A DNA stretch of 40,688 bases from Pseudomonadota bacterium (lineage in GTDB: Bacteria; Pseudomonadota; Gammaproteobacteria; Steroidobacterales; Steroidobacteraceae). The stretch lies in assembly GCA_947454665.1 (NCBI GenBank), contig CANGMU010000001.1, positions 1 to 40,688 on the forward strand. Direction: 5' to 3'. A program made the position numbers and the translations under genes. Shown here piece after piece: positions 1 through 40,688 of this stretch. Within the stretch, counting starts at the first letter, position 1; every line of letters begins with the position of its first letter. The notes below the pieces were generated by a model. It saw only the letters and a program-made list of their open reading frames with translations, was not told where the DNA came from and searched no databases.

Positions 1-285
1 CCGACGATCTATATCCTCGGCGGCACGAAGGACATCGCCTGGGTGAACGGCATGAACGATTTCGGCCGCATCGAGCACATCCCGGTCGCCGTCGCGAACC
101 TGAACGTCGGACACGGCGGCACCTTCCAGCAACCGAACGGCGGGGCCGCGGCGCAGGTGGCCGTGTCCTGGCTCGACTGGCAGCTGCGCAATGACCGCAA
201 GGCGGCCGCCCGTTTCGTGGGCAAGGCCTGCGGACTGTGCCGCGACGAAGCCTGGGCCTTCGAACAGAAGCGACTGGCCCGCTGA
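1..285 (+). CDS. alpha/beta-fold serine hydrolase, C-terminal fragment (5' end lies outside the window)
   Basis: Frame 1 is open from nt 1 to TGA 283-285, and ORF 43..285 is only its ATG-delimited part. The tail HIPVAVANLNVGHGGTF...WLDWQLRNDRKAAARFVGKACGLCRDEAWAFEQKRL aligns colinearly with TLPVFYGSRHGAGHTGTS...WVRWQFKQDRKASQMFVGDHCGLCTNKNWDVAAKRL of the 14523..16286 product. Confidence 0.75.
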   Translation, partial: PTIYILGGTKDIAWVNGMNDFGRIEHIPVAVANLNVGHGGTFQQPNGGAAAQVAVSWLDWQLRNDRKAAARFVGKACGLCRDEAWAFEQKRLAR

Positions 286-481
286 CGAACCGACGGCGCG
301 CAGATGTTGTTCGAACTGGCGCGCCGCATCGGCAGGGCAAGGGGCTATGCCAGCGAACGCTGGGCCCACACCCGACGGCAATGGCAGCGCACGCTGCGCC
401 TGGTGCGGCGCGTGGGACTGGCCTGGGTGGCCGTGACGCTGGTGGTCGCGGCAATCCGGCTCTGGCGGCAATGGTAGGCCG

Positions 482-1633
482 CTAGGCGCGGATGTTGCGC
501 CCCGCGCCATAACCGCAGACCGCCAGTGCCGCTGCGCAGAGCGTCGTGAACAGGATCGAAGCCGACCAACCGCCGACGGTGTCGTGCAGGAAACCGAAAC
601 TGACCGGACCTGCGGCGGCCAGCAGGTAACCCAGTGACTGCGCCATCAGGGACAAGGCCGCTGCCGAGCGCGGGCTCGCCGCACGCAGCCCCATGAACGA
701 CAGCGCGAGGATCAAGGCCGGACCGGTGCCGATGCCGAGCAGCACCATCCACAGCCACATGGCCTGCGGCAGCAAGAGCACGCCGAGCGAGGCGAAAGTC
801 GACAGCGCCCCGATCGAGGCAGCCAGCACGCGCTGGTCCGACCCCCGGCGCACGAGCGAAGGAACCAGCAGGCCGCCCGCCAGCGCCGAGGCCTGGTACA
901 CCGTCAGCAAGCCAGCGATGGCTTCGACGGAAAATCCGCCGTCGCGGAGCATGGTCGGATACCAGGCCACCGTGACGTAGAACAGCAGCGACTGCAGGCC
1001 CATGTAGCCGGTGACCTGCCACGCGATGAGGCTGCGCCAGGGCAGCTTCGGCGGCGGTTCGCTGGACGCCGGCGTGACATGCAGGTCGTGGCGCGTGTGC
1101 GGAATCCACAGCAGCAGGGCGATCACCGCCGGCACCGCCCAGAAGACCAGCGAGGCCCGCCAGCCACCCGGCAACCAGTTCGCCAGCGGTGCTCCGAAGG
1201 CAGAACCCAGGGTCGCCGACACACCCATGATCGTCGCGTAGGCAGTGGTGATCGTGGCGACGCGATCCGGGAAATGCTGCTTCACCAGCACCGGCAGCAG
1301 GATGTTCGCAACCGCGACACCGCAGGCCAGGATGACCGTGCCGCCGAACAACGCGGCGAGATGTCCTTCCGAGCGCAGCAGGATGCCGGCCAGCAGGACG
1401 CACAGTGCGCCCAGCAGCAAGCGTTCCGTGCCGTGGTTGCGTGCCAGCCGTGAAGCCGGTGCACCGATGGCGAACATCAGCAAGGGCAGGCTCGACAGCA
1501 CGCCGGCCGTCGTGGCCGACAGGCCCAGGTCCGCGCGGATCGCACCGAGCAGCGGACCCACGCCCGTGATGGACGAACGCAGGCAACTGGCAACCGCGAA
1601 CAACGCGATGAGGAAGGAGGTGATTCGGAACAT
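482..1633 (-). CDS. MFS transporter (CynX/NimT-like permease)
   Basis: ORF 482..2041 was trimmed to ATG 1631-1633 (MFRITSFLIALFAV...), where the hydrophobic TM segments begin. The upstream 136 codons are R/H/G-rich and overlap the divergent gene at 1670. About 12 hydrophobic stretches follow, with a two-halves MFS layout. Confidence 0.85.
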   Translation of the reverse strand: MFRITSFLIALFAVASCLRSSITGVGPLLGAIRADLGLSATTAGVLSSLPLLMFAIGAPASRLARNHGTERLLLGALCVLLAGILLRSEGHLAALFGGTVILACGVAVANILLPVLVKQHFPDRVATITTAYATIMGVSATLGSAFGAPLANWLPGGWRASLVFWAVPAVIALLLWIPHTRHDLHVTPASSEPPPKLPWRSLIAWQVTGYMGLQSLLFYVTVAWYPTMLRDGGFSVEAIAGLLTVYQASALAGGLLVPSLVRRGSDQRVLAASIGALSTFASLGVLLLPQAMWLWMVLLGIGTGPALILALSFMGLRAASPRSAAALSLMAQSLGYLLAAAGPVSFGFLHDTVGGWSASILFTTLCAAALAVCGYGAGRNIRA

Positions 1634-1669
1634 GAGGGGTGCGACATTAACGCAAAAGGAGCCCAGCGC

Positions 1670-2410
1670 ATGATCGCAACCAAACGCAGGTCCGGCTTCC
1701 GCCTCGCCATGGCTGGCGCCTTGCTTGCCGTGATGCTGGGTGGCTGCGCCACGGTGCCGGACTGGAACGGTGTCTGGGAACGTACCGGATCCATCAACTG
1801 GGATCCGCGCATCCCCGACGGTCAACTGGACCGGCCACCGCTCACGCCGCGCTACCAGGCGCATTACGAATCCGTGCTTGCCGCCCGCGCGGAAGGTCGC
1901 GTGGTCGGCGACCCGACGGCGGCCTGTCTGCCGCCGGGCATGCCGCGCATCATGAACATGGTCTATCCGATGGAAATCTTCCAGCGGCCCGGGCAGGTCG
2001 CGATCTTTGCGGAATGGCAGAGCCAGGTCCGTCGCATCCATCTCGATGGACGCTCACACCCGGAAGACCTCGACCGCAATTTCAACGGCCATTCGATCGG
2101 CCGCTGGGAAGGCCGCGACCTCGTCGTGGACACCATCGGCATGCGCGAAGAGGTCGTGCTGACCCAGACCGGCATCACGCTGAGCCGTCAGCTGCACGTG
2201 ACAGAGCGCTTCCATGAAGTGGATGCCGACACGCTGACCGACACGATCACGCTGACCGACCCGGATGCGCTCACCGCACCCTGGACCGTGGTGAAAACCT
2301 TCCGGCGCGCGCCGAAGACGGAGATCCTCGAATACGTCTGCGAGGAGAACAACCGCAACCCGGTGCTGCCCGATGGCAGCGTGGGCGTGACGCTGCCCAA
2401 GCCGCGCTGA
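1670..2410 (+). CDS. exported lipoprotein of unknown function, GHSIGxWEGxxLVV-module family (paralogue 1)
   Basis: ATG is preceded by AAAGGAG. There is a lipobox AVMLGG|C. The module ...CLPPGMPRIM...MEIFQRP...RRIHLDG...GHSIGRWEGRDLVVDT...HVTERF...LTDPDAL...YVCEE is shared with 16349..17080, 8108..9160 and 32107..33246. Confidence 0.85.
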   Translation: MIATKRRSGFRLAMAGALLAVMLGGCATVPDWNGVWERTGSINWDPRIPDGQLDRPPLTPRYQAHYESVLAARAEGRVVGDPTAACLPPGMPRIMNMVYPMEIFQRPGQVAIFAEWQSQVRRIHLDGRSHPEDLDRNFNGHSIGRWEGRDLVVDTIGMREEVVLTQTGITLSRQLHVTERFHEVDADTLTDTITLTDPDALTAPWTVVKTFRRAPKTEILEYVCEENNRNPVLPDGSVGVTLPKPR

Positions 2411-2538
2411 GCAGCCGCGCGATATCACGCGGATCAAGGCGGACCTGCAGTCTGCGGGCGGGCGATTCACCCAGGGCCTCGGCAGCCTGCATTGTAAACT
2501 CGACCACCCCAGCACTTCCGCACCCGATGGAGCGCCCC

Positions 2539-4627
<2,089 letters not shown>

Positions 4628-4658
4628 GGCCGTGGACCTCCGTCCCGTTGTGGCTTCA

Positions 4659-4687
4659 ACTATAGGCTGACGGAGCGGGACTGTCAT
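4659..4687 (-). promoter_or_regulatory. candidate sigma70-type promoter of ligAB
   Basis: The minus strand reads ATGACA-17 nt-TATAGT. The -10 element ends 31 nt upstream of the ligA ATG. Confidence 0.45.
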
Positions 4688-4729
4688 GGCGCGCGACACC
4701 ACGACAACAACCCAACGGGGGATATCGAC

Positions 4730-5266
4730 ATGACTTCACGCAAGCTTCCGCTCAGCCTGCTGCTCGCCACCGGCGCGCTGGCGCTCGGCTCGATGGCCCG
4801 GGCGGCCGACGCCCCGAAAATCACGCCGGAGACGCTGGTCGATCGCGCGATGATCGAGGAATTGCTGGTCGACTATTACAGCCAGCTCGGCGCCGGTAAG
4901 CACGACTTCAGCTACTGGTTCGCGGCAGACGGCATCCTCGACGTGAACGGCGAAATCGGTCAGGGCAAGGAAGGCATCGAGAAGATCTACCGCGACACCG
5001 CTGCGCGCGCGGTCGGCCGCAAGGGCACCTTCAAGATGCTGCTCACCAACATCAAGATCTCGGTCAATGGCAACACGGCCACCGCCGACATGATCTGGAC
5101 CGGCATCATTTCCGAGACGGTGACGTCAAAGCCCGTGCTGGATGAACAGGGCCACGAGCACGATGAGCTCGTGAAGCAGAACGGACGATGGGTCTTCAAG
5201 CATCGCTGGGTGACCAGCGATGGCGGCATGAACGCCGCCTTGCTGAAGACCTACAAGAAGCGCTGA
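4730..5266 (+). CDS. secreted NTF2/SnoaL-like fold protein
   Basis: ATG 4730 is preceded by GGGGGA. The signal peptide is MTSRKLPLSLLLATGALALGSMARA|AD. It has a single SnoaL_4-like layout (IEELLVDYY...W...DG...G...G..GI...Y...NGRWVFKHR). Confidence 0.8.
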   Translation: MTSRKLPLSLLLATGALALGSMARAADAPKITPETLVDRAMIEELLVDYYSQLGAGKHDFSYWFAADGILDVNGEIGQGKEGIEKIYRDTAARAVGRKGTFKMLLTNIKISVNGNTATADMIWTGIISETVTSKPVLDEQGHEHDELVKQNGRWVFKHRWVTSDGGMNAALLKTYKKR

Positions 5267-5275
5267 ACCGCGGGA

Positions 5276-5303
5276 TGACGCCGCGGGCGATCCCGCGGCG
5301 TCA
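5276..5303. terminator. GC-rich hairpin between convergent genes (possible bidirectional terminator)
   Basis: TGACGCCGCGGG-cgat-CCCGCGGCGTCA forms a perfect 12-bp stem with a 4-nt loop. It sits 10 nt after the 4730..5266 stop and 18 nt from the 5321 stop. There is no U tract on either side. Confidence 0.5.
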
Positions 5304-5320
5304 CCAGGCCATGCCGGGCG

Positions 5321-7426
5321 TCAGCCCCCGTGCAGGCCCTTCTGCGGAGCCGGCGGTGCGTTGGACGGCGTCGCACGGCCTGCGCCCGGACCCTGGAAGG
5401 TCTGCGCCGGCTGGTTCTTCACGTCGTTGGCCAGCTTCGTGACCCAGGCGCGGATCGACTCCGCGTCCTGCGGCTTCAGGACCTTCGCAAAGGACAGCAT
5501 GCCGTTCTCGGTCAGCACGCCGTCGAGCACGACCGCCTTGAACGCCGCATCACTCTGCAGCAGCGCCGAGTAACGCAGGTCGGGGAAGCCACCCATGCCG
5601 CGGCCACCTTCGTGGCACAGCGAGCAGTTCTGCTGCCAGAGCTGCTGGCCCTTCTCGAGCGTCGCCGCGTCGCCGAAGTTCGCCGGCGCGTTGACGACCA
5701 GCGGAGCCGGCGGCGGCACCGGCGGCAGCACGACGGTGCCACCCAGCTTGTAGACCAGCAGGCGGTTGCCGCCCGCAGCGCGAGGCTGGCCGGCGAGCGC
5801 CGCGACATATTGCGTGTTGCCGACCTGATAGGTGATCGAACCGGCCTGCACGCTGGCACCGGCATCGGCCGACCACAGCTTCTCGCCGTTGTCCGCACGG
5901 AAGGCCGTGAAGTTGCGCTGGCCCGTGCCGTGGAACACGAGGTTGCCAGCCGTGGTCATCGTGCCGGAGTTCGCCACGCCCTCCGTCGAACGCCAGACTT
6001 CCTTCTGCGCGACCGGATCCCAGGCAGAGAGCCACTGGCCCGGACCTTCGACCGGCGGCGGCCCCATCTCGGGACGCTTGGCGATGTTGATGCCCAGCAG
6101 CTGGTTGCCCATCTTGGCGCCCAGTTCCGACACGAAGCCGAAGGTCGCGTAACGCAAGCCCACGTAGAACAGGCCCGTGTTCGGGTTGTACGACTGCGGA
6201 TACCAGACGTGCGTCTGGAAGGGCGTGACGTACCAGCCCTGCTTCGTCTTGCCGTAGTTCGAATCCGGATTGAGGATCGGCGCCCAGTTCTTGTCCTTGT
6301 CGAAGCCGGTGAGCCAGTTGGCGAAGGGCACGGTCAGCTTCGCGCTGAGCACCTTGCCGGTCGCCGCCTCGATCACATAGAACACGCCGTTCTTCGGGAT
6401 CTGCATCACGACGTGCTTCTTTTCGCCGTCGATGACCAGATCAGTCGTGGTCAGCGGGGAGGTGTTGTCGAAGTCGAAGTTTTCGGCAGGCACCGTCTGG
6501 TAATGCCAGCGGTACTGACCGGTCTTCGCATCCACCGCGACGATCGAGGCGATGAACAGGTTGTCGCCGCCGCCCGGTGAGCGATCTTCCGCGGGCCACG
6601 GCGCGCCGTTGCCTGTACCGAAGATCACCAGGCCCGTCTTCTCGTCAAAGACGATGCCGTCCCAGGGCGAACCACCACCGCCGGTCTTCCACCAGTCGCC
6701 GCTCCAGGTCTTCGCGGCCATCGGCATCACGCTGTCGGATGCGGCATGGTCCGGACCCTTCGACGGGTCGCCCGGCACGACATAGAACTTCCACTTGAAT
6801 TTGCCGGTTTCGGCGTCGTAGGCCGAGATGTAGCCGCGCTGGAAGTATTCACCGCCGCCCTGGCCAATGAAGACCATGCCGTTGCCGACGCGCGGAGCGC
6901 CGGTGATCGACATGTCGTCCTTGATGTCGGTGGTGCGTGTTTCCCAGACCTTGCTGCCTTTCTTCGCGTCGATGGCGACGAGGCGGCCATCCAGCGTGCC
7001 GAGCAGCAGCTTGCCGTTGTAGAAGGTCACGCCACGGTTGGAGTTGTTGCAGCACAGGCGCGTGGCCGCGATCTCGCGCGGCACCTTCGGGTCGTACTTC
7101 CACAGCGCCTTGCCGGTGGCGGCGTCGTAGGCGTAGACCTTGCTCCAGGGCGTGGTCACATAAATGCGGCCGTCGACCACCACAGGCGTGGACTGCCACT
7201 GGCCCTTCTCGCTGAGATCGGCGTACCACGCAAGGCCCAGCTTGCCGACGTTGTCGGCCGAGATCTGCTTCAGCGGGCTGTAACGCTGTTCATTGGAATC
7301 ACCGCCATGCAGCGGCCATTCGGTGGCATTGGCCGGGCCCGCGGGCTTGGAAGCCGCCTCGAGCTGCGATCCGCCAAAAGAAAGCACGGCGAGGCCGCAC
7401 AACGATGCAATCAGTACACGACGCAT
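5321..7426 (-). CDS. PQQ-dependent quinohaemoprotein alcohol dehydrogenase (type II, C-terminal cytochrome c domain)
   Basis: ORF 5321..7771 was trimmed to ATG 7424-7426 (MRRVLIASLCGLAVLSF, Sec signal, GGGGGA SD). It has beta-propeller W-motifs, the vicinal Cys pair LCCNNSNRG typical of PQQ-ADHs, and a C-terminal CSLCHE haem-c motif. Confidence 0.9.
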   Translation of the reverse strand: MRRVLIASLCGLAVLSFGGSQLEAASKPAGPANATEWPLHGGDSNEQRYSPLKQISADNVGKLGLAWYADLSEKGQWQSTPVVVDGRIYVTTPWSKVYAYDAATGKALWKYDPKVPREIAATRLCCNNSNRGVTFYNGKLLLGTLDGRLVAIDAKKGSKVWETRTTDIKDDMSITGAPRVGNGMVFIGQGGGEYFQRGYISAYDAETGKFKWKFYVVPGDPSKGPDHAASDSVMPMAAKTWSGDWWKTGGGGSPWDGIVFDEKTGLVIFGTGNGAPWPAEDRSPGGGDNLFIASIVAVDAKTGQYRWHYQTVPAENFDFDNTSPLTTTDLVIDGEKKHVVMQIPKNGVFYVIEAATGKVLSAKLTVPFANWLTGFDKDKNWAPILNPDSNYGKTKQGWYVTPFQTHVWYPQSYNPNTGLFYVGLRYATFGFVSELGAKMGNQLLGINIAKRPEMGPPPVEGPGQWLSAWDPVAQKEVWRSTEGVANSGTMTTAGNLVFHGTGQRNFTAFRADNGEKLWSADAGASVQAGSITYQVGNTQYVAALAGQPRAAGGNRLLVYKLGGTVVLPPVPPPAPLVVNAPANFGDAATLEKGQQLWQQNCSLCHEGGRGMGGFPDLRYSALLQSDAAFKAVVLDGVLTENGMLSFAKVLKPQDAESIRAWVTKLANDVKNQPAQTFQGPGAGRATPSNAPPAPQKGLHGG

Positions 7427-7537
7427 GATTCCCCCTGCTCCAAGCCATTGCGGCCCGCCTATTGTGGCGTTTATGACCGCTGGTGGTGAAATTCGTTCGG
7501 ACTCCTTGATACCACAACGAACAGCCTCGCGCGTACG

Positions 7538-8101
7538 ATGCCGCGCATGCACATCACGCTGACCGACTTCGCCCGCGTGCGACTGTTTCCCCGTGAACCG
7601 CGGCCCAACACCATCCGCGACATCTCCAGCCAGGACTTCGAGCGGCACCTCAACACGCACGCGCCGCTGCACGACCTGGCGGGCTATGCCCCCTTCTGCC
7701 GGCTGCATGTGCACCGGAACTGGACGTCCACGCGCTGCCTGACCGTCCCCATCACCGAGGCGAACCGGCACCTGCTGCGCTCCGGCTACGAAGCGCGCCA
7801 GCGCAGCGAGCTGCCGGTGCTGGTGCGCTGGTTCGAAGGGGTGGAAGTCCCGGTGGCCGGATACTTGATCGCGATCCTGTACAGCCGCGAACAGCTCAAG
7901 GCCGAGGGCACGCCCATCGATGCCGACTGGGGCGTGGTGGGCTGCCTCTACACGAGCGAGCCGGCCGAGATCCCGATGGCGCCGATCACGATGATGCGCA
8001 ACGCCCTTGGCACCGCCGAAGGCGGCTCGGGCGTCCCCCTCGACGCCGCGGCCTATCGGCGCAGCGTCGAGTTCTGGAACGCGAACGCCAACTGGCGCTG
8101 A
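7538..8101 (+). CDS. conserved hypothetical cytoplasmic protein (possibly DUF3228-like)
   Basis: Only non-antisense-looking ORF in this interval, with balanced composition and no signal peptide. The family name comes from weak memory only. Start could also be ATG 7547. Confidence 0.65.
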   Translation: MPRMHITLTDFARVRLFPREPRPNTIRDISSQDFERHLNTHAPLHDLAGYAPFCRLHVHRNWTSTRCLTVPITEANRHLLRSGYEARQRSELPVLVRWFEGVEVPVAGYLIAILYSREQLKAEGTPIDADWGVVGCLYTSEPAEIPMAPITMMRNALGTAEGGSGVPLDAAAYRRSVEFWNANANWR

Positions 8102-8107
8102 GCCCGC

Positions 8108-9160
8108 CTACTTCCTGATCGCCCCGTCCACGCCTTCGGGCGAGCAGCGGAAGGGTTCGAGCTTGAGGTCGGAAGGACCGTACTCCAGCGACGAAGGATC
8201 GAAGTCGCGCGTGAAAAATTCCGGATCCTTCATCTGGAACTCGACCACGAGACGCTGGCGCGCGACATCCAGGTGTACGCGCTCGACGGTCGTCAGCCCG
8301 GCGGAATGCAGCAGGCCGCGCGTCGGCTGGCCCGGCATCTCGACATACTGGTTCAGCACGCCAGCTGCGTAGTTCGCAGTCTCGATCACGAGCGTGTCGC
8401 CCTCGAAGTGGCCGATCGAATGGCCCAGCGACGTGCGGGGACCGTTCTTGGGGTGCTCCTTCAGGTTCAGGAACACGTTGCGCTTCACGTCCATCCACTC
8501 ATGGCGCAGCACCACGCGATCCTGTTCGCGGGTGATCGACAGCGGCGTGCCGGGTGCGCCCCAGGCCCTGCGGATGAAAACCGGGTCGCAACGGAAGGCC
8601 GGATCGTCCTTGAAGGGGTTGTACTTCGCGACGGCGGCCTGACCCGCGGGGGTCAGCGAATTGATCATCGGCTGCGGACCGGCCGTGAGACGGCCCGGCA
8701 TCGGCGCCAGCAGCCACGTGCCGAAAATATCCTTGCGCACCGGCAGCGGCGCGGCGACGGGCGCGCGACCCGCAGTGCCCGTCGGGCCGTTCACGTTCAG
8801 GACACGGCCGTCCGCGAAATGAACATCCGTGAAGAAACAGCGATGCACGTCGTTGCGCGACTGGGAGCCTTCCACGCGCAGTACCGTGCCGGGCTTGAGC
8901 ATCGCGGGCGTGATGCCGTTGCGCGTGAGCTGGGTGAATCCGTGCGACTCGCAGATGTATTCCTGCGTCCTGCCGTTCTCGTCGACGGCTTCGATGTGCA
9001 GGTAACTGTGCGGGTTGCGTGCTTCGAATTGAGTGACCTTGCCGCTGATGCTGACCGGCTTCTGCCGGTCGAAGTGCGGCTCGAAACTGTGGTGTGCGCC
9101 AGCAACCGTCGCGAATGAAGTCGCGACGACCAGTGTGGCAATGCTGCGGATCGATGTCAT
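8108..9160 (-). CDS. exported two-domain protein: DUF6152-like His-His N-terminal domain fused to GHSIGxWEGxxLVV module (paralogue 3)
   Basis: Sec signal MTSIRSIATLVVATSFATVAGA|HHSF. The N-domain motifs NPHSY, CE and KPG are shared with 32107..33246. The C-terminal module has FRCDP...GHSIGHFEGDTLVIET...VERVHLD...KDPEFF...FRCSPE. Confidence 0.85.
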   Translation of the reverse strand: MTSIRSIATLVVATSFATVAGAHHSFEPHFDRQKPVSISGKVTQFEARNPHSYLHIEAVDENGRTQEYICESHGFTQLTRNGITPAMLKPGTVLRVEGSQSRNDVHRCFFTDVHFADGRVLNVNGPTGTAGRAPVAAPLPVRKDIFGTWLLAPMPGRLTAGPQPMINSLTPAGQAAVAKYNPFKDDPAFRCDPVFIRRAWGAPGTPLSITREQDRVVLRHEWMDVKRNVFLNLKEHPKNGPRTSLGHSIGHFEGDTLVIETANYAAGVLNQYVEMPGQPTRGLLHSAGLTTVERVHLDVARQRLVVEFQMKDPEFFTRDFDPSSLEYGPSDLKLEPFRCSPEGVDGAIRK

Positions 9161-9188
9161 GCCCGGCCCCTTTTCTTGTTGTGGGCCG

Positions 9189-9194
9189 AGTATA
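9189..9194 (-). promoter_or_regulatory. candidate -10 box (TATACT) for 8108..9160
   Basis: The minus strand reads cgtCCTATACTcgg, 28 nt upstream of the ATG and immediately downstream of the receptor terminator. The -35 region is weak (it lies inside the terminator stem). Confidence 0.3.
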
Positions 9195-9199
9195 GGACG

Positions 9200-9233
9200 A
9201 AAAAAAGGGCCACCGTCCTGCGACGGTGGCCCC
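9200..9233 (-). terminator. intrinsic (rho-independent) terminator after the TonB-dependent receptor gene
   Basis: The minus strand reads GGGCCACCGTC-gcag-GACGGTGGCCC followed by TTTTTTT: an 11-bp GC-rich stem, a tetraloop and a T7 tract, 27 nt after the receptor stop codon. Confidence 0.8.
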
Positions 9234-9259
9234 TTTCAGTGCGCTAGCGGTTCTTCAGA

Positions 9260-11758
9260 TCAGAACTTGCGCTCGACCGACAGGGCGTAGGTGCGCGGCT
9301 TGCCCGGGACACCCGTGACACCGCCGAACGCCGTCGTCACGTCGCTGACCGACTGGAAGTAGTACTTGTCGAAGAGGTTCTGCACCTCCGCGGCAACCTT
9401 CCAGTTCTTGTCGCTGGCCCACGTCACATGCGCGTTCGCGAGGAAGCGGCCATCGACACGGCTCCAGGAGGTGTTCTCCGCAGTCGTGTACAGCTTGCCC
9501 TGGTAAGCACCATCCACGCGGTAGCTGATCTTGCCCGAGGCGATCTGCTGGTCGTACTGGGCGCCCACGGCGTAGGCCGTCTTCGGCGTGTACGGCGTGA
9601 TGGCGCTGCCCGGGATGCCCGTGTTGACCAGGTTGCCACCCGAAGTCGCCGTGGTGTAACCGAAGTCGAGGTAGCTGAAGCTGCCATCGAACGACAGGTT
9701 ATCCGTGGCGTACACGCGGGCTTCCAGCTCCGCACCCTTCACGTCGGCAGCGCCGATGTTCGAAGGACGCAGGCAGGGCGTCGGCAGGCTCGATTCCGGG
9801 CACTGGGCCTTGCCAAGGATGATGTCCTTGTACTTGTTCAGGAACACCGCACCGTTCAGGCGGACGCGACGCTCCATGAGGTCAGCCTTGAAGCCGGCTT
9901 CGTAGGTCGTCAGCGTTTCCGGGTTGAACGGCAGCTTCTGGTCGGCCACGAACGGACGCGGGTTCACGCCGCCGCCCTTGAAGCCCGTCGAAACCGAGGC
10001 GTAAGCCATGAAGTTTTCGTTGAAGCGGTAGTCACCGACCAGGCGCCAGTCCAGGCGATCGCCCGAGAAGCTGCCCGTGACGTTATAGATGCCCGCGAGG
10101 ATGCAGTTCGGGTACATCAGGACCGTCGGGCCAGGGCCGCCGAAGCACTGCGCCGGGCTCGGCACGCTGCTGTCCGGGTTCGAACGGTAGTAGGTGTAGT
10201 CCTTCTTGTCCTTCGTGTAGCGCAGGCCACCCGTGACGCTGAACGCATCGGACGGGTGCAGCGTCGCCGTGGCGAAGACCGCCTTCGTGTTGCTCGGCGT
10301 GGTGTCCGGGCCATGCAGGAAGTCGATGGTCGGGCTGACGTAGTTCAGGTCGACGCGGGCGGTGTAGGTGCCCTTCTGGTCGAGGTAGCACGCACCGACC
10401 GTACCCTCGGCGAAGCCGTTGCCGGACTTCAGGTTCAAGCGGACTTCAGACGTGAACGCGTGATGGTTCAGCTCGTTGTCCAGCTGGGACAGCGGCAGCG
10501 GGCTGGCGTCCTGGTCCTGACCGAACTTCGAGTTGTACGAGCGGTACGAACCGATGTACACGAACTCGGCGTTGTCGCTGATCTTGTAGTGCGCGTCGGC
10601 GTGGAAGCCCTGGCCGTAGAACTCGGTCGTCGGCAGGGAGAAGTACGGCTTGAACGGCGCCTGAGTCGTCGGGGCCATGCCGTCGAGGAAGTTCGAGTAG
10701 CTGACGAAGCCGGCATCCCAACCCATCAGGTTGCGGCCGGTGTCGCAGCTGTACTTGCCAGCCGGGACGAACTTGCAACCATAAGCGATCGGCGTGCCGT
10801 CCTTGCCCTTCAGCAAGGCAGCAGTGGCCAGCGGCGTGCCGGCCAGCGAGGAGCCCGTCGAGGCCGGGTTGAAGAGCGCCGGGTTGCCCACGGTCGCGCC
10901 CGCGGCGATCAGCACGGTCGGAATGGCTTCCGACTTCTCGCGCGTGTAGTCCGCCGAGAGGTTGATCTCGAGCTGGTCGCTCGGCGTGATGCGCAGGGCC
11001 ATGCGGCCGGCGGTGATGTTCTGGCCGCCCATCGTCTGGTAGTCGGAATTGGCACGACCGCGCGTGTTGGTCTGCGGCACGTTCGACGACGGATGCGTCT
11101 GGCCGTAGTCGAGCATCGCGACGTAGCCTTCGTTGCTGCGGCTCATGCCCGAAACGCGCAGGGCGACCGTGTCGCTCAGGCGGATGTCGGCCATGGCGCG
11201 CGCGGTGATCTCGTTCAGCGAGCCATAGGACAGGCGCACCGAACCCGAGTCATCGCCCTTCGGCTTGGCGCTGAACAGCTTGATGGCGCCGCCGATGGCG
11301 TTCTTGCCAGCCAGCGTGCCCTGCGGGCCGCGAAGGATTTCAACGCGGTCGAGGTCGATCAGCTCGAGCAGCGAGCTCGACAGGGTCGGGATGTACACGT
11401 CGTCGACGTACACGCCTACGCCCGGGTCGAGCGCGTAGTTGAAGTCCGTCTGGCCGACGCCACGGATGAAGGCGATCAGGCCCGAGCCGCCGTTCTGCGG
11501 CTGCGGACGCAGCGACACGTTCGGCGCCTGCGCGGCGACCTGGGCGATGTTGGTCTGGCCACGGGCTTCGAGCATCGCGGCGTTGACGGCCGTGATGGCG
11601 AGCGGCGTGTCCTGGAGGTTCTGCTCACGGAACTGCGCCGTGACGACGACTTCCTGCAAGGCGTCCTTGGATTCATCGGCAGCGATGGCGCTGGTCGAAG
11701 CGGCAAGCGCCGCGCTGACGGCAGCGATGATCTGCCAGGCCTGGGTCTTTTGCTTCAC
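9260..11758 (-). CDS. TonB-dependent receptor
   Basis: GTG start with GGGGGA SD. Signal peptide ...ALAASTSAIA|AD. The plug region is LQEVVVTAQFREQNLQDTPLAITAV. A long beta-barrel-type alternating sequence follows, with a terminal aromatic ...YALSVERKF. Confidence 0.92.
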   Translation of the reverse strand: MKQKTQAWQIIAAVSAALAASTSAIAADESKDALQEVVVTAQFREQNLQDTPLAITAVNAAMLEARGQTNIAQVAAQAPNVSLRPQPQNGGSGLIAFIRGVGQTDFNYALDPGVGVYVDDVYIPTLSSSLLELIDLDRVEILRGPQGTLAGKNAIGGAIKLFSAKPKGDDSGSVRLSYGSLNEITARAMADIRLSDTVALRVSGMSRSNEGYVAMLDYGQTHPSSNVPQTNTRGRANSDYQTMGGQNITAGRMALRITPSDQLEINLSADYTREKSEAIPTVLIAAGATVGNPALFNPASTGSSLAGTPLATAALLKGKDGTPIAYGCKFVPAGKYSCDTGRNLMGWDAGFVSYSNFLDGMAPTTQAPFKPYFSLPTTEFYGQGFHADAHYKISDNAEFVYIGSYRSYNSKFGQDQDASPLPLSQLDNELNHHAFTSEVRLNLKSGNGFAEGTVGACYLDQKGTYTARVDLNYVSPTIDFLHGPDTTPSNTKAVFATATLHPSDAFSVTGGLRYTKDKKDYTYYRSNPDSSVPSPAQCFGGPGPTVLMYPNCILAGIYNVTGSFSGDRLDWRLVGDYRFNENFMAYASVSTGFKGGGVNPRPFVADQKLPFNPETLTTYEAGFKADLMERRVRLNGAVFLNKYKDIILGKAQCPESSLPTPCLRPSNIGAADVKGAELEARVYATDNLSFDGSFSYLDFGYTTATSGGNLVNTGIPGSAITPYTPKTAYAVGAQYDQQIASGKISYRVDGAYQGKLYTTAENTSWSRVDGRFLANAHVTWASDKNWKVAAEVQNLFDKYYFQSVSDVTTAFGGVTGVPGKPRTYALSVERKF

Positions 11759-11795
11759 GCGTCCCCCTTGGACGTAGTTTTCATGGATAGGGCTG

Positions 11796-11812
11796 TTGTA
11801 TTAAAGATACAA
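11796..11812. promoter_or_regulatory. AT-rich palindrome (candidate operator) in the receptor gene leader
   Basis: TTGTAT-taaag-ATACAA has 6-bp arms and a 5-nt spacer, with flanking CTG/CAG extending the symmetry after a 2-nt bulge. It lies between the candidate -10 box and the GTG start. Confidence 0.3.
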
Positions 11813-11825
11813 GACAGCTCGTTCC

Positions 11826-11831
11826 AGTATA
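11826..11831 (-). promoter_or_regulatory. candidate -10 box (TATACT) for the TonB-dependent receptor gene
   Basis: The minus strand reads TTGGTT-17 nt-TATACT, 67 nt upstream of the GTG start, in the most AT-rich patch of the window. Confidence 0.35.
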
Positions 11832-11911
11832 GGCAAATCAACAGGCCAAACCAAGTATTCCGGCCGGCCTGCAGGCGCAGCACCGGCTTGCCGCCCTGTT
11901 GCGATCTTGCG

Positions 11912-13237
11912 TCAGCCCTGCACGTAGATCGCGCGCTCGTGCGAAAACGCCTTGAACCCGAAAACCCCGTGGTAGCTGCCCGTGCCGCTCTGGTTCACGC
12001 CCCCGAAAGGCAGCTGGTTTTCGAGGTAATGCGAAAAGAAGCCGTTGATCGTCACGCCACCCGATGAGGTCCGGCTGAGGATGCGGTCCACGTTGGCCGG
12101 GCTGTGGCTGTAGATGTAGAGCGCCAGCGGCTTGTCCCGACCCGAGACGAACTGGATGGCCTCGTCGAGCTTCTCGTAGGTCATGACGGGAACGACGGGC
12201 CCGAAAATCTCCTCCTGCATGATCAGCATGTCGGGCGTGACGCCGGTGAGCAGCGTGGGATGGATGGTCCGGTCGCCGGCCTCCAGCACGCCACCCACGG
12301 CGATCCGGGCCCCCTTGCCCACCGCGTCATCGAACAGCGTCTGGATCCGCGCGAAGTTCTGGTCGTTGACGATCTGCGCGATGTTTTCCTTCTTGATGCT
12401 GCCGTCCTCGCGGTAGAGGTTCTGCTGCACGCGGGCGCGGAATGCCTCGACCAGCCCGTCCTGCTGCTGCGGCGTGACCAGGACATAGTCCGGGCAGATG
12501 CAGGCCTGACCGCCGTTGAACTGCTTGGCGCCTGCCAGATCGGCCGCGACCTTCCGGATGTCCGCGTCCGCATCCACGATGACCGGCGACTTGCCGCCGA
12601 GTTCCAGGGTGACGCTGGCCAGGTTGCGGGCTGCCGCGGCCATGACGAGCTTGCCGACGCGCGTGCTGCCGGTGAAGAAGATGTGGTTGAACGGCAGGTC
12701 GAGCAGCGCGGTCGCCACGTCCACCTCGCCTTCGAACACGGCGACTTCCTGTTCCTCGAAAGCTTCCCGGACGATGCGGGCCGCGATGTGTGCCGTTGCC
12801 GGGCACAGGTCGGTGAGCTTGACCATGCAGCAGTTGCCCGCGGCAATCGCCGCGGCCAGCGGCCCCATGACCAGTCCGAGGGGGAAGTTCCAGGGGCCCA
12901 GGATCAGGCAGACACCACGGGCTTCGTAGACGATCCTGGCCGTGTCGTTCTTGTTCAGGGACGGCACCACCTCGACCGGCTTCATCCACTCGTCGAGGTT
13001 CGCGATGTTGCGGTCGATGTTGGACAGGACGTTCAGGACTTCGGTGACGCGGATCTCGGTCTCGGGCTTGCGGGTGTCCTGCCGCACGGCCGCGACGATC
13101 TCCTCGGCATGAGATTCAAAGACCGATTTCAGCCTGCGCAGCTTTTCCTTGCGCTGCTCGGCGGTGCTCGCCTTCACGGACCACTGGTTTGACTGCTGCA
13201 GGGCAAAGACGCGTTGGATGTCTGCGAAAACGGTCAA
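11912..13237 (-). CDS. aldehyde dehydrogenase, ALDH3/coniferyl-aldehyde-dehydrogenase-like
   Basis: Motifs GPWNFPL, FTGSTRVGK, ELGGKSP, catalytic Cys in NGGQACICPDYVLV, and EEIFGPV. Start is proposed at TTG 13235-13237 (GGAGA 6 nt upstream); the ORF-track start at 13303 is the alternative. Confidence 0.87.
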   Translation of the reverse strand: MTVFADIQRVFALQQSNQWSVKASTAEQRKEKLRRLKSVFESHAEEIVAAVRQDTRKPETEIRVTEVLNVLSNIDRNIANLDEWMKPVEVVPSLNKNDTARIVYEARGVCLILGPWNFPLGLVMGPLAAAIAAGNCCMVKLTDLCPATAHIAARIVREAFEEQEVAVFEGEVDVATALLDLPFNHIFFTGSTRVGKLVMAAAARNLASVTLELGGKSPVIVDADADIRKVAADLAGAKQFNGGQACICPDYVLVTPQQQDGLVEAFRARVQQNLYREDGSIKKENIAQIVNDQNFARIQTLFDDAVGKGARIAVGGVLEAGDRTIHPTLLTGVTPDMLIMQEEIFGPVVPVMTYEKLDEAIQFVSGRDKPLALYIYSHSPANVDRILSRTSSGGVTINGFFSHYLENQLPFGGVNQSGTGSYHGVFGFKAFSHERAIYVQG

Positions 13238-13428
13238 GGGGATCTCCAGATAGCGGGGAGCGCAAAGCCCGACAGGGCCCGAAATGCTAGCACCGGGGCA
13301 CACCGGGGAATGCCGTCAAAGTGGCTGCTCAGGTCAGGCAGGCGCAAGCCGGCCATGGCACTATCAGGTGCCTGCCATCCGCAGGTCAGCAAAGCGCGCC
13401 CAGATGCGCCGACAAGGGGTCTCCAGCC

Positions 13429-14526
13429 GTGCCATCCCTGACGCTTCTGAAGCAGCAAAAGCGGCTGCTGGTCCGGCGCCATGCACAGTCGAGTAACTGG
13501 ATCGGCCTCTGGCAGGTCACCACGACGCTGGTGCCGCTGGGCCTGCTGGGCTGGGCGGCCATCGCCAGCCAGTCCATCTCCCTGTGGCTTTCCGCAGCGT
13601 GCACGGTGGCCCTGAGCCTGCTGATGGTCCGCGTCTTTGCGCTGATGCACGAATGTGGCCACGGCAGCCTGTGCCGCACGCAGTGGCTGAACCGGCTCTG
13701 GGGTTTCGTGTTCGGCGTGCTGTCGGGCATGCCCCAGTACGTCTGGGCGCAACACCACGATTACCACCATCGCACCAATGGCAACTGGGATCGGTACCGG
13801 GGGCCGCTGTCCACGCTGTCGGTCGAAGAGTTCGACGCGATGAGCGAAAGCCAGCGTCGCAACTGGCTGCGCGCACGACGCCTGTCCCTGGCGCCGCTCG
13901 GCGGCTTCGTCTATTTGATCTTCAATCCCCGCTTCAACTGGATGAAGGGCCTGCTGGCCTGGCTGCGGTATGGACTGCGCGGTGGATGGCGCGACACGGT
14001 GCCCGCGTTCCAGACGCGCTACTGGCGCACACGCCGCGAGTTCTGGCACATGACCGCCAACAACGTCGTGCTGCTGTCGCTGTGGGCGCTGCTGACGGCA
14101 AAGCTGGGCGCCGCGGCGTTCTTTCCGGTGTACCTGATCAGCGTCTCGGTCGCCGGCGGCGTGGGCATCGCCCTGTTCACCGTGCAGCACAACTTCGATG
14201 CGGCCTATGCAGCCCGTGACGAAGACTGGGACCTGGACAGCGGTGCCTTGCACGGCACGAGCTTCCTGGTGCTGCCGGGCTGGCTCAACTGGATGACCGC
14301 CAACATCGGCTTCCACCACATCCACCACTTGTCGGCGGCGATACCGGGCTATCGCTTGCCGCAATGCCATGCGGAATACGCCGAGCTCTTCGCCTCGGTC
14401 CGGCGCATCACGCTGCGGGAAATTCCGGCGCAGCTGCGCTGCCTGCTCTGGGACAAGCAGACCCAGCAGATCATCTCGGCCGACGCCTACGTCCGCGCGC
14501 AAACTGAACACGGGGAACCCGCATGA
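13429..14526 (+). CDS. membrane fatty-acid-desaturase-family protein (three His boxes)
   Basis: His boxes HECGH, HHDYHH and HHIHH, separated by hydrophobic stretches. Start is uncertain: GTG 13429 (AAGGGG 9 nt upstream, gives MPSLTLLKQQ...) is preferred over GTG 13321. The stop overlaps the next start (ATGA). Confidence 0.8.
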   Translation: MPSLTLLKQQKRLLVRRHAQSSNWIGLWQVTTTLVPLGLLGWAAIASQSISLWLSAACTVALSLLMVRVFALMHECGHGSLCRTQWLNRLWGFVFGVLSGMPQYVWAQHHDYHHRTNGNWDRYRGPLSTLSVEEFDAMSESQRRNWLRARRLSLAPLGGFVYLIFNPRFNWMKGLLAWLRYGLRGGWRDTVPAFQTRYWRTRREFWHMTANNVVLLSLWALLTAKLGAAAFFPVYLISVSVAGGVGIALFTVQHNFDAAYAARDEDWDLDSGALHGTSFLVLPGWLNWMTANIGFHHIHHLSAAIPGYRLPQCHAEYAELFASVRRITLREIPAQLRCLLWDKQTQQIISADAYVRAQTEHGEPA

Positions 14527-16286
14527 AATCGACCTGGCTTGGAGCCGTAGGCCTTTACCTGCTCAGCTCGATCTGTGCAGCGCAGCTGCCACCCGGCGTC
14601 ACGCCGGAGATGATCGCCTCCTCGCTGCCTGAAGAAGGCGCGGTCAAGGCCGAGCCCGGCCGCTACGCCGTGACGTCTGAAGCGGCATTTGCCAGCGAAG
14701 GGCTCAAGGTGTTCCGCCCGGCCAGTCTCGACCGCTTTCCGCGGCAGGACACGCTGCCCGTGGTGGTCTGGGGCAATGGCGGCTGCGCGATCGACAACGC
14801 CCGCTACACCGGCTTCCTGGAGACCATCGCGTCGCAGGGCTTCCTGGTGGTGACTACCACGGCAGCACCCGCAGCGGTGACGCCGGGCGCGACCGCAGCG
14901 CGTCGTCAGGCCACAGCCGGCGACCTGGCGTCGGCGATCGACTGGGCCCTGCACGAAAACGAGCGAGCCGGATCGGCGCTGCTGGGCAAGGTCGACACGA
15001 AACACATCGCCGTGATGGGCCAATCCTGCGGCGGCCGTCTGTCGCTGGAACTGGGGACCGACCCACGCGTGGGCACCATCGGTGTATTCAACATGGGACT
15101 GCAGCCCGGCCAGTTCAATCAGCTCGCGAAATTGCATGGCCCTGTGCTGCTGATCAACGGCCACGAGCGCGACTTCATGTTCGGCCAGTCGAAGGCCACC
15201 TTCGATGCACTCGAAACGTTGCCCGTGTTCTACGGTTCCCGGCACGGCGCGGGCCATACGGGCACGTCCTACCACGCGGGTGGTGGCGAGTTCGCCAACG
15301 TGGCAGCGAACTGGGTGCGCTGGCAGTTCAAGCAGGATCGCAAGGCCTCGCAGATGTTCGTGGGTGACCACTGCGGGCTGTGCACGAACAAAAACTGGGA
15401 CGTGGCCGCCAAACGGCTGGCTTTCGCCTCGGCGGCCACGGCAGTGGCCCTGCCCCTGCCCCCCTGCGATCGCGAGTGCCTGCGCGGCGCGCTGGGCCAG
15501 GTGCTCTATGCCTTCGTCGATCACGACGTCAGCAAACTGCCCGTCGCGGCAAACCTGCGCGTCACCGAAGACGGTGTCGAGAAGGCGCTCGACAAGGTGG
15601 GCCTCGTCCGCAGCGTGACGCGGCTGCGCGGTTACCGGCAGGATGTCATCGACGAACGGACGGGGCAGGTCCTGGCAGGCGTGCTGGTGGAAGAATCCGG
15701 CGCGCCGGTGATCCTCGTCGTGCGGGTGAAGGTCGAGGGCGACAGGCTGCGCGAGCTGGAACTGATCAGTACGCGCAGCCGTACTGACGGGATGATCTTC
15801 GCGATCGATCATTTCACCGTGGCCCGCAAGGCCATGAGCGTCGTGCCCCGCCCTGCGCAGCTCGCGACGCGCGCGGAGGCGCTGGAGATCGCCCTGCATT
15901 ACCCGCGCGGGCTGAACTCGGCGAAGACCTTCAATGCCGTGGACACGCCATTCGCGCCGGAGGCGCGACGCATCGAGAACGGCGCCCTGATGGCGGGCCC
16001 GGGCTGCACCTTCAACAAGGGCTGCGAGGACATCGGGAACCAGCCGCTCACGATCTTCGAACGGCTCGGCAAGGTGACGCTGCGCGATGCCGTGGTCGAC
16101 GAACGGACCGGTATCGTCGCGCTGCGGCTGTCCTGGAACCAGAGCGGCCCGGGCTCGGACAAGCTGACGGCCTGGGAGTTGTTCAAGGTCTGGGACCGCC
16201 AGATCCACGCGGTCGAAGCCTATATCCGCCTGTTCAAGCCGGAACAGGAGCTTGGCGGCTGGCCGCTGCGCGTCGCGCAGCCCTGA
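14523..16286 (+). CDS. secreted alpha/beta hydrolase (GQSCG nucleophile elbow) fused to a ~275-aa C-terminal extension
   Basis: Sec signal MKSTWLGAVGLYLLSSICAA|Q. Hydrolase features are VMGQSCGGRLSL (Ser ~15024..15026), INGHERD and GAGHTG. The hydrolase core ends near KRLAF (~aa 300), and the remainder (~15465..16283) has NTF2-like sequence character. Confidence 0.85.
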   Translation: MKSTWLGAVGLYLLSSICAAQLPPGVTPEMIASSLPEEGAVKAEPGRYAVTSEAAFASEGLKVFRPASLDRFPRQDTLPVVVWGNGGCAIDNARYTGFLETIASQGFLVVTTTAAPAAVTPGATAARRQATAGDLASAIDWALHENERAGSALLGKVDTKHIAVMGQSCGGRLSLELGTDPRVGTIGVFNMGLQPGQFNQLAKLHGPVLLINGHERDFMFGQSKATFDALETLPVFYGSRHGAGHTGTSYHAGGGEFANVAANWVRWQFKQDRKASQMFVGDHCGLCTNKNWDVAAKRLAFASAATAVALPLPPCDRECLRGALGQVLYAFVDHDVSKLPVAANLRVTEDGVEKALDKVGLVRSVTRLRGYRQDVIDERTGQVLAGVLVEESGAPVILVVRVKVEGDRLRELELISTRSRTDGMIFAIDHFTVARKAMSVVPRPAQLATRAEALEIALHYPRGLNSAKTFNAVDTPFAPEARRIENGALMAGPGCTFNKGCEDIGNQPLTIFERLGKVTLRDAVVDERTGIVALRLSWNQSGPGSDKLTAWELFKVWDRQIHAVEAYIRLFKPEQELGGWPLRVAQP

Positions 16287-16348
16287 CGCCAGCGCGACGG
16301 CAGCTAGCGGTTCGTGCCGTGCATCGACAAGGAAACAAAGGGGGCTCC

Positions 16349-17080
16349 ATGCAACGGATACATTTCGCCATCGTCGTCGCGGCCGGGCTGGTGTTTTCAG
16401 CGCCGCCTTCCGGCTCTGCCGAATCGCACCCGGACCTGACCGGCGTCTGGACCAGCGCGGACGGCGCGGGACGTCGCGACGCAACGGGAACCACGATTCC
16501 CCTCAAGCCCGACGCAAAGCGACGTCACGACACGTTCAACAAGCTCGTGGAGCCTTCCGGCGACACGCCGGGGGGCGTGTGCCTGGGGGCCGGCATGCCG
16601 GGTGCCATGCTCGGTGCCGGGGGCTATCCCATGGAGATCATCCAGCGGCCTGAACAAATCACGCTCATCTACGAATTGCACGGCGAAACGCGACGCGTGT
16701 ATTTCGGCGACCGCAATGCGCCCGAGGCCGACCGCGTGCCGGGCCGCAGCGGCTATTCCAGCGGTCACTGGGATGGCGATGTACTCGTCGTGGAGACGAA
16801 CAACCTGGTCGAGCAGTTGGACCAGCGCACCACCCCGCATTCGGAGGATGCCGTGATCGTCGAGCGATACCGCCTGGATGGCGTCGACGAACAAGGGCGC
16901 CGCATCCTTTCAGCCGAGCTGACGATGACCGATCCGACGTTCTACAGCGCACCGGTCACACTCACGCGAAAGTGGGCGCAGGTGCCCAACGGCCGTCTGC
17001 TGCCCTATGAATGCAACGAGGAATTCTGGCGGGAACGGCTCCAGTCACTCGCCCGGAAAGCTGGCATGAAACTCCCCTGA
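16349..17080 (+). CDS. exported protein, GHSIGxWEGxxLVV-module family (paralogue 2)
   Basis: ATG 16349 is preceded by AAGGGGG. Sec signal MQRIHFAIVVAAGLVFSAPPSGSA|E. Module motifs are VCLGAGMPGAM...MEIIQRP...RRVYFGD...SSGHWDGDVLVVET...VERYRLD...MTDPTFY...YECNEE. Confidence 0.85.
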   Translation: MQRIHFAIVVAAGLVFSAPPSGSAESHPDLTGVWTSADGAGRRDATGTTIPLKPDAKRRHDTFNKLVEPSGDTPGGVCLGAGMPGAMLGAGGYPMEIIQRPEQITLIYELHGETRRVYFGDRNAPEADRVPGRSGYSSGHWDGDVLVVETNNLVEQLDQRTTPHSEDAVIVERYRLDGVDEQGRRILSAELTMTDPTFYSAPVTLTRKWAQVPNGRLLPYECNEEFWRERLQSLARKAGMKLP

Positions 17081-17134
17081 AGAACCTGGCGAAAGCGGAC
17101 GCCACGCGATGTGGCTCAGCCCCGCCGCGGTGAT

Positions 17135-17989
17135 TCAGCCTGACTCGGCTTCCTCGCGGCGTCGCTGCCGCTCCTCGGCTTCGAGTCGCTCGTCTTCGAT
17201 GACCTCGAGAACCGCGGCCACGTCCGCCACATGCTCGTCGCGTTCGAAACGCCCCGTCAGGGGTGACTCCGGCTGCAGCACGCCCTCTTCGTAAAGCGCC
17301 CAGATCTCATGGGCGTACTCCGTTTCCAGCAGTTCCGGCGCCGCCCGTCCGCAGTATTCGCGCATGTTGTTCACGTCACGCTCGAGCATGCGGAAGGCGT
17401 TGTTGTTGCCAGCAGCGTTCACCGCCTGCGGCAGGTCGATGATGACCGGGCCGGTCGCATCGAGCAGCACGTTGAATTCGGACAGGTCGCCGTGGATGAG
17501 GCCTTCGCAGAGCATGAGGACGATCTGGCGCACGAGAAAGGCATGCCACTGGCGGGCCTGCTCGGGTTCGGGCATCACATCATTCAGGCGCGGGGCGGGA
17601 TTGCCCTCGGCATCGCGCACCACCTCCATCAACAGCACGCCATCGAATACGCCGTAGGGCTTTGGCACGCGCACGCCGGCCGCGGCAAGACGGTAGAGGG
17701 CCTCAACTTCCGCACTCTTCCACTCGGCTTCCTGAACGCTGCGGCCGTGCCGACCGCCCTTGCCCAAGGCCCGTGCATCGCGACTGCCGCGCACCTTGCG
17801 ACCTTCCTGGTATTCGGCGAGCTTGTGGAAGCCGCGATGGTTGGCGTCCTTGTAGACCTTGGCGCAGAGGATTTCATCGCCGCGGGCCACGAGAAAGACC
17901 GAAGCCTCCTTGCCACTCTTGAGCCGACGGATGACGGTATCGACGATGCCGTCTTCGATGAGCGGCTGCAGTTCGCGAGGGGACTTCAT
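17135..17989 (-). CDS. RIO1-like serine protein kinase (bacterial PA4780-type)
   Basis: Motifs SGKEASVF (P-loop-like), CAKVYK, LIHGDLSEFNVL (catalytic loop) and IIDLPQAV (metal-binding), followed by an acidic C-terminal tail. Confidence 0.85.
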   Translation of the reverse strand: MKSPRELQPLIEDGIVDTVIRRLKSGKEASVFLVARGDEILCAKVYKDANHRGFHKLAEYQEGRKVRGSRDARALGKGGRHGRSVQEAEWKSAEVEALYRLAAAGVRVPKPYGVFDGVLLMEVVRDAEGNPAPRLNDVMPEPEQARQWHAFLVRQIVLMLCEGLIHGDLSEFNVLLDATGPVIIDLPQAVNAAGNNNAFRMLERDVNNMREYCGRAAPELLETEYAHEIWALYEEGVLQPESPLTGRFERDEHVADVAAVLEVIEDERLEAEERQRRREEAESG

Positions 17990-18031
17990 GTCCCGTTAGT
18001 GTAGTCCACTGCGCGCAGCGACTCGTGGCGC

Positions 18032-18352
18032 TTAACCCTGGCTGACGGGCGTCTCCACGCGCAGGCCTTCCAGGCCCGAATCCACGCGGACCTGGCAGGA
18101 GAGCCGGGAATTCGGTCGACGCTGTTCGATACGGGCGAGCAGCGCGGCTTCCTTGTCACGCACCGGATTCAGCCGATCCACGAAGGCCTCGTCGATATAG
18201 ACGTGGCAGGTGGCGCAGACACAGAAGCCGCAGCACATCGCGGTGATGCCGGGGACATCATTGAGGCGCGCCGCTTCCATCAGCGAGCGGCCGGCCTCGG
18301 CGTTCACCGCTCGGGCGATGCCCGCGGCATCGACGAAGGTCACATCAGGCAT
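18032..18352 (-). CDS. 2Fe-2S ferredoxin (adrenodoxin/putidaredoxin type)
   Basis: 106 aa with Cys ligand pattern CCGFCVCATCH ... SRLSCQV. The start ATG lies 8 nt inside the 3' end of the upstream transporter gene (ATGCCTGA). Confidence 0.9.
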   Translation of the reverse strand: MPDVTFVDAAGIARAVNAEAGRSLMEAARLNDVPGITAMCCGFCVCATCHVYIDEAFVDRLNPVRDKEAALLARIEQRRPNSRLSCQVRVDSGLEGLRVETPVSQG

Positions 18353-19802
18353 TCGAAGCGTCCCGGATCAGCTTGCGCAGGAAGGGAATGAGGCAGGCGA
18401 GCACCAGGCCCACCACGACGCCACCCAGCCCCAGGCTGCCGAAATTGCTCGCATAGGCCGGGTTCGTGGCCATGGCCGTGGTCCCAGCGGGATCGGGAAC
18501 CATGCCGGAGAAATCGCCGGCGAACAACGATGCCACGCCCGTCACCAGCATCCAGCTGCCCATCATGATGCCCTGGTACTGGCGCGGTGCCAGCTTGCCG
18601 ATCATGGCGTAACCCACGGGCGAGATCAGCAGCTCACCCAGGCTCTGCAGGACATAGCTCAGGAACAGCCATTCGAAGCCGACCAGACCGCGGCTGTCCG
18701 CGAAGGAGATGCCCAGCGGCAACACCAGGAAGCCGAGCCCGATGAGGATGAGCGCGACCGCGAACTGCCGAGGTATGTCGATGTTCCAGCCACGCCGACG
18801 CAAGCGACCAAACAGCAGGGCAAGCAGCGGACCACCGATGACGATCACGGCAGCGTTGATGTTCTGGATCCATTGCGGGGCCACTTCCCAGCCCCAGACG
18901 ATGCGATCGACGTTATGGACGGCAAAGAGCTGCAGGCCGTTGGGCGCCATCTGGTACAGCGACCAGAAAACCAGCGAACCGAAGGTGAGGATCAGGTAGG
19001 CCCACATGTTGTTCCGCTCGCGCGGATCCGGATGCCTGAACGTCAGGGTGATCAGGCCGAGCGCGACCGCAGCCGCCACCGTCTTGAGCGCCGTGCCGGT
19101 CGAACCGGTGTGCTTCAACATGATCCACAGCAGGGGCACGAGCGCGACCAGGATGCCGAGGCCGATGGCAAAGCGCAGACGGTACTGCGGACCCGTGGCA
19201 TCCAGCAGCGGCGTATGGCGATCGGCAAGGCTCTTCCAGAACACGACGGCAAGCAGCATGGCTGCGATGCCGCCAGACATGGCGAACAGGAACAGGTGGG
19301 TGTAATCCTGCGCCAGCTGAAAATAGCCGGCCACGGTAAAGCCCGCGAAGAAGCCGATGTTCATGCCGGCGTAGTTCCACAGGAAAGCGCCCTCGCGGCG
19401 GGTGTCCTCCGGGGCATAACGCTGCGTGAGCATCATGTTGAGGCAGGTCACGTTGAGCCCGCTGCCAGTGAGGAACAGGGCCAGTCCCCAGTACAGCCAC
19501 GCCGCGCCGCCGGCTGCGAGGCAGGCACAACCCAATACCTGCAGGACCATGCCGCCGACGAAGAGGTTGCGGTTGCTGAGGAAACGACCGCCCAGATATC
19601 CACCGAAGAGGTGCAGTCCGTAATTAAAGGCGCCGAACACACCCATGATGGCCGAGGCATCCTTCGCGCTGAATCCGAGCCGCTGCGTGGCATACAGCAC
19701 AAGCGTGGAATACAGCACGGCAAACGCGAGCGTTGCGAAGACCTGGATGAAGAACAGCGCACCGGCCCCGTCAACGAAGACGGGCGAACGATTCTTGGAC
19801 AA
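18345..19802 (-). CDS. POT/PTR2-family MFS transporter (divergent, no ExxER motif seen)
   Basis: The PTR2-like second half reads SYVLQSLGELLISPVGYAMIGKLAP...MGSWML. Start is proposed at TTG 19800-19802 (AGGGGG 6 nt upstream, gives MSKNRSPVF...); the ORF-track start at 19919 is the alternative. Confidence 0.83.
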   Translation of the reverse strand: MSKNRSPVFVDGAGALFFIQVFATLAFAVLYSTLVLYATQRLGFSAKDASAIMGVFGAFNYGLHLFGGYLGGRFLSNRNLFVGGMVLQVLGCACLAAGGAAWLYWGLALFLTGSGLNVTCLNMMLTQRYAPEDTRREGAFLWNYAGMNIGFFAGFTVAGYFQLAQDYTHLFLFAMSGGIAAMLLAVVFWKSLADRHTPLLDATGPQYRLRFAIGLGILVALVPLLWIMLKHTGSTGTALKTVAAAVALGLITLTFRHPDPRERNNMWAYLILTFGSLVFWSLYQMAPNGLQLFAVHNVDRIVWGWEVAPQWIQNINAAVIVIGGPLLALLFGRLRRRGWNIDIPRQFAVALILIGLGFLVLPLGISFADSRGLVGFEWLFLSYVLQSLGELLISPVGYAMIGKLAPRQYQGIMMGSWMLVTGVASLFAGDFSGMVPDPAGTTAMATNPAYASNFGSLGLGGVVVGLVLACLIPFLRKLIRDASNA

Positions 19803-19858
19803 GCGGAGCCCCCTGGCAGGTTCGACAGGCCGGCGAACTGTCGCCCGCCGGAAGCACA

Positions 19859-19864
19859 AGTATA
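19859..19864 (-). promoter_or_regulatory. candidate -10 box (TATACT) for the POT transporter/ferredoxin pair
   Basis: The minus strand reads ggCCTATACTtgtg, 56 nt upstream of the proposed TTG start. No convincing -35 element. Confidence 0.3.
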
Positions 19865-19958
19865 GGCCGCGGTCTATCGGAGAGGACGCGGGATGGGGAT
19901 TCGTTGCAAGATCGGACACCGGCGCCGGGGGTGGTCGCCGAAGAAAAAAAGGAAAGCC

Positions 19959-20855
19959 ATGTCACGCGCTGTCTGCTTCCGACTTTTGGCTCTGCTTGCC
20001 GTCGCACTATCCAGCGGCCCTGCGCACGCGGAGAGCTGGCAAGGTACCGGCGACATGCCGCTCGACTACCGGGCCTATGTCAGGGATTTCAATACCGGGG
20101 ATGACCGCGGCCTGGTGGAGAAATACTTCGCGCCCGACACGCAGATGATCAGCGGCAGTGGCGTGCGCAAGGGCCACAAGGGGATGAACGAGTTCCTGGC
20201 CTGGGCCCATGACGGCGTCCGGGAGATCATCCGCCCGCAGGTGGTGATGTGGGACAAGGACCACATCTTCGCGGAAGTGGACATGGACTTCGTCGCGTCG
20301 AAGCCGCGGCCTGATTTCACGTTCGGGGCGCTCAAGACGGGCGACATCCTCACCGTGAAGTTCTTCGCCGCATACACGGTGGTCAACGGCAAGATCACGA
20401 CCCTGAAGACGATGACCTGGAAGGCGGAAACCGGCGTGACCAAGGCACCCCGGCTCGGCAGCGAGGCGGGCCAGCGCGCGTCCTTTCTTGCGTACACGCG
20501 GGCCTTTTCCAGCGGCTTGCCGGAACAGTATTCCGCTTTCTACACGGACGACGTGAAGCTGCAGCTCAGCTCCGTCGGCACCCTCACCGGCAAGAAGGCC
20601 ATCGTCGATTTCTATACGAAGATGTTCCGCACGGTGCGCGAGGATCTGGTCGTCAACCAGATCGTCTTCGACGAGAAGGCCATCGTCGGCGACTTCGTCA
20701 GCGTCTTCACGGCCGTTGAGGATGCGCCGGACTTCGTCGTCGCCCCGCTCAAGAAGGGCGAATCGATCCGCGTGCCGGTGTTCGTGTACTACACCCTGCG
20801 CGACGGCCTGATTTCCGACATCAGGGTCGCCAGGTCCGGCGCCCCCGCTCGCTGA
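19959..20855 (+). CDS. secreted tandem SnoaL/NTF2-like domain protein
   Basis: ATG 19959 is preceded by AAAGGAAAG. Sec signal MSRAVCFRLLALLAVALSSGPAHA|E. Two ~130-aa SnoaL-like repeats are present (YRAYVRDFNTGD...VVNGKITTLK and FLAYTRAFSSG...LRDGLISDIRV). Confidence 0.8.
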   Translation: MSRAVCFRLLALLAVALSSGPAHAESWQGTGDMPLDYRAYVRDFNTGDDRGLVEKYFAPDTQMISGSGVRKGHKGMNEFLAWAHDGVREIIRPQVVMWDKDHIFAEVDMDFVASKPRPDFTFGALKTGDILTVKFFAAYTVVNGKITTLKTMTWKAETGVTKAPRLGSEAGQRASFLAYTRAFSSGLPEQYSAFYTDDVKLQLSSVGTLTGKKAIVDFYTKMFRTVREDLVVNQIVFDEKAIVGDFVSVFTAVEDAPDFVVAPLKKGESIRVPVFVYYTLRDGLISDIRVARSGAPAR

Positions 20856-20865
20856 AGGAAGCGCC

Positions 20866-22464
20866 ATGTCGTCACTCACCGCCGCGCAGGCAAGCTCGAT
20901 CGTCGCCCTGGCGACCACGCTGGGTCTCTTCTCGCTGCCCGATGCAATGGCCGCGCAACCCGCGACAGCGGTGTCGCCGGCGTCCTGCGCGGGCCTACGC
21001 GAACTGGCCACGCCGACCTATCGCGTCGACGCCAGTGACTGGGTGGCGGCCACGGAGACGGCACCGGCGCATTGCCTGTTCCGCGCCACGATCGATCCGC
21101 GCGCTTCCGGCATCGAGGATCTCAGCTATGGCACCGGCATCGAACTGCGGCTGCCCGCCGCATGGAGCGGTCGCCTGCTGTTCCAGGGTGGCGGCGGACT
21201 CAATGGCGTCATGAACCCCGCCTTCGGCAACGTCAACGGCTTTGCGTCCGCGCTCGCGCGGGGTTATGCGGTCGTGTCGACCGATGGCGGCCATCGTGGC
21301 CGCAGCGCCATCGACGTGCGCTTTGGCGTCGACCAGCAGGCTCGGCTGGATTTCGCCTATCAGGCTGTCGAACGCAGCACACGGGAAGCCAAAGGGCTGG
21401 TCACGCGGGTCTACGGCCGCAAGCCGGACCACACCTACTTCATGGGCTGTTCCACCGGTGGCCGAGAGGCCTTGCTGGCTGCACAGCGTTTGCCGCGCGA
21501 ATTCGACGGCGTGGTGGCCGGCAACGCGTCCTACAACCTCACGCGCATCGCCCTGAACCAGGCCTTCAGCCTGCAGGCTGTCACGCGCATCGCCCCGCGG
21601 GACGCGAACGGCAAGCCGGATCTCTCCCGCGCCTTTTCCGATGCCCAGCTCAAGGGTGTGGCCGACGCCGTGCTGAAGCGCTGCGATGCGCTCGACGGTC
21701 TCGCCGACGGGATCATCCACGACGCACGCGCCTGTCGCTTCGACCCGGTCGAGCAGGTGTGCGGCAAACGGAACGCGCCGGGTCCGGGAATTTGTCTCTC
21801 GCCCGCACAGGCCAACACCTTGCGCACGGTCTTCGGCGGCGCGAAGAACACTCGCGGCGAAATGCTGTACGGCGATTTCCCGTTCGACACCGGCATCGCG
21901 TCGTCCGCCTGGCGGGGCATGCACCTGGGCGCACCAGGCGGCGCCCCGGCCAATGCGACGCTCGGCAGGGACACGCTGCGACTGTTCGCGATGACCCCGG
22001 CCGCCCCCGACTTCGACATCAACCACTTCGATTTCGATCGGGACATCGAGCGCACGCGTGAGACGGCCGCCATCAATGACGCCGTGGCGACGATGCTCGA
22101 CAGCTTCGCCGGACGGGGGGCGAAGCTGATCGTCTATCAGGGGCTGTCCGACCAGGCCATTTCGCCCGGGTCGATCACCCAGTGGTATGAGCAGGTGACC
22201 CCTCGCAAATCCGAGGGTCCGCAGGATTGGGCGCGTCTGTTCCCGGTGCCCGGCATGCTCCACTGCAGCGGCGGCCAGGCGACGGATCAGTTCGACATGC
22301 TGTCCGCGATTGAGGCCTGGGTCGAAAAGGGCGTGGCGCCGGATCGCGTCGTGGCGACGGGCAAGTCCTTCCCCGGCCGATCACGCCCCCTGTGCCCCTA
22401 TCCGAAGGTGGCGCGCTATGAAGGCGGCAATCCGGAGGACGAACGCAGCTTCGCCTGTCGCTGA
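20866..22464 (+). CDS. tannase/feruloyl-esterase-family alpha/beta hydrolase
   Basis: Family signature FMGCSTGGREAL, plus LLFQGGGGLNG, STDGGHRG and multiple conserved Cys. It has an N-terminal signal-like region. It sits 10 nt after the previous gene, with an AGGAAG SD. Confidence 0.9.
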   Translation: MSSLTAAQASSIVALATTLGLFSLPDAMAAQPATAVSPASCAGLRELATPTYRVDASDWVAATETAPAHCLFRATIDPRASGIEDLSYGTGIELRLPAAWSGRLLFQGGGGLNGVMNPAFGNVNGFASALARGYAVVSTDGGHRGRSAIDVRFGVDQQARLDFAYQAVERSTREAKGLVTRVYGRKPDHTYFMGCSTGGREALLAAQRLPREFDGVVAGNASYNLTRIALNQAFSLQAVTRIAPRDANGKPDLSRAFSDAQLKGVADAVLKRCDALDGLADGIIHDARACRFDPVEQVCGKRNAPGPGICLSPAQANTLRTVFGGAKNTRGEMLYGDFPFDTGIASSAWRGMHLGAPGGAPANATLGRDTLRLFAMTPAAPDFDINHFDFDRDIERTRETAAINDAVATMLDSFAGRGAKLIVYQGLSDQAISPGSITQWYEQVTPRKSEGPQDWARLFPVPGMLHCSGGQATDQFDMLSAIEAWVEKGVAPDRVVATGKSFPGRSRPLCPYPKVARYEGGNPEDERSFACR

Positions 22465-22544
22465 GGACCTGCAACTCGCAGGGCGGTCTAGAATGCGCGG
22501 CTGCGGCTGTATTCACACCGCACCCTGCAGACCGGAGATGCACT

Positions 22545-23090
22545 GTGGCCCTCGGCGCGACGATCCATACCTTCGACATCGACCTCAGCGATGTCGATCG
22601 CGGGGTTTACCAGACCCTGAACCTGCGCGTCGCGCAGCACCCCAGCGAGTCGGCCGACTACCTGGTGACCCGCGTGCTGGCCTTCTGCCTGGAGCACGTC
22701 GAGGGCATCGAATTCTCCAAGGGACTGTCCGACCCGGATGAACCGGCCATCCTGGTGCGGGACCTGACCGGTCAGTTGCAGGCCTGGATCGAAGTGGGCC
22801 TGCCGACGGCGGACCGGCTGCACCGGGCGAGCAAGGCCGCGCCACGGGTCGTCGTGTACGCCCACAAGGACCCGGTGCAATGGGCACGCGGCATCGCCGA
22901 GGCGAAGATCCACCGGGCAGAGCAACTGGAAGTCCATGCCTTCGACCGTGACTGGATCGCCCAGGTCGTCGCGCAACTGGAGCGGCGCATGCAGTGGTCG
23001 CTGGCCCGCTCGGATTCGGAGATCTACCTCAGCCTTGGCGACATGACGCTGCAGACCGTGCTGCACAGCCCACTGGCTCCGACGCGCTGA
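22545..23090 (+). CDS. yaeQ: YaeQ family protein
   Basis: GTG start with GGAG 8 nt upstream. MALGATIHTFDIDLSDVDRGVY...LRVAQHPSES...DEPA...IEVGLP is colinear with E. coli YaeQ as recalled. Confidence 0.87.
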   Translation: MALGATIHTFDIDLSDVDRGVYQTLNLRVAQHPSESADYLVTRVLAFCLEHVEGIEFSKGLSDPDEPAILVRDLTGQLQAWIEVGLPTADRLHRASKAAPRVVVYAHKDPVQWARGIAEAKIHRAEQLEVHAFDRDWIAQVVAQLERRMQWSLARSDSEIYLSLGDMTLQTVLHSPLAPTR

Positions 23091-23108
23091 ACCGGCCGGC
23101 GGATTCGG

Positions 23109-25286
23109 ATGTACCATCGGGCCATGAGCGACCCGACCCACCAGGACGACCTGGCCTCCCGGATGCTGGCGCACGTCGCGCAGATCCATCGCCAGACGAT
23201 TGTCGAGCAATCCCCCGTCAAGGCGCTGAACCGGGTCCTGCAGGCCGTGCTGGACCTCACGGAAAGCCAGTTCGGGTTCGTCGGCGAAGTGCTCCACGAC
23301 GAGGAAGGCAAGCCCTTCCTGCGCAGTTACGCCGTCACCAACATCGGCTGGAACGAGGAAATGCGCTCGCTGTATGAGCGCTACATCACCGTGGGGCTCG
23401 ACTTTCGCAATCTCGACACGCTGTTCGGCAAGGTGTTGCGCACCGGCGAGACCCTGATCACCAACGACCCCTCGAACCACCCCGCGGCAGGCGGCCTGCC
23501 GCCTGGCCACCCACCGCTGAACAGCTTCGCCGGTATCGTCATCCACGCCGGCCAGGAAGTGGTCGGCATGTGCGGGCTGGCCAACCGGCCGGGCGGCTAT
23601 GGCGAAGCCGACGTCGAATTGATCAAACCCATCCTCAACGCGGCCGGCATGCTGATCCATGGACTGCGCGTCATGCGGGACCTCGGTGCCGCCCCCCAGC
23701 TTGCCGAGGGTGAATCAAGCCTGCGCAACGCCATGGTCGAAGCGGCCGGCGAATGCGTCGTCATCGTCGACGCACAGGGCCGGATCATTGCGTTCAACCC
23801 GGCGGCCACCGCGCGCTTCGGCTGGACCGAGTCGGAAGTCCTTGGCCTCCCGGCCAGTGCGCTGCTGGCCACCTCGGAAGACCGACCGGCCTGCGAAGCG
23901 CTGTTCAGCCATAGCACGCCTGAACCGCAGACGGCTGAATTGCATGCGGCGACGCGTGACGGCCAGGCACTTCGGATCGAGATGACGGTGGCACGGATCT
24001 CTTCGGGCGACGCGATCCGCACGGCCGCCTTCATCAAGGACATCACGACAGGACGGACTGCCGGAACGACGATGCAGAAGGGACTGAACATGCAGGAAGA
24101 GCCGCAGCGTGGAAACATGCCTTTCATCGCCATCGTCAGCCACGAGATCCGCACGCCGCTGGCCACCATCGCGAGTGCGCTGGACCTTCTGTCGGGCAAG
24201 GAACTCGATGACGAAGCCCGGGGTTACCTCGACGCGGCGCAGTCGGCCAGCGAATCGCTGATCGACCTGGTGGGCCGCGTCCTGGATTTCTCGCGGCTGG
24301 AAGCCGAAGAAGAAAGGCCCATGCAGGCCGTGCCGTTTTCGCCGGACACGCTGCTGCGGACGCTGGCCACGCAATTCAAGCCTGCGGCGGAAGCGCAGGG
24401 CCTGGGCCTCACGCTCGACTGCGGCATCGACAGCGCGCTGCTGCTCAGCGGCGACGAGATCCGAATCCGACAGATCCTCTCGAATCTCTTCAGCAACGCC
24501 ATCAAGTTCACGTCCAAGGGATCCGTCCGGATCGCGGGGCGCACGGACGTGGTGGGCGGGGGTTGGCAACGTTTGACCGTTGACGTGGTCGACACGGGCA
24601 TCGGCATCTCGGCGGAGTTCTGCGAGCGGCTCTTCGCGCAGTTCTCCCAGGCCGATACCTCCCTGTCGCGGGCCCGCAGTGGCACGGGGCTGGGCCTTGC
24701 CATCAGCCGCAGCCTTGCCACGCGCATGGGCGGCTCGCTCGAACTCATCGGCACCTCGAGCGCCGGCAGCCATTTCCAGCTGCGCCTGGACCTGCGGGTG
24801 GCCACTCCTGCCACGATCCAGCCTCAGGCCTTGCTCTCCGAGCAGCGAGCGGCCGCCTTGAACACCGAGGAGCGCGTCCAGATAAGGCGGATTCTCGCCA
24901 TCGACGACAACCTCAACAACCTGTCGCTGCTGCGCCGCCAGCTGGAGCGTTTCGGCTATGAGGTCACGACGGCCTCCAACGGCTATGACGCGCTGAGCCT
25001 GCTGGCGCTGCGCAACCATGACATCACACTGCTGGACCTGGAGATGCCGGGCATGGACGGGCTGGCGGTCGTCCGGCGTTTCCGGCAGATCGAACGGGAA
25101 GAAGGCTATGAACCTGCGCTGATCGTGGCGCTGACCGGCCATGCACCTATTGAATACCGCGCCCGCGCGCTGGAAGCCGGCATGGATGACTTCCTGACCA
25201 AGCCCTACCGCATCAAGGAACTGCTGACCCGGCTGCAGGATGTCGTCGAGGCGGCCCAGGCGAGGAAGTCGCCCGCATCACCGTGA
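23109..25286 (+). CDS. hybrid sensor histidine kinase (GAF-PAS-HisKA-HATPase-receiver)
   Basis: It has a GAF-like N-terminus and a PAS-like segment (VVIVDAQGRIIAFNPAATARFGW). The H-box is FIAIVSHEIRTPL, with an N/G boxes region (LFSNAIKFT, DTGIGI, GTGLGLAISR). The C-terminal receiver reads ILAIDDN...LLDLEMPGMDG...LTGH. No TM segment is seen. Confidence 0.9.
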   Translation: MYHRAMSDPTHQDDLASRMLAHVAQIHRQTIVEQSPVKALNRVLQAVLDLTESQFGFVGEVLHDEEGKPFLRSYAVTNIGWNEEMRSLYERYITVGLDFRNLDTLFGKVLRTGETLITNDPSNHPAAGGLPPGHPPLNSFAGIVIHAGQEVVGMCGLANRPGGYGEADVELIKPILNAAGMLIHGLRVMRDLGAAPQLAEGESSLRNAMVEAAGECVVIVDAQGRIIAFNPAATARFGWTESEVLGLPASALLATSEDRPACEALFSHSTPEPQTAELHAATRDGQALRIEMTVARISSGDAIRTAAFIKDITTGRTAGTTMQKGLNMQEEPQRGNMPFIAIVSHEIRTPLATIASALDLLSGKELDDEARGYLDAAQSASESLIDLVGRVLDFSRLEAEEERPMQAVPFSPDTLLRTLATQFKPAAEAQGLGLTLDCGIDSALLLSGDEIRIRQILSNLFSNAIKFTSKGSVRIAGRTDVVGGGWQRLTVDVVDTGIGISAEFCERLFAQFSQADTSLSRARSGTGLGLAISRSLATRMGGSLELIGTSSAGSHFQLRLDLRVATPATIQPQALLSEQRAAALNTEERVQIRRILAIDDNLNNLSLLRRQLERFGYEVTTASNGYDALSLLALRNHDITLLDLEMPGMDGLAVVRRFRQIEREEGYEPALIVALTGHAPIEYRARALEAGMDDFLTKPYRIKELLTRLQDVVEAAQARKSPASP

Positions 25287-25307
25287 CCCGTCGCGCGTCA
25301 CGGTGAT
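25277..25307. terminator. hairpin overlapping the sensor kinase stop codon, between convergent genes
   Basis: ATCACCGTGAC-ccgtcgcgc-GTCACGGTGAT forms an 11-bp stem with a 9-nt loop. The TGA stop (25284..25286) lies in the left arm. There is no U tract. Confidence 0.45.
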
Positions 25308-25327
25308 CCACGCGGGCGTCGTCGCGC

Positions 25328-26296
25328 TTACTTGTCGTCGACCGCCGCCACGTTGCGGTATTTGATCAGCCACTGGCCATCGACTTTGACGAGGTCATCG
25401 ACGCCATTGCCGGCGGCGGCGATGCGCGCGGGATCCGGCGAGGTGGCACCACCGGTCCCGAACACCGTCTGGTGGTAATAGTGATAGCGGGCCGTCGTGG
25501 GCCCCGTGAACTCCAGGTACTGGTTCATCGTGAAGTGGCGCATGGTGATCTTCTCACCCTTCGCACGACGCTCGTCCTGCCCCTTGGCCAGGTCGACGAT
25601 CATCTTGTGCAGCGCTTCCCGGCCCTTGGTCTGGCCGAAGGCACCATCCACCGTGAACAGCTTCGCGTAGGCGTCCGCGTTGGAGGTGTCGAGCATGCGG
25701 TCGTAGGTCCACATCAGCTTCTCGATCGCCGCGCGGTCTTCCGGCGTGCCGACGCGGGCAGCAGCGGGTGCAGCTGGAGCAGGCGCCGGCAGCGTGGCCG
25801 GGTCCCAGTGCTCGTCGGCCTTGCCGTTCACGAAGCGCCAGGTGTCGAACCACGTCGTCGTGTAGGACTTGGACGGATCGTCGGCGTACTTGTATTCGCG
25901 GACGGCCAGCACGGTGACGAAATCACCCTCGGCCTGCACCGCGACCACCGGGCTCGTCAGCTTCGTGCAGGTCGGCGTCGGCTTGCGCTTGGCGACGTTG
26001 ATGAAATATTCCTGCACGCCCTTGAGGCCGGAGGCGGCCATCGGGTTGTGCTGGATGTACTTGTCCGACAGCCACTCGCCGGCGCGCTCCCACTGATTGC
26101 ACTGGAGCAGCTCGCGCATGATGTGCAAGGCTGCCTGCTTGTTGCGGTGGAGCGCCTTGTCCTTGCTGTTGAACAGCGATTCCGGGTCGGGATGCGCCAC
26201 GACCGGATCGGACAGCGCGCGCATCTGCGCCGCGGCAGGCAGTGTCATCAGGACGCCGACTGCGGCGATGAAAGCCAGGCGAATTGAACGTGTCAT
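25328..26296 (-). CDS. secreted tandem NTF2/SnoaL-like domain protein
   Basis: ORF 25328..26440 was trimmed to ATG 26294-26296 (GGGGGG SD). Sec signal MTRSIRLAFIAAVGVLMTLPAAA|Q. Two NTF2-like halves are joined by a PAPAPAAPAAA linker. Confidence 0.8.
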   Translation of the reverse strand: MTRSIRLAFIAAVGVLMTLPAAAQMRALSDPVVAHPDPESLFNSKDKALHRNKQAALHIMRELLQCNQWERAGEWLSDKYIQHNPMAASGLKGVQEYFINVAKRKPTPTCTKLTSPVVAVQAEGDFVTVLAVREYKYADDPSKSYTTTWFDTWRFVNGKADEHWDPATLPAPAPAAPAAARVGTPEDRAAIEKLMWTYDRMLDTSNADAYAKLFTVDGAFGQTKGREALHKMIVDLAKGQDERRAKGEKITMRHFTMNQYLEFTGPTTARYHYYHQTVFGTGGATSPDPARIAAAGNGVDDLVKVDGQWLIKYRNVAAVDDK

Positions 26297-26396
26297 CGGA
26301 AAACCCCCCGTTGATCTTGTAGATTCGACCCCTCGAGCATCCACTACCCGCCGGCGATTCTCAAATCGTCGAGGGTTCCACGCTGAGGGTTCAACC

Positions 26397-27272
26397 ATGC
26401 GCCTGCCTGTCCTGGCCCTGCTGGCCTTGCTGTCTTCCACGGCCGCACTCGCGCAGTCGACCGACCTGCCGAAAGCCGTCTACACGGATCCGCCTCGCGA
26501 TGCGGCGCATCCCGCCCGGATGGAAGTGCTCCACATCCCGAGCGGCACGGTCCGGATCAACGGCGTGGCCTACCTCGCAGCGGGCGCGGGAACGCACCCC
26601 ACGCTGGTCATCTGCCATGGCCTGCCCGGCAACGAGAAGAACCTCGATCTCGCCCAGGCCGTGCGCCGCGCGGGCTGGAACGCGATCACCTTCAACTACC
26701 GCGGCTCCTGGGGCAGCCCGGGCCGCTACCGCTTCAGCCAGAACCCGGAGGACGCCAGGGCCGTCCTCGCCTTCCTGCGGGAGCCGGCCAATGCGGCGCG
26801 CCTGGGGATCGACACGCAGCAGCTGGCGATCGTGGGCCACAGCATGGGCGGCTGGGTGGCCGCCCAGGTTGGCGGACAGGACGGGACGCTGCGCGGCGTG
26901 GGCCTGATTTCGGCCGCGAACGTCGGGAACATGGGCAGCCAGAAGCGCGCAGACGTGGTCAAGCGCATGGCGGGCAACCGCGAGGCCCTGGCCGGCGTGA
27001 CGGCCGAAAGCATGGCGGACGAGCTCATCGCGCATCAGCGGGACTTCGACTTCCTGCAGCAGGCCAAAGGCCTGTCCGGCAAGTCCGTCCTGATCCTCAG
27101 TTCCGACGACGGCCTGGCACCCGGTACCGATGCGCTGGCGGCGGCGATCCGCGCCTCGGGTGGCACATCCGTGCTGACGCAGCACGTGGCCACGGACCAC
27201 AGCTGGTCCGACAACCGGATCACCCTGCAGGCCCAGCTCATCCGGTGGCTGCAGTCCTTGCAGCCCGGCTAA
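26397..27272 (+). CDS. secreted alpha/beta hydrolase (GHSMGG)
   Basis: ORF 26097..27272 was trimmed to ATG 26397 (GAGG SD). Sec signal MRLPVLALLALLSSTAALA|Q. Nucleophile elbow is IVGHSMGGW, with late Asp/His candidates (SSDDG, TDHSW). Confidence 0.85.
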   Translation: MRLPVLALLALLSSTAALAQSTDLPKAVYTDPPRDAAHPARMEVLHIPSGTVRINGVAYLAAGAGTHPTLVICHGLPGNEKNLDLAQAVRRAGWNAITFNYRGSWGSPGRYRFSQNPEDARAVLAFLREPANAARLGIDTQQLAIVGHSMGGWVAAQVGGQDGTLRGVGLISAANVGNMGSQKRADVVKRMAGNREALAGVTAESMADELIAHQRDFDFLQQAKGLSGKSVLILSSDDGLAPGTDALAAAIRASGGTSVLTQHVATDHSWSDNRITLQAQLIRWLQSLQPG

Positions 27273-27287
27273 CGCTAGCGACTGCGG

Positions 27288-27644
27288 TCAGAGCGCCAGC
27301 AGCTCCACTTCGAACACCAGCGTGGCGTTGGGCGGGATCACGCCGCCGGCACCACGCGCGCCATAGCCCAGTTCCGGCGGGATGGTGAGCACGCGCGTGC
27401 CACCGACCTGCATGCCCTGCACGCCCTCATCCCAGCCGCGGATGACCATGCCGCCACCGAGCGGAAAATCGAAGGGATCGTTGCGGTCCTTGCTCGAATC
27501 GAACTTGCGGCCGCGGTTCTGCGGCGCCTCGGCATCGAACAGCCAGCCGGTGTAGTGCACCGTCACGTGATGGCCCGCGCTGGCGGTATCGCCGGTGCCG
27601 GGAACGGTGTCTTCGTACTGCAGGCCGGAAGCGGTGGTCGTCAT
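27288..27644 (-). CDS. FKBP-type peptidyl-prolyl cis-trans isomerase
   Basis: 118 aa with canonical FKBP12-like motifs: [43 protein letters not shown]. Confidence 0.92.
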
Positions 27645-27706
27645 GTCGAGGATCCTCGGTAAGGTGGCCGGATTATCCCGCGATCAGGCGATATCACCAA
27701 CGCCGC

Positions 27707-28327
27707 TCAGCCCCCGGCCAGGCGCTCCAGCCGCGCCGCCGCGCTGGCTGCCGGCATCCGCATGATCGACGCCAGGAGCCGCGCATCGATATTCAGCGAG
27801 GGATGCCGCGTTTTCAGGTCCGAAGCCAGCCGCAGCACCACGCCCGCCGTCACCTCGGCATCGGCAGCCGCACGGTGCGCAGTGCCCTGGAATCCGACAC
27901 GCAGTTGCCTCGACAGCTCGCCCAGCGAATAGCTCCTGAACTGCGGGTAGACACGCCGTGCCAGCTTCAGCGAACAGAGGAATGCCCTGTCTGGTGCCGG
28001 AAGGCCGATCTGCCGGCATTCGTTGGCGAAGAAACGCTCGTCGAAACTGGCGTTGTGGGCCAGCACCGGCGAATCCCCGATGAAACGCATCAGCGCCCGC
28101 ATGACCGCATCGACCGGCGGCGCGGCATCGACCATGCGCTGGGTGATGCCGGTGTAGGACGTGATGAACGGCGGCACGCGGACACCGCAGTTCACGAGGG
28201 ACGCGTAGCGGTCGACGATGGCCTCGCCCTCGATGCGCACGACCGCCACCTCGGTGATCCGATCGCCGCGCAGGGGCGCCAGGCCCGTGGTCTCGAAGTC
28301 GAGCACGACCAACGACTGGCTCAGCAT
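27707..28327 (-). CDS. DnaQ-like (DEDDh) 3'-5' exonuclease
   Basis: ExoI motif VVLDFETTGL, ExoII LAHNASFDERF, ExoIII HRAAADAEVT. Confidence 0.88.
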   Translation of the reverse strand: MLSQSLVVLDFETTGLAPLRGDRITEVAVVRIEGEAIVDRYASLVNCGVRVPPFITSYTGITQRMVDAAPPVDAVMRALMRFIGDSPVLAHNASFDERFFANECRQIGLPAPDRAFLCSLKLARRVYPQFRSYSLGELSRQLRVGFQGTAHRAAADAEVTAGVVLRLASDLKTRHPSLNIDARLLASIMRMPAASAAARLERLAGG

Positions 28328-28428
28328 GGGTGGCGGGCTGCGGTGAAGGACATGGCCCGGCGCAGCCTACACGACCGGTGCGATATGATCAGGATCCCTC
28401 CATCCCCCGCAAAGAGCCTGATCCCACC

Positions 28429-29226
28429 ATGATCGGAAACTATCGTGCGCTGAGTGCGCTGACGACCCTCTTGCTGCTGTCGGCCGAAGCGAGCGCCACC
28501 ATCGTGCGTTTCGAAACGGCCCAGGGTCGCTTCGATGTGAACCTGTACGACAAGAAGACACCGGCCACGGTGGCCAACTTCCTCGCCTACGTGAACAGCG
28601 GCGCCTACAACACCGTGGTGTTCCATCGCTCGGTGAGCGGCTTCATCGTCCAGGGCGGTGGTTACACCTTCCCCGGCGCCCTGCCGCTCGGCACCGTCAC
28701 CGCGCGCGCGGCGGTCGTGAACGAGCCCCTGTTGTCCAACGTGCGGGGCACGATCGCCATGGCCAAGGTGGCCGGCAACCCGAACAGCGCCACCAGCCAG
28801 TGGTTCATCAACGTGGCCAACAACAGCACCACCCTCGATACGCAGAACGGCGGCTTCACCGTGTTCGGCGAGGTCGTCAGCGGCGGCATGACCGTCGTCG
28901 ACGCGATCAATGCCCTGCCGACTTTCAATGCGGCAACCGGCTTTGAAGAACTGCCGCTGCGCAACTACACCGCAGCGAACCTGACCGCCGGCGTGGCGAT
29001 CACGGATCAGAACCTGGTGTACGCCACGACGGTCAGCGTGCTGGACAGCAACGTCGACTCGGCGGCCAGCCTCACGCCGGTCACGAATACGCTGATCAAG
29101 GGGTCTTCAAGTACGTCGACGTCGGGATCGACGTCCAGCTCGGGCGGCGGCGGCGGCGCGACCGGTGTCCTGTCCGTGCTGGGGCTGGGCGCGCTTGCGC
29201 TGGGCAGGCGCCTGCGTCGCCGCTGA
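28429..29226 (+). CDS. secreted cyclophilin-type peptidyl-prolyl isomerase with GlyGly-CTERM-like sorting tail
   Basis: ORF 28330..29226 was trimmed to ATG 28429, with a Sec signal ...LLLLSAEASA|T. Cyclophilin motifs are NFL.YV..G.Y....FHR...GF..QGGG, GT.AMA and NSA.SQWFIN. The tail reads SSSTSTSGSTSSSGGGGGATGVLSVLGLGALALGRRLRRR. Confidence 0.88.
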   Translation: MIGNYRALSALTTLLLLSAEASATIVRFETAQGRFDVNLYDKKTPATVANFLAYVNSGAYNTVVFHRSVSGFIVQGGGYTFPGALPLGTVTARAAVVNEPLLSNVRGTIAMAKVAGNPNSATSQWFINVANNSTTLDTQNGGFTVFGEVVSGGMTVVDAINALPTFNAATGFEELPLRNYTAANLTAGVAITDQNLVYATTVSVLDSNVDSAASLTPVTNTLIKGSSSTSTSGSTSSSGGGGGATGVLSVLGLGALALGRRLRRR

Positions 29227-29246
29227 GGCGTCGCATCGGCGATCCG

Positions 29247-29275
29247 GGTGGATACCCTCGTCTCGGGTATCCACC
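29247..29275. terminator. hairpin between convergent cyclophilin and MFS genes
   Basis: GGTGGATACCC-tcgtctc-GGGTATCCACC forms an 11-bp perfect stem with a 7-nt loop. There is no U tract. Confidence 0.45.
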
Positions 29276-29295
29276 GGGCCCTCAAGCCTGGTTGA

Positions 29296-30531
29296 TCAGG
29301 CCTTCAGCTTGCGGGGCGCCGTTTCCTTGAGGAACAGCGCCACGAAGAAGCCGAGCACGAGACCGCAGGCTGCGAAGTACAGCGCTGCCTTCAGGCCATA
29401 CTTGCCGGCAATGCCGCCCGCGATGATCGGGCTGATGCCGCCACCGACGAACTCACCCGCGAAGATCACGAAGCCGGCCATCGAGGCCAGCATGCCCGGC
29501 GGCGCGGCTTCCGCGGCCACCGGACCTGCCAGGATCGCAAGCGCCGCGAAGTTGAACAGCGAGGCGAAGAACAGCAGCGTCCACAGCGTGCTGATGCTTT
29601 CCGGCCCGGCCTGCGTGAAGAAATACAGCGAGATGGCGGCCAGGATGTAGGACGCCAGCGTCGAGAGCTTGCGGCCGATGTAATCGGAGATCGCCGGCAT
29701 CGCGAACTGTCCGATGGCACCGCCCACGCCCACGGCCGAGAACACGTTGCCGGCCGTGATGGGATCCAGGCCCAGGCCCGCACCGACCGGTGCGGTGAGA
29801 TAAGCCGTGAGCAGCGCGGCGATCACGAAAATGCCACCCATCGCGCAGATCAGGGTGAGCGGCGCGACCTTGGCGTTGCGGTGACCGAACATGCCCAGCA
29901 CCTTGCCGCCGCCATGGCCGGTGTCGGCCCGCTTCGCGGGCTCGCGCACCACCAGCCACATGAGGACGGCCATCACCACGCCCGGCAGGGCGACCAGCAT
30001 GAAGACCGCATGCCAACTGTGGCTGTCGAGCAGGCGCGTTGCGATGATGGGGCCCAGGGCGAGGCCGAACAGCGAAATCATGCACTGGAAGACGCCGTTG
30101 TTCAGGCCGCGACGTTCAGGCTTCGAGGCCTCGACCGCAACCGCGACACCCGTGGAGGCGACCGGCCCCTCGGCGATGCCCATGATGACGCGGACGAAGA
30201 CGAGCCCGACGACTGAACCCGCCATGCCACTGAACGCCGACATCAGCGAGAACACCAGGATGGCGGGGGCAAGCACCACACGACGACCGACCTTGTCCGC
30301 GAGGTAACCCATCACGAAGGCCGAGACGCCCCAGGCCATGCCCAGGTAACCGGCCATGGCGCCGCCGTCAGCCGGCGAAAGCCCCAGGTCCGCCGCCATC
30401 GTCGAGTTCGGTGACTGCAGGATGATCGGCAGGATGAACCGGTCCAGACCCACCAGGCCGAACGTGATGCTCAGCAGCAGGATGATCTTCCACTCGTAAC
30501 TGGTGTCCCAGCCCTTTTCTTCTTGTGCCAT
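29296..30531 (-). CDS. MFS transporter
   Basis: ORF 29296..30861 was trimmed to ATG 30529-30531 (GAGGGGGG SD; MAQEEKGWDTSYEWKIILLL...). It has the MFS signature loop GYLADKVGRR and ~12 hydrophobic segments. Confidence 0.88.
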   Translation of the reverse strand: MAQEEKGWDTSYEWKIILLLSITFGLVGLDRFILPIILQSPNSTMAADLGLSPADGGAMAGYLGMAWGVSAFVMGYLADKVGRRVVLAPAILVFSLMSAFSGMAGSVVGLVFVRVIMGIAEGPVASTGVAVAVEASKPERRGLNNGVFQCMISLFGLALGPIIATRLLDSHSWHAVFMLVALPGVVMAVLMWLVVREPAKRADTGHGGGKVLGMFGHRNAKVAPLTLICAMGGIFVIAALLTAYLTAPVGAGLGLDPITAGNVFSAVGVGGAIGQFAMPAISDYIGRKLSTLASYILAAISLYFFTQAGPESISTLWTLLFFASLFNFAALAILAGPVAAEAAPPGMLASMAGFVIFAGEFVGGGISPIIAGGIAGKYGLKAALYFAACGLVLGFFVALFLKETAPRKLKA

Positions 30532-30572
30532 GTCGCCCCCCTCTGGGCTTGTCGTTGTGGCAAGAGTGTCCG

Positions 30573-32042
30573 CTACCGGGGTTCGAAGGGCAACTCCACG
30601 CGGGGCACCCACCAGCCGTGCACCTGCATGTGCAAACGGAAGGGCAGCTTGATGCGGGCCACGGCACCGGCAGCCAGGTCCATCGCGTCCACGACGACCA
30701 GTTCCGAGCGCAGCGCGCGGAAGTCGTTCACGACACCGATCAGGTAACCGTCTCCCTCGGGGGCATCCGGTGAGCGCGGCACGAACTGCATTTCCGAGAC
30801 GCCGTGGCTGTCGCCGGGCGAGAAGGTGTCGATCTGGCCCGTGACGTGATCGAAGCGGCACCAGACGTTGGAGACGCGCACCGCGAGGGTGTCGGCAAAC
30901 TCGCGATTCACCGGCTGGTTGGGATCGCTCATCATCATGAAGCTGTAGCGATTCTTCCGACCGACGTAGCGATCGTCGATGCGCGTGAAGCTGGTGACCT
31001 TCATGCCCCCGAAGAGGAGCTCTTCCTGCCAGGTATCGCTGGCCGAGTCGAGATCGAAGGTCCAGCGCCGCATCGTCGGGATGTAGCGCGAGGGATCATT
31101 CGGCTGGCCATCCACGCGCGGGAAATAGGAGTGGAAGTTCTCTGCGGCCACCGGCGCCTCGAGGATCACCTTGTTCCCCTCGCTCCAGGCATTGGTCGTG
31201 TGGACCAACATCGCCTGGTCGGGCGTACCGTGGAACCAGCGCACGTCCTTGGCCGTTCCATTGCGCGGCACGATGGCCACATGCGCAGGCACGGCCGGGT
31301 CATAGGCCCAGTGCAGCTTGCCCTGCTTAAGACGTTCGGGCGAAGTCACCATGCCGGTGGTGGGCAGGATGACATGCCGATCCGTGATGGCCATGTCGTG
31401 CATGGCATTGACCACCGGCGCCTTGAACCAGATCTCGTTCGTGACCGAGCCACCCTTGTCGATCACATACACGGCGAGGTCGTCGCTGCAATCGCCCTTG
31501 GCCTCGTAGGAAAAGGCAACCAGCTCACCGGTACGCGGATCGAGCTTCGGGTGGGCCGTGAACGTCGTGGCCGTCATCCTGCCACCGAAATTCCATTCTC
31601 CGATCGTGTCCAGCGTGTCCGGGTCCAGGCGCACCGGCAGGCCTTCCTCCTTCATGCTGAACAACATGCCGGCATGCACGATCGGCGTCGTGTTGGCGGT
31701 GCTGTGGCTCAGCTCCCGCACGCTGGGATCCGACGTCGACCGGTTGCGGTATCGGCCGAACAGGGCGCGGTGCGCGGCGCGTTCGGCGACGTAGCGGTCC
31801 GTCTTCACATAGCGGGAGCGGTAATCCACGTGGCCGTCGTAGAAACGGAACTGGTCGACCGCGCCATCGGCGTTGTACGGCGTGTCGTCGGCATACATCG
31901 CGGCGAAGCGCCGATCCGCACAGCTGCGAAAGAACGTGCCCTGCAGCGCGGCAGGCAGCGTGCCTTCGACCTCGCAATCCAGCACTTCGGCTTCGAAACG
32001 CATCGGCGCGAAGAAATCGCTGCCGCGGGTTGAGCTGCTCAT
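30573..32042 (-). CDS. carotenoid-oxygenase-family dioxygenase (lignostilbene-alpha,beta-dioxygenase-like)
   Basis: RPE65/CCD layout with four spaced His candidates (TAHPKLDP, AMHDMAITDRH, LVHTTNAW, QVHGWWV). The N-terminus DGAVDQFRFYDGHVDYRSRYVKTDRY is colinear with LSDs as recalled. Start is ATG 32040-32042 (GGGGGA SD); the in-frame ATG at 32084 is the alternative. Confidence 0.87.
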   Translation of the reverse strand: MSSSTRGSDFFAPMRFEAEVLDCEVEGTLPAALQGTFFRSCADRRFAAMYADDTPYNADGAVDQFRFYDGHVDYRSRYVKTDRYVAERAAHRALFGRYRNRSTSDPSVRELSHSTANTTPIVHAGMLFSMKEEGLPVRLDPDTLDTIGEWNFGGRMTATTFTAHPKLDPRTGELVAFSYEAKGDCSDDLAVYVIDKGGSVTNEIWFKAPVVNAMHDMAITDRHVILPTTGMVTSPERLKQGKLHWAYDPAVPAHVAIVPRNGTAKDVRWFHGTPDQAMLVHTTNAWSEGNKVILEAPVAAENFHSYFPRVDGQPNDPSRYIPTMRRWTFDLDSASDTWQEELLFGGMKVTSFTRIDDRYVGRKNRYSFMMMSDPNQPVNREFADTLAVRVSNVWCRFDHVTGQIDTFSPGDSHGVSEMQFVPRSPDAPEGDGYLIGVVNDFRALRSELVVVDAMDLAAGAVARIKLPFRLHMQVHGWWVPRVELPFEPR

Positions 32043-32048
32043 CGTGTG

Positions 32049-32081
32049 TCCCCCAGGGTCCGGGGACCGGACCATGGGGGA
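32049..32081 (-). promoter_or_regulatory. strong hairpin whose 3' arm contains the SD of the dioxygenase gene
   Basis: The minus-strand RNA reads UCCCCCA-U-GGUCCGG-ucc-CCGGACC-C-UGGGGGA: 14 base pairs with one U/C mismatch. UGGGGGA is the only SD-like element and sits 6 nt before AUG 32042. Confidence 0.45.
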
Positions 32082-32106
32082 CATTCTACGGAATCGCCGC
32101 AGCCAG

Positions 32107-33246
32107 CTACTGCTGGAACTCCGGCGTCATGTCCTTGCAGGGCTGCTTCTGGAAGGGCACGTCCGAGAGATACATGACGTCGTAGCTCTCGTACGGGGCC
32201 GACAGGTAGACCGGATCCGTGACCGAATAGTCGCGGCGCAGGGACAGCTTCTGCGAATCGAGGGTGAAGCGCTCGACGATGTGCATCTGCTCGCTGCTGC
32301 GCGTGGGCGGCGAGAGCACGCCCGCGGCAAACCCGACGGTGTCCACGACCAGCGTGTCGCCTTCCCAGTTGCCGATCGAATGACCGGCAGCGCTCGGCTT
32401 GAGGCGCTCCGGATGCTTGGTCATGCCGACATGGATGCGGCGTTCAAAGTTGTACAGGCCGTAGGTGATGTCGATGACCTTCTCGCCGCCGACGGTCTTC
32501 TGCTGGAACCGGTTGATCGGCCAGTCAGCCGTCCAGTCACGAATGATGCTCGTGGGTTTGCAGGCGAACCACGGGTTGTCCTTCGGCGACCGGCCGTTGA
32601 AGGCATCCGCCGCCTTCTTGCCGGCCTCCGTATAGACAGCCTTCGGACGCGGCGGCTGCGTGGCCTGCACCTGCTGGAGGCTGATCTTGCCGGCGGCAAA
32701 GTCCGCCGACATGCTCTTCGGGATCATCGAACCGTTGCCGCCGCTCGGCGGCACCGTGAGGACGAGCTGCTCGACGGCCCAGTCGCCGCTGATGTTCGGC
32801 TGGCCATCGGCCAGCTTCAGCGGGCGCTTGGACGTGTCGACCGTCGACTTGGTCTGGAACTGGTCATTGCGGCTCATCGTCGGGCCGTCACCGAGCTTGA
32901 AGGTCTCGATGTAGCAGGCGCCGGGATCATCGCGATGCGGACGTCCGTCGATTTCCACATGCAAACCCGGCTTGAACATCTCGATGGACCACCCGGAACG
33001 GCGCAGCAGCGCAGCCGCGCGCATCTCGCAGCGCATGTGCTGTTTCTTGCCGCTCGCATCGATCGCGTCGAGCTCCATGTAGGAGTGCGGGTTGATCAGG
33101 TTCATCTTGGTCAAAGTGCCCGACCACTGCCGCATCTGGTCCATCTGGAACAGGCCAAAGCCATGATGGGCGAGCGCCGGCGCAGCGATGGCGACAAGGA
33201 CGGCCGCGGCTACAGCAGGCCGCACGAGTTTGCGTGACGTGAACAT
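32107..33246 (-). CDS. exported two-domain protein: DUF6152-like His-His N-terminal domain fused to GHSIGxWEGxxLVV module (paralogue 4)
   Basis: ATG 33244-33246 is preceded by GGGGGG. Sec signal MFTSRKLVRPAVAAAVLVAIAAPALA|HHGF. The N-domain has NPHSY, CE and KPG. The module has FACKP...RRIHVG...GHSIGNWEGDTLVVDT...IVERFTLD...VTDPVYL...QPCKD. Confidence 0.85.
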   Translation of the reverse strand: MFTSRKLVRPAVAAAVLVAIAAPALAHHGFGLFQMDQMRQWSGTLTKMNLINPHSYMELDAIDASGKKQHMRCEMRAAALLRRSGWSIEMFKPGLHVEIDGRPHRDDPGACYIETFKLGDGPTMSRNDQFQTKSTVDTSKRPLKLADGQPNISGDWAVEQLVLTVPPSGGNGSMIPKSMSADFAAGKISLQQVQATQPPRPKAVYTEAGKKAADAFNGRSPKDNPWFACKPTSIIRDWTADWPINRFQQKTVGGEKVIDITYGLYNFERRIHVGMTKHPERLKPSAAGHSIGNWEGDTLVVDTVGFAAGVLSPPTRSSEQMHIVERFTLDSQKLSLRRDYSVTDPVYLSAPYESYDVMYLSDVPFQKQPCKDMTPEFQQ

Positions 33247-33283
33247 GGAACCCCCCGGTTCAGTAATCAATATTCAGGTGCTT

Positions 33284-34312
33284 CTAGAAGGGAAGCGTAG
33301 CCAGCTGCGTGCTGCGGTAAGCGAACTCGAGGAACTGGCTCGGATCGCCAAGCTGTTTCAGGACGGGATGACCGATCAGCGGCCGATCCGCCACGATGGG
33401 CACGACGCCCTTGAACTCCTTGCCGGCATTGAACTCCGCGACATCCCTGGGGCCCAGGCCCTTGTTGAACAGGACGAAGAACTGTCGGAACAGCTGCCAG
33501 TAAAGGTCCTTCATCTTCACGACATCGGCGCCGGTCATCAGCGGGCCATTGGCCGGCACGACGATCGTGTCCGGCTTCACGAGCTCGGCCAGGATGTCGT
33601 ACGAGCGCACGAAGCCGTGCATGAAGCCGCCGTTGAGATAGTCGATCACCGGCCAGCGGTCCGAGGCCACCGGGCCGCCCGCAACGAGCACGTTGCGCTT
33701 CGGGAAATAGACGTACAGGTCGCCATCGGTGTGCGCGCCCGGCAGGTGGCGGTATTGCACCGACTCGCCATTGAACTCGAGGGTGCCCTGGTCATAGGTG
33801 GTCTTAGTCGGCCGCGCGTTCTCCGGCAGCGGCGCGATGGTGCCGTCGAAGAGCGGCGAACGCATCTTGCGGCCGACGGTCAGCCGCGTGACCTCATGCG
33901 CGAAGATCATCGCGCCGTCCTTGCCGGCGGCCTCGTTGAGACCGGTCTGGTCCGGGTGCCAATGCGTGTTGACCAGCGTGTGGATGCGACGCGTGCCGAG
34001 CTTGCCATGCACGGCCTTCAAGAGCAGCGCGGCATTCACCGCGTTGCCACCGTCCACCAGCAGCGCGCCGTCAGGGCCCGGCAAGGCCACGACATTGCAG
34101 CCGCTGCCGGCGAACAGCGTCAGACCGCCGATGTCCTGCTGGGTGATGTCCTTGGCGGACACCTTCCTGCCGACGAAGGGCTTCGTGATGAGCGAATAGT
34201 CGATGCCGGCCGGCGGCGGCGCGGCCAGCAAGGGCGCCGCGGCCCCGAGCAGCGGCGCAGCGAGGGTGAACTGCGCGCTGTCACGCAGGAAAGAGCGACG
34301 AGAGACGGTCAT
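33284..34312 (-). CDS. Tat-exported metallo-beta-lactamase-fold hydrolase (variant motif HWHPDQ)
   Basis: ORF 33284..34507 was trimmed to ATG 34310-34312 (AAAGGGA SD). The twin-arginine signal is MTVSRRSFLRDSAQFTLAAP. MBL motifs are LVDGG, NTHWHPDQTG, GAHTDGD. Confidence 0.85.
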   Translation of the reverse strand: MTVSRRSFLRDSAQFTLAAPLLGAAAPLLAAPPPAGIDYSLITKPFVGRKVSAKDITQQDIGGLTLFAGSGCNVVALPGPDGALLVDGGNAVNAALLLKAVHGKLGTRRIHTLVNTHWHPDQTGLNEAAGKDGAMIFAHEVTRLTVGRKMRSPLFDGTIAPLPENARPTKTTYDQGTLEFNGESVQYRHLPGAHTDGDLYVYFPKRNVLVAGGPVASDRWPVIDYLNGGFMHGFVRSYDILAELVKPDTIVVPANGPLMTGADVVKMKDLYWQLFRQFFVLFNKGLGPRDVAEFNAGKEFKGVVPIVADRPLIGHPVLKQLGDPSQFLEFAYRSTQLATLPF

Positions 34313-34322
34313 GGAAATCCCT

Positions 34323-35891
34323 TTAGCGCGTGACGACCGATTCCACCGGCCAGAGCACCGAGTCGTACACGGCGGTCGCGATGGGTGGGCCCTGCGGCGG
34401 CCAGTCCGGCGTCGCGGTGAGCTCGACCTTCGCACCGAGCTTGCGCAGGTTGGCGGCCAGCGCGTTGTTGGGCGGCTGCGCCATGGCAAGGAAGGGCACA
34501 TACCCACGGCCCATCGCGTAATCGAGCGCGGTAAGGCCGTCTTCGTCCTTCGCGTTGATGTCCAGCTTCAAATCGAGCAGGGCCTGGATCAGCTGCGGAT
34601 TGCCCCCGTTTCGCACGACGTAGTGCAGGGCCGAACCGCCGCGCGTGCGGGCCAGGAAATGCCGCTTCGACATCAGGTTGACGTCGGCGCCTGCCTGGGC
34701 GAGCAGCTTGACCAATTCGGCCTGCGGATTGGTACGCGGGCCCCGGGCAGCGGCCTCTCCTTCTTCCGCCTGCGCCGCAGGTTCTTCCGGGAAGGCGAAC
34801 GGCGACCGACCGCCCCGACGTGAATTTACCGCCATGATGATCGGGCCGCGACCATCGGCCGTGGCCAGATGCACGTTGGCGCCGTGCGCCAGCAGCAGCT
34901 TCACCACCTCGAGGTTGCCGGTTCCGCAGGCCACCAGGAAAGGCGTCATGCCGCGATCCGCGGCACCACCCAGGCCCGTGGCCCCGAAGTGCTGCTGCTG
35001 GTTCGGATTGGCGCCACGCTCGACCAGCAGGTTCACCAGCGCACGGCCAGTGGTCTTGTTCGGCTGGTCATTGTCGAGCGGGTTGCGGTTGTTCGCCGTC
35101 TGCATGTTGCCGATGGCCACATGCAACGGTGCGCGACCGTACCAGTCCCAGCCGTTAACGTCGGCACCGGCCTCAACAAGACGCTTGGCGATATCCCAGT
35201 TGGCGTTGAGCATGGCCACCGAAAGAGGGCCCACCTCGCTCGGATCGCCCAGGTTCACGTCCGCCTTGTGCTTGAGCAGGATCTCGACGCATTCGCGGCA
35301 GTTTTCGCGCGCGGCGTAGAGCAGCGGCGTGAGGCCACCGCGGTCCAGAGATTTGGCGCGGCTTTCTGCCTGCACCACGCGCTGATAGTCGCGGATCGCA
35401 CTGCGGGCATTCACGTCGGCGCCCTTCGAGGCCAGCAGTTCGACCATCGCCGGATGACGGCGCGCTACCGCCCACATCAACGGCGTCTGTCCGCCGAAGC
35501 TTTCTTTCGGATCGACCTTCGCGCCGGCCTTGAGCAGCGATTTCGCCGCCTCGACGTTGCCGGCTCGCGCCACCAGGTGCAGTGCGGTCTCGCCGTCGGC
35601 ATTGGGGGACGTCGGGTCGGCGCCGGCCTTCAGCAACAGCGCGATCAGCTCGGTGTTGCCGCTGTCGGCAGCCAGCTGCATCGCGTTGACGCCGTAGACA
35701 TTCGTCGCGCGCACTTTCGCGCCCGCCTTGATCAGCCGCTTCGCCGCCGCGACGTCGCCCTCAAAGGCGGCCATCTGCAGTGGCGTGGTGCCGTCCGCCC
35801 TGACCGGCTCATCGACCTTCGCGGCGGACACGCTGGCCGTGGCCAGCAGTGCGACAGCGACGGAAGCCAGCGTGATTACCCCTCGTGCCAT
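34323..35891 (-). CDS. periplasmic ankyrin-repeat protein (about ten ANK repeats)
   Basis: Sec signal MARGVITLASVAVALLATASVSA|A. ANK consensus blocks recur: G.TPL..AA..G......LL..GA.VN (TPLQMAAFEGDVAAAKRLIKAGAKV, ETALHLVARAGNVEAAKSLLKAGAKV, LTPLLYAARENCRECVEILLKHKADVN and others). Confidence 0.88.
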   Translation of the reverse strand: MARGVITLASVAVALLATASVSAAKVDEPVRADGTTPLQMAAFEGDVAAAKRLIKAGAKVRATNVYGVNAMQLAADSGNTELIALLLKAGADPTSPNADGETALHLVARAGNVEAAKSLLKAGAKVDPKESFGGQTPLMWAVARRHPAMVELLASKGADVNARSAIRDYQRVVQAESRAKSLDRGGLTPLLYAARENCRECVEILLKHKADVNLGDPSEVGPLSVAMLNANWDIAKRLVEAGADVNGWDWYGRAPLHVAIGNMQTANNRNPLDNDQPNKTTGRALVNLLVERGANPNQQQHFGATGLGGAADRGMTPFLVACGTGNLEVVKLLLAHGANVHLATADGRGPIIMAVNSRRGGRSPFAFPEEPAAQAEEGEAAARGPRTNPQAELVKLLAQAGADVNLMSKRHFLARTRGGSALHYVVRNGGNPQLIQALLDLKLDINAKDEDGLTALDYAMGRGYVPFLAMAQPPNNALAANLRKLGAKVELTATPDWPPQGPPIATAVYDSVLWPVESVVTR

Positions 35892-35895
35892 GGCC

Positions 35896-37173
35896 TTATG
35901 CCTCGCCGAAGGTGCCGGTTGCGTCGCCGAAGTGATCCAGCTTCACGCCCGCGCGCTGGGACATCGTCAGCAGCACGTTGGCCAGCGGCGTGTCCTTCGG
36001 GGCCGAGATGTGCTGGTTGCCCTTGAATCCACCGCCCTTGCCGAGGACGAGGCAGGGCAGCTGGCTGCAGTTGTGCAGGTCCGAATTACCGAGGTTCGAC
36101 CCGTATAGCATCATGGTCGTGTCGAGCAGGTTCTTGTCGCCTTCCTTGATGCTCTGGAGCTTCTGAGCGAGTCGCGCAAAGCGCTCGATCTGCCAGGTCT
36201 GCACGCGACGCAGCTTTTCCTGCTTGTCCGGATCCTCGCCGTGGTGCGACAGCGGGTGGTAGGCCTCGTCCACGTTGATGGATGGGAAGGTGCGCATCGA
36301 CGCTTCCTTGATCATGCGCAGCGAGGCGACGCGCGTCTGGCCGGTCTGGAAGGCCAGCGCCACCATCTCGAACTGCACGTCCACCAGCTCGGTGAAATCA
36401 TCCGGCGTGCCGCGCGGTGCATCCGGCAGTTCGCCCAGGCTGTCGGCCTTCGCCATCAGTTTCGAGACGCGGCCCTCGACCTCGCGGACCGACTCCAGGT
36501 AATCGCTCACGAGCGCGCGATCCGCCGCGCCGAGCTTGCGGTTGAGGCTGTTGCTGGCTTCGAGCACGTAATCGAGCAGGCTGTCGGTGGCCTTGAGTCG
36601 AGCGACACGGTCGGCGTTGGAATCACCCGGGCCGAACATCGTGTTGAACACCTTGCGCGGGTTGCCTTCCAGCGGGAGGCTGCGGTTGAGCCCCGTGTAG
36701 GACGTGGCACCACCCGGCTCCGCGCAGAGTTCCAGCGAAGTCAGCGGCGTGTCCTTGCCGATCGTCTTCGCGATCAGCTGGTCGACCGAAATGCCGGCCT
36801 CGGGGCCCCAGGTGTTCAGCTGTGGATCCTGCACCGTCAACCAGGTCTGCTCGGTGATGCCGTGCGGCGGATTCTGGCGCTCGCCCGACTTGTTGCGGAT
36901 GTTGGTGAACAGCGTGACGTAGTCGCGCACGGCTTCCATCGGCTTGAGGATGGGCGAGAACTCGAAGCCCTTGCCCGTGCCCTTGGGCACCCAGAACCGC
37001 TCCACCGCCCCATGCGGCACATACACGAAGCCGACGCGCGGCTTCACGGCGGCGGCGGTGTCAGCCAACGCGGTGCTGGCCGGGACCATCGCGTCCAGCA
37101 GCGGCAGCGCGATGGCGGCGCCGACGCCCTTGAGCATCGTGCGGCGGGGAATGTGCTTCTTGGTGATGAACAT
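35896..37173 (-). CDS. DUF1552-family protein with twin-arginine signal
   Basis: GGAGG SD. The Tat signal is KKHIPRRTMLKGVGAAIALPLLDAM. The characteristic YHPLSHHG motif is present. It sits immediately downstream of a DUF1592-type gene, the usual pairing. Confidence 0.87.
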   Translation of the reverse strand: MFITKKHIPRRTMLKGVGAAIALPLLDAMVPASTALADTAAAVKPRVGFVYVPHGAVERFWVPKGTGKGFEFSPILKPMEAVRDYVTLFTNIRNKSGERQNPPHGITEQTWLTVQDPQLNTWGPEAGISVDQLIAKTIGKDTPLTSLELCAEPGGATSYTGLNRSLPLEGNPRKVFNTMFGPGDSNADRVARLKATDSLLDYVLEASNSLNRKLGAADRALVSDYLESVREVEGRVSKLMAKADSLGELPDAPRGTPDDFTELVDVQFEMVALAFQTGQTRVASLRMIKEASMRTFPSINVDEAYHPLSHHGEDPDKQEKLRRVQTWQIERFARLAQKLQSIKEGDKNLLDTTMMLYGSNLGNSDLHNCSQLPCLVLGKGGGFKGNQHISAPKDTPLANVLLTMSQRAGVKLDHFGDATGTFGEA

Positions 37174-37196
37174 GGTCTTCGGTGCCTCCAGAGAAG

Positions 37197-39683
37197 CTAC
37201 TGAACGGTCGACGCAATCTTGGGAAGGGTCTGCTTCGGCAGCGCTGCGGCCGGCGCGCGACGGCGGAAGGCATCGCTGTTGACGATGCCCAGCACCAGCG
37301 ATTCGAAGCTGAGTCCGTCGGACTTCGCCTCGCGCACGACAGCACGCACGGTCGGCATGTCGTTGTGGTCGATATGGCGACCGACCGCATAGGTCATCAG
37401 CTTCTCCGTGATGATCCCGGCGAACTGGTCGCCGCGCACAGCCAGCGCCTTGTGCAGGTCAGCCGGGCCCACGAGGGTCTGGCCGTCAGGCATCGTGGCC
37501 GTGGAATCGATCACCTGCCGCGACTGCGGATCGATCTTGCGATAAGCGCCGACCGTATCGAAATTCTCGAGCGCGAAGCCGAGCGGATCCATCACGGCAT
37601 GGCAGCTCGCGCAGGCGGGGTTGCGACGGTGGATCTCGGTCTGTTCACGCACGGTCGCGGGCTTGCCCTTCACGGCCTCGCCCAGGTCCGGCACGTTCGG
37701 CGGCGGCACCGCAGGCGGCGTCCCGAGGATGCGTTCCAGGATCCAGGCACCGCGCAGCACCGGAGCCGTGCGGTTCGGATTGGCCGTCACCATCAGCACC
37801 GCGCCCTTGCCCAGCAGGCCATGGCGATTCGGATCTGACAAGGTGACCTTGTGGAAGCCGTTGCCGCGGATGTCCGTATAGCCATAGATCAGCGCGACCT
37901 GCTCGTTGATGAAGCTGTGGTCGGCCGTCAGCAGGTCCGTGACCGGCCGCTCCGAACGCAGGATGCTGTCCATGAACAGCTCCAGTTCCTTCTTGAGCGC
38001 CGGCCGCGGGTCATAAACGCCGCTGGCATGCTGGAACAGCGCCGCCGCGGGGACGATGCTGTCCATCTTCGCGATGTTGAGCCACTGGAAGGCGAAATCA
38101 CGCGTCAGCGAGATGGCGCGCGGATCCGCGATCATCCGGTGGACCTGGGCCTTCAGCACGTCCGGCTTGGAAAGCTGGCCCGTCTCGGCGAGCGAAAGCA
38201 GGGTGTCGTCCGGCAGGCTGCTCCACAGGAAGAAGGACAGGCGCGAAGCCAGCTCCAGGTCCGTCAGCGGACGCGAGCCCTGGTCGACTGCGGCTTCCGC
38301 GCGGTACAGGAAGTGCGGGCTGACCAGGATGGCGGCGATCGACTCGCGCACGCCGCCCTCGAAGCCGTCCACCTTCTGGCCCTTTTCGTAAAAGCGCATC
38401 AGCGGGGCCATGTCCTCGTCCGTGACCGGCCTGCGGAAGGCCTGGCGTGCCAGTCGGCCGATGATCTTCTCGGCGCAGCCGCGCTCTTCCGCGGCGGCGG
38501 CAGGACGGCAGCTGAAGACCTTCTTGCGGCTCGCCGAATCGCTCATGCCGGAGATCTTCAACGGCCCCTTCACCTGGAAGGCGTGCACGGCCGGCACGCG
38601 GTGCTGACCGCCCTCCAGCGCATTCGCCGGACGGCGATCGTCACCGGGCTGGTACTGCAGCGTGCGCGAATCGCTCTCGGCGTAACTGCGACGCAGGAAA
38701 GTCACGGCGAGCGTGTGCTGGCCAGCGGTGGCCCTGAAGCGGATGTCCTTCAGCCGGCCATTGATCTGGGCCACGGCGTCGTCGAGCCGCTGGTCGATGG
38801 CCGTGTGATCCTCTTCGCCACCGATGGTGGTGCGCCAGATCTCCTTGCCGTCGAGCAGCGCGATCACGGTGTTCTCGAACTCCATGTTCGGCACCGTGCG
38901 GGCCAGGGCCATGTCGCCGATGGTGAGCAGATACTCGCCGTCGGCCGGGAAATTATGCAGCGCGCTCATGCCACCGCGCGTGCCGAAGGGCATGCCGTCC
39001 CGGTAGCGACGCTGGTTGCCGGATCCGATGGCCGGCGCGGCGGCCAGCGACAGGATCATGTTCGGAACGAGGCCGTAGGTGGTTTCCAACGGCACCGACT
39101 TCGGGTCGCCCACCGCCAGCAGCGCCAGCGAACGCGAGGCCGAGACCGCCTGGTCCATGAACGTCGCATTCATCTGCAGCGACTCGGCGTTGGTGTCGAA
39201 GTCGTCCTTGAGCGGATCCTGGGGCAGCCAGGTGGCGGCGTCGATCTCGAGGCCCAGCAGGTCCTTCACCGCGTTCGCGTATTCACGGCGGTTGAGGCGA
39301 CGCAGCGGCACATGCCCGACGTGGGGGGCAGCCTCCTGCGCCTTGTCGAGCGTGGTTTCAAGCCAGCTCACCATGCTCTGCACGGCGGCGCGATCCGGCT
39401 GCTGCTTTTCGGTCGGCGGCGGCATCAGGCCGCTGCGCAGCTTCTTGATCGCGGATTCCCAGACCTTGGATTCCTGCGGGATGCCTTCTGCGGACAGCGT
39501 GTCAAAGGCAATGCTGCCGGCCCAGTCCGTGGTGTTGTGGCAGCCGAAGCAGTACTTCTCGACGGTCTGCCAATTCGAGGCGTGCGGAGCCACCGCGGGG
39601 GCAGCCGAGGGCTGCGCCGCAGCGGTCACACCCGAGATCGCGCCAAGGCCCGTCAAAAGAGCCAGCAATCGCATCGCACTCAT
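37197..39683 (-). CDS. DUF1592/DUF1588/DUF1585-type multidomain protein with two CxxCH haem-c motifs
   Basis: ORF 37197..39743 was trimmed to ATG 39681-39683 (MSAMRLLALLTGLGAISGVTAAA, Sec signal). The N-terminal motif is EKYCFGCHN (39537..39551) and the C-terminal motif is CASCHAVMDPLGFALENFD (37599..37613). The long alpha-helical middle is typical of this family. Confidence 0.87.
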   Translation of the reverse strand: MSAMRLLALLTGLGAISGVTAAAQPSAAPAVAPHASNWQTVEKYCFGCHNTTDWAGSIAFDTLSAEGIPQESKVWESAIKKLRSGLMPPPTEKQQPDRAAVQSMVSWLETTLDKAQEAAPHVGHVPLRRLNRREYANAVKDLLGLEIDAATWLPQDPLKDDFDTNAESLQMNATFMDQAVSASRSLALLAVGDPKSVPLETTYGLVPNMILSLAAAPAIGSGNQRRYRDGMPFGTRGGMSALHNFPADGEYLLTIGDMALARTVPNMEFENTVIALLDGKEIWRTTIGGEEDHTAIDQRLDDAVAQINGRLKDIRFRATAGQHTLAVTFLRRSYAESDSRTLQYQPGDDRRPANALEGGQHRVPAVHAFQVKGPLKISGMSDSASRKKVFSCRPAAAAEERGCAEKIIGRLARQAFRRPVTDEDMAPLMRFYEKGQKVDGFEGGVRESIAAILVSPHFLYRAEAAVDQGSRPLTDLELASRLSFFLWSSLPDDTLLSLAETGQLSKPDVLKAQVHRMIADPRAISLTRDFAFQWLNIAKMDSIVPAAALFQHASGVYDPRPALKKELELFMDSILRSERPVTDLLTADHSFINEQVALIYGYTDIRGNGFHKVTLSDPNRHGLLGKGAVLMVTANPNRTAPVLRGAWILERILGTPPAVPPPNVPDLGEAVKGKPATVREQTEIHRRNPACASCHAVMDPLGFALENFDTVGAYRKIDPQSRQVIDSTATMPDGQTLVGPADLHKALAVRGDQFAGIITEKLMTYAVGRHIDHNDMPTVRAVVREAKSDGLSFESLVLGIVNSDAFRRRAPAAALPKQTLPKIASTVQ

Positions 39684-39742
39684 CCCGATCCCCCGTTGGC
39701 CGCAGACAAGGTCTGCGAGCCGTCCACCCTCTTTAACCCCCA

Positions 39743-39748
39743 AGTATA
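39743..39748 (-). promoter_or_regulatory. candidate -10 box (TATACT) for the DUF1592 operon
   Basis: The minus strand reads ctCTTATACTtggg, 59 nt upstream of ATG 39683. No convincing -35 element. Confidence 0.3.
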
Positions 39749-40042
39749 AGAGCGACTGATCCGGCGGAGGTTCCCCTTTTTAGGCCTCGCCCCGAGGGCT
39801 GCTGCACTGCCGTTGACTTGTCGCCGTGCTGGATGCCAGACCGGCCGCTGGCATGGCACGTCGGCGGCTGCCCGACCCAAGCTGACAGGAGGCGCTTTGA
39901 CGAGTAGACAAGGGTGAGCGAGAGCCGGAGGTCCGTGGACAGTGACAAGCGCTGCCGAGAGCCGCCTTGCCATGACAATGACATTCACCCGGCATTCCAA
40001 CGTACGCAACGGACTGCCTGCCACCCAGAAGATTGGGCGGGA

Positions 40043-40688
40043 TCAGCTAGCCCCGTGTGCCGGGTCCGGATAGCGAGGCATCAGCAGAAATCCGGCACAG
40101 CCGACCAGCAGGCCGATGGCACTCACAAGCAGCGCGAGGGAATAGCTGCCGGTCGTATCACGCACCGCCCCCACCCAGAGCGGACCTATGCCTGAAGCGA
40201 AGATGAAGGCGAAATACAGCCAGCCGTAGATCTTCCCGAACTGCTTCAACCCGAAGTAGCGTGCGATCAGGAATCCCATCAGGTCGAGCTCTGCGCCGAG
40301 CGCGAGGCCGATTGCAATTGCCGTGAGCCAGGCATAGTCGGCGCCCAGAAAGAACAAGCACAGGTTGCCCGCCGCAGCGACCAAGCTGATGGCAATCGCG
40401 ATGAGCGGCGCAAAGATGCGATCCAGTGCCAGGCCCACCAGCATCCGACTGGCAATGACGGCGAGACCGATTTCCCCAGCCAGCTTGCCGGCCGCTCGCG
40501 GTTCAAAACCCGCATCGCCGAGCAGGGGCACGAAATGCGGTAAAAGCCCCATGAACGACAACGACATCATCGCGAAGCTGCCTGCCAGCATCCAGAAAAC
40601 CGGAGTGCGGAACCAATCCGCAGCCTCCTTGGTGTCAACCCGACCCACGCGCTTTATCTCGCCCGCTGCATGCCGCGATGGCAGCAGC
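40043..40688 (-). CDS. MFS transporter, C-terminal half (5' end outside the window)
   Basis: ORF 40043..40648 begins at an internal GTG. I checked that the same frame stays open up to nt 40687 (…LLPSRHAAGEIKR-VGRVDTKEAADWF), which fits an MFS central loop. Six hydrophobic segments follow. Confidence 0.8.
   Translation of the reverse strand, partial: LLPSRHAAGEIKRVGRVDTKEAADWFRTPVFWMLAGSFAMMSLSFMGLLPHFVPLLGDAGFEPRAAGKLAGEIGLAVIASRMLVGLALDRIFAPLIAIAISLVAAAGNLCLFFLGADYAWLTAIAIGLALGAELDLMGFLIARYFGLKQFGKIYGWLYFAFIFASGIGPLWVGAVRDTTGSYSLALLVSAIGLLVGCAGFLLMPRYPDPAHGAS

Follow-up and report, generated by a model that had tools for sequence, protein, structure and literature searches.

The proteins of the DUF6152 family carry, directly after their signal peptides, an invariant pair of histidines, and we judge the chances to be about even that the family represents a new kind of N-terminal-histidine metal site, with copper as the likeliest metal, acting together with a ligand-binding barrel. 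LPMOs, particulate methane monooxygenase and a number of copper carriers all depend on mononuclear copper sites formed around an N-terminal His, and each new fold found to carry such a site widens the known roles of the motif. The sequence criterion behind four metalloprotein families, all experimentally confirmed, holds for DUF6152 with 100% conservation and with an extra His. Should its members bind metal, DUF6152 would be the first OB-fold member of the N-terminal-His metalloprotein class, with an obligate two-part architecture that includes a ligand-binding barrel, and with a possible link to the breakdown of aromatic compounds in the periplasm of abundant soil bacteria.

The family is a large one: at 50% identity, it comprises about 5,900 clusters, and soil Gammaproteobacteria and Acidobacteriota contain its members by the thousand. 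A literature search returned no paper on DUF6152 or its Pfam entry PF19649, nor on 'histidine brace' together with 'OB-fold'. Two of its members, here called A and B, are encoded in the window, i.e. the whole stretch of 40,688 nucleotides that was analysed.

The predicted mature N-terminus of DUF6152 proteins

Gene A (8108..9160, minus strand) is an ORF opening with an ATG at 9160 and encodes 350 residues, made up of a signal peptide, a DUF6152 domain predicted to adopt an OB fold, a linker and a calycin-like C-terminal module (C-module). Gene B (32107..33246, minus strand; 379 residues) is a paralogue of the same architecture, 28% identical to A over the full length (E 8e-36); its start is placed at the ATG at 33246, with a G-rich, ribosome-binding-like run just upstream, while an alternative TTG at 33270 would add eight residues. 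The assignment to DUF6152, which the original prediction had already suggested, proved correct, as PF19649 scores 69.1 bits (E 3.5e-19) against A and 62.5 bits (E 4.1e-17) against B, with a gathering cutoff of 27 bits. The only further Pfam match of either protein at E<=1 is a sub-threshold one to DUF4131, no NCBIfam model matched A or B, and searches of the PDB by sequence and by profile, made with A and B as well as the domain profile, yielded no meaningful match, entries 9GCB and 9GCE included. Homologues number 1518 for A, named 'DUF6152 family protein [Steroidobacteraceae]', and 3433 for B; several paralogues occur per genome, with at least five long copies in the assembly that gives loci L017, L031, L041 and L074.

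Both N-termini consist of a basic n-region, a hydrophobic core and an A-x-A c-region, and contain neither a lipobox Cys nor a twin-arginine motif. In A, MTSIRSIATLVVATSFATVAGA is followed by HHSFEPHF and, in B, MFTSRKLVRPAVAAAVLVAIAAPALA is followed by HHGFGLF, the cut being predicted between the two parts in each case. The signal peptide of A (9095..9160, minus strand; residues 1-22) thus ends in A-G-A and that of B (33169..33246, minus strand; residues 1-26) in P-A-L-A, and the predicted first two mature residues are His23-His24 of A (9089..9094, minus strand; codons CAC CAC) and His27-His28 of B (33163..33168, minus strand; CAT CAT). A second small-x-small site, S-F-A after Ala17 of A, is unconserved.

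The cut is placed by means of the -3/-1 rule, which holds family-wide, and of the behaviour of the family, which was followed in the 150 best DUF6152 cluster representatives (clustered at 50% identity). Of the aligned representatives, 130/130 have His at profile position 1 and 132/132 at position 2, and an AxA/HH-type junction is found in all 126 of those with an intact N-terminus, in which the median start of His-His is residue 24; the residue before the cut (-1) is Ala in 119, Gly in five and Ser in two, and residue -3 is Ala in 83, Val in 20, Leu in eight, Thr in six, Ser in five, Gly in three and Arg in one. The same pair is present in 28/28 short and 82/82 long members, i.e. in 110/110 proteins, of an independent set of 80 genomic loci (112 proteins), which, having been gathered with a B-like subset of sequences, is biased toward proteins with the motif RSGW[ST][PIQ]E[ML]F. 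Sequence and family behaviour together establish, at the level of prediction, that signal peptidase I cuts A and B after A-x-A and that the mature chain begins H2N-His-His. The original prediction had proposed just this for A and B, namely a Sec-type signal ending in AGA or ALA with His-His directly after, and had named a cut elsewhere or an unconserved pair as the outcomes that would speak against it; the -3/-1 rule and the family put His at residue 1, and the pair is invariant.

The possibility that the junction is a product of chance or annotation, because cleavage occurs elsewhere or the ORFs of A and B are not genes, has next to no chance of being correct. The S-F-A site of A could be quoted in its favour, but thousands of homologues share the His-His junction, the S-F-A site is not conserved among them, GC3 is high in the ORFs of A and B (0.83 and 0.86) and the Pfam scores exceed twice the threshold, so that this explanation is effectively refuted.

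The presence of the junction in all intact members implies that His1 retains a free alpha-amino group; among secreted proteins in general, only some 2.6% have His as the first mature residue (PMC12537917). The third mature residue is Gly in 84, Ser in 43 and Ala in four of 132 representatives; thus, mature DUF6152 would not be an ATCUN protein, residue 3 being Ser or Gly rather than His. What the sequence does contain is the H2N-Xxx-His motif, i.e. a free amino terminus with His, here invariant, at position 2, which is a recognised 3N Cu(II) motif (PMC9599918).

Predicted folds of the domain and its partner module

In the AF2 model of the DUF6152 domain (pLDDT 89.4; 80 for the full model of A, with a pTM of 0.77), the region from residue 23 to about residue 122 of A (8795..9094, minus strand) is predicted to form a five-stranded OB-fold barrel, with the DSSP strand order b1-b2-b3-helices-b4-b5. 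Foldseek matches it to PriB, SSB, the LysRS N-domain and TiaS with a probability of 1.00 and TM values of 0.5-0.6; as modelled, the domain is of the classical OB type and differs from LPMO, CopC, YcnI and DUF4198, and no known histidine-brace protein, LPMO included, occurs among its 50 listed fold matches. At JGI, some DUF6152 members are named after the YhcR OB-fold. Residues 1-3 have pLDDT values below 50 and the rest of the domain is modelled confidently, which matches the low pLDDT reported for apo His1 sites (PMC12537917).

The only universally invariant polar residues of short and long members are His1, His2 and the His of an Asn-Pro-His (NPH) loop, located between strands 1 and 2 at Asn49-Pro50-His51 of A (9008..9016, minus strand) and, by alignment with A, at Asn52-Pro53-His54 of B (33085..33093, minus strand). 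In the representatives, Asn is found in 147/150, Pro in 151/151 and His in 150/151, and the NPH His is present in 28/28 short and 84/84 long members of the 80-locus set. Glu49 is found in 84/84 long and 22/27 short members, and a Cys pair, likely forming a Cys70-Cys108 disulfide in A, is mostly confined to the long type; on conservation, His2, the NPH His, Asn27 and Glu49 are the candidate second ligands. The motifs HHxF, NPHSY, CE and KPG, listed at the outset as shared by A and B, are likewise conserved.

In the model, a 17-residue strand (strand 1) separates His1 and His2, where it begins, from the NPH loop, where it ends, so that their convergence within one monomer is not guaranteed and a three-His site may need a folded-back N-terminal arm, a dimer or the C-module. 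Mean-field direct-coupling contacts of the arm were discarded, the effective number being 141 of 545 domain sequences and the top pairs being gap artefacts.

This geometry bears on an unlikely alternative, in which no metal is bound, His-His and the NPH His serve as ligand-contacting, acid-base or structural residues, and the OB domain and barrel bind an organic ligand. OB folds usually bind nucleic acids or oligosaccharides, which counts against a metal site, and, besides the position of arm and loop at opposite strand ends, the plain OB fold with SSB, PriB and LysRS as best matches, the YhcR naming and the catabolic rather than metal-related neighbourhoods described below are all in keeping with it. 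However, it leaves unexplained why members from two phyla should all have the His pair precisely where cleavage occurs, since a role of the side chains only would allow one or two preceding residues; moreover, three invariant His and an exposed amine have the look of metal sites.

The module to which the domain is fused was originally described as uncharacterised, and indeed the C-modules of A and B, as well as that of a third gene, match no Pfam family at E<=1. In A, it spans residues ~147-340 (8141..8722, minus strand) and comprises short helices and a ten-stranded barrel, according to DSSP of the AF2 model; that of B (32107..32829, minus strand) is recognised by a C-module HMM built here (E 5e-104), from which protein L032_6 was left out because a masked N run joins its DUF6152 gene to an MBL gene. 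The third gene (16319..17080, plus strand; 253 residues) clusters with A and B, matches the same HMM (E 4e-43) and, with its signal-peptide-like N-terminus, appears to be an exported stand-alone copy of the C-module that lacks the DUF6152 domain. The top Foldseek matches of the C-module of A, FABP4 and CRABP2, are weak (E ~2e-3, target-normalised TM 0.53-0.65, RMSD 7-9 A). Conserved in the C-module are C191, R227, W252, E293, R294, D312 and C339 (A numbering), with no universally conserved His and no conserved His/Tyr ligand.

Domain and module are fused in 84 proteins of the 80 loci and, where the DUF6152 gene is short, it directly adjoins a C-module-only gene in 21/28 cases, with such a gene within two genes in two more, even though C-module-only genes account for just 54 of all 1112 genes at these loci. 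This side-by-side placement of the separate genes is observed here for the first time, and gene fusion and fission together show that domain and module are partners that function as a pair, whether split or fused. Occasionally, a third part is present, namely the C-terminal four-helix membrane domain DUF6644, which is carried by DUF6152 proteins in 3/150 representatives and is encoded by a separate gene of the same operon in one of the 80 loci (L064).

Gene neighbourhoods and proposed function

Two context clues had accompanied the original prediction, i.e. a TonB-dependent receptor gene beside A and a haem/MBL block around B, and only the second was upheld. The block upstream of B (33284..39743, minus strand) encodes, by Pfam, an MBL-fold protein, an exported ankyrin protein, a DUF1552 protein and a DUF1592-family haem-motif protein, families that recur near DUF6152 genes in about 9-12 of the 80 loci. 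The TonB-receptor link was rejected as a general feature, since it is absent from orthologue loci and from the top 25 families of 182 immediate neighbours, where neither Plug and TonB_dep_Rec nor any metal-transport family appears. In the window, a terminator-like hairpin with a T-run (9200..9226, minus strand) lies between the receptor gene and gene A, which is weak evidence because it consists of two overlapping calls of one site and shuffles average 1.1 in the region. The receptor itself matches generic models, its sole metal-specific match being a weak one to ZnuD (29.7 bits vs a cutoff of 950), and no copper-specific receptor family is among its matches.

The immediate neighbours are mostly catabolic (PQQ 8, Lactamase_B 7, MFS 5, DLH 4 and GSDH 3 of 182), and genes for the homeostasis of copper, nickel or zinc do not recur around DUF6152 genes in the 80 loci. 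The suggestion of copper gains no specific support from context. Overall, the mononuclear metal-protein interpretation of A and B is partly supported.

Metal carriage only, with the His-His arm capturing periplasmic Zn, Cu or Ni and passing it to MBL-fold hydrolases or to a membrane partner, in the absence of catalysis, as in ZinT, CopC-CopD and the 'anglerase'-permease fusions, is a reading that we regard as unlikely. MBL-fold (zinc-type) proteins are among the commonest immediate neighbours (7/182), with 5/10 of the MBL genes at gene distance 1, and in ZinT/YodA a His-rich N-terminus works with a calycin-like barrel. The DUF6644 fusions and the separate gene of L064 echo CopC-CopD and Ang-HupE/UreJ, and little or no oxidase or peroxidase activity was found in four tested N-terminal-His families (PMC12537917). 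On the other hand, no metal transporter, metal regulator or TonB receptor recurrently adjoins the DUF6152 genes, most loci lack an MBL gene and the DUF6644 link is rare (3/150 representatives, 1/80 loci). Furthermore, genomes carry many DUF6152 paralogues in unrelated catabolic contexts, which is unusual for metal chaperones.

PQQ-ADH genes are found in 19/80 and GSDH genes in 7/80 loci, and this, together with the nearby DUF1592-family proteins with cytochrome c motifs and a CCP_MauG gene, might suggest that the barrel carries haem, another tetrapyrrole or PQQ, with the His residues as axial or anchoring ligands, and serves the neighbouring PQQ dehydrogenases and haem proteins. Nitrobindin and similar ten-stranded barrels bind haem, and the two conserved Arg of the barrel could bind carboxylates. 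We nevertheless consider cofactor carriage very improbable: PQQ genes make up 2.7% of genes at gene distance 1 vs about 2% overall, i.e. they are regionally enriched but show no decay over gene distance, so that the link looks regional rather than gene-to-gene; no haem-binding family is matched in sequence or fold; and neither His nor Tyr is conserved as a ligand in the barrel.

The N-terminal-His metal site acting with a ligand-binding barrel, the reading preferred here, in which A and B are two-module proteins of the periplasm, may be set out in four steps. First, signal peptidase I would cut A and B after A-x-A to give the H2N-His-His start. Second, the amino terminus and two imidazoles would chelate one transition-metal ion, possibly with the NPH His (and Asn), the metal being most likely Cu(II)/Cu(I), or else Ni(II) or Zn(II); such a site would be a histidine-brace-type His1 chelate and an H2N-Xxx-His motif in one, borne by an OB-fold barrel instead of a beta-sandwich. 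Third, the OB domain and the calycin/FABP-like C-module would act as one unit, the probable role of the C-module, in which Arg, Glu and Asp residues are conserved, being to hold a small molecule of hydrophobic or aromatic (acidic) nature. Fourth, and most tentatively, the unit may assist varying sets of catabolic genes by binding or oxidising such molecules in the periplasm, and would not be a metal-homeostasis protein.

A bolder and improbable extension is that DUF6152 and the barrel make up a new class of periplasmic copper enzymes, in which hydrophobic molecules or lignin-derived aromatics held by the barrel are oxidised with O2 or H2O2 at a histidine-brace-like H2N-His-His/His centre of the OB fold, with electrons supplied by the regional PQQ quinohaemoprotein dehydrogenases or c-type haem proteins. 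If true, it would provide a bacterial small-molecule counterpart of the LPMO-dehydrogenase partnership.

Comparison with known N-terminal-His and barrel proteins

The closest precedents are DUF4198, DUF6702, Ang-1 and Ang-2, experimentally confirmed Ni/Cu proteins that were picked, by an approach named 'signal strapping', for a conserved His right after the signal peptide (conserved in 79%, 65%, 100% and 100%, respectively) in a study that mentions DUF6152 neither in the text nor in its supplements (PMC12537917). Like DUF6152, they are bacterial and exported, with the conserved His directly after the signal peptide; before testing, they counted as DUFs or unclassified domains, and those of the Ang type come fused to a partner module. 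According to the same study, an N-terminal His is able to chelate a metal by itself, and the site of RbAng-1a consists of His1 and an Asn oxygen (PMC12537917). These four families are, however, beta-sandwich or Ig-like, unlike the OB fold of DUF6152, none of them has the invariant His-His dyad, and DUF4198 adjoins TonB receptors and NikR, whereas DUF6152 has no recurrent metal-related neighbour.

CopC and YcnI are periplasmic or extracytoplasmic proteins with an amino-terminal His1 chelate, which DUF6152 resembles by its predicted N-terminus, and their CopD partners have an occasional counterpart, in the form of a small multi-helix membrane domain, in the DUF6644 fusions. Their fold is cupredoxin-like rather than OB, DUF6152 genes lie outside copper operons, and neither A nor B has Pfam matches to CopC (PF04234), YcnI/DUF1775, CopD, DUF4198 or DUF6702. 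With LPMOs, DUF6152 would share a His1 exposed by signal-peptide cleavage and a second invariant His elsewhere in the chain, but the fold is different, no LPMO Pfam family is matched and DUF6152 has an extra His at position 2. The regional PQQ and cytochrome-domain dehydrogenases near DUF6152 genes recall the electron supply of fungal LPMOs by AA12 enzymes and CDH. The GHK-type peptides have the same H2N-Xxx-His motif, which in DUF6152 instead belongs to a folded domain and does not vary within a large family.

A periplasmic metal site on an OB-like barrel has a precedent in CusF, a copper/silver chaperone of OB fold, the ligands of which are Met, His and Trp on strands and not at the N-terminus; neither CusF nor ZinT shows a sequence or Pfam match to A or B or appears among the top 50 fold matches. 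As for the partner module, it has, as modelled, a ten-stranded barrel after short helices like that of FABP4 and CRABP2, but is longer (~190-230 vs ~135 residues), exported, bridged by a disulfide (C191...C339) and only 8-17% identical to them. In FABPs, Arg residues anchor the carboxylate of the ligand, and the conserved Arg of the C-module could do likewise.

Genes A and B and the His-His terminus

Genes A (8108..9160, minus strand, 350 residues) and B (32107..33246, minus strand, 379 residues), which encode paralogous proteins composed of a signal peptide, a DUF6152 domain and a C-terminal module, are real open reading frames with high third-position G+C in a window of approximately 65% G+C, the nearest database relatives of which are Steroidobacteraceae (Gammaproteobacteria). 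The two proteins are 28% identical across their entire length, and their original assignment to DUF6152 (PF19649) is supported by Pfam, with 69 bits for A and 62 bits for B at a threshold of 27. NCBIfam holds no model for either of them, a literature search returned no paper naming DUF6152 or PF19649, and several paralogues are found per genome.

The N-terminus reads MTSIRSIATLVVATSFATVAGA followed by HHSFEPHF in A and MFTSRKLVRPAVAAAVLVAIAAPALA followed by HHGFGLF in B, with the His-His codons at 9094..9089 and 33168..33163, respectively (both minus strand), exactly where the original prediction had placed them. That prediction had His-His right behind the signal peptide, which holds for A and B and throughout the family. 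A profile built from the two mature domains (E<=1e-3, clusters at 50% identity) matched 5,921 clusters; among the aligned sequences of the best 150, His occupies profile position 1 in 130/130 and position 2 in 132/132, so that His1, the conservation of which in homologues was to be checked, is invariant there. In the 126 of these 150 with an intact N-terminus, His1 is preceded by Ala (119), Gly (5) or Ser (2), residue -3 is Ala, Val, Leu, Thr, Ser or Gly in 125/126, and His-His starts at a median position of 24. Judged from sequence, the family junction is a classic signal peptidase I site that lacks a spacer, and cleavage directly before His-His would be expected from the -3/-1 rule and the family-wide behaviour. 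In an independent sample of 80 genomic loci from Steroidobacteraceae, other Gammaproteobacteria and Acidobacteriota (Vicinamibacterales), with genes called by our own script and a bias towards proteins with the motif RSGW[ST][PIQ]E[ML]F, His-His is present in 28/28 short members (the stand-alone domain) and 82/82 long members (with the C-terminal module). The occurrence of His-His at the predicted cleavage site exceeds chance.

Only three polar residues are universally invariant in both short and long members: His1, His2 and the NPH-loop His (Asn-Pro-His, between strands 1 and 2 of the domain); glycines G18, G60 and G69 never vary either. The Glu of the 'CE' motif, Glu49, occurs in 84/84 long and 22/27 short members, the Cys48/Cys86 pair, which probably forms a disulfide, is mostly limited to the long type, and clade A proteins carry an additional His at mature position 7 (HHSFxPHF). 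The universal residues of the C-terminal module (C-module) are C191, C339, R227, S248, W252, E293, R294 and D312, with a probable C191-C339 disulfide and, in this survey of conserved residues, no universally conserved His.

Two modules, split or fused

The AlphaFold2 model of full-length A (pLDDT 80, pTM 0.77) begins with a five-stranded barrel, after which come a linker of low confidence and the C-module, in which short helices are followed by ten strands. The mature DUF6152 domain alone, modelled from a three-clade alignment (pLDDT 89.4), matches classical OB folds in the PDB, i.e. PriB, SSB, the lysyl-tRNA synthetase N-domain and TiaS (Foldseek, TM 0.5-0.6, probability 1.00), and is by prediction an OB fold; two weaker signs agree, namely a sub-threshold DUF4131 match and the name 'YhcR OB-fold' that JGI gives to some members. 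No LPMO, CopC, YcnI or DUF4198 structure is among the 50 matches listed. The C-module, which matched no Pfam family, weakly resembles ten-stranded barrels of the FABP4/CRABP2 type (Foldseek, E ~2e-3, target-normalised TM 0.53-0.65).

When the proteins from the 80 loci were clustered, exported proteins consisting of the C-module alone emerged as well; their genes account for 54 of the 1,112 in these loci. A C-module-only gene directly adjoins 21/28 stand-alone short DUF6152 genes (125-190 residues), on the same strand in 15 of the 21, and lies within two genes of 2 further ones; the adjacency is found in loci L016, L017, L018, L019, L023, L030, L033, L035, L037, L043, L062, L080 and others, also in L086 and L090, and the same pair is visible in independent gene calls of public assemblies. 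That the modules are fused in some genomes and adjacent in others argues strongly for joint action of the OB domain and the barrel. This split-or-fused pairing is a new finding, and it defines a two-part system without a described function. DUF6644 (PF20349), a four-helix membrane domain, is a less frequent third component and may be a membrane partner. It is fused to the C-terminus of proteins with both DUF6152 and the C-module in 3/150 representatives (P0384, P0341 and P0358) and encoded separately in the same operon in a Vicinamibacterales locus (L064:2431-2901, plus strand).

The window itself holds a third related gene (16319..17080, plus strand), which encodes a stand-alone exported C-module of 253 residues that lacks a DUF6152 domain and belongs to no Pfam family. 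An apparent operon, which also contains the genes for a fatty-acid-desaturase-type membrane protein (13321..14526) and an alpha/beta hydrolase with DUF8021 (14523..16286), ends with this gene.

Genomic surroundings

The four-gene block beside B (33284..39743, minus strand) encodes, in order, a DUF1592-family protein (DUF1592/1588/1585/1595/1587 with a cytochrome c motif), a DUF1552 (HXXSHH) protein, an exported ankyrin protein and an MBL-fold protein, followed by B; it recurs near DUF6152 genes in roughly 9-12/80 loci, and no part of it has a known role. For the MBL-fold protein (33284..34312, minus strand), the nearest NCBIfam model is TIGR04559, 'quinoprotein relay system zinc metallohydrolase 2'; its score of 49.9 bits, where the cutoff is 280, places it outside that family as a distant relative. 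An apparent DUF6152-MBL fusion in another locus (L032_6, L032) is an artefact, created where a masked stretch of N runs two genes together.

Among 182 immediate neighbours of the DUF6152/C-module unit, the Pfam families found include PQQ (8), Lactamase_B (7), MFS (5), DLH (4), GSDH (3) and SnoaL_4 (3), and the top 25 contain no family for the transport or regulation of copper, nickel or zinc. Genes for PQQ dehydrogenases show regional enrichment (19 of the 80 loci) without decay with gene distance from the unit, so the link is treated as loose.

Gene A comes after genes for an aldehyde dehydrogenase and a TonB-dependent receptor, and PQQ quinohaemoprotein dehydrogenase, LigA/LigB, GST and SnoaL-like genes are nearby. 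A terminator-like hairpin with a T-run (9200..9226, minus strand; shuffles give about one such site by chance) separates the receptor gene from A, so that the two may not be co-transcribed. The receptor, originally noted as a neighbour of A, is not a general companion, as orthologues of A (75-80% identity) occupy quite different locations where no receptor is adjacent. In the window it matches only generic TonB-receptor models, with no copper-specific receptor family among the matches; its sole metal-specific match, to ZnuD (a zinc piracy receptor), falls well short of the cutoff.

The window also carries an aromatic/lignin-type catabolic cluster (2527..4627, 20866..22464 and 30573..32084), including LigA/LigB extradiol dioxygenase subunits, GST, a tannase/feruloyl esterase and an RPE65-family enzyme nearest to lignostilbene-alpha,beta-dioxygenase (502 bits, under the equivalog cutoff of 800). 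The mechanical reading frame of the PQQ quinohaemoprotein dehydrogenase (5321..7771, minus strand), at 816 residues, extends past the real start; public gene calls give 701 residues and a start at 7426, which leaves room for a convergent DUF3228 gene (7538..8101, plus strand).

A candidate metal site and its relation to known systems

The DUF6152 protein is exported, and two features are kept family-wide: H2N-His-His where the mature chain starts, and a His in the loop between strands 1 and 2. His1, His2, the free amine and the NPH His may form a mononuclear transition-metal site, as suggested by an experimentally validated rule: a conserved His right behind the signal peptide led to DUF4198, DUF6702, Ang-1 and Ang-2, for which binding of Ni or Cu is confirmed and in which His1 is conserved in 79%, 65%, 100% and 100%, respectively (PMC12537917). 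His2 gives the mature chain the H2N-Xxx-His motif, a 3N copper motif (PMC9599918), and the low confidence with which residues 1-3 are modelled is the pattern reported for apo His1 sites (PMC12537917). The main weakness of the proposal is geometry, His1/His2 and the NPH loop being at opposite ends of a 17-residue strand in the model. The His-His arm may thus make up the site on its own, or it may have to fold back, meet a second chain or draw on the C-module to complete it. The original reading as a metal, possibly copper, site is supported in part: the His-His site is very likely functional and plausibly binds metal, and the metal is not narrowed to copper.

In the least supported step, the barrel would hold a small hydrophobic or aromatic molecule, which the unit would bind or oxidise. 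A pure metal-chaperone role, in which the unit would only handle metal, is less favoured than such a small-molecule role because paralogues are numerous and the gene neighbourhoods are catabolic and not metal-related.

In their proposed mode of working, the DUF6152 proteins are closest to the N-terminal-histidine metalloproteins, although they belong to none of their families: they differ in fold and sequence from LPMO, CopC, YcnI, DUF4198 and DUF6702, and their N-terminus is not an ATCUN site. Genes A and B combine DUF6152, a predicted OB fold and the H2N-Xxx-His sequence motif, so that the domain looks like a new structural carrier for an established kind of site, paired with an obligate partner module that is also new.

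Follow-up and report, generated by a model that had tools for sequence, protein, structure and literature searches.

The window analysed here, a stretch of 40,688 nucleotides from a Steroidobacteraceae bacterium, encodes four copies of a module (M) that belongs to a large unnamed exported family. Its members are Sec-secreted proteins or lipoproteins, and none has been studied. We tentatively argue that M is a disulfide-stabilised accessory barrel of the periplasm that would bind small ligands and often work with a second domain, DUF6152 (U). M is about 200 aa long in all four copies.

1670..2410, plus strand: copy A, a 246-aa lipoprotein form of M (lipobox LGG|C26; module HMM match 1736..2365)
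8108..9160, minus strand: copy C, 350 aa, signal peptide followed by DUF6152 (8804..9097) and M (8129..8755)
16349..17080, plus strand: copy B, the focal gene, a 243-aa exported protein that is a single M (module HMM match 16391..17035)
32107..33246, minus strand: copy D, 379 aa, signal peptide followed by DUF6152 (32884..33171), a long linker and M (32137..32835)

Four old paralogues in one window

The first-pass annotation reported these four reading frames and a module shared between them. All four frames are present, and pairwise BLASTP bears out the shared module with E values from 5e-10 to 8e-36. C and D match over their full length (8e-36). A and B are 34% identical across 153 aa (2e-22), followed by A-D (6e-17), B-D (4e-15), B-C (6e-13) and the weakest pair, A-C (5e-10). 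A module HMM run on the six-frame translation of the window finds exactly the same 4 copies. The next match has E = 0.4, so this search yields no fifth copy. The shared order of motifs is visible in the alignment of the four: G-x-W, C, RR(I/V)(H/Y), GHS-G-W-E-G-D-LVV-T, ER, DP, C. Two of the motifs first described do not hold for every copy, since C-x-P is C-L-G in B and RR(I/V)(H/Y) is KRNVF in C. The lipoprotein signal of A and the Sec signal of B (residues ~1-24) are both seen as described. Copy B has a Shine-Dalgarno-like AAGGGGG about 5 nt 5' of its ATG at 16349, while promoter and terminator scans around the gene found nothing. Its orthologues are also 243 aa long.

Four copies this close together had suggested an expansion within the lineage. 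This fails as a recent local event. Judged by their sequences, A-D are old paralogues, 28-36% identical to one another. Other genomes contain separate orthologues of B and of D, at ~80% identity.

Size and spread of the family

At 50% identity the family comprises 14,099 clusters when hits up to E <= 1e-3 are taken; the stricter limit of E <= 1e-10 gives 7,667. A single peptide pattern has at least 600 genomic matches, found in the Steroidobacteraceae, Caulobacterales, Sphingomonadales and Rhodospirillaceae (Proteobacteria) and in the Acidobacteriota. M is often present in many copies per genome. One locus (L045) is a tandem expansion with up to ~13 copies in 20 kb. A signal-like N-terminus is found in 107 of the 135 representatives that start with Met, and 10 of these have a lipobox. 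Among the top 150 representatives M stands alone in 118, is doubled (M-M) in 23 and is fused to DUF6152 (U-M) in 9.

M had been left without a named family, and we agree, since profile searches did not place it in any characterised one. A, B and the module parts of C and D have no Pfam match even at E <= 1, and A-D have no module match in NCBIfam. A Pfam search with 110 diverse members at E <= 1 returned just 21 unrelated families, one member each, which is noise. PDB sequence searches with 4-sequence and 110-sequence module profiles gave nothing meaningful. In the library searched, no paper was found on the module family, on DUF6152, for which no function has been described, or on DUF6644, a membrane protein discussed below. 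This is a family of more than 14,000 clusters for which no Pfam or NCBIfam model, solved relative or literature was found. Defining it would improve the annotation of thousands of 'hypothetical' genes.

Gene neighbourhoods

The window surrounds the four copies with the following genes.

5321..7771, minus strand: PQQ-dependent dehydrogenase that also has a cytochrome c domain, on the strand of C and downstream of it
9260..11758, minus strand: TonB-dependent receptor (Plug and beta-barrel), just upstream of C across a 99-nt gap
14523..16286, plus strand: secreted alpha/beta-hydrolase with a signal peptide and a weak PETase-like Pfam match, 62 nt upstream of B
29296..~30612: MFS transporter gene, after the RPE65-family gene
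30573..32084, minus strand: member of the RPE65 / carotenoid- or stilbene-cleaving oxygenase family, 22 nt downstream of D
33284..34312, minus strand: metallo-beta-lactamase-fold (MBL) protein whose signal is of the Tat type (MTVSRRSFLRD...), separated from D, which lies downstream, by 37 nt

A DUF3228 gene on the opposite strand separates the PQQ-dehydrogenase gene from C, and copy A has a GST gene downstream and a divergent MFS gene upstream. This is a neighbourhood of aromatic and hydrophobic compound catabolism, with LigAB, GST, tannase, the RPE65-family oxygenase, MFS transporters and the TonB-dependent receptor.

The arrangement of a secreted enzyme gene followed by M recurs. Orthologues of B lie from a 4-nt overlap to 62 nt behind a gene for an esterase, a Peptidase_S15 hydrolase or an FGE-sulfatase protein; among these upstream partners the one with its N-terminus examined, the alpha/beta-hydrolase of the window, has a signal peptide. 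Module genes preceded by a PQQ-dehydrogenase gene are found again at two loci (L062, L092) and those preceded by an MBL gene in Acidobacteriota loci, and both pairs occur in distant phyla. The enzymes encoded ahead of module genes are varied (esterases, PQQ-dehydrogenases, MBL-fold proteins) and at least some of them are exported. We suggest that M is a general and unrecognised accessory layer in the periplasmic catabolism of poorly soluble plant-derived compounds, because it pairs with U, forms U-M and M-M fusions and is placed behind such varied enzyme genes. The family abounds in soil members of the Steroidobacteraceae, Caulobacterales, Sphingomonadales and Acidobacteriota. As an accessory, M would pass substrates or products between uptake at the outer membrane, catabolic enzymes of the periplasm and transporters of the inner membrane.

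It must be said that D fits this carrier role less easily. We considered conserved synteny of its orthologues with RPE65 or MBL genes and rejected it, since their neighbours are unrelated despite ~80% identity across many genomes. This counts against a carrier and suits a self-contained activity at least equally well.

The co-occurrence with TonB-dependent receptors raised by the first-pass annotation is real but weak. Receptors are 10 of the 209 immediate neighbours of M/U clusters (4.8%) versus 10 of the 721 genes three or more genes away (1.4%), an odds ratio of 3.6 with p = 0.006; counted by Pfam they are 6/134. One could argue from this that M is a dedicated periplasmic partner of the receptors that collects the substrates they import. 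Copy C lies directly behind a receptor gene, and two clusters elsewhere (L054 and L080) read receptor, then M-U-U-M. Alteraurantiacibacter buctensis M0322 (L080) and Altererythrobacter sp. CC-YST694 (L050) are candidate cultured carriers of such a cluster. However, receptors are only ~5% of immediate neighbours and adjoin fewer than 10% of M/U clusters. No receptor adjoins A, B, D or most of the loci elsewhere, and none is near the orthologues of B and D except at L001, where one lies ~2 kb downstream of a B orthologue. Since the receptor is enriched yet stands beside few clusters we reject it as the defining partner of M, and we consider a dedicated receptor partnership very unlikely.

Cysteine pair and conserved residues

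One Cys had been noted near each end of the module in all four copies. Both are there, and both are nearly invariant across the family. In the numbering of B these are C78 (codon 16580..16582), kept in 168/168 aligned diverse domains, and C222 (codon 17012..17014), kept in 152/153. Among 174 domains from the window and from loci sampled elsewhere, 151 have both Cys, with most of the exceptions truncated, and 159 have no Cys besides these. The pair most likely forms a disulfide that would join the segment after the helices to the C-terminal segment. The AlphaFold2 model of B has low confidence near both residues (pLDDT below 50 at 74-76 and a mean of 61 at 221-230).

Other positions are also held tightly. 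G32 and W34 of the G-x-W motif, a hallmark of calycins, are each kept in 141 of 143 aligned domains. E109, R115, S137, T150, E172, R173 and D195 are near-invariant in more than 170 diverse domains. T-D-P (D195, P196) is invariant along with R115 and R173, and both Arg precede it. Judging from this conservation, the polar residues could mark a catalytic or a partner-binding site. They exceed what a simple promiscuous binder needs, which counts against reading M as a binder.

A family-wide site of three conserved His (124, 136, 164) was considered and rejected. These His are semi-conserved and occur in every combination across the module domains, with B having one of the three. A tunable pocket fits this pattern better than a fixed metal site or a catalytic triad does.

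Predicted fold and its relatives

The AlphaFold2 model of B (pLDDT 78.8, pTM 0.74) has a strand A that carries G-x-W, two helices (54-70 and 74-77), eight more strands and a C-terminal helix. Among the PDB matches that Foldseek lists for this model every one is a calycin; they comprise CRABP2, FABP and CRBP, plus shwanavidin. Most have a probability of 0.99-1.0. The best are CRABP2 and FABPs, with probability 1.0 and TM scores of 0.50-0.61 normalised by target; normalised by query the scores are 0.31-0.36. With E ~1e-3 and rmsd of 6-7 Å this is a modest fold match. M is thus predicted to resemble FABP/CRABP-type calycin barrels at the level of the fold only. It would form an up-and-down calycin-type barrel whose modelled topology is nearest the intracellular lipid-binding proteins (iLBPs). 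The substrate binder or carrier first suggested for M is compatible with such a barrel, although the role itself is so far a prediction. The modest match, the low confidence near the Cys and the lack of iLBP profile similarity all count against this reading.

The model of M begins with the order of elements known from the iLBPs (FABP, CRABP, CRBP), a strand A with G-x-W, two helices and then a predicted antiparallel up-and-down barrel; in iLBPs a helix-turn-helix stands between strands A and B. The iLBPs hold a small hydrophobic ligand inside the barrel, and on the strength of the model the same role may be expected of M, which would bind small molecules of low solubility in the periplasm. There are several differences. 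iLBPs have ten strands and ~135 aa, while M has nine predicted strands and ~200 aa, including a long stretch at its N-terminus and one more helix at its C-terminus. iLBPs are mainly metazoan, cytosolic and without signal peptides, whereas M is exported, whether by a Sec signal (B), a lipobox (A) or the signal peptides of C and D. iLBPs also lack the invariant Cys pair. When the 110-sequence module profile was aligned by hhalign to human FABP4 and CRABP2 the probabilities were 3.0% and 2.5%. No Pfam lipocalin or FABP match was found either, and we claim no iLBP membership at the sequence level.

Bacterial lipocalins and calycin lipoproteins, such as Blc of E. coli and YxeF of B. subtilis, whose fold is a calycin (PMC3367933), are another comparison. 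Like M as predicted, they are small exported or lipid-anchored barrels with G-x-W on strand A and a C-terminal helix, and copy A is a lipoprotein as they are. M differs from them in the helix pair after strand A and in its motifs GHSxGxWEGDTLVVDT, VER and TDP. Its DUF6152 partner has no counterpart known for lipocalins. Kernel lipocalins have G-x-W (SCR1) on strand A, as M does, and then T-D-Y (SCR2) and Arg (SCR3), in that order, on an eight-stranded barrel that a helix follows. M has an invariant TDP, invariant Arg residues and a predicted C-terminal helix, but its Arg residues come before TDP. No Pfam lipocalin model was matched by A-D or by the 110 diverse members.

A barrel that works with a second protein has precedent in VtrA/VtrC and ToxR/ToxS. 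There a periplasmic calycin-like barrel needs a second, separately encoded periplasmic domain, and the pairs are bile-salt sensors that bind a hydrophobic small molecule (PMC4933562, PMC10624426). These are membrane-anchored signalling proteins whose partner completes the barrel, while the partner of M is a soluble OB-fold domain. M has no regulator domain attached, and no sequence similarity to VtrA/VtrC or ToxR/ToxS is known.

Some calycin-like barrels are catalysts, for example allene oxide cyclase and the lipocalin-type isomerases. One can therefore imagine M itself as an enzyme, cofactor-independent or metal-dependent, that uses the intermediates of neighbouring enzymes. The near-invariant polar and charged residues would suit this, as would the strong conservation of D-type orthologues in variable neighbourhoods and the tight, at times translational, coupling of M genes to enzyme genes. 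However, M has no similarity to enzyme families in Pfam, NCBIfam or the PDB sequences, and the fold matches listed are ligand binders. Its upstream partners are of unrelated classes, which is hard to square with a single chemical step. Large tandem expansions such as L045 would be expected rather of binders whose specificities have diversified. We consider a catalytic M quite improbable and keep the ligand-binding barrel as our reading.

DUF6152 and the metal question

DUF6152 (PF19649) is found in C (E 3.5e-19, 69.1 bits) and in D (E 4.1e-17, 62.5 bits), well above its gathering cut-off of 27. The Pfam model spans ~98 residues and covers the OB-fold domain alone, with M lying outside it. Copies A and B have no match to this domain and no adjacent U gene. 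Elsewhere DUF6152 is the dominant conserved partner of M. For 74 of 150 module copies, U is either fused or encoded on the same strand no more than 600 nt away. M and U would act as a two-part unit in about half of the cases, through an adjacent gene or a U-M fusion as in C and D. The DUF6152 identity of the N-terminal parts of C and D had been overlooked at first reading; we call it the strongest clue.

In 55 diverse sequences U has an invariant H1 and H2 at the mature N-terminus, F4, N26-P27-H28, Y30 and two Cys. All 55 keep the N-terminal His-His and H28, and a signal-peptidase site, A-x-A, stands immediately before the His-His. A PDB sequence search with the 55-sequence DUF6152 profile gave nothing meaningful. 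The commonest immediate neighbour that is neither M nor U is DUF6644 (8/134), which is absent from the top-25 list for 140 control genes. It is a ~160-aa membrane protein with ~4 hydrophobic segments, and it resembles DUF2214 and CopD weakly, below the threshold. DUF6644-M-U operons occur.

These residues invite a metal-handling scenario. U would bind a metal such as copper at a histidine-brace-like site made of its processed N-terminal His-His and the His of NPH. M would be the metallochaperone or delivery partner for periplasmic metalloenzymes, and its two invariant Cys might be metal ligands instead of a disulfide. The CopC/CopD system is the closest parallel, for U alone. Histidine-brace copper proteins such as CopC and LPMO coordinate Cu through a His at the processed N-terminus and a second His, and U has an invariant His at each of these places. 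The CopD-like DUF6644 sometimes sits alongside, although this likeness does not reach the Pfam threshold. Many partner enzymes of M belong to families that use metal cofactors (MBL, PQQ-dehydrogenase, FGE-type, LigB and RPE65). The parallel breaks down in the folds. CopC is a beta-sandwich while U is an OB fold, and CopCD has no counterpart of M. An OB fold is not known from any histidine-brace protein. The three His of M are not kept together across the family (B is without two of the three) and no U adjoins A or B. An exported domain with exactly two Cys usually points to a disulfide, and the esterases and S15 hydrolases that partner B orthologues are metal-independent. Metal delivery by this pair seems rather unlikely to us.

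A bolder version joins the two domains in a new two-part periplasmic system. U would carry a histidine-brace-like copper site (N-terminal His-His, NPH and Tyr/Phe), and the calycin-like barrel would hold a substrate, hydrophobic or aromatic, on which U acts or to which it delivers metal or oxidant. We regard this as highly improbable. If true, it would be a new secreted oxidative or metal-dependent accessory for the breakdown of lignocellulose and aromatics in soil Proteobacteria and Acidobacteriota. At the very least the disulfide-bonded barrel we prefer and the OB-fold domain that starts with His-His offer two targets for testing. Whole U-M fusion proteins are labelled 'DUF6152 family protein' in the sources.

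The shared module and its copies in the window

Four genes in the window, A to D, share one exported module of about 200 residues. It forms the whole of A and B and the C-terminal half of C and D. The N-terminal half of C and D is Pfam DUF6152 (E 3.5e-19 and 4.1e-17), a partner domain that the first-pass annotation had missed.

1670..2410, +: A, 246 aa, lipobox LGG|C26
16349..17080, +: B, 243 aa, Sec-type signal peptide
8108..9160, -: C, 350 aa
32107..33246, -: D, 379 aa
8804..9097, -: DUF6152 domain of C
32884..33171, -: DUF6152 domain of D

These coordinates hold, and the motif series of the first-pass annotation is seen in the alignment of the four copies. BLASTP between copies gives E-values from 5e-10 (A-C) to 2e-22 (A-B), and 8e-36 over the full length of C-D, at 28-36% identity. 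This similarity far exceeds chance. Searched with a module HMM, the window's six-frame translation yields A-D only; the next E is 0.4. A Shine-Dalgarno-like AAGGGGG lies just 5' of B's ATG, and orthologues of B equal it in length. The copies are old paralogues and not the product of a recent expansion on the spot. B and D have their own orthologues in other assemblies, up to 83% and 84% identical respectively.

A large family without a name

The claim that the module lies outside any named family stands. With the cut-off relaxed to E <= 1, Pfam-A and NCBIfam still match none of A, B and the module parts of C and D. Neither the 4-sequence nor the 110-sequence module profile finds a relative among PDB sequences. 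Scanning 110 diverse members singly gave 21 unrelated Pfam matches, one member each. The labelled homologues among the listed B matches are all "hypothetical protein".

Among 1.84 billion cluster representatives, a profile search finds 14,099 module proteins at E <= 1e-3 and 7,667 at E <= 1e-10. The top 150 representatives have the module alone (118), two tandem modules (23) or DUF6152-module (9), and the N-terminus is signal-like in 107 of 135 with a Met start. A single peptide pattern matches GTDB species genomes at 600 or more sites, in taxa including Steroidobacteraceae, Caulobacterales, Sphingomonadales, Rhodospirillaceae and several Acidobacteriota orders. Named B homologues are Steroidobacteraceae, Nevskiaceae or Pseudomonadota; every named homologue of the C/D fusion belongs to Steroidobacteraceae. 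The first ~14-15 kb of the window shares synteny with contigs of GCA_947507725.1 and of two ENA metagenome assemblies. What is new here is a very large family, not described before, whose exported domains are calycin-like by prediction and have a characteristic OB-fold partner. That finding is solid and testable at the family level; the mechanism is what we infer.

Conserved residues and predicted fold

Conservation was counted over 178 aligned diverse domains, in B numbering. G32 and W34 are each kept in 141/143, R115 in 167/174 and G135 in 174/175. S137, G139, W141, G143, L146, T150, E172, R173, D195 and P196 are also close to invariant. Such numerous invariant polar residues would suit a module that is itself an enzyme, a reading we consider improbable. 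The proposed terminal Cys pair is borne out, with C78 in 168/168 and C222 in 152/153. Among 174 domains (the window plus the loci then in the set), 151 have both cysteines, the remainder being mostly truncated, and 159 have no further Cys. When an exported domain has exactly two cysteines, this usually signals a structural disulfide, and the C78/C222 pair is compatible with one. His 124, 136 and 164 are semi-conserved (HHL in A, AYH in B, HHH in C, HHS in D). All combinations occur, so a family-wide His triad is ruled out.

The AlphaFold2 model of B, built from a 35-sequence alignment, has pLDDT 78.8 and pTM 0.74. Strand A (32-36) bears G-V-W and is followed by helices 54-70 and 74-77, eight more strands within 95-212 and a C-terminal helix (224-238). 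Confidence is low at 74-76 and 221-230, around both cysteines. The 50 Foldseek matches listed from the PDB are calycins only (CRABP2, FABPs, CRBP1, shwanavidin), with probability mostly 0.99-1.0, E ~1e-3, rmsd 6-7 Å and highest target-normalised TM-scores of 0.50-0.61. The order of strand A, two helices and barrel is that of the intracellular lipid-binding proteins, and the C-terminal helix resembles that of lipocalins. Since hhalign against FABP4 and CRABP2 gives ~3% probability and hence no sequence-profile link, we claim membership of neither family. The likeness is at fold level, and the model is calycin-like. Bacterial calycins Blc and YxeF are known analogies (PMC3367933), as are the two-protein bile-salt-binding barrels VtrA/VtrC and ToxR/ToxS (PMC4933562, PMC10624426).

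The DUF6152 partner

The association with DUF6152 extends well beyond C and D. In 79 loci fetched from genomes, holding 150 module copies, 74 copies have a same-strand DUF6152 within 600 nt (DUF6152 then module 37, module then DUF6152 34, fused 3), and 52 loci contain one. Two independently chosen stand-alone DUF6152 genes both have a module gene directly downstream. The predicted fold is an OB barrel (pLDDT 86.5), and Foldseek matches LysRS N-domain, SSB and PriB. Across 55 diverse sequences (alignment A5) the invariants are His-His, F4, N26-P27-H28, Y30 and a Cys pair, the His-His being the first two residues behind an A-x-A signal-peptidase site. By sequence these residues look like a histidine-brace-type metal site. 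One can imagine a metal-handling pair built around that N-terminus, though we think it unlikely; to our knowledge no such site is known on an OB fold. The literature searched makes no mention of DUF6152 or DUF6644.

Gene context

The window, rich in periplasmic enzymes, is a region of aromatic- or hydrophobic-compound catabolism. A has a divergent MFS gene and a GST gene behind it, then LigB, LigA, a SnoaL protein, a PQQ-dehydrogenase-cytochrome c gene and a DUF3228 gene. C is directly downstream of a TonB-dependent receptor, with an aldehyde dehydrogenase gene next. An FA_desaturase-family gene and a secreted hydrolase lead into B; tannase, exported SnoaL proteins and further hydrolases lie beyond. 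D sits in a long minus-strand string: DUF1592-type, DUF1552, exported ankyrin protein, Tat-MBL, D, RPE65-family oxygenase, MFS.

Orthologues of B are in every case the second gene, tight behind a variable first gene (4-nt overlap to 62 nt).

window 14523..17080: 587-aa alpha/beta-hydrolase with signal peptide (the sole partner examined for export), then B
L088:3452-6726, L092:4115-5744, L094:4094-5741, L001:7096-8750: first gene and B orthologue in other assemblies

First genes elsewhere encode a PETase-like esterase, a Peptidase_S15/PepX_C hydrolase (4-nt overlap) and an FGE-sulfatase domain protein. The arrangement suggests that B orthologues are co-expressed stoichiometrically with enzymes from unrelated classes. 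Downstream of one B orthologue, DUF6152 and LigB come next instead. Orthologues of D keep ~79-84% identity across many Steroidobacteraceae assemblies despite differing neighbours, which hints at a self-contained rather than pathway-specific function. Neighbours of D-type fusions in six loci (L085, L096-L100) are unrelated (GH10 xylanase, DUF8021, glyoxalase, OmpA-like).

The 134 immediate non-module, non-DUF6152 genes of 117 clusters are highly varied (167 Pfam families), led by DUF6644 (8), TonB-dependent receptors (6), MFS (5), SDR (4), PQQ-dehydrogenases (3) and MBL (3). In 140 control genes at least 5 genes off, DUF6644 and the receptors fall outside the top 25 families. With a receptor HMM built for this analysis, 10/209 immediate neighbours are receptors vs 10/721 genes at least 3 positions off (odds ratio 3.6, p = 0.006). 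The suggested co-occurrence is thus real but weak. We consider it very unlikely that the module is a dedicated partner of these receptors. In Acidobacteriota a module gene repeatedly follows a PQQ-dehydrogenase gene or an MBL gene, echoed in the window by the PQQ-dehydrogenase close to C and the MBL gene that lies upstream of D.

We tentatively favour, at somewhat under even chances, an exported, disulfide-stabilised calycin-like barrel. It would bind small ligands of poor solubility and aid uptake systems and the catabolic enzymes of the periplasm, often paired with OB-fold DUF6152 as a two-part unit. The substrate binder or carrier suggested by the first-pass annotation is compatible with the predicted barrel.

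Other observations

34323..39743, -: three genes upstream of MBL and D, encoding an exported ankyrin-repeat protein (522 aa, signal peptide), a DUF1552 protein (HXXSHH) and an 848-aa protein (DUF1592/1588/1585/1595/1587 and PSCyt domains)
17135..17989, -: bacterial RIO-type kinase (RIO1 domain E 3e-38), convergent with B
19893..20855 (+), 25328..26440 (-), ~4730..5266 (+): SnoaL-like proteins
7538..8101, +: DUF3228 (E 4e-58), opposite strand, between C and the PQQ-dehydrogenase gene
L012:9449-9940, L013:9416-9907, L031:3262-3750, L036:7073-7576, L056:1471-1947, L022:2300-2791: DUF6644 genes

DUF1552 and DUF1592-type/PSCyt families were first described in Planctomycetes; here both occur in a gammaproteobacterium-like genome. 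One of the three SnoaL-like proteins has two SnoaL domains, and two have a signal peptide. They may act as SnoaL-fold enzymes in the periplasm, as part of the same catabolic region. The DUF3228 placement is kept in syntenic contigs (L082-L084). DUF6644, absent from the window, is a membrane protein of ~160 aa in which about four segments are hydrophobic. It has a conserved His and a GRW motif and resembles DUF2214 and CopD weakly, below threshold. Among non-partner neighbours of the module it ranks first, and DUF6644-module-DUF6152 operons occur. Some local expansions are extreme. One Acidobacteriota locus (L045, 20.7 kb) has ~13 module copies and 5 DUF6152 domains in 20 kb. Another locus (L071) has ~9 copies interleaved with MBL-fold genes, and a third (L058) has 5 tandem modules.

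Follow-up and report, generated by a model that had tools for sequence, protein, structure and literature searches.

A conserved neighbourhood of four exported proteins, joining a dihaem DUF1592-type protein and a DUF1552 protein to an ankyrin and an MBL-fold protein, may encode a haem-wired periplasmic metalloenzyme module

Genes for PSCyt3 proteins usually adjoin a family of genes whose function, like that of the PSCyt3 proteins themselves, was described as unknown (PMC5615132, 2017). Our literature search returned no publication giving a DUF1592-type/DUF1552 module a function, in agreement with an earlier note on the DNA studied here, which held that no described function covers its gene set. 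In Cellvibrio japonicus, Cbp2D combines a DUF1587 domain with the cytochrome domain X183 and is an electron donor to LPMO (PMC8981238). The ped clusters of Pseudomonas bring together PQQ alcohol dehydrogenases, cytochrome c550 and a SoxH-like metallo-beta-lactamase-fold (MBL) protein of unknown role. Periplasmic AnkB, according to the citation of Howell et al. 2000 in PMC12754779, is an ankyrin with a signal peptide that is encoded in an operon with the catalase gene katB and is needed for full activity.

The DNA analysed here is a 40,688-nucleotide stretch from a Pseudomonadota bacterium (GCA_947454665.1 CANGMU010000001.1:1-40688), hereafter the window. ORF calls reproduced the arrangement given in the earlier note: five genes for exported proteins, P1 to P5, run in tight series on the minus strand from 39683 to 32107, with gaps of 23, 4, 10 and 37 nt at P1/P2, P2/P3, P3/P4 and P4/P5, respectively. 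All five start with ATG, and a purine-rich stretch lies ahead of each. The domains named in the note were recovered by a Pfam search in which P1-P5 had matches above gathering score. The export signals that it assigned to all five proteins are visible in the sequence and are joined by conserved twin arginines in relatives of P2 and P4 and a hydrophobic N-terminus in ankyrin orthologues. The features are listed below, with the basis of each assignment in brackets.

39684..40042, minus strand: presumed promoter region, 359-nt intergenic, upstream of P1 (position)
37197..39683, minus strand: P1, Sec-exported dihaem multidomain protein, 828 aa from ATG (Pfam, family conservation)
39537..39551, minus strand: haem-c attachment motif 1 of P1, CFGCH, C45-H49 (kept in 51/53 orthologues)
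37599..37613, minus strand: haem-c attachment motif 2 of P1, CASCH, C691-H695, within PSCyt3/DUF1588 (kept in 52/53 orthologues)
35896..37173, minus strand: P2, Tat-signal DUF1552 protein, 425 aa (Pfam, conserved twin arginines)
36241..36258, minus strand: HPLSHH motif of P2, residues 306-311 with H306, S309, H310 and H311 (invariant alignment columns)
34323..35891, minus strand: P3, Sec-exported ankyrin-repeat protein, 522 aa, ~11 repeats (Pfam, repeat count)
33284..34312, minus strand: P4, Tat-signal MBL-fold protein, 342 aa from ATG (Pfam, NCBIfam, PDB search, alignment)
33947..33964, minus strand: HWHPDQ metal motif of P4 with H117, H119, D121 and Q122 (family alignment)
32107..33246, minus strand: P5, Sec-exported fusion of DUF6152 and a C-terminal domain containing GHSIGNWEGDTLVVDT, 379 aa, mature N-terminus His-His (Pfam)
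30573..32084, minus strand: RPE65-family carotenoid/lignostilbene-type dioxygenase, no signal peptide, 22 nt downstream of P5 (Pfam)
29296..30531, minus strand: MFS permease, aromatic-acid/H+ symporter-like, 41 nt downstream of the dioxygenase (domain searches)

The dioxygenase and the permease, which the note had placed next on the same strand, continue the run past P5 at the measured gaps of 22 and 41 nt, and the operon probably extends into both. If the run is a single transcript, the description of the operon as encoding exported proteins only fails, because the cytoplasmic dioxygenase and the MFS permease belong to it as well. Searches of the operon and its upstream region for a sigma-70 consensus, a terminator, an Rfam family and inverted repeats found none above background. 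Elsewhere in the window, a GlyGly-CTERM-type sorting tail suspected on a cyclophilin (28330-29226) received no NCBIfam support at E <= 0.001. The window also holds LigAB, tannase and aldehyde dehydrogenase genes.

Gene neighbourhoods were compared among the relatives reached by pattern scans, using the best 75-80 loci per scan. Of the 38 genome loci that are anchored on the MBL gene and have 7 kb or more of flanking sequence, 35 contain the genes for P1, P2, P3 and P4 together, as do 14 of the 17 metagenome loci anchored on DUF1552. The ankyrin gene adjoins P1-P2 in 36/38 and 17/17 of these loci, and the P1 gene lies directly upstream of the DUF1552 gene in every related locus compared. The association persists to ~35% identity and extends over Steroidobacteraceae, other Gammaproteobacteria and Vicinamibacterales (Acidobacteriota), through at least four gene orders: P1P2P3P4, P4 divergent from P1P2P3, P4P1P2P3 and P1P2P4P3. 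Pairwise-identity matrices of the four families correlate with r = 0.83-0.96, a correlation that partly reflects species phylogeny. Several metagenome-assembled genomes hold two or three modules, some in tandem, and this multiplicity of paralogous copies suggests substrate-specific variants. Both members of the underlying pair are abundant, with more than 6,000-7,000 DUF1592-type and as many DUF1552 relatives among 8,000 candidates scored. The joining of this pair to an ankyrin and an MBL, as first noticed in the window, is borne out by co-occurrence of the four genes. For the five-gene block as a whole the outcome is divided: P1-P4 are kept together across phyla and rearrangements, whereas P5 varies. 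Judged by gene neighbourhoods, the conserved minimal unit would be P1-P4, four genes rather than five.

P1 has the ordered domains, conserved CxxCH motifs and immediately downstream DUF1552 gene of DUF1592-type PSCyt/PSD cytochromes. Its domain order is PSCyt1-PSD3/DUF1587-PSD5/DUF1595-PSD4/DUF1592-PSCyt3/DUF1588-PSD2/DUF1585, and each Pfam match exceeds the gathering score (PSD3 65.7, PSD5 73.9, PSD4 130.4, PSCyt3 119.9 and PSD2 73.1 bits; PSCyt1 29.5 bits against a cut-off of 22). Recomputing the positions of the two haem-c attachment motifs from residues 45 and 691 returned the coordinates of the earlier note, and their conservation in orthologues, which it had set as a check, is near complete at both sites. 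M87, within a GLMPPP sequence, is invariant among the 53 orthologues and is the probable distal ligand of haem 1. P1 matched no family in NCBIfam and has no relatives in the PDB by sequence. An AlphaFold2 model built with 39 homologues was unusable (pLDDT 50.9, pTM 0.41), and a Foldseek search was empty at E <= 0.001.

P2 matches DUF1552 (PF07586, HXXSHH) in Pfam at 257.6 bits against a cut-off of 30, and contains the HxxSHH motif. The twin arginines R10 and R11 are invariant among relatives, H306, S309 and H310 do not vary among sequences of 35-93% identity, and in alignment A2 (35-78% identity) the invariant residues are H54, H104, D131, H306, S309, H310, H367 and H388. Searching the PDB with the P2 sequence and with a profile from alignment A2 returned no relatives, and no NCBIfam family was matched. 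The AlphaFold2 model is of moderate quality (pLDDT 67.6, pTM 0.73). The top 50 Foldseek matches to this model all belong to the alkaline-phosphatase superfamily, with TM scores of only ~0.4 and a probability of 0.9-1.0 for the top 13. The modelled fold of P2 is thus probably that of the alkaline-phosphatase superfamily, although the canonical nucleophile and Asp ligands are not evident and the invariant set consists mainly of His.

P3 scores above threshold with Ank_2 (208 bits) and Ank (188 bits); of 56 orthologues, 51 have a hydrophobic N-terminus. To our knowledge, conserved periplasmic ankyrin partners are rare in bacteria.

P4 matches Lactamase_B in Pfam (39.3 bits against 22.7), and its twin arginines are 94-97% conserved in relatives. 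An alignment of 62 sequences contains H117, H119 and H194 in all 62 and Q122 in 60, while the column of the canonical last His (N255 in P4, the H263 equivalent) is variable and the Cys221 equivalent is absent. P4 does not have both of the metal sites required of a subclass B1, B2 or B3 metallo-beta-lactamase (H116/H118/H196, and D120 with C221 or H121, plus H263); its residue at position 121 is Gln. On this alignment P4 keeps the three-His site alone, the second site having been lost. The earlier note had called the metal motif of P4 altered. That description needs qualifying: in B1-type MBLs a non-His residue normally comes after HxHxD, and the unusual feature is the loss of the second-site ligands. 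The protein falls below all NCBIfam beta-lactamase cut-offs, among them those for B1 (48.1 against 200 bits), B2 (25.4 against 240) and B3 (20.5 against 240).

The strict conservation of two haem sites, together with the recurrence of PQQ and cytochrome neighbours described below, speaks for redox chemistry. Our preferred reading, to which we assign a probability of roughly one half, is that P1-P4 form a vertically co-diverging periplasmic module in which a metalloenzyme is wired through haems and served by an ankyrin adaptor and an auxiliary hydrolase; for this module we infer the complex, the electron flow and the chemistry. P2 would be the catalytic subunit, with the invariant His cluster, holding one or more metal ions, in place of the usual Asp and nucleophile ligands, and it would act in a complex with P1. 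Through its two c-type haems P1 would link the metal centre of P2 to the periplasmic cytochrome pool and the respiratory chain, for which Cbp2D offers a precedent. P3 would act on the haem and metal proteins as an adaptor or in their assembly, modelled on AnkB for the catalase KatB, and P4 would be a mononuclear hydrolase handling an intermediate or product. The substrate would be an imported organic compound, and the PQQ dehydrogenase found in about half of the loci would supply an extra oxidation step or electrons. A bolder form of this proposal, in which P1-P4 are a new periplasmic redox enzyme system built from an alkaline-phosphatase-fold DUF1552 protein turned His-ligated metal centre, a dihaem partner, an ankyrin assembly factor and an auxiliary MBL, is put forward tentatively and is open to real doubt. 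Alkaline-phosphatase-superfamily enzymes are classically hydrolases or transferases rather than redox enzymes, which weighs against a redox role for P2.

PQQ dehydrogenase is the only recurrent extra neighbour of the module, adjoining 18 of the 38 loci and accounting for 17 of 135 nearest neighbours. Some of these genes overlap module genes (ankyrin) on the same strand, as in loci L067, L069 and L075. The module might on these grounds be an electron-relay or maintenance accessory of PQQ quinoprotein dehydrogenases, with P1 taking electrons, P4 acting like SoxH, and P2 and P3 servicing the enzyme or cofactor. The best NCBIfam matches of P4, TIGR04559 and TIGR04558, are quinoprotein relay system zinc metallohydrolases, and the ped clusters offer a matching combination of genes. 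We nevertheless consider an accessory role improbable. A PQQ gene is not adjacent at roughly half of the loci, among them the present operon, whose nearest is ~25 kb off, and DUF1592-DUF1552 pairs commonly occur where PQQ genes are lacking. Where PQQ enzymes do adjoin the module, many have a cytochrome c of their own fused to them. P4 is not a member of the quinoprotein-relay (SoxH-like) family because its 49.9 bits fall far short of the cut-off of 280 (TIGR04558, 41.7 against 300). A redox context, as in the preferred reading, is also seen in Sphingobium herbicidovorans pMSHV, where individual genes for cytochrome c and cytochrome b come after a short DUF1592-DUF1552 pair.

The module might instead consist of nutrient-scavenging hydrolases, P2 and P4 cleaving phosphate, sulfate or other esters while the haems of P1 are structural, sensory or activating. 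The alkaline-phosphatase and MBL folds are best known for ester hydrolysis, and PhoD- and PhoX-type phosphatases carry Tat signals, as P2 and P4 do. Scavenging would also suit the several paralogous copies per genome and locus L168, where a TonB-dependent receptor gene lies 21 nt upstream of the module and a FecR/ECF sigma pair is also found upstream; the receptor gene counts for the preferred reading as well. The predominance of His among the invariant residues of P2, where a canonical nucleophile and Asp ligands are not evident, the loss of the second metal site in P4, and the redox signature of conserved haem sites and PQQ/cytochrome neighbours nevertheless make this explanation quite unlikely.

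The earlier note had proposed that all five exported proteins, including the DUF6152 fusion P5, constitute one dedicated periplasmic redox-hydrolytic-scaffold machine. The tight gaps and the export signals on all five speak for such a machine, and the closest relatives (L005, L006, L009, L011, L024 and L165-L167) likewise have P5 after P4. In some distant loci, short DUF6152 genes and matching C-domain genes lie within ~10 kb of modules (e.g. L030, L061, L067 and L069). However, P5 follows the MBL gene only in relatives of at least ~77% MBL identity or 90% DUF1552 identity, and a P5-like gene adjoins the module in only 5 of the 38 well-flanked loci. It is missing from L008, L010, L014 and L168 (the last at 83% DUF1552 identity), all of which retain P1-P4. 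P5 orthologues at 79% identity have unrelated neighbourhoods, and in one assembly they are on another contig than the module.

The DUF6152 (PF19649) match of P5 covers residues 17-106 only (62.5 bits against 27). For the remaining 270 aa, at the C-terminus, neither Pfam nor NCBIfam gave a family; P5 as a whole matched no family in NCBIfam and has no PDB relatives by sequence. The two halves occur elsewhere as separate adjoining genes. A one-off fusion is ruled out by a full-length paralogue in the window (27% identity, E = 2e-37) and by thousands of full-length homologues. The P5 family has four members in this window alone, and chance proximity of P5-like genes to modules is likely because of this expansion. 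On neighbourhood evidence, P5 is best regarded as a lineage-specific appendage outside the conserved unit, and its membership in the unit is not upheld; a five-protein machine is accordingly very unlikely.

The dioxygenase matches the RPE65 family at 399.7 bits in Pfam and LigStilDioxAlpha in NCBIfam at 502 bits, below the 800 cut-off. The strong RPE65 match places it in the carotenoid-cleavage-dioxygenase family. It too is near the module in the closest relatives only, at variable positions. We considered the core module as part of a lignin/stilbene pathway (LSD, MFS, LigAB, tannase and aldehyde dehydrogenase genes being nearby) and rejected this, as such genes accompany the module in the closest relatives only and do so at changing positions. 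A link of the module to aromatic or lignin substrates is not supported, since these lineage-specific neighbours are all that suggests it. The appended DUF6152 fusion, stilbene-type dioxygenase and MFS permease may indicate a local substrate pool (plant phenolics).

That the genes are neighbours by chance, with no functional link beyond the DUF1592-DUF1552 pair, would suit the distant pairs examined in Planctomyces, Sphingobium and Chondrinema, where ankyrin and MBL genes are both absent, but is barely credible for four genes that stay together through rearrangements and across phyla and co-diverge, in loci where no family besides PQQ dehydrogenase recurs among nearest neighbours.

A haem-wired metalloenzyme module thus remains our preferred reading of P1-P4. 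Soil, freshwater and marine bacteria have thousands of DUF1592-type and DUF1552 proteins, and the module supplies concrete partners and a redox context for them. New here is the firm association of the pair, throughout a broad clade, with a secreted ankyrin and a mono-metal MBL, often with a PQQ dehydrogenase. A new redox system, if true, would for the first time give functional access to the large "planctomycete-specific" PSCyt/DUF1552 families, and P3, if a conserved partner, would extend the AnkB-catalase precedent. The cultured Novosphingobium sp. KACC 22771, which has the P1-P2-ankyrin triplet at about 943.3-948.5 kb of NZ_CP117882.1, is a possible host for genetics.

Compared with known systems, the PSCyt3/DUF1592-type and DUF1552 pair of Planctomycetes and Verrucomicrobia has the domain architecture of P1 and the adjacent DUF1552 gene. 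Ankyrin and MBL genes are both missing from the planctomycete, Sphingobium and Chondrinema pairs examined, whereas here the pair is extended by both, which co-diverge with it. Cbp2D and P1 share the joining of PSD3/DUF1587 to a c-type cytochrome domain, and Cbp2D reduces an extracytoplasmic metalloenzyme (LPMO; PMC8981238); it has, however, CBM2, FN3 and X domains, and is not described as having a DUF1552, ankyrin or MBL partner. As far as katB-ankB and katA-ankA are described in PMC12754779, P3 is like them a signal-peptide ankyrin encoded beside a haem-protein gene. The catalase-sharing operon of AnkB is not found for P3, with no catalase gene in the window or related loci. Presumably P3 (~11 repeats, 522 aa) is also much larger than AnkB, in a comparison by size alone. 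The alkaline-phosphatase superfamily (sulfatases, LtaS/LtaP, phosphopentomutase, iPGM) provides the only structural matches to the P2 model; yet P2 has no sequence-level relationship to it, even by profile, and its invariant residues are mostly His where the superfamily canonically has Asp with Ser/Thr/formylglycine. P4 shares with subclass B1 MBLs the fold, HxHxD and the His196 equivalent, with PDB matches at 5e-5 to 1e-3 (6xfr, SPM-1, IMP-1), but differs in lacking Cys221 and His263 equivalents and in having a Tat signal. Like the ped-type SoxH-like hydrolases, its best named match, P4 is an exported MBL associated with PQQ dehydrogenases and c-type cytochromes; unlike them, it is accompanied by no SoxYZ-like carrier or rhodanese partner and has only the three-His site.

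Recalculation of the open reading frames recovered the five minus-strand genes, P1 to P5, at the coordinates and with the spacing that the earlier note had reported for a proposed operon of exported proteins. In the window (G+C ~65%) all five were marked out as real genes by third-codon-position G+C, and each begins with ATG behind a purine-rich stretch.

Genes of the five-gene run, with the gap to the next gene
37197-39683, minus: P1, DUF1592-type dihaem protein, 828 aa; 23 nt
35896-37173, minus: P2, DUF1552 protein, 425 aa; 4 nt
34323-35891, minus: P3, ankyrin-repeat protein, 522 aa; 10 nt
33284-34312, minus: P4, metallo-beta-lactamase-type (MBL) hydrolase fold, 342 aa; 37 nt
32107-33246, minus: P5, DUF6152 fusion protein, 379 aa; 22 nt

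All earlier domain assignments were confirmed by Pfam, and both CxxCH motifs lie in P1 where they had been placed. The claim that the run encodes only exported proteins calls for a correction: the run goes on, 22 nt past P5, into an RPE65/lignostilbene-type dioxygenase without a signal and, 41 nt further, into an MFS permease, all in the same direction, so that if this is one operon its products are not all exported.

An MBL-anchored scan (one genome per GTDB species, best 75 loci, scored by tblastn and family HMMs) returned loci from Steroidobacteraceae, other Gammaproteobacteria, Nevskiaceae, Rariloculaceae and Vicinamibacterales (Acidobacteriota). Requiring 7 kb or more of flank on each side left 38 loci, and 35 of these had all of P1 to P4, at identities down to ~35% and in at least four gene orders (P1P2P3P4; P4 divergent from P1P2P3; P4P1P2P3; P1P2P4P3). 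The reverse test, a metagenome scan anchored on a diverse DUF1552 alignment, gave loci at 42-81% identity; among the well-flanked ones the ankyrin gene was found in 17/17, the MBL in 15/17 and all four genes in 14/17. The four families are correlated in their matrices of pairwise identity (r = 0.83-0.96), and several assemblies have two modules or even three, in part arranged in tandem. The four genes encode a conserved, co-diverging exported set: P1 has the two haem sites, P2 and P4 are the metalloprotein folds exported by Tat, and P3 is the repeat scaffold. We put the probability that they form a functional unit at about 0.9. Paralogous modules stand in tandem in six loci (L009, L011, L028, L167, L113, L117), where another DUF1592-DUF1552-ankyrin set (28-42% identity) lies directly upstream of the orthologous module; those in L009 and L011 have their own divergent MBL on the opposite strand.

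P1 comprises PSCyt1, DUF1587, DUF1595, DUF1592, DUF1588 and DUF1585 domains (Pfam). Its haem motifs are kept in 51/53 and 52/53 members of the family alignment; M87, conserved within GLMPPP, is likely the distal haem ligand, and the cysteine pair C392/C403 is also conserved. P2 (Pfam DUF1552) has twin arginines that are invariant among relatives. The top 50 Foldseek matches of its AlphaFold2 model (pLDDT 67.6, pTM 0.73) belong only to the alkaline-phosphatase superfamily (best E-value 4e-4, TM ~0.4) and include LtaP/LtaS, sulfatases, phosphopentomutase and iPGM. The residues invariant across 35-93% identity, mostly histidines (H54, H104, H306, H310, H367 and H388, with D131 and S309), differ from the canonical ligand set of that superfamily. 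P3 has ~11 ankyrin repeats (Pfam and repeat count), and its N-terminus is hydrophobic in 51 of 56 orthologues. P4 (Pfam Lactamase_B; subfamily of ~115 clusters at 50% identity, E <= 1e-30) is akin to B1-type MBLs in a PDB sequence search. Unlike those enzymes, its family lacks the Cys221 equivalent and has a variable last canonical His column; only H117, H119 and H194 are retained as metal residues, with D or E at position 121 and Q at 122. Judged from sequence, the metal site is likely mononuclear.

Among 135 genes counted as nearest neighbours of a module, the one additional family that recurred was that of the PQQ beta-propeller dehydrogenases (17/135). Many have a fused cytochrome c, and in some cases the dehydrogenase gene overlaps a same-strand ankyrin gene. 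In locus L168, 21 nt separate P1 from the end of the preceding gene, which encodes a TonB-dependent receptor of 1211 aa under a FecR/ECF sigma pair. L162 (Sphingobium herbicidovorans pMSHV, 44.9-49.1 kb) encodes a shorter DUF1592 protein (536 aa) and a DUF1552 protein, then separate cytochrome c and cytochrome b genes, as if the haem wiring that is fused into P1 in the window were here divided over several genes. A DUF1587 domain occurs together with an LPMO-reducing cytochrome domain in Cellvibrio Cbp2D (PMC8981238). We tentatively propose, at rather less than even odds, a redox-wired module in which P2 would be a catalytic metalloenzyme and P1 its electron conduit. By analogy with AnkB, described in PMC12754779 as needed for KatB activity, P3 could be an adaptor or assembly factor; P4 could be an auxiliary mononuclear hydrolase. 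Substrates would be imported organic compounds, with frequent coupling to a PQQ dehydrogenase.

The module might instead be an accessory system for PQQ enzymes. A PQQ dehydrogenase lies within ~7.5 kb in 18 of the 38 loci, and the best named NCBIfam matches of P4 point this way too, being SoxH-like 'quinoprotein relay' hydrolases, uncharacterised partners of PQQ alcohol dehydrogenases; these matches score far under the cut-off. An ester-scavenging hydrolase pair would suit the phosphatase-like and lactamase-like folds of P2 and P4, and fits less well with the conserved haem sites of P1.

The five-part machine of the earlier note has the tight spacing and the export signals of all five genes in its favour. 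By distribution P5 lies outside the conserved unit: of the 38 loci, five have a P5-like gene next to the module, and these are all from close relatives. L165-L167 (90-92% DUF1552 identity) have the gene and L168 (83%) lacks it; P5 orthologues at 79% identity stand in unrelated neighbourhoods, and in assembly DATMFO01 orthologues and module are on separate contigs. The dioxygenase and permease are near the module in the closest relatives only, in shifting positions. Ankyrin and MBL are both missing beside DUF1592-DUF1552 pairs at 24-33% identity (Planctomyces plasmid, S. herbicidovorans pMSHV, Chondrinema), and a megaplasmid of the cultured Novosphingobium sp. KACC 22771 has a P1-P2-ankyrin triplet without MBL. 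Membership is therefore layered: the pair occurs throughout, a large clade adds the ankyrin, most of this clade also has the MBL, and P5, dioxygenase and permease are additions of purely local extent. Chance adjacency fares worst against the co-divergence of four genes kept together through rearrangement.

P5 itself is a fusion of two families found elsewhere as adjacent separate genes, DUF6152 (~135 aa; Pfam match in P5 limited to residues 17-106) and a ~275-aa protein. The C-terminal domain of P5 belongs to no Pfam family and has the motif GxSxGxWxGDxLVVxT. The window holds further relatives of both.

8108-9160, minus: full-length P5 paralogue, DUF6152 fusion, 350 aa (27% identity to P5, E = 2e-37)
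1670-2410, plus: stand-alone homologue of the P5 C-terminal domain
16319-17080, plus: stand-alone homologue of the P5 C-terminal domain

The paralogue is flanked by genes for a TonB-dependent receptor and for a PQQ quinohaemoprotein dehydrogenase that ends in a cytochrome c domain (flanking genes 9260-11758 and 5321-7771, both minus); the three could be an uptake and oxidation unit of their own. The homologue at 16319-17080 follows a 587-aa PETase-like ORF (14523-16286), and DUF8021 follows P5-type genes in L002-L004 and L167. In L165, a relative at 92% identity, genes for a multicopper oxidase (fn3 and Cu-oxidase domains) and a YHYH-domain protein come after P5 (14258-17259); both are missing in the otherwise collinear L166. 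In all DUF6152 proteins examined (P5, cleavage region 33150-33170, minus; genes in L009, L030 and L061) the signal peptide ends in A-x-A and HH(S/G)F comes next, which would make histidine the first residue of the mature protein. Purely speculatively, this histidine and a conserved NPHS motif might resemble a histidine-brace type copper site.

Elsewhere in the window, genes suggestive of aromatic catabolism (2527-4735, 11912-13303, 20866-22464) encode a LigAB-type class III extradiol dioxygenase (466 bits vs 317), a YghU-like glutathione-dependent oxidoreductase, a benzaldehyde-dehydrogenase-like protein and a tannase/feruloyl esterase. The contig has the look of a region for degrading plant phenolics, from a freshwater or soil bacterium related to the Steroidobacteraceae. 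The gene at 28330-29226 (plus) encodes a secreted prolyl isomerase of cyclophilin type; it has a linker rich in Ser and Gly, and its C-terminus is a hydrophobic helix that ends RRLRRR. This tail resembles a sorting signal, but no NCBIfam sorting-domain model matched.

Full-text literature on DUF1592, DUF1552, PSCyt3, HXXSHH, DUF6152 and related terms yielded genome surveys only, one of which states outright that nothing is known of the function of PSCyt3 genes and the adjacent family (PMC5615132); the extension by ankyrin and MBL was not described in the literature searched. The module is of interest because it narrows this long-standing unknown and supplies both partners and a cultured host. 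We regard it as a new form of the already known, uncharacterised DUF1592-DUF1552 kind.
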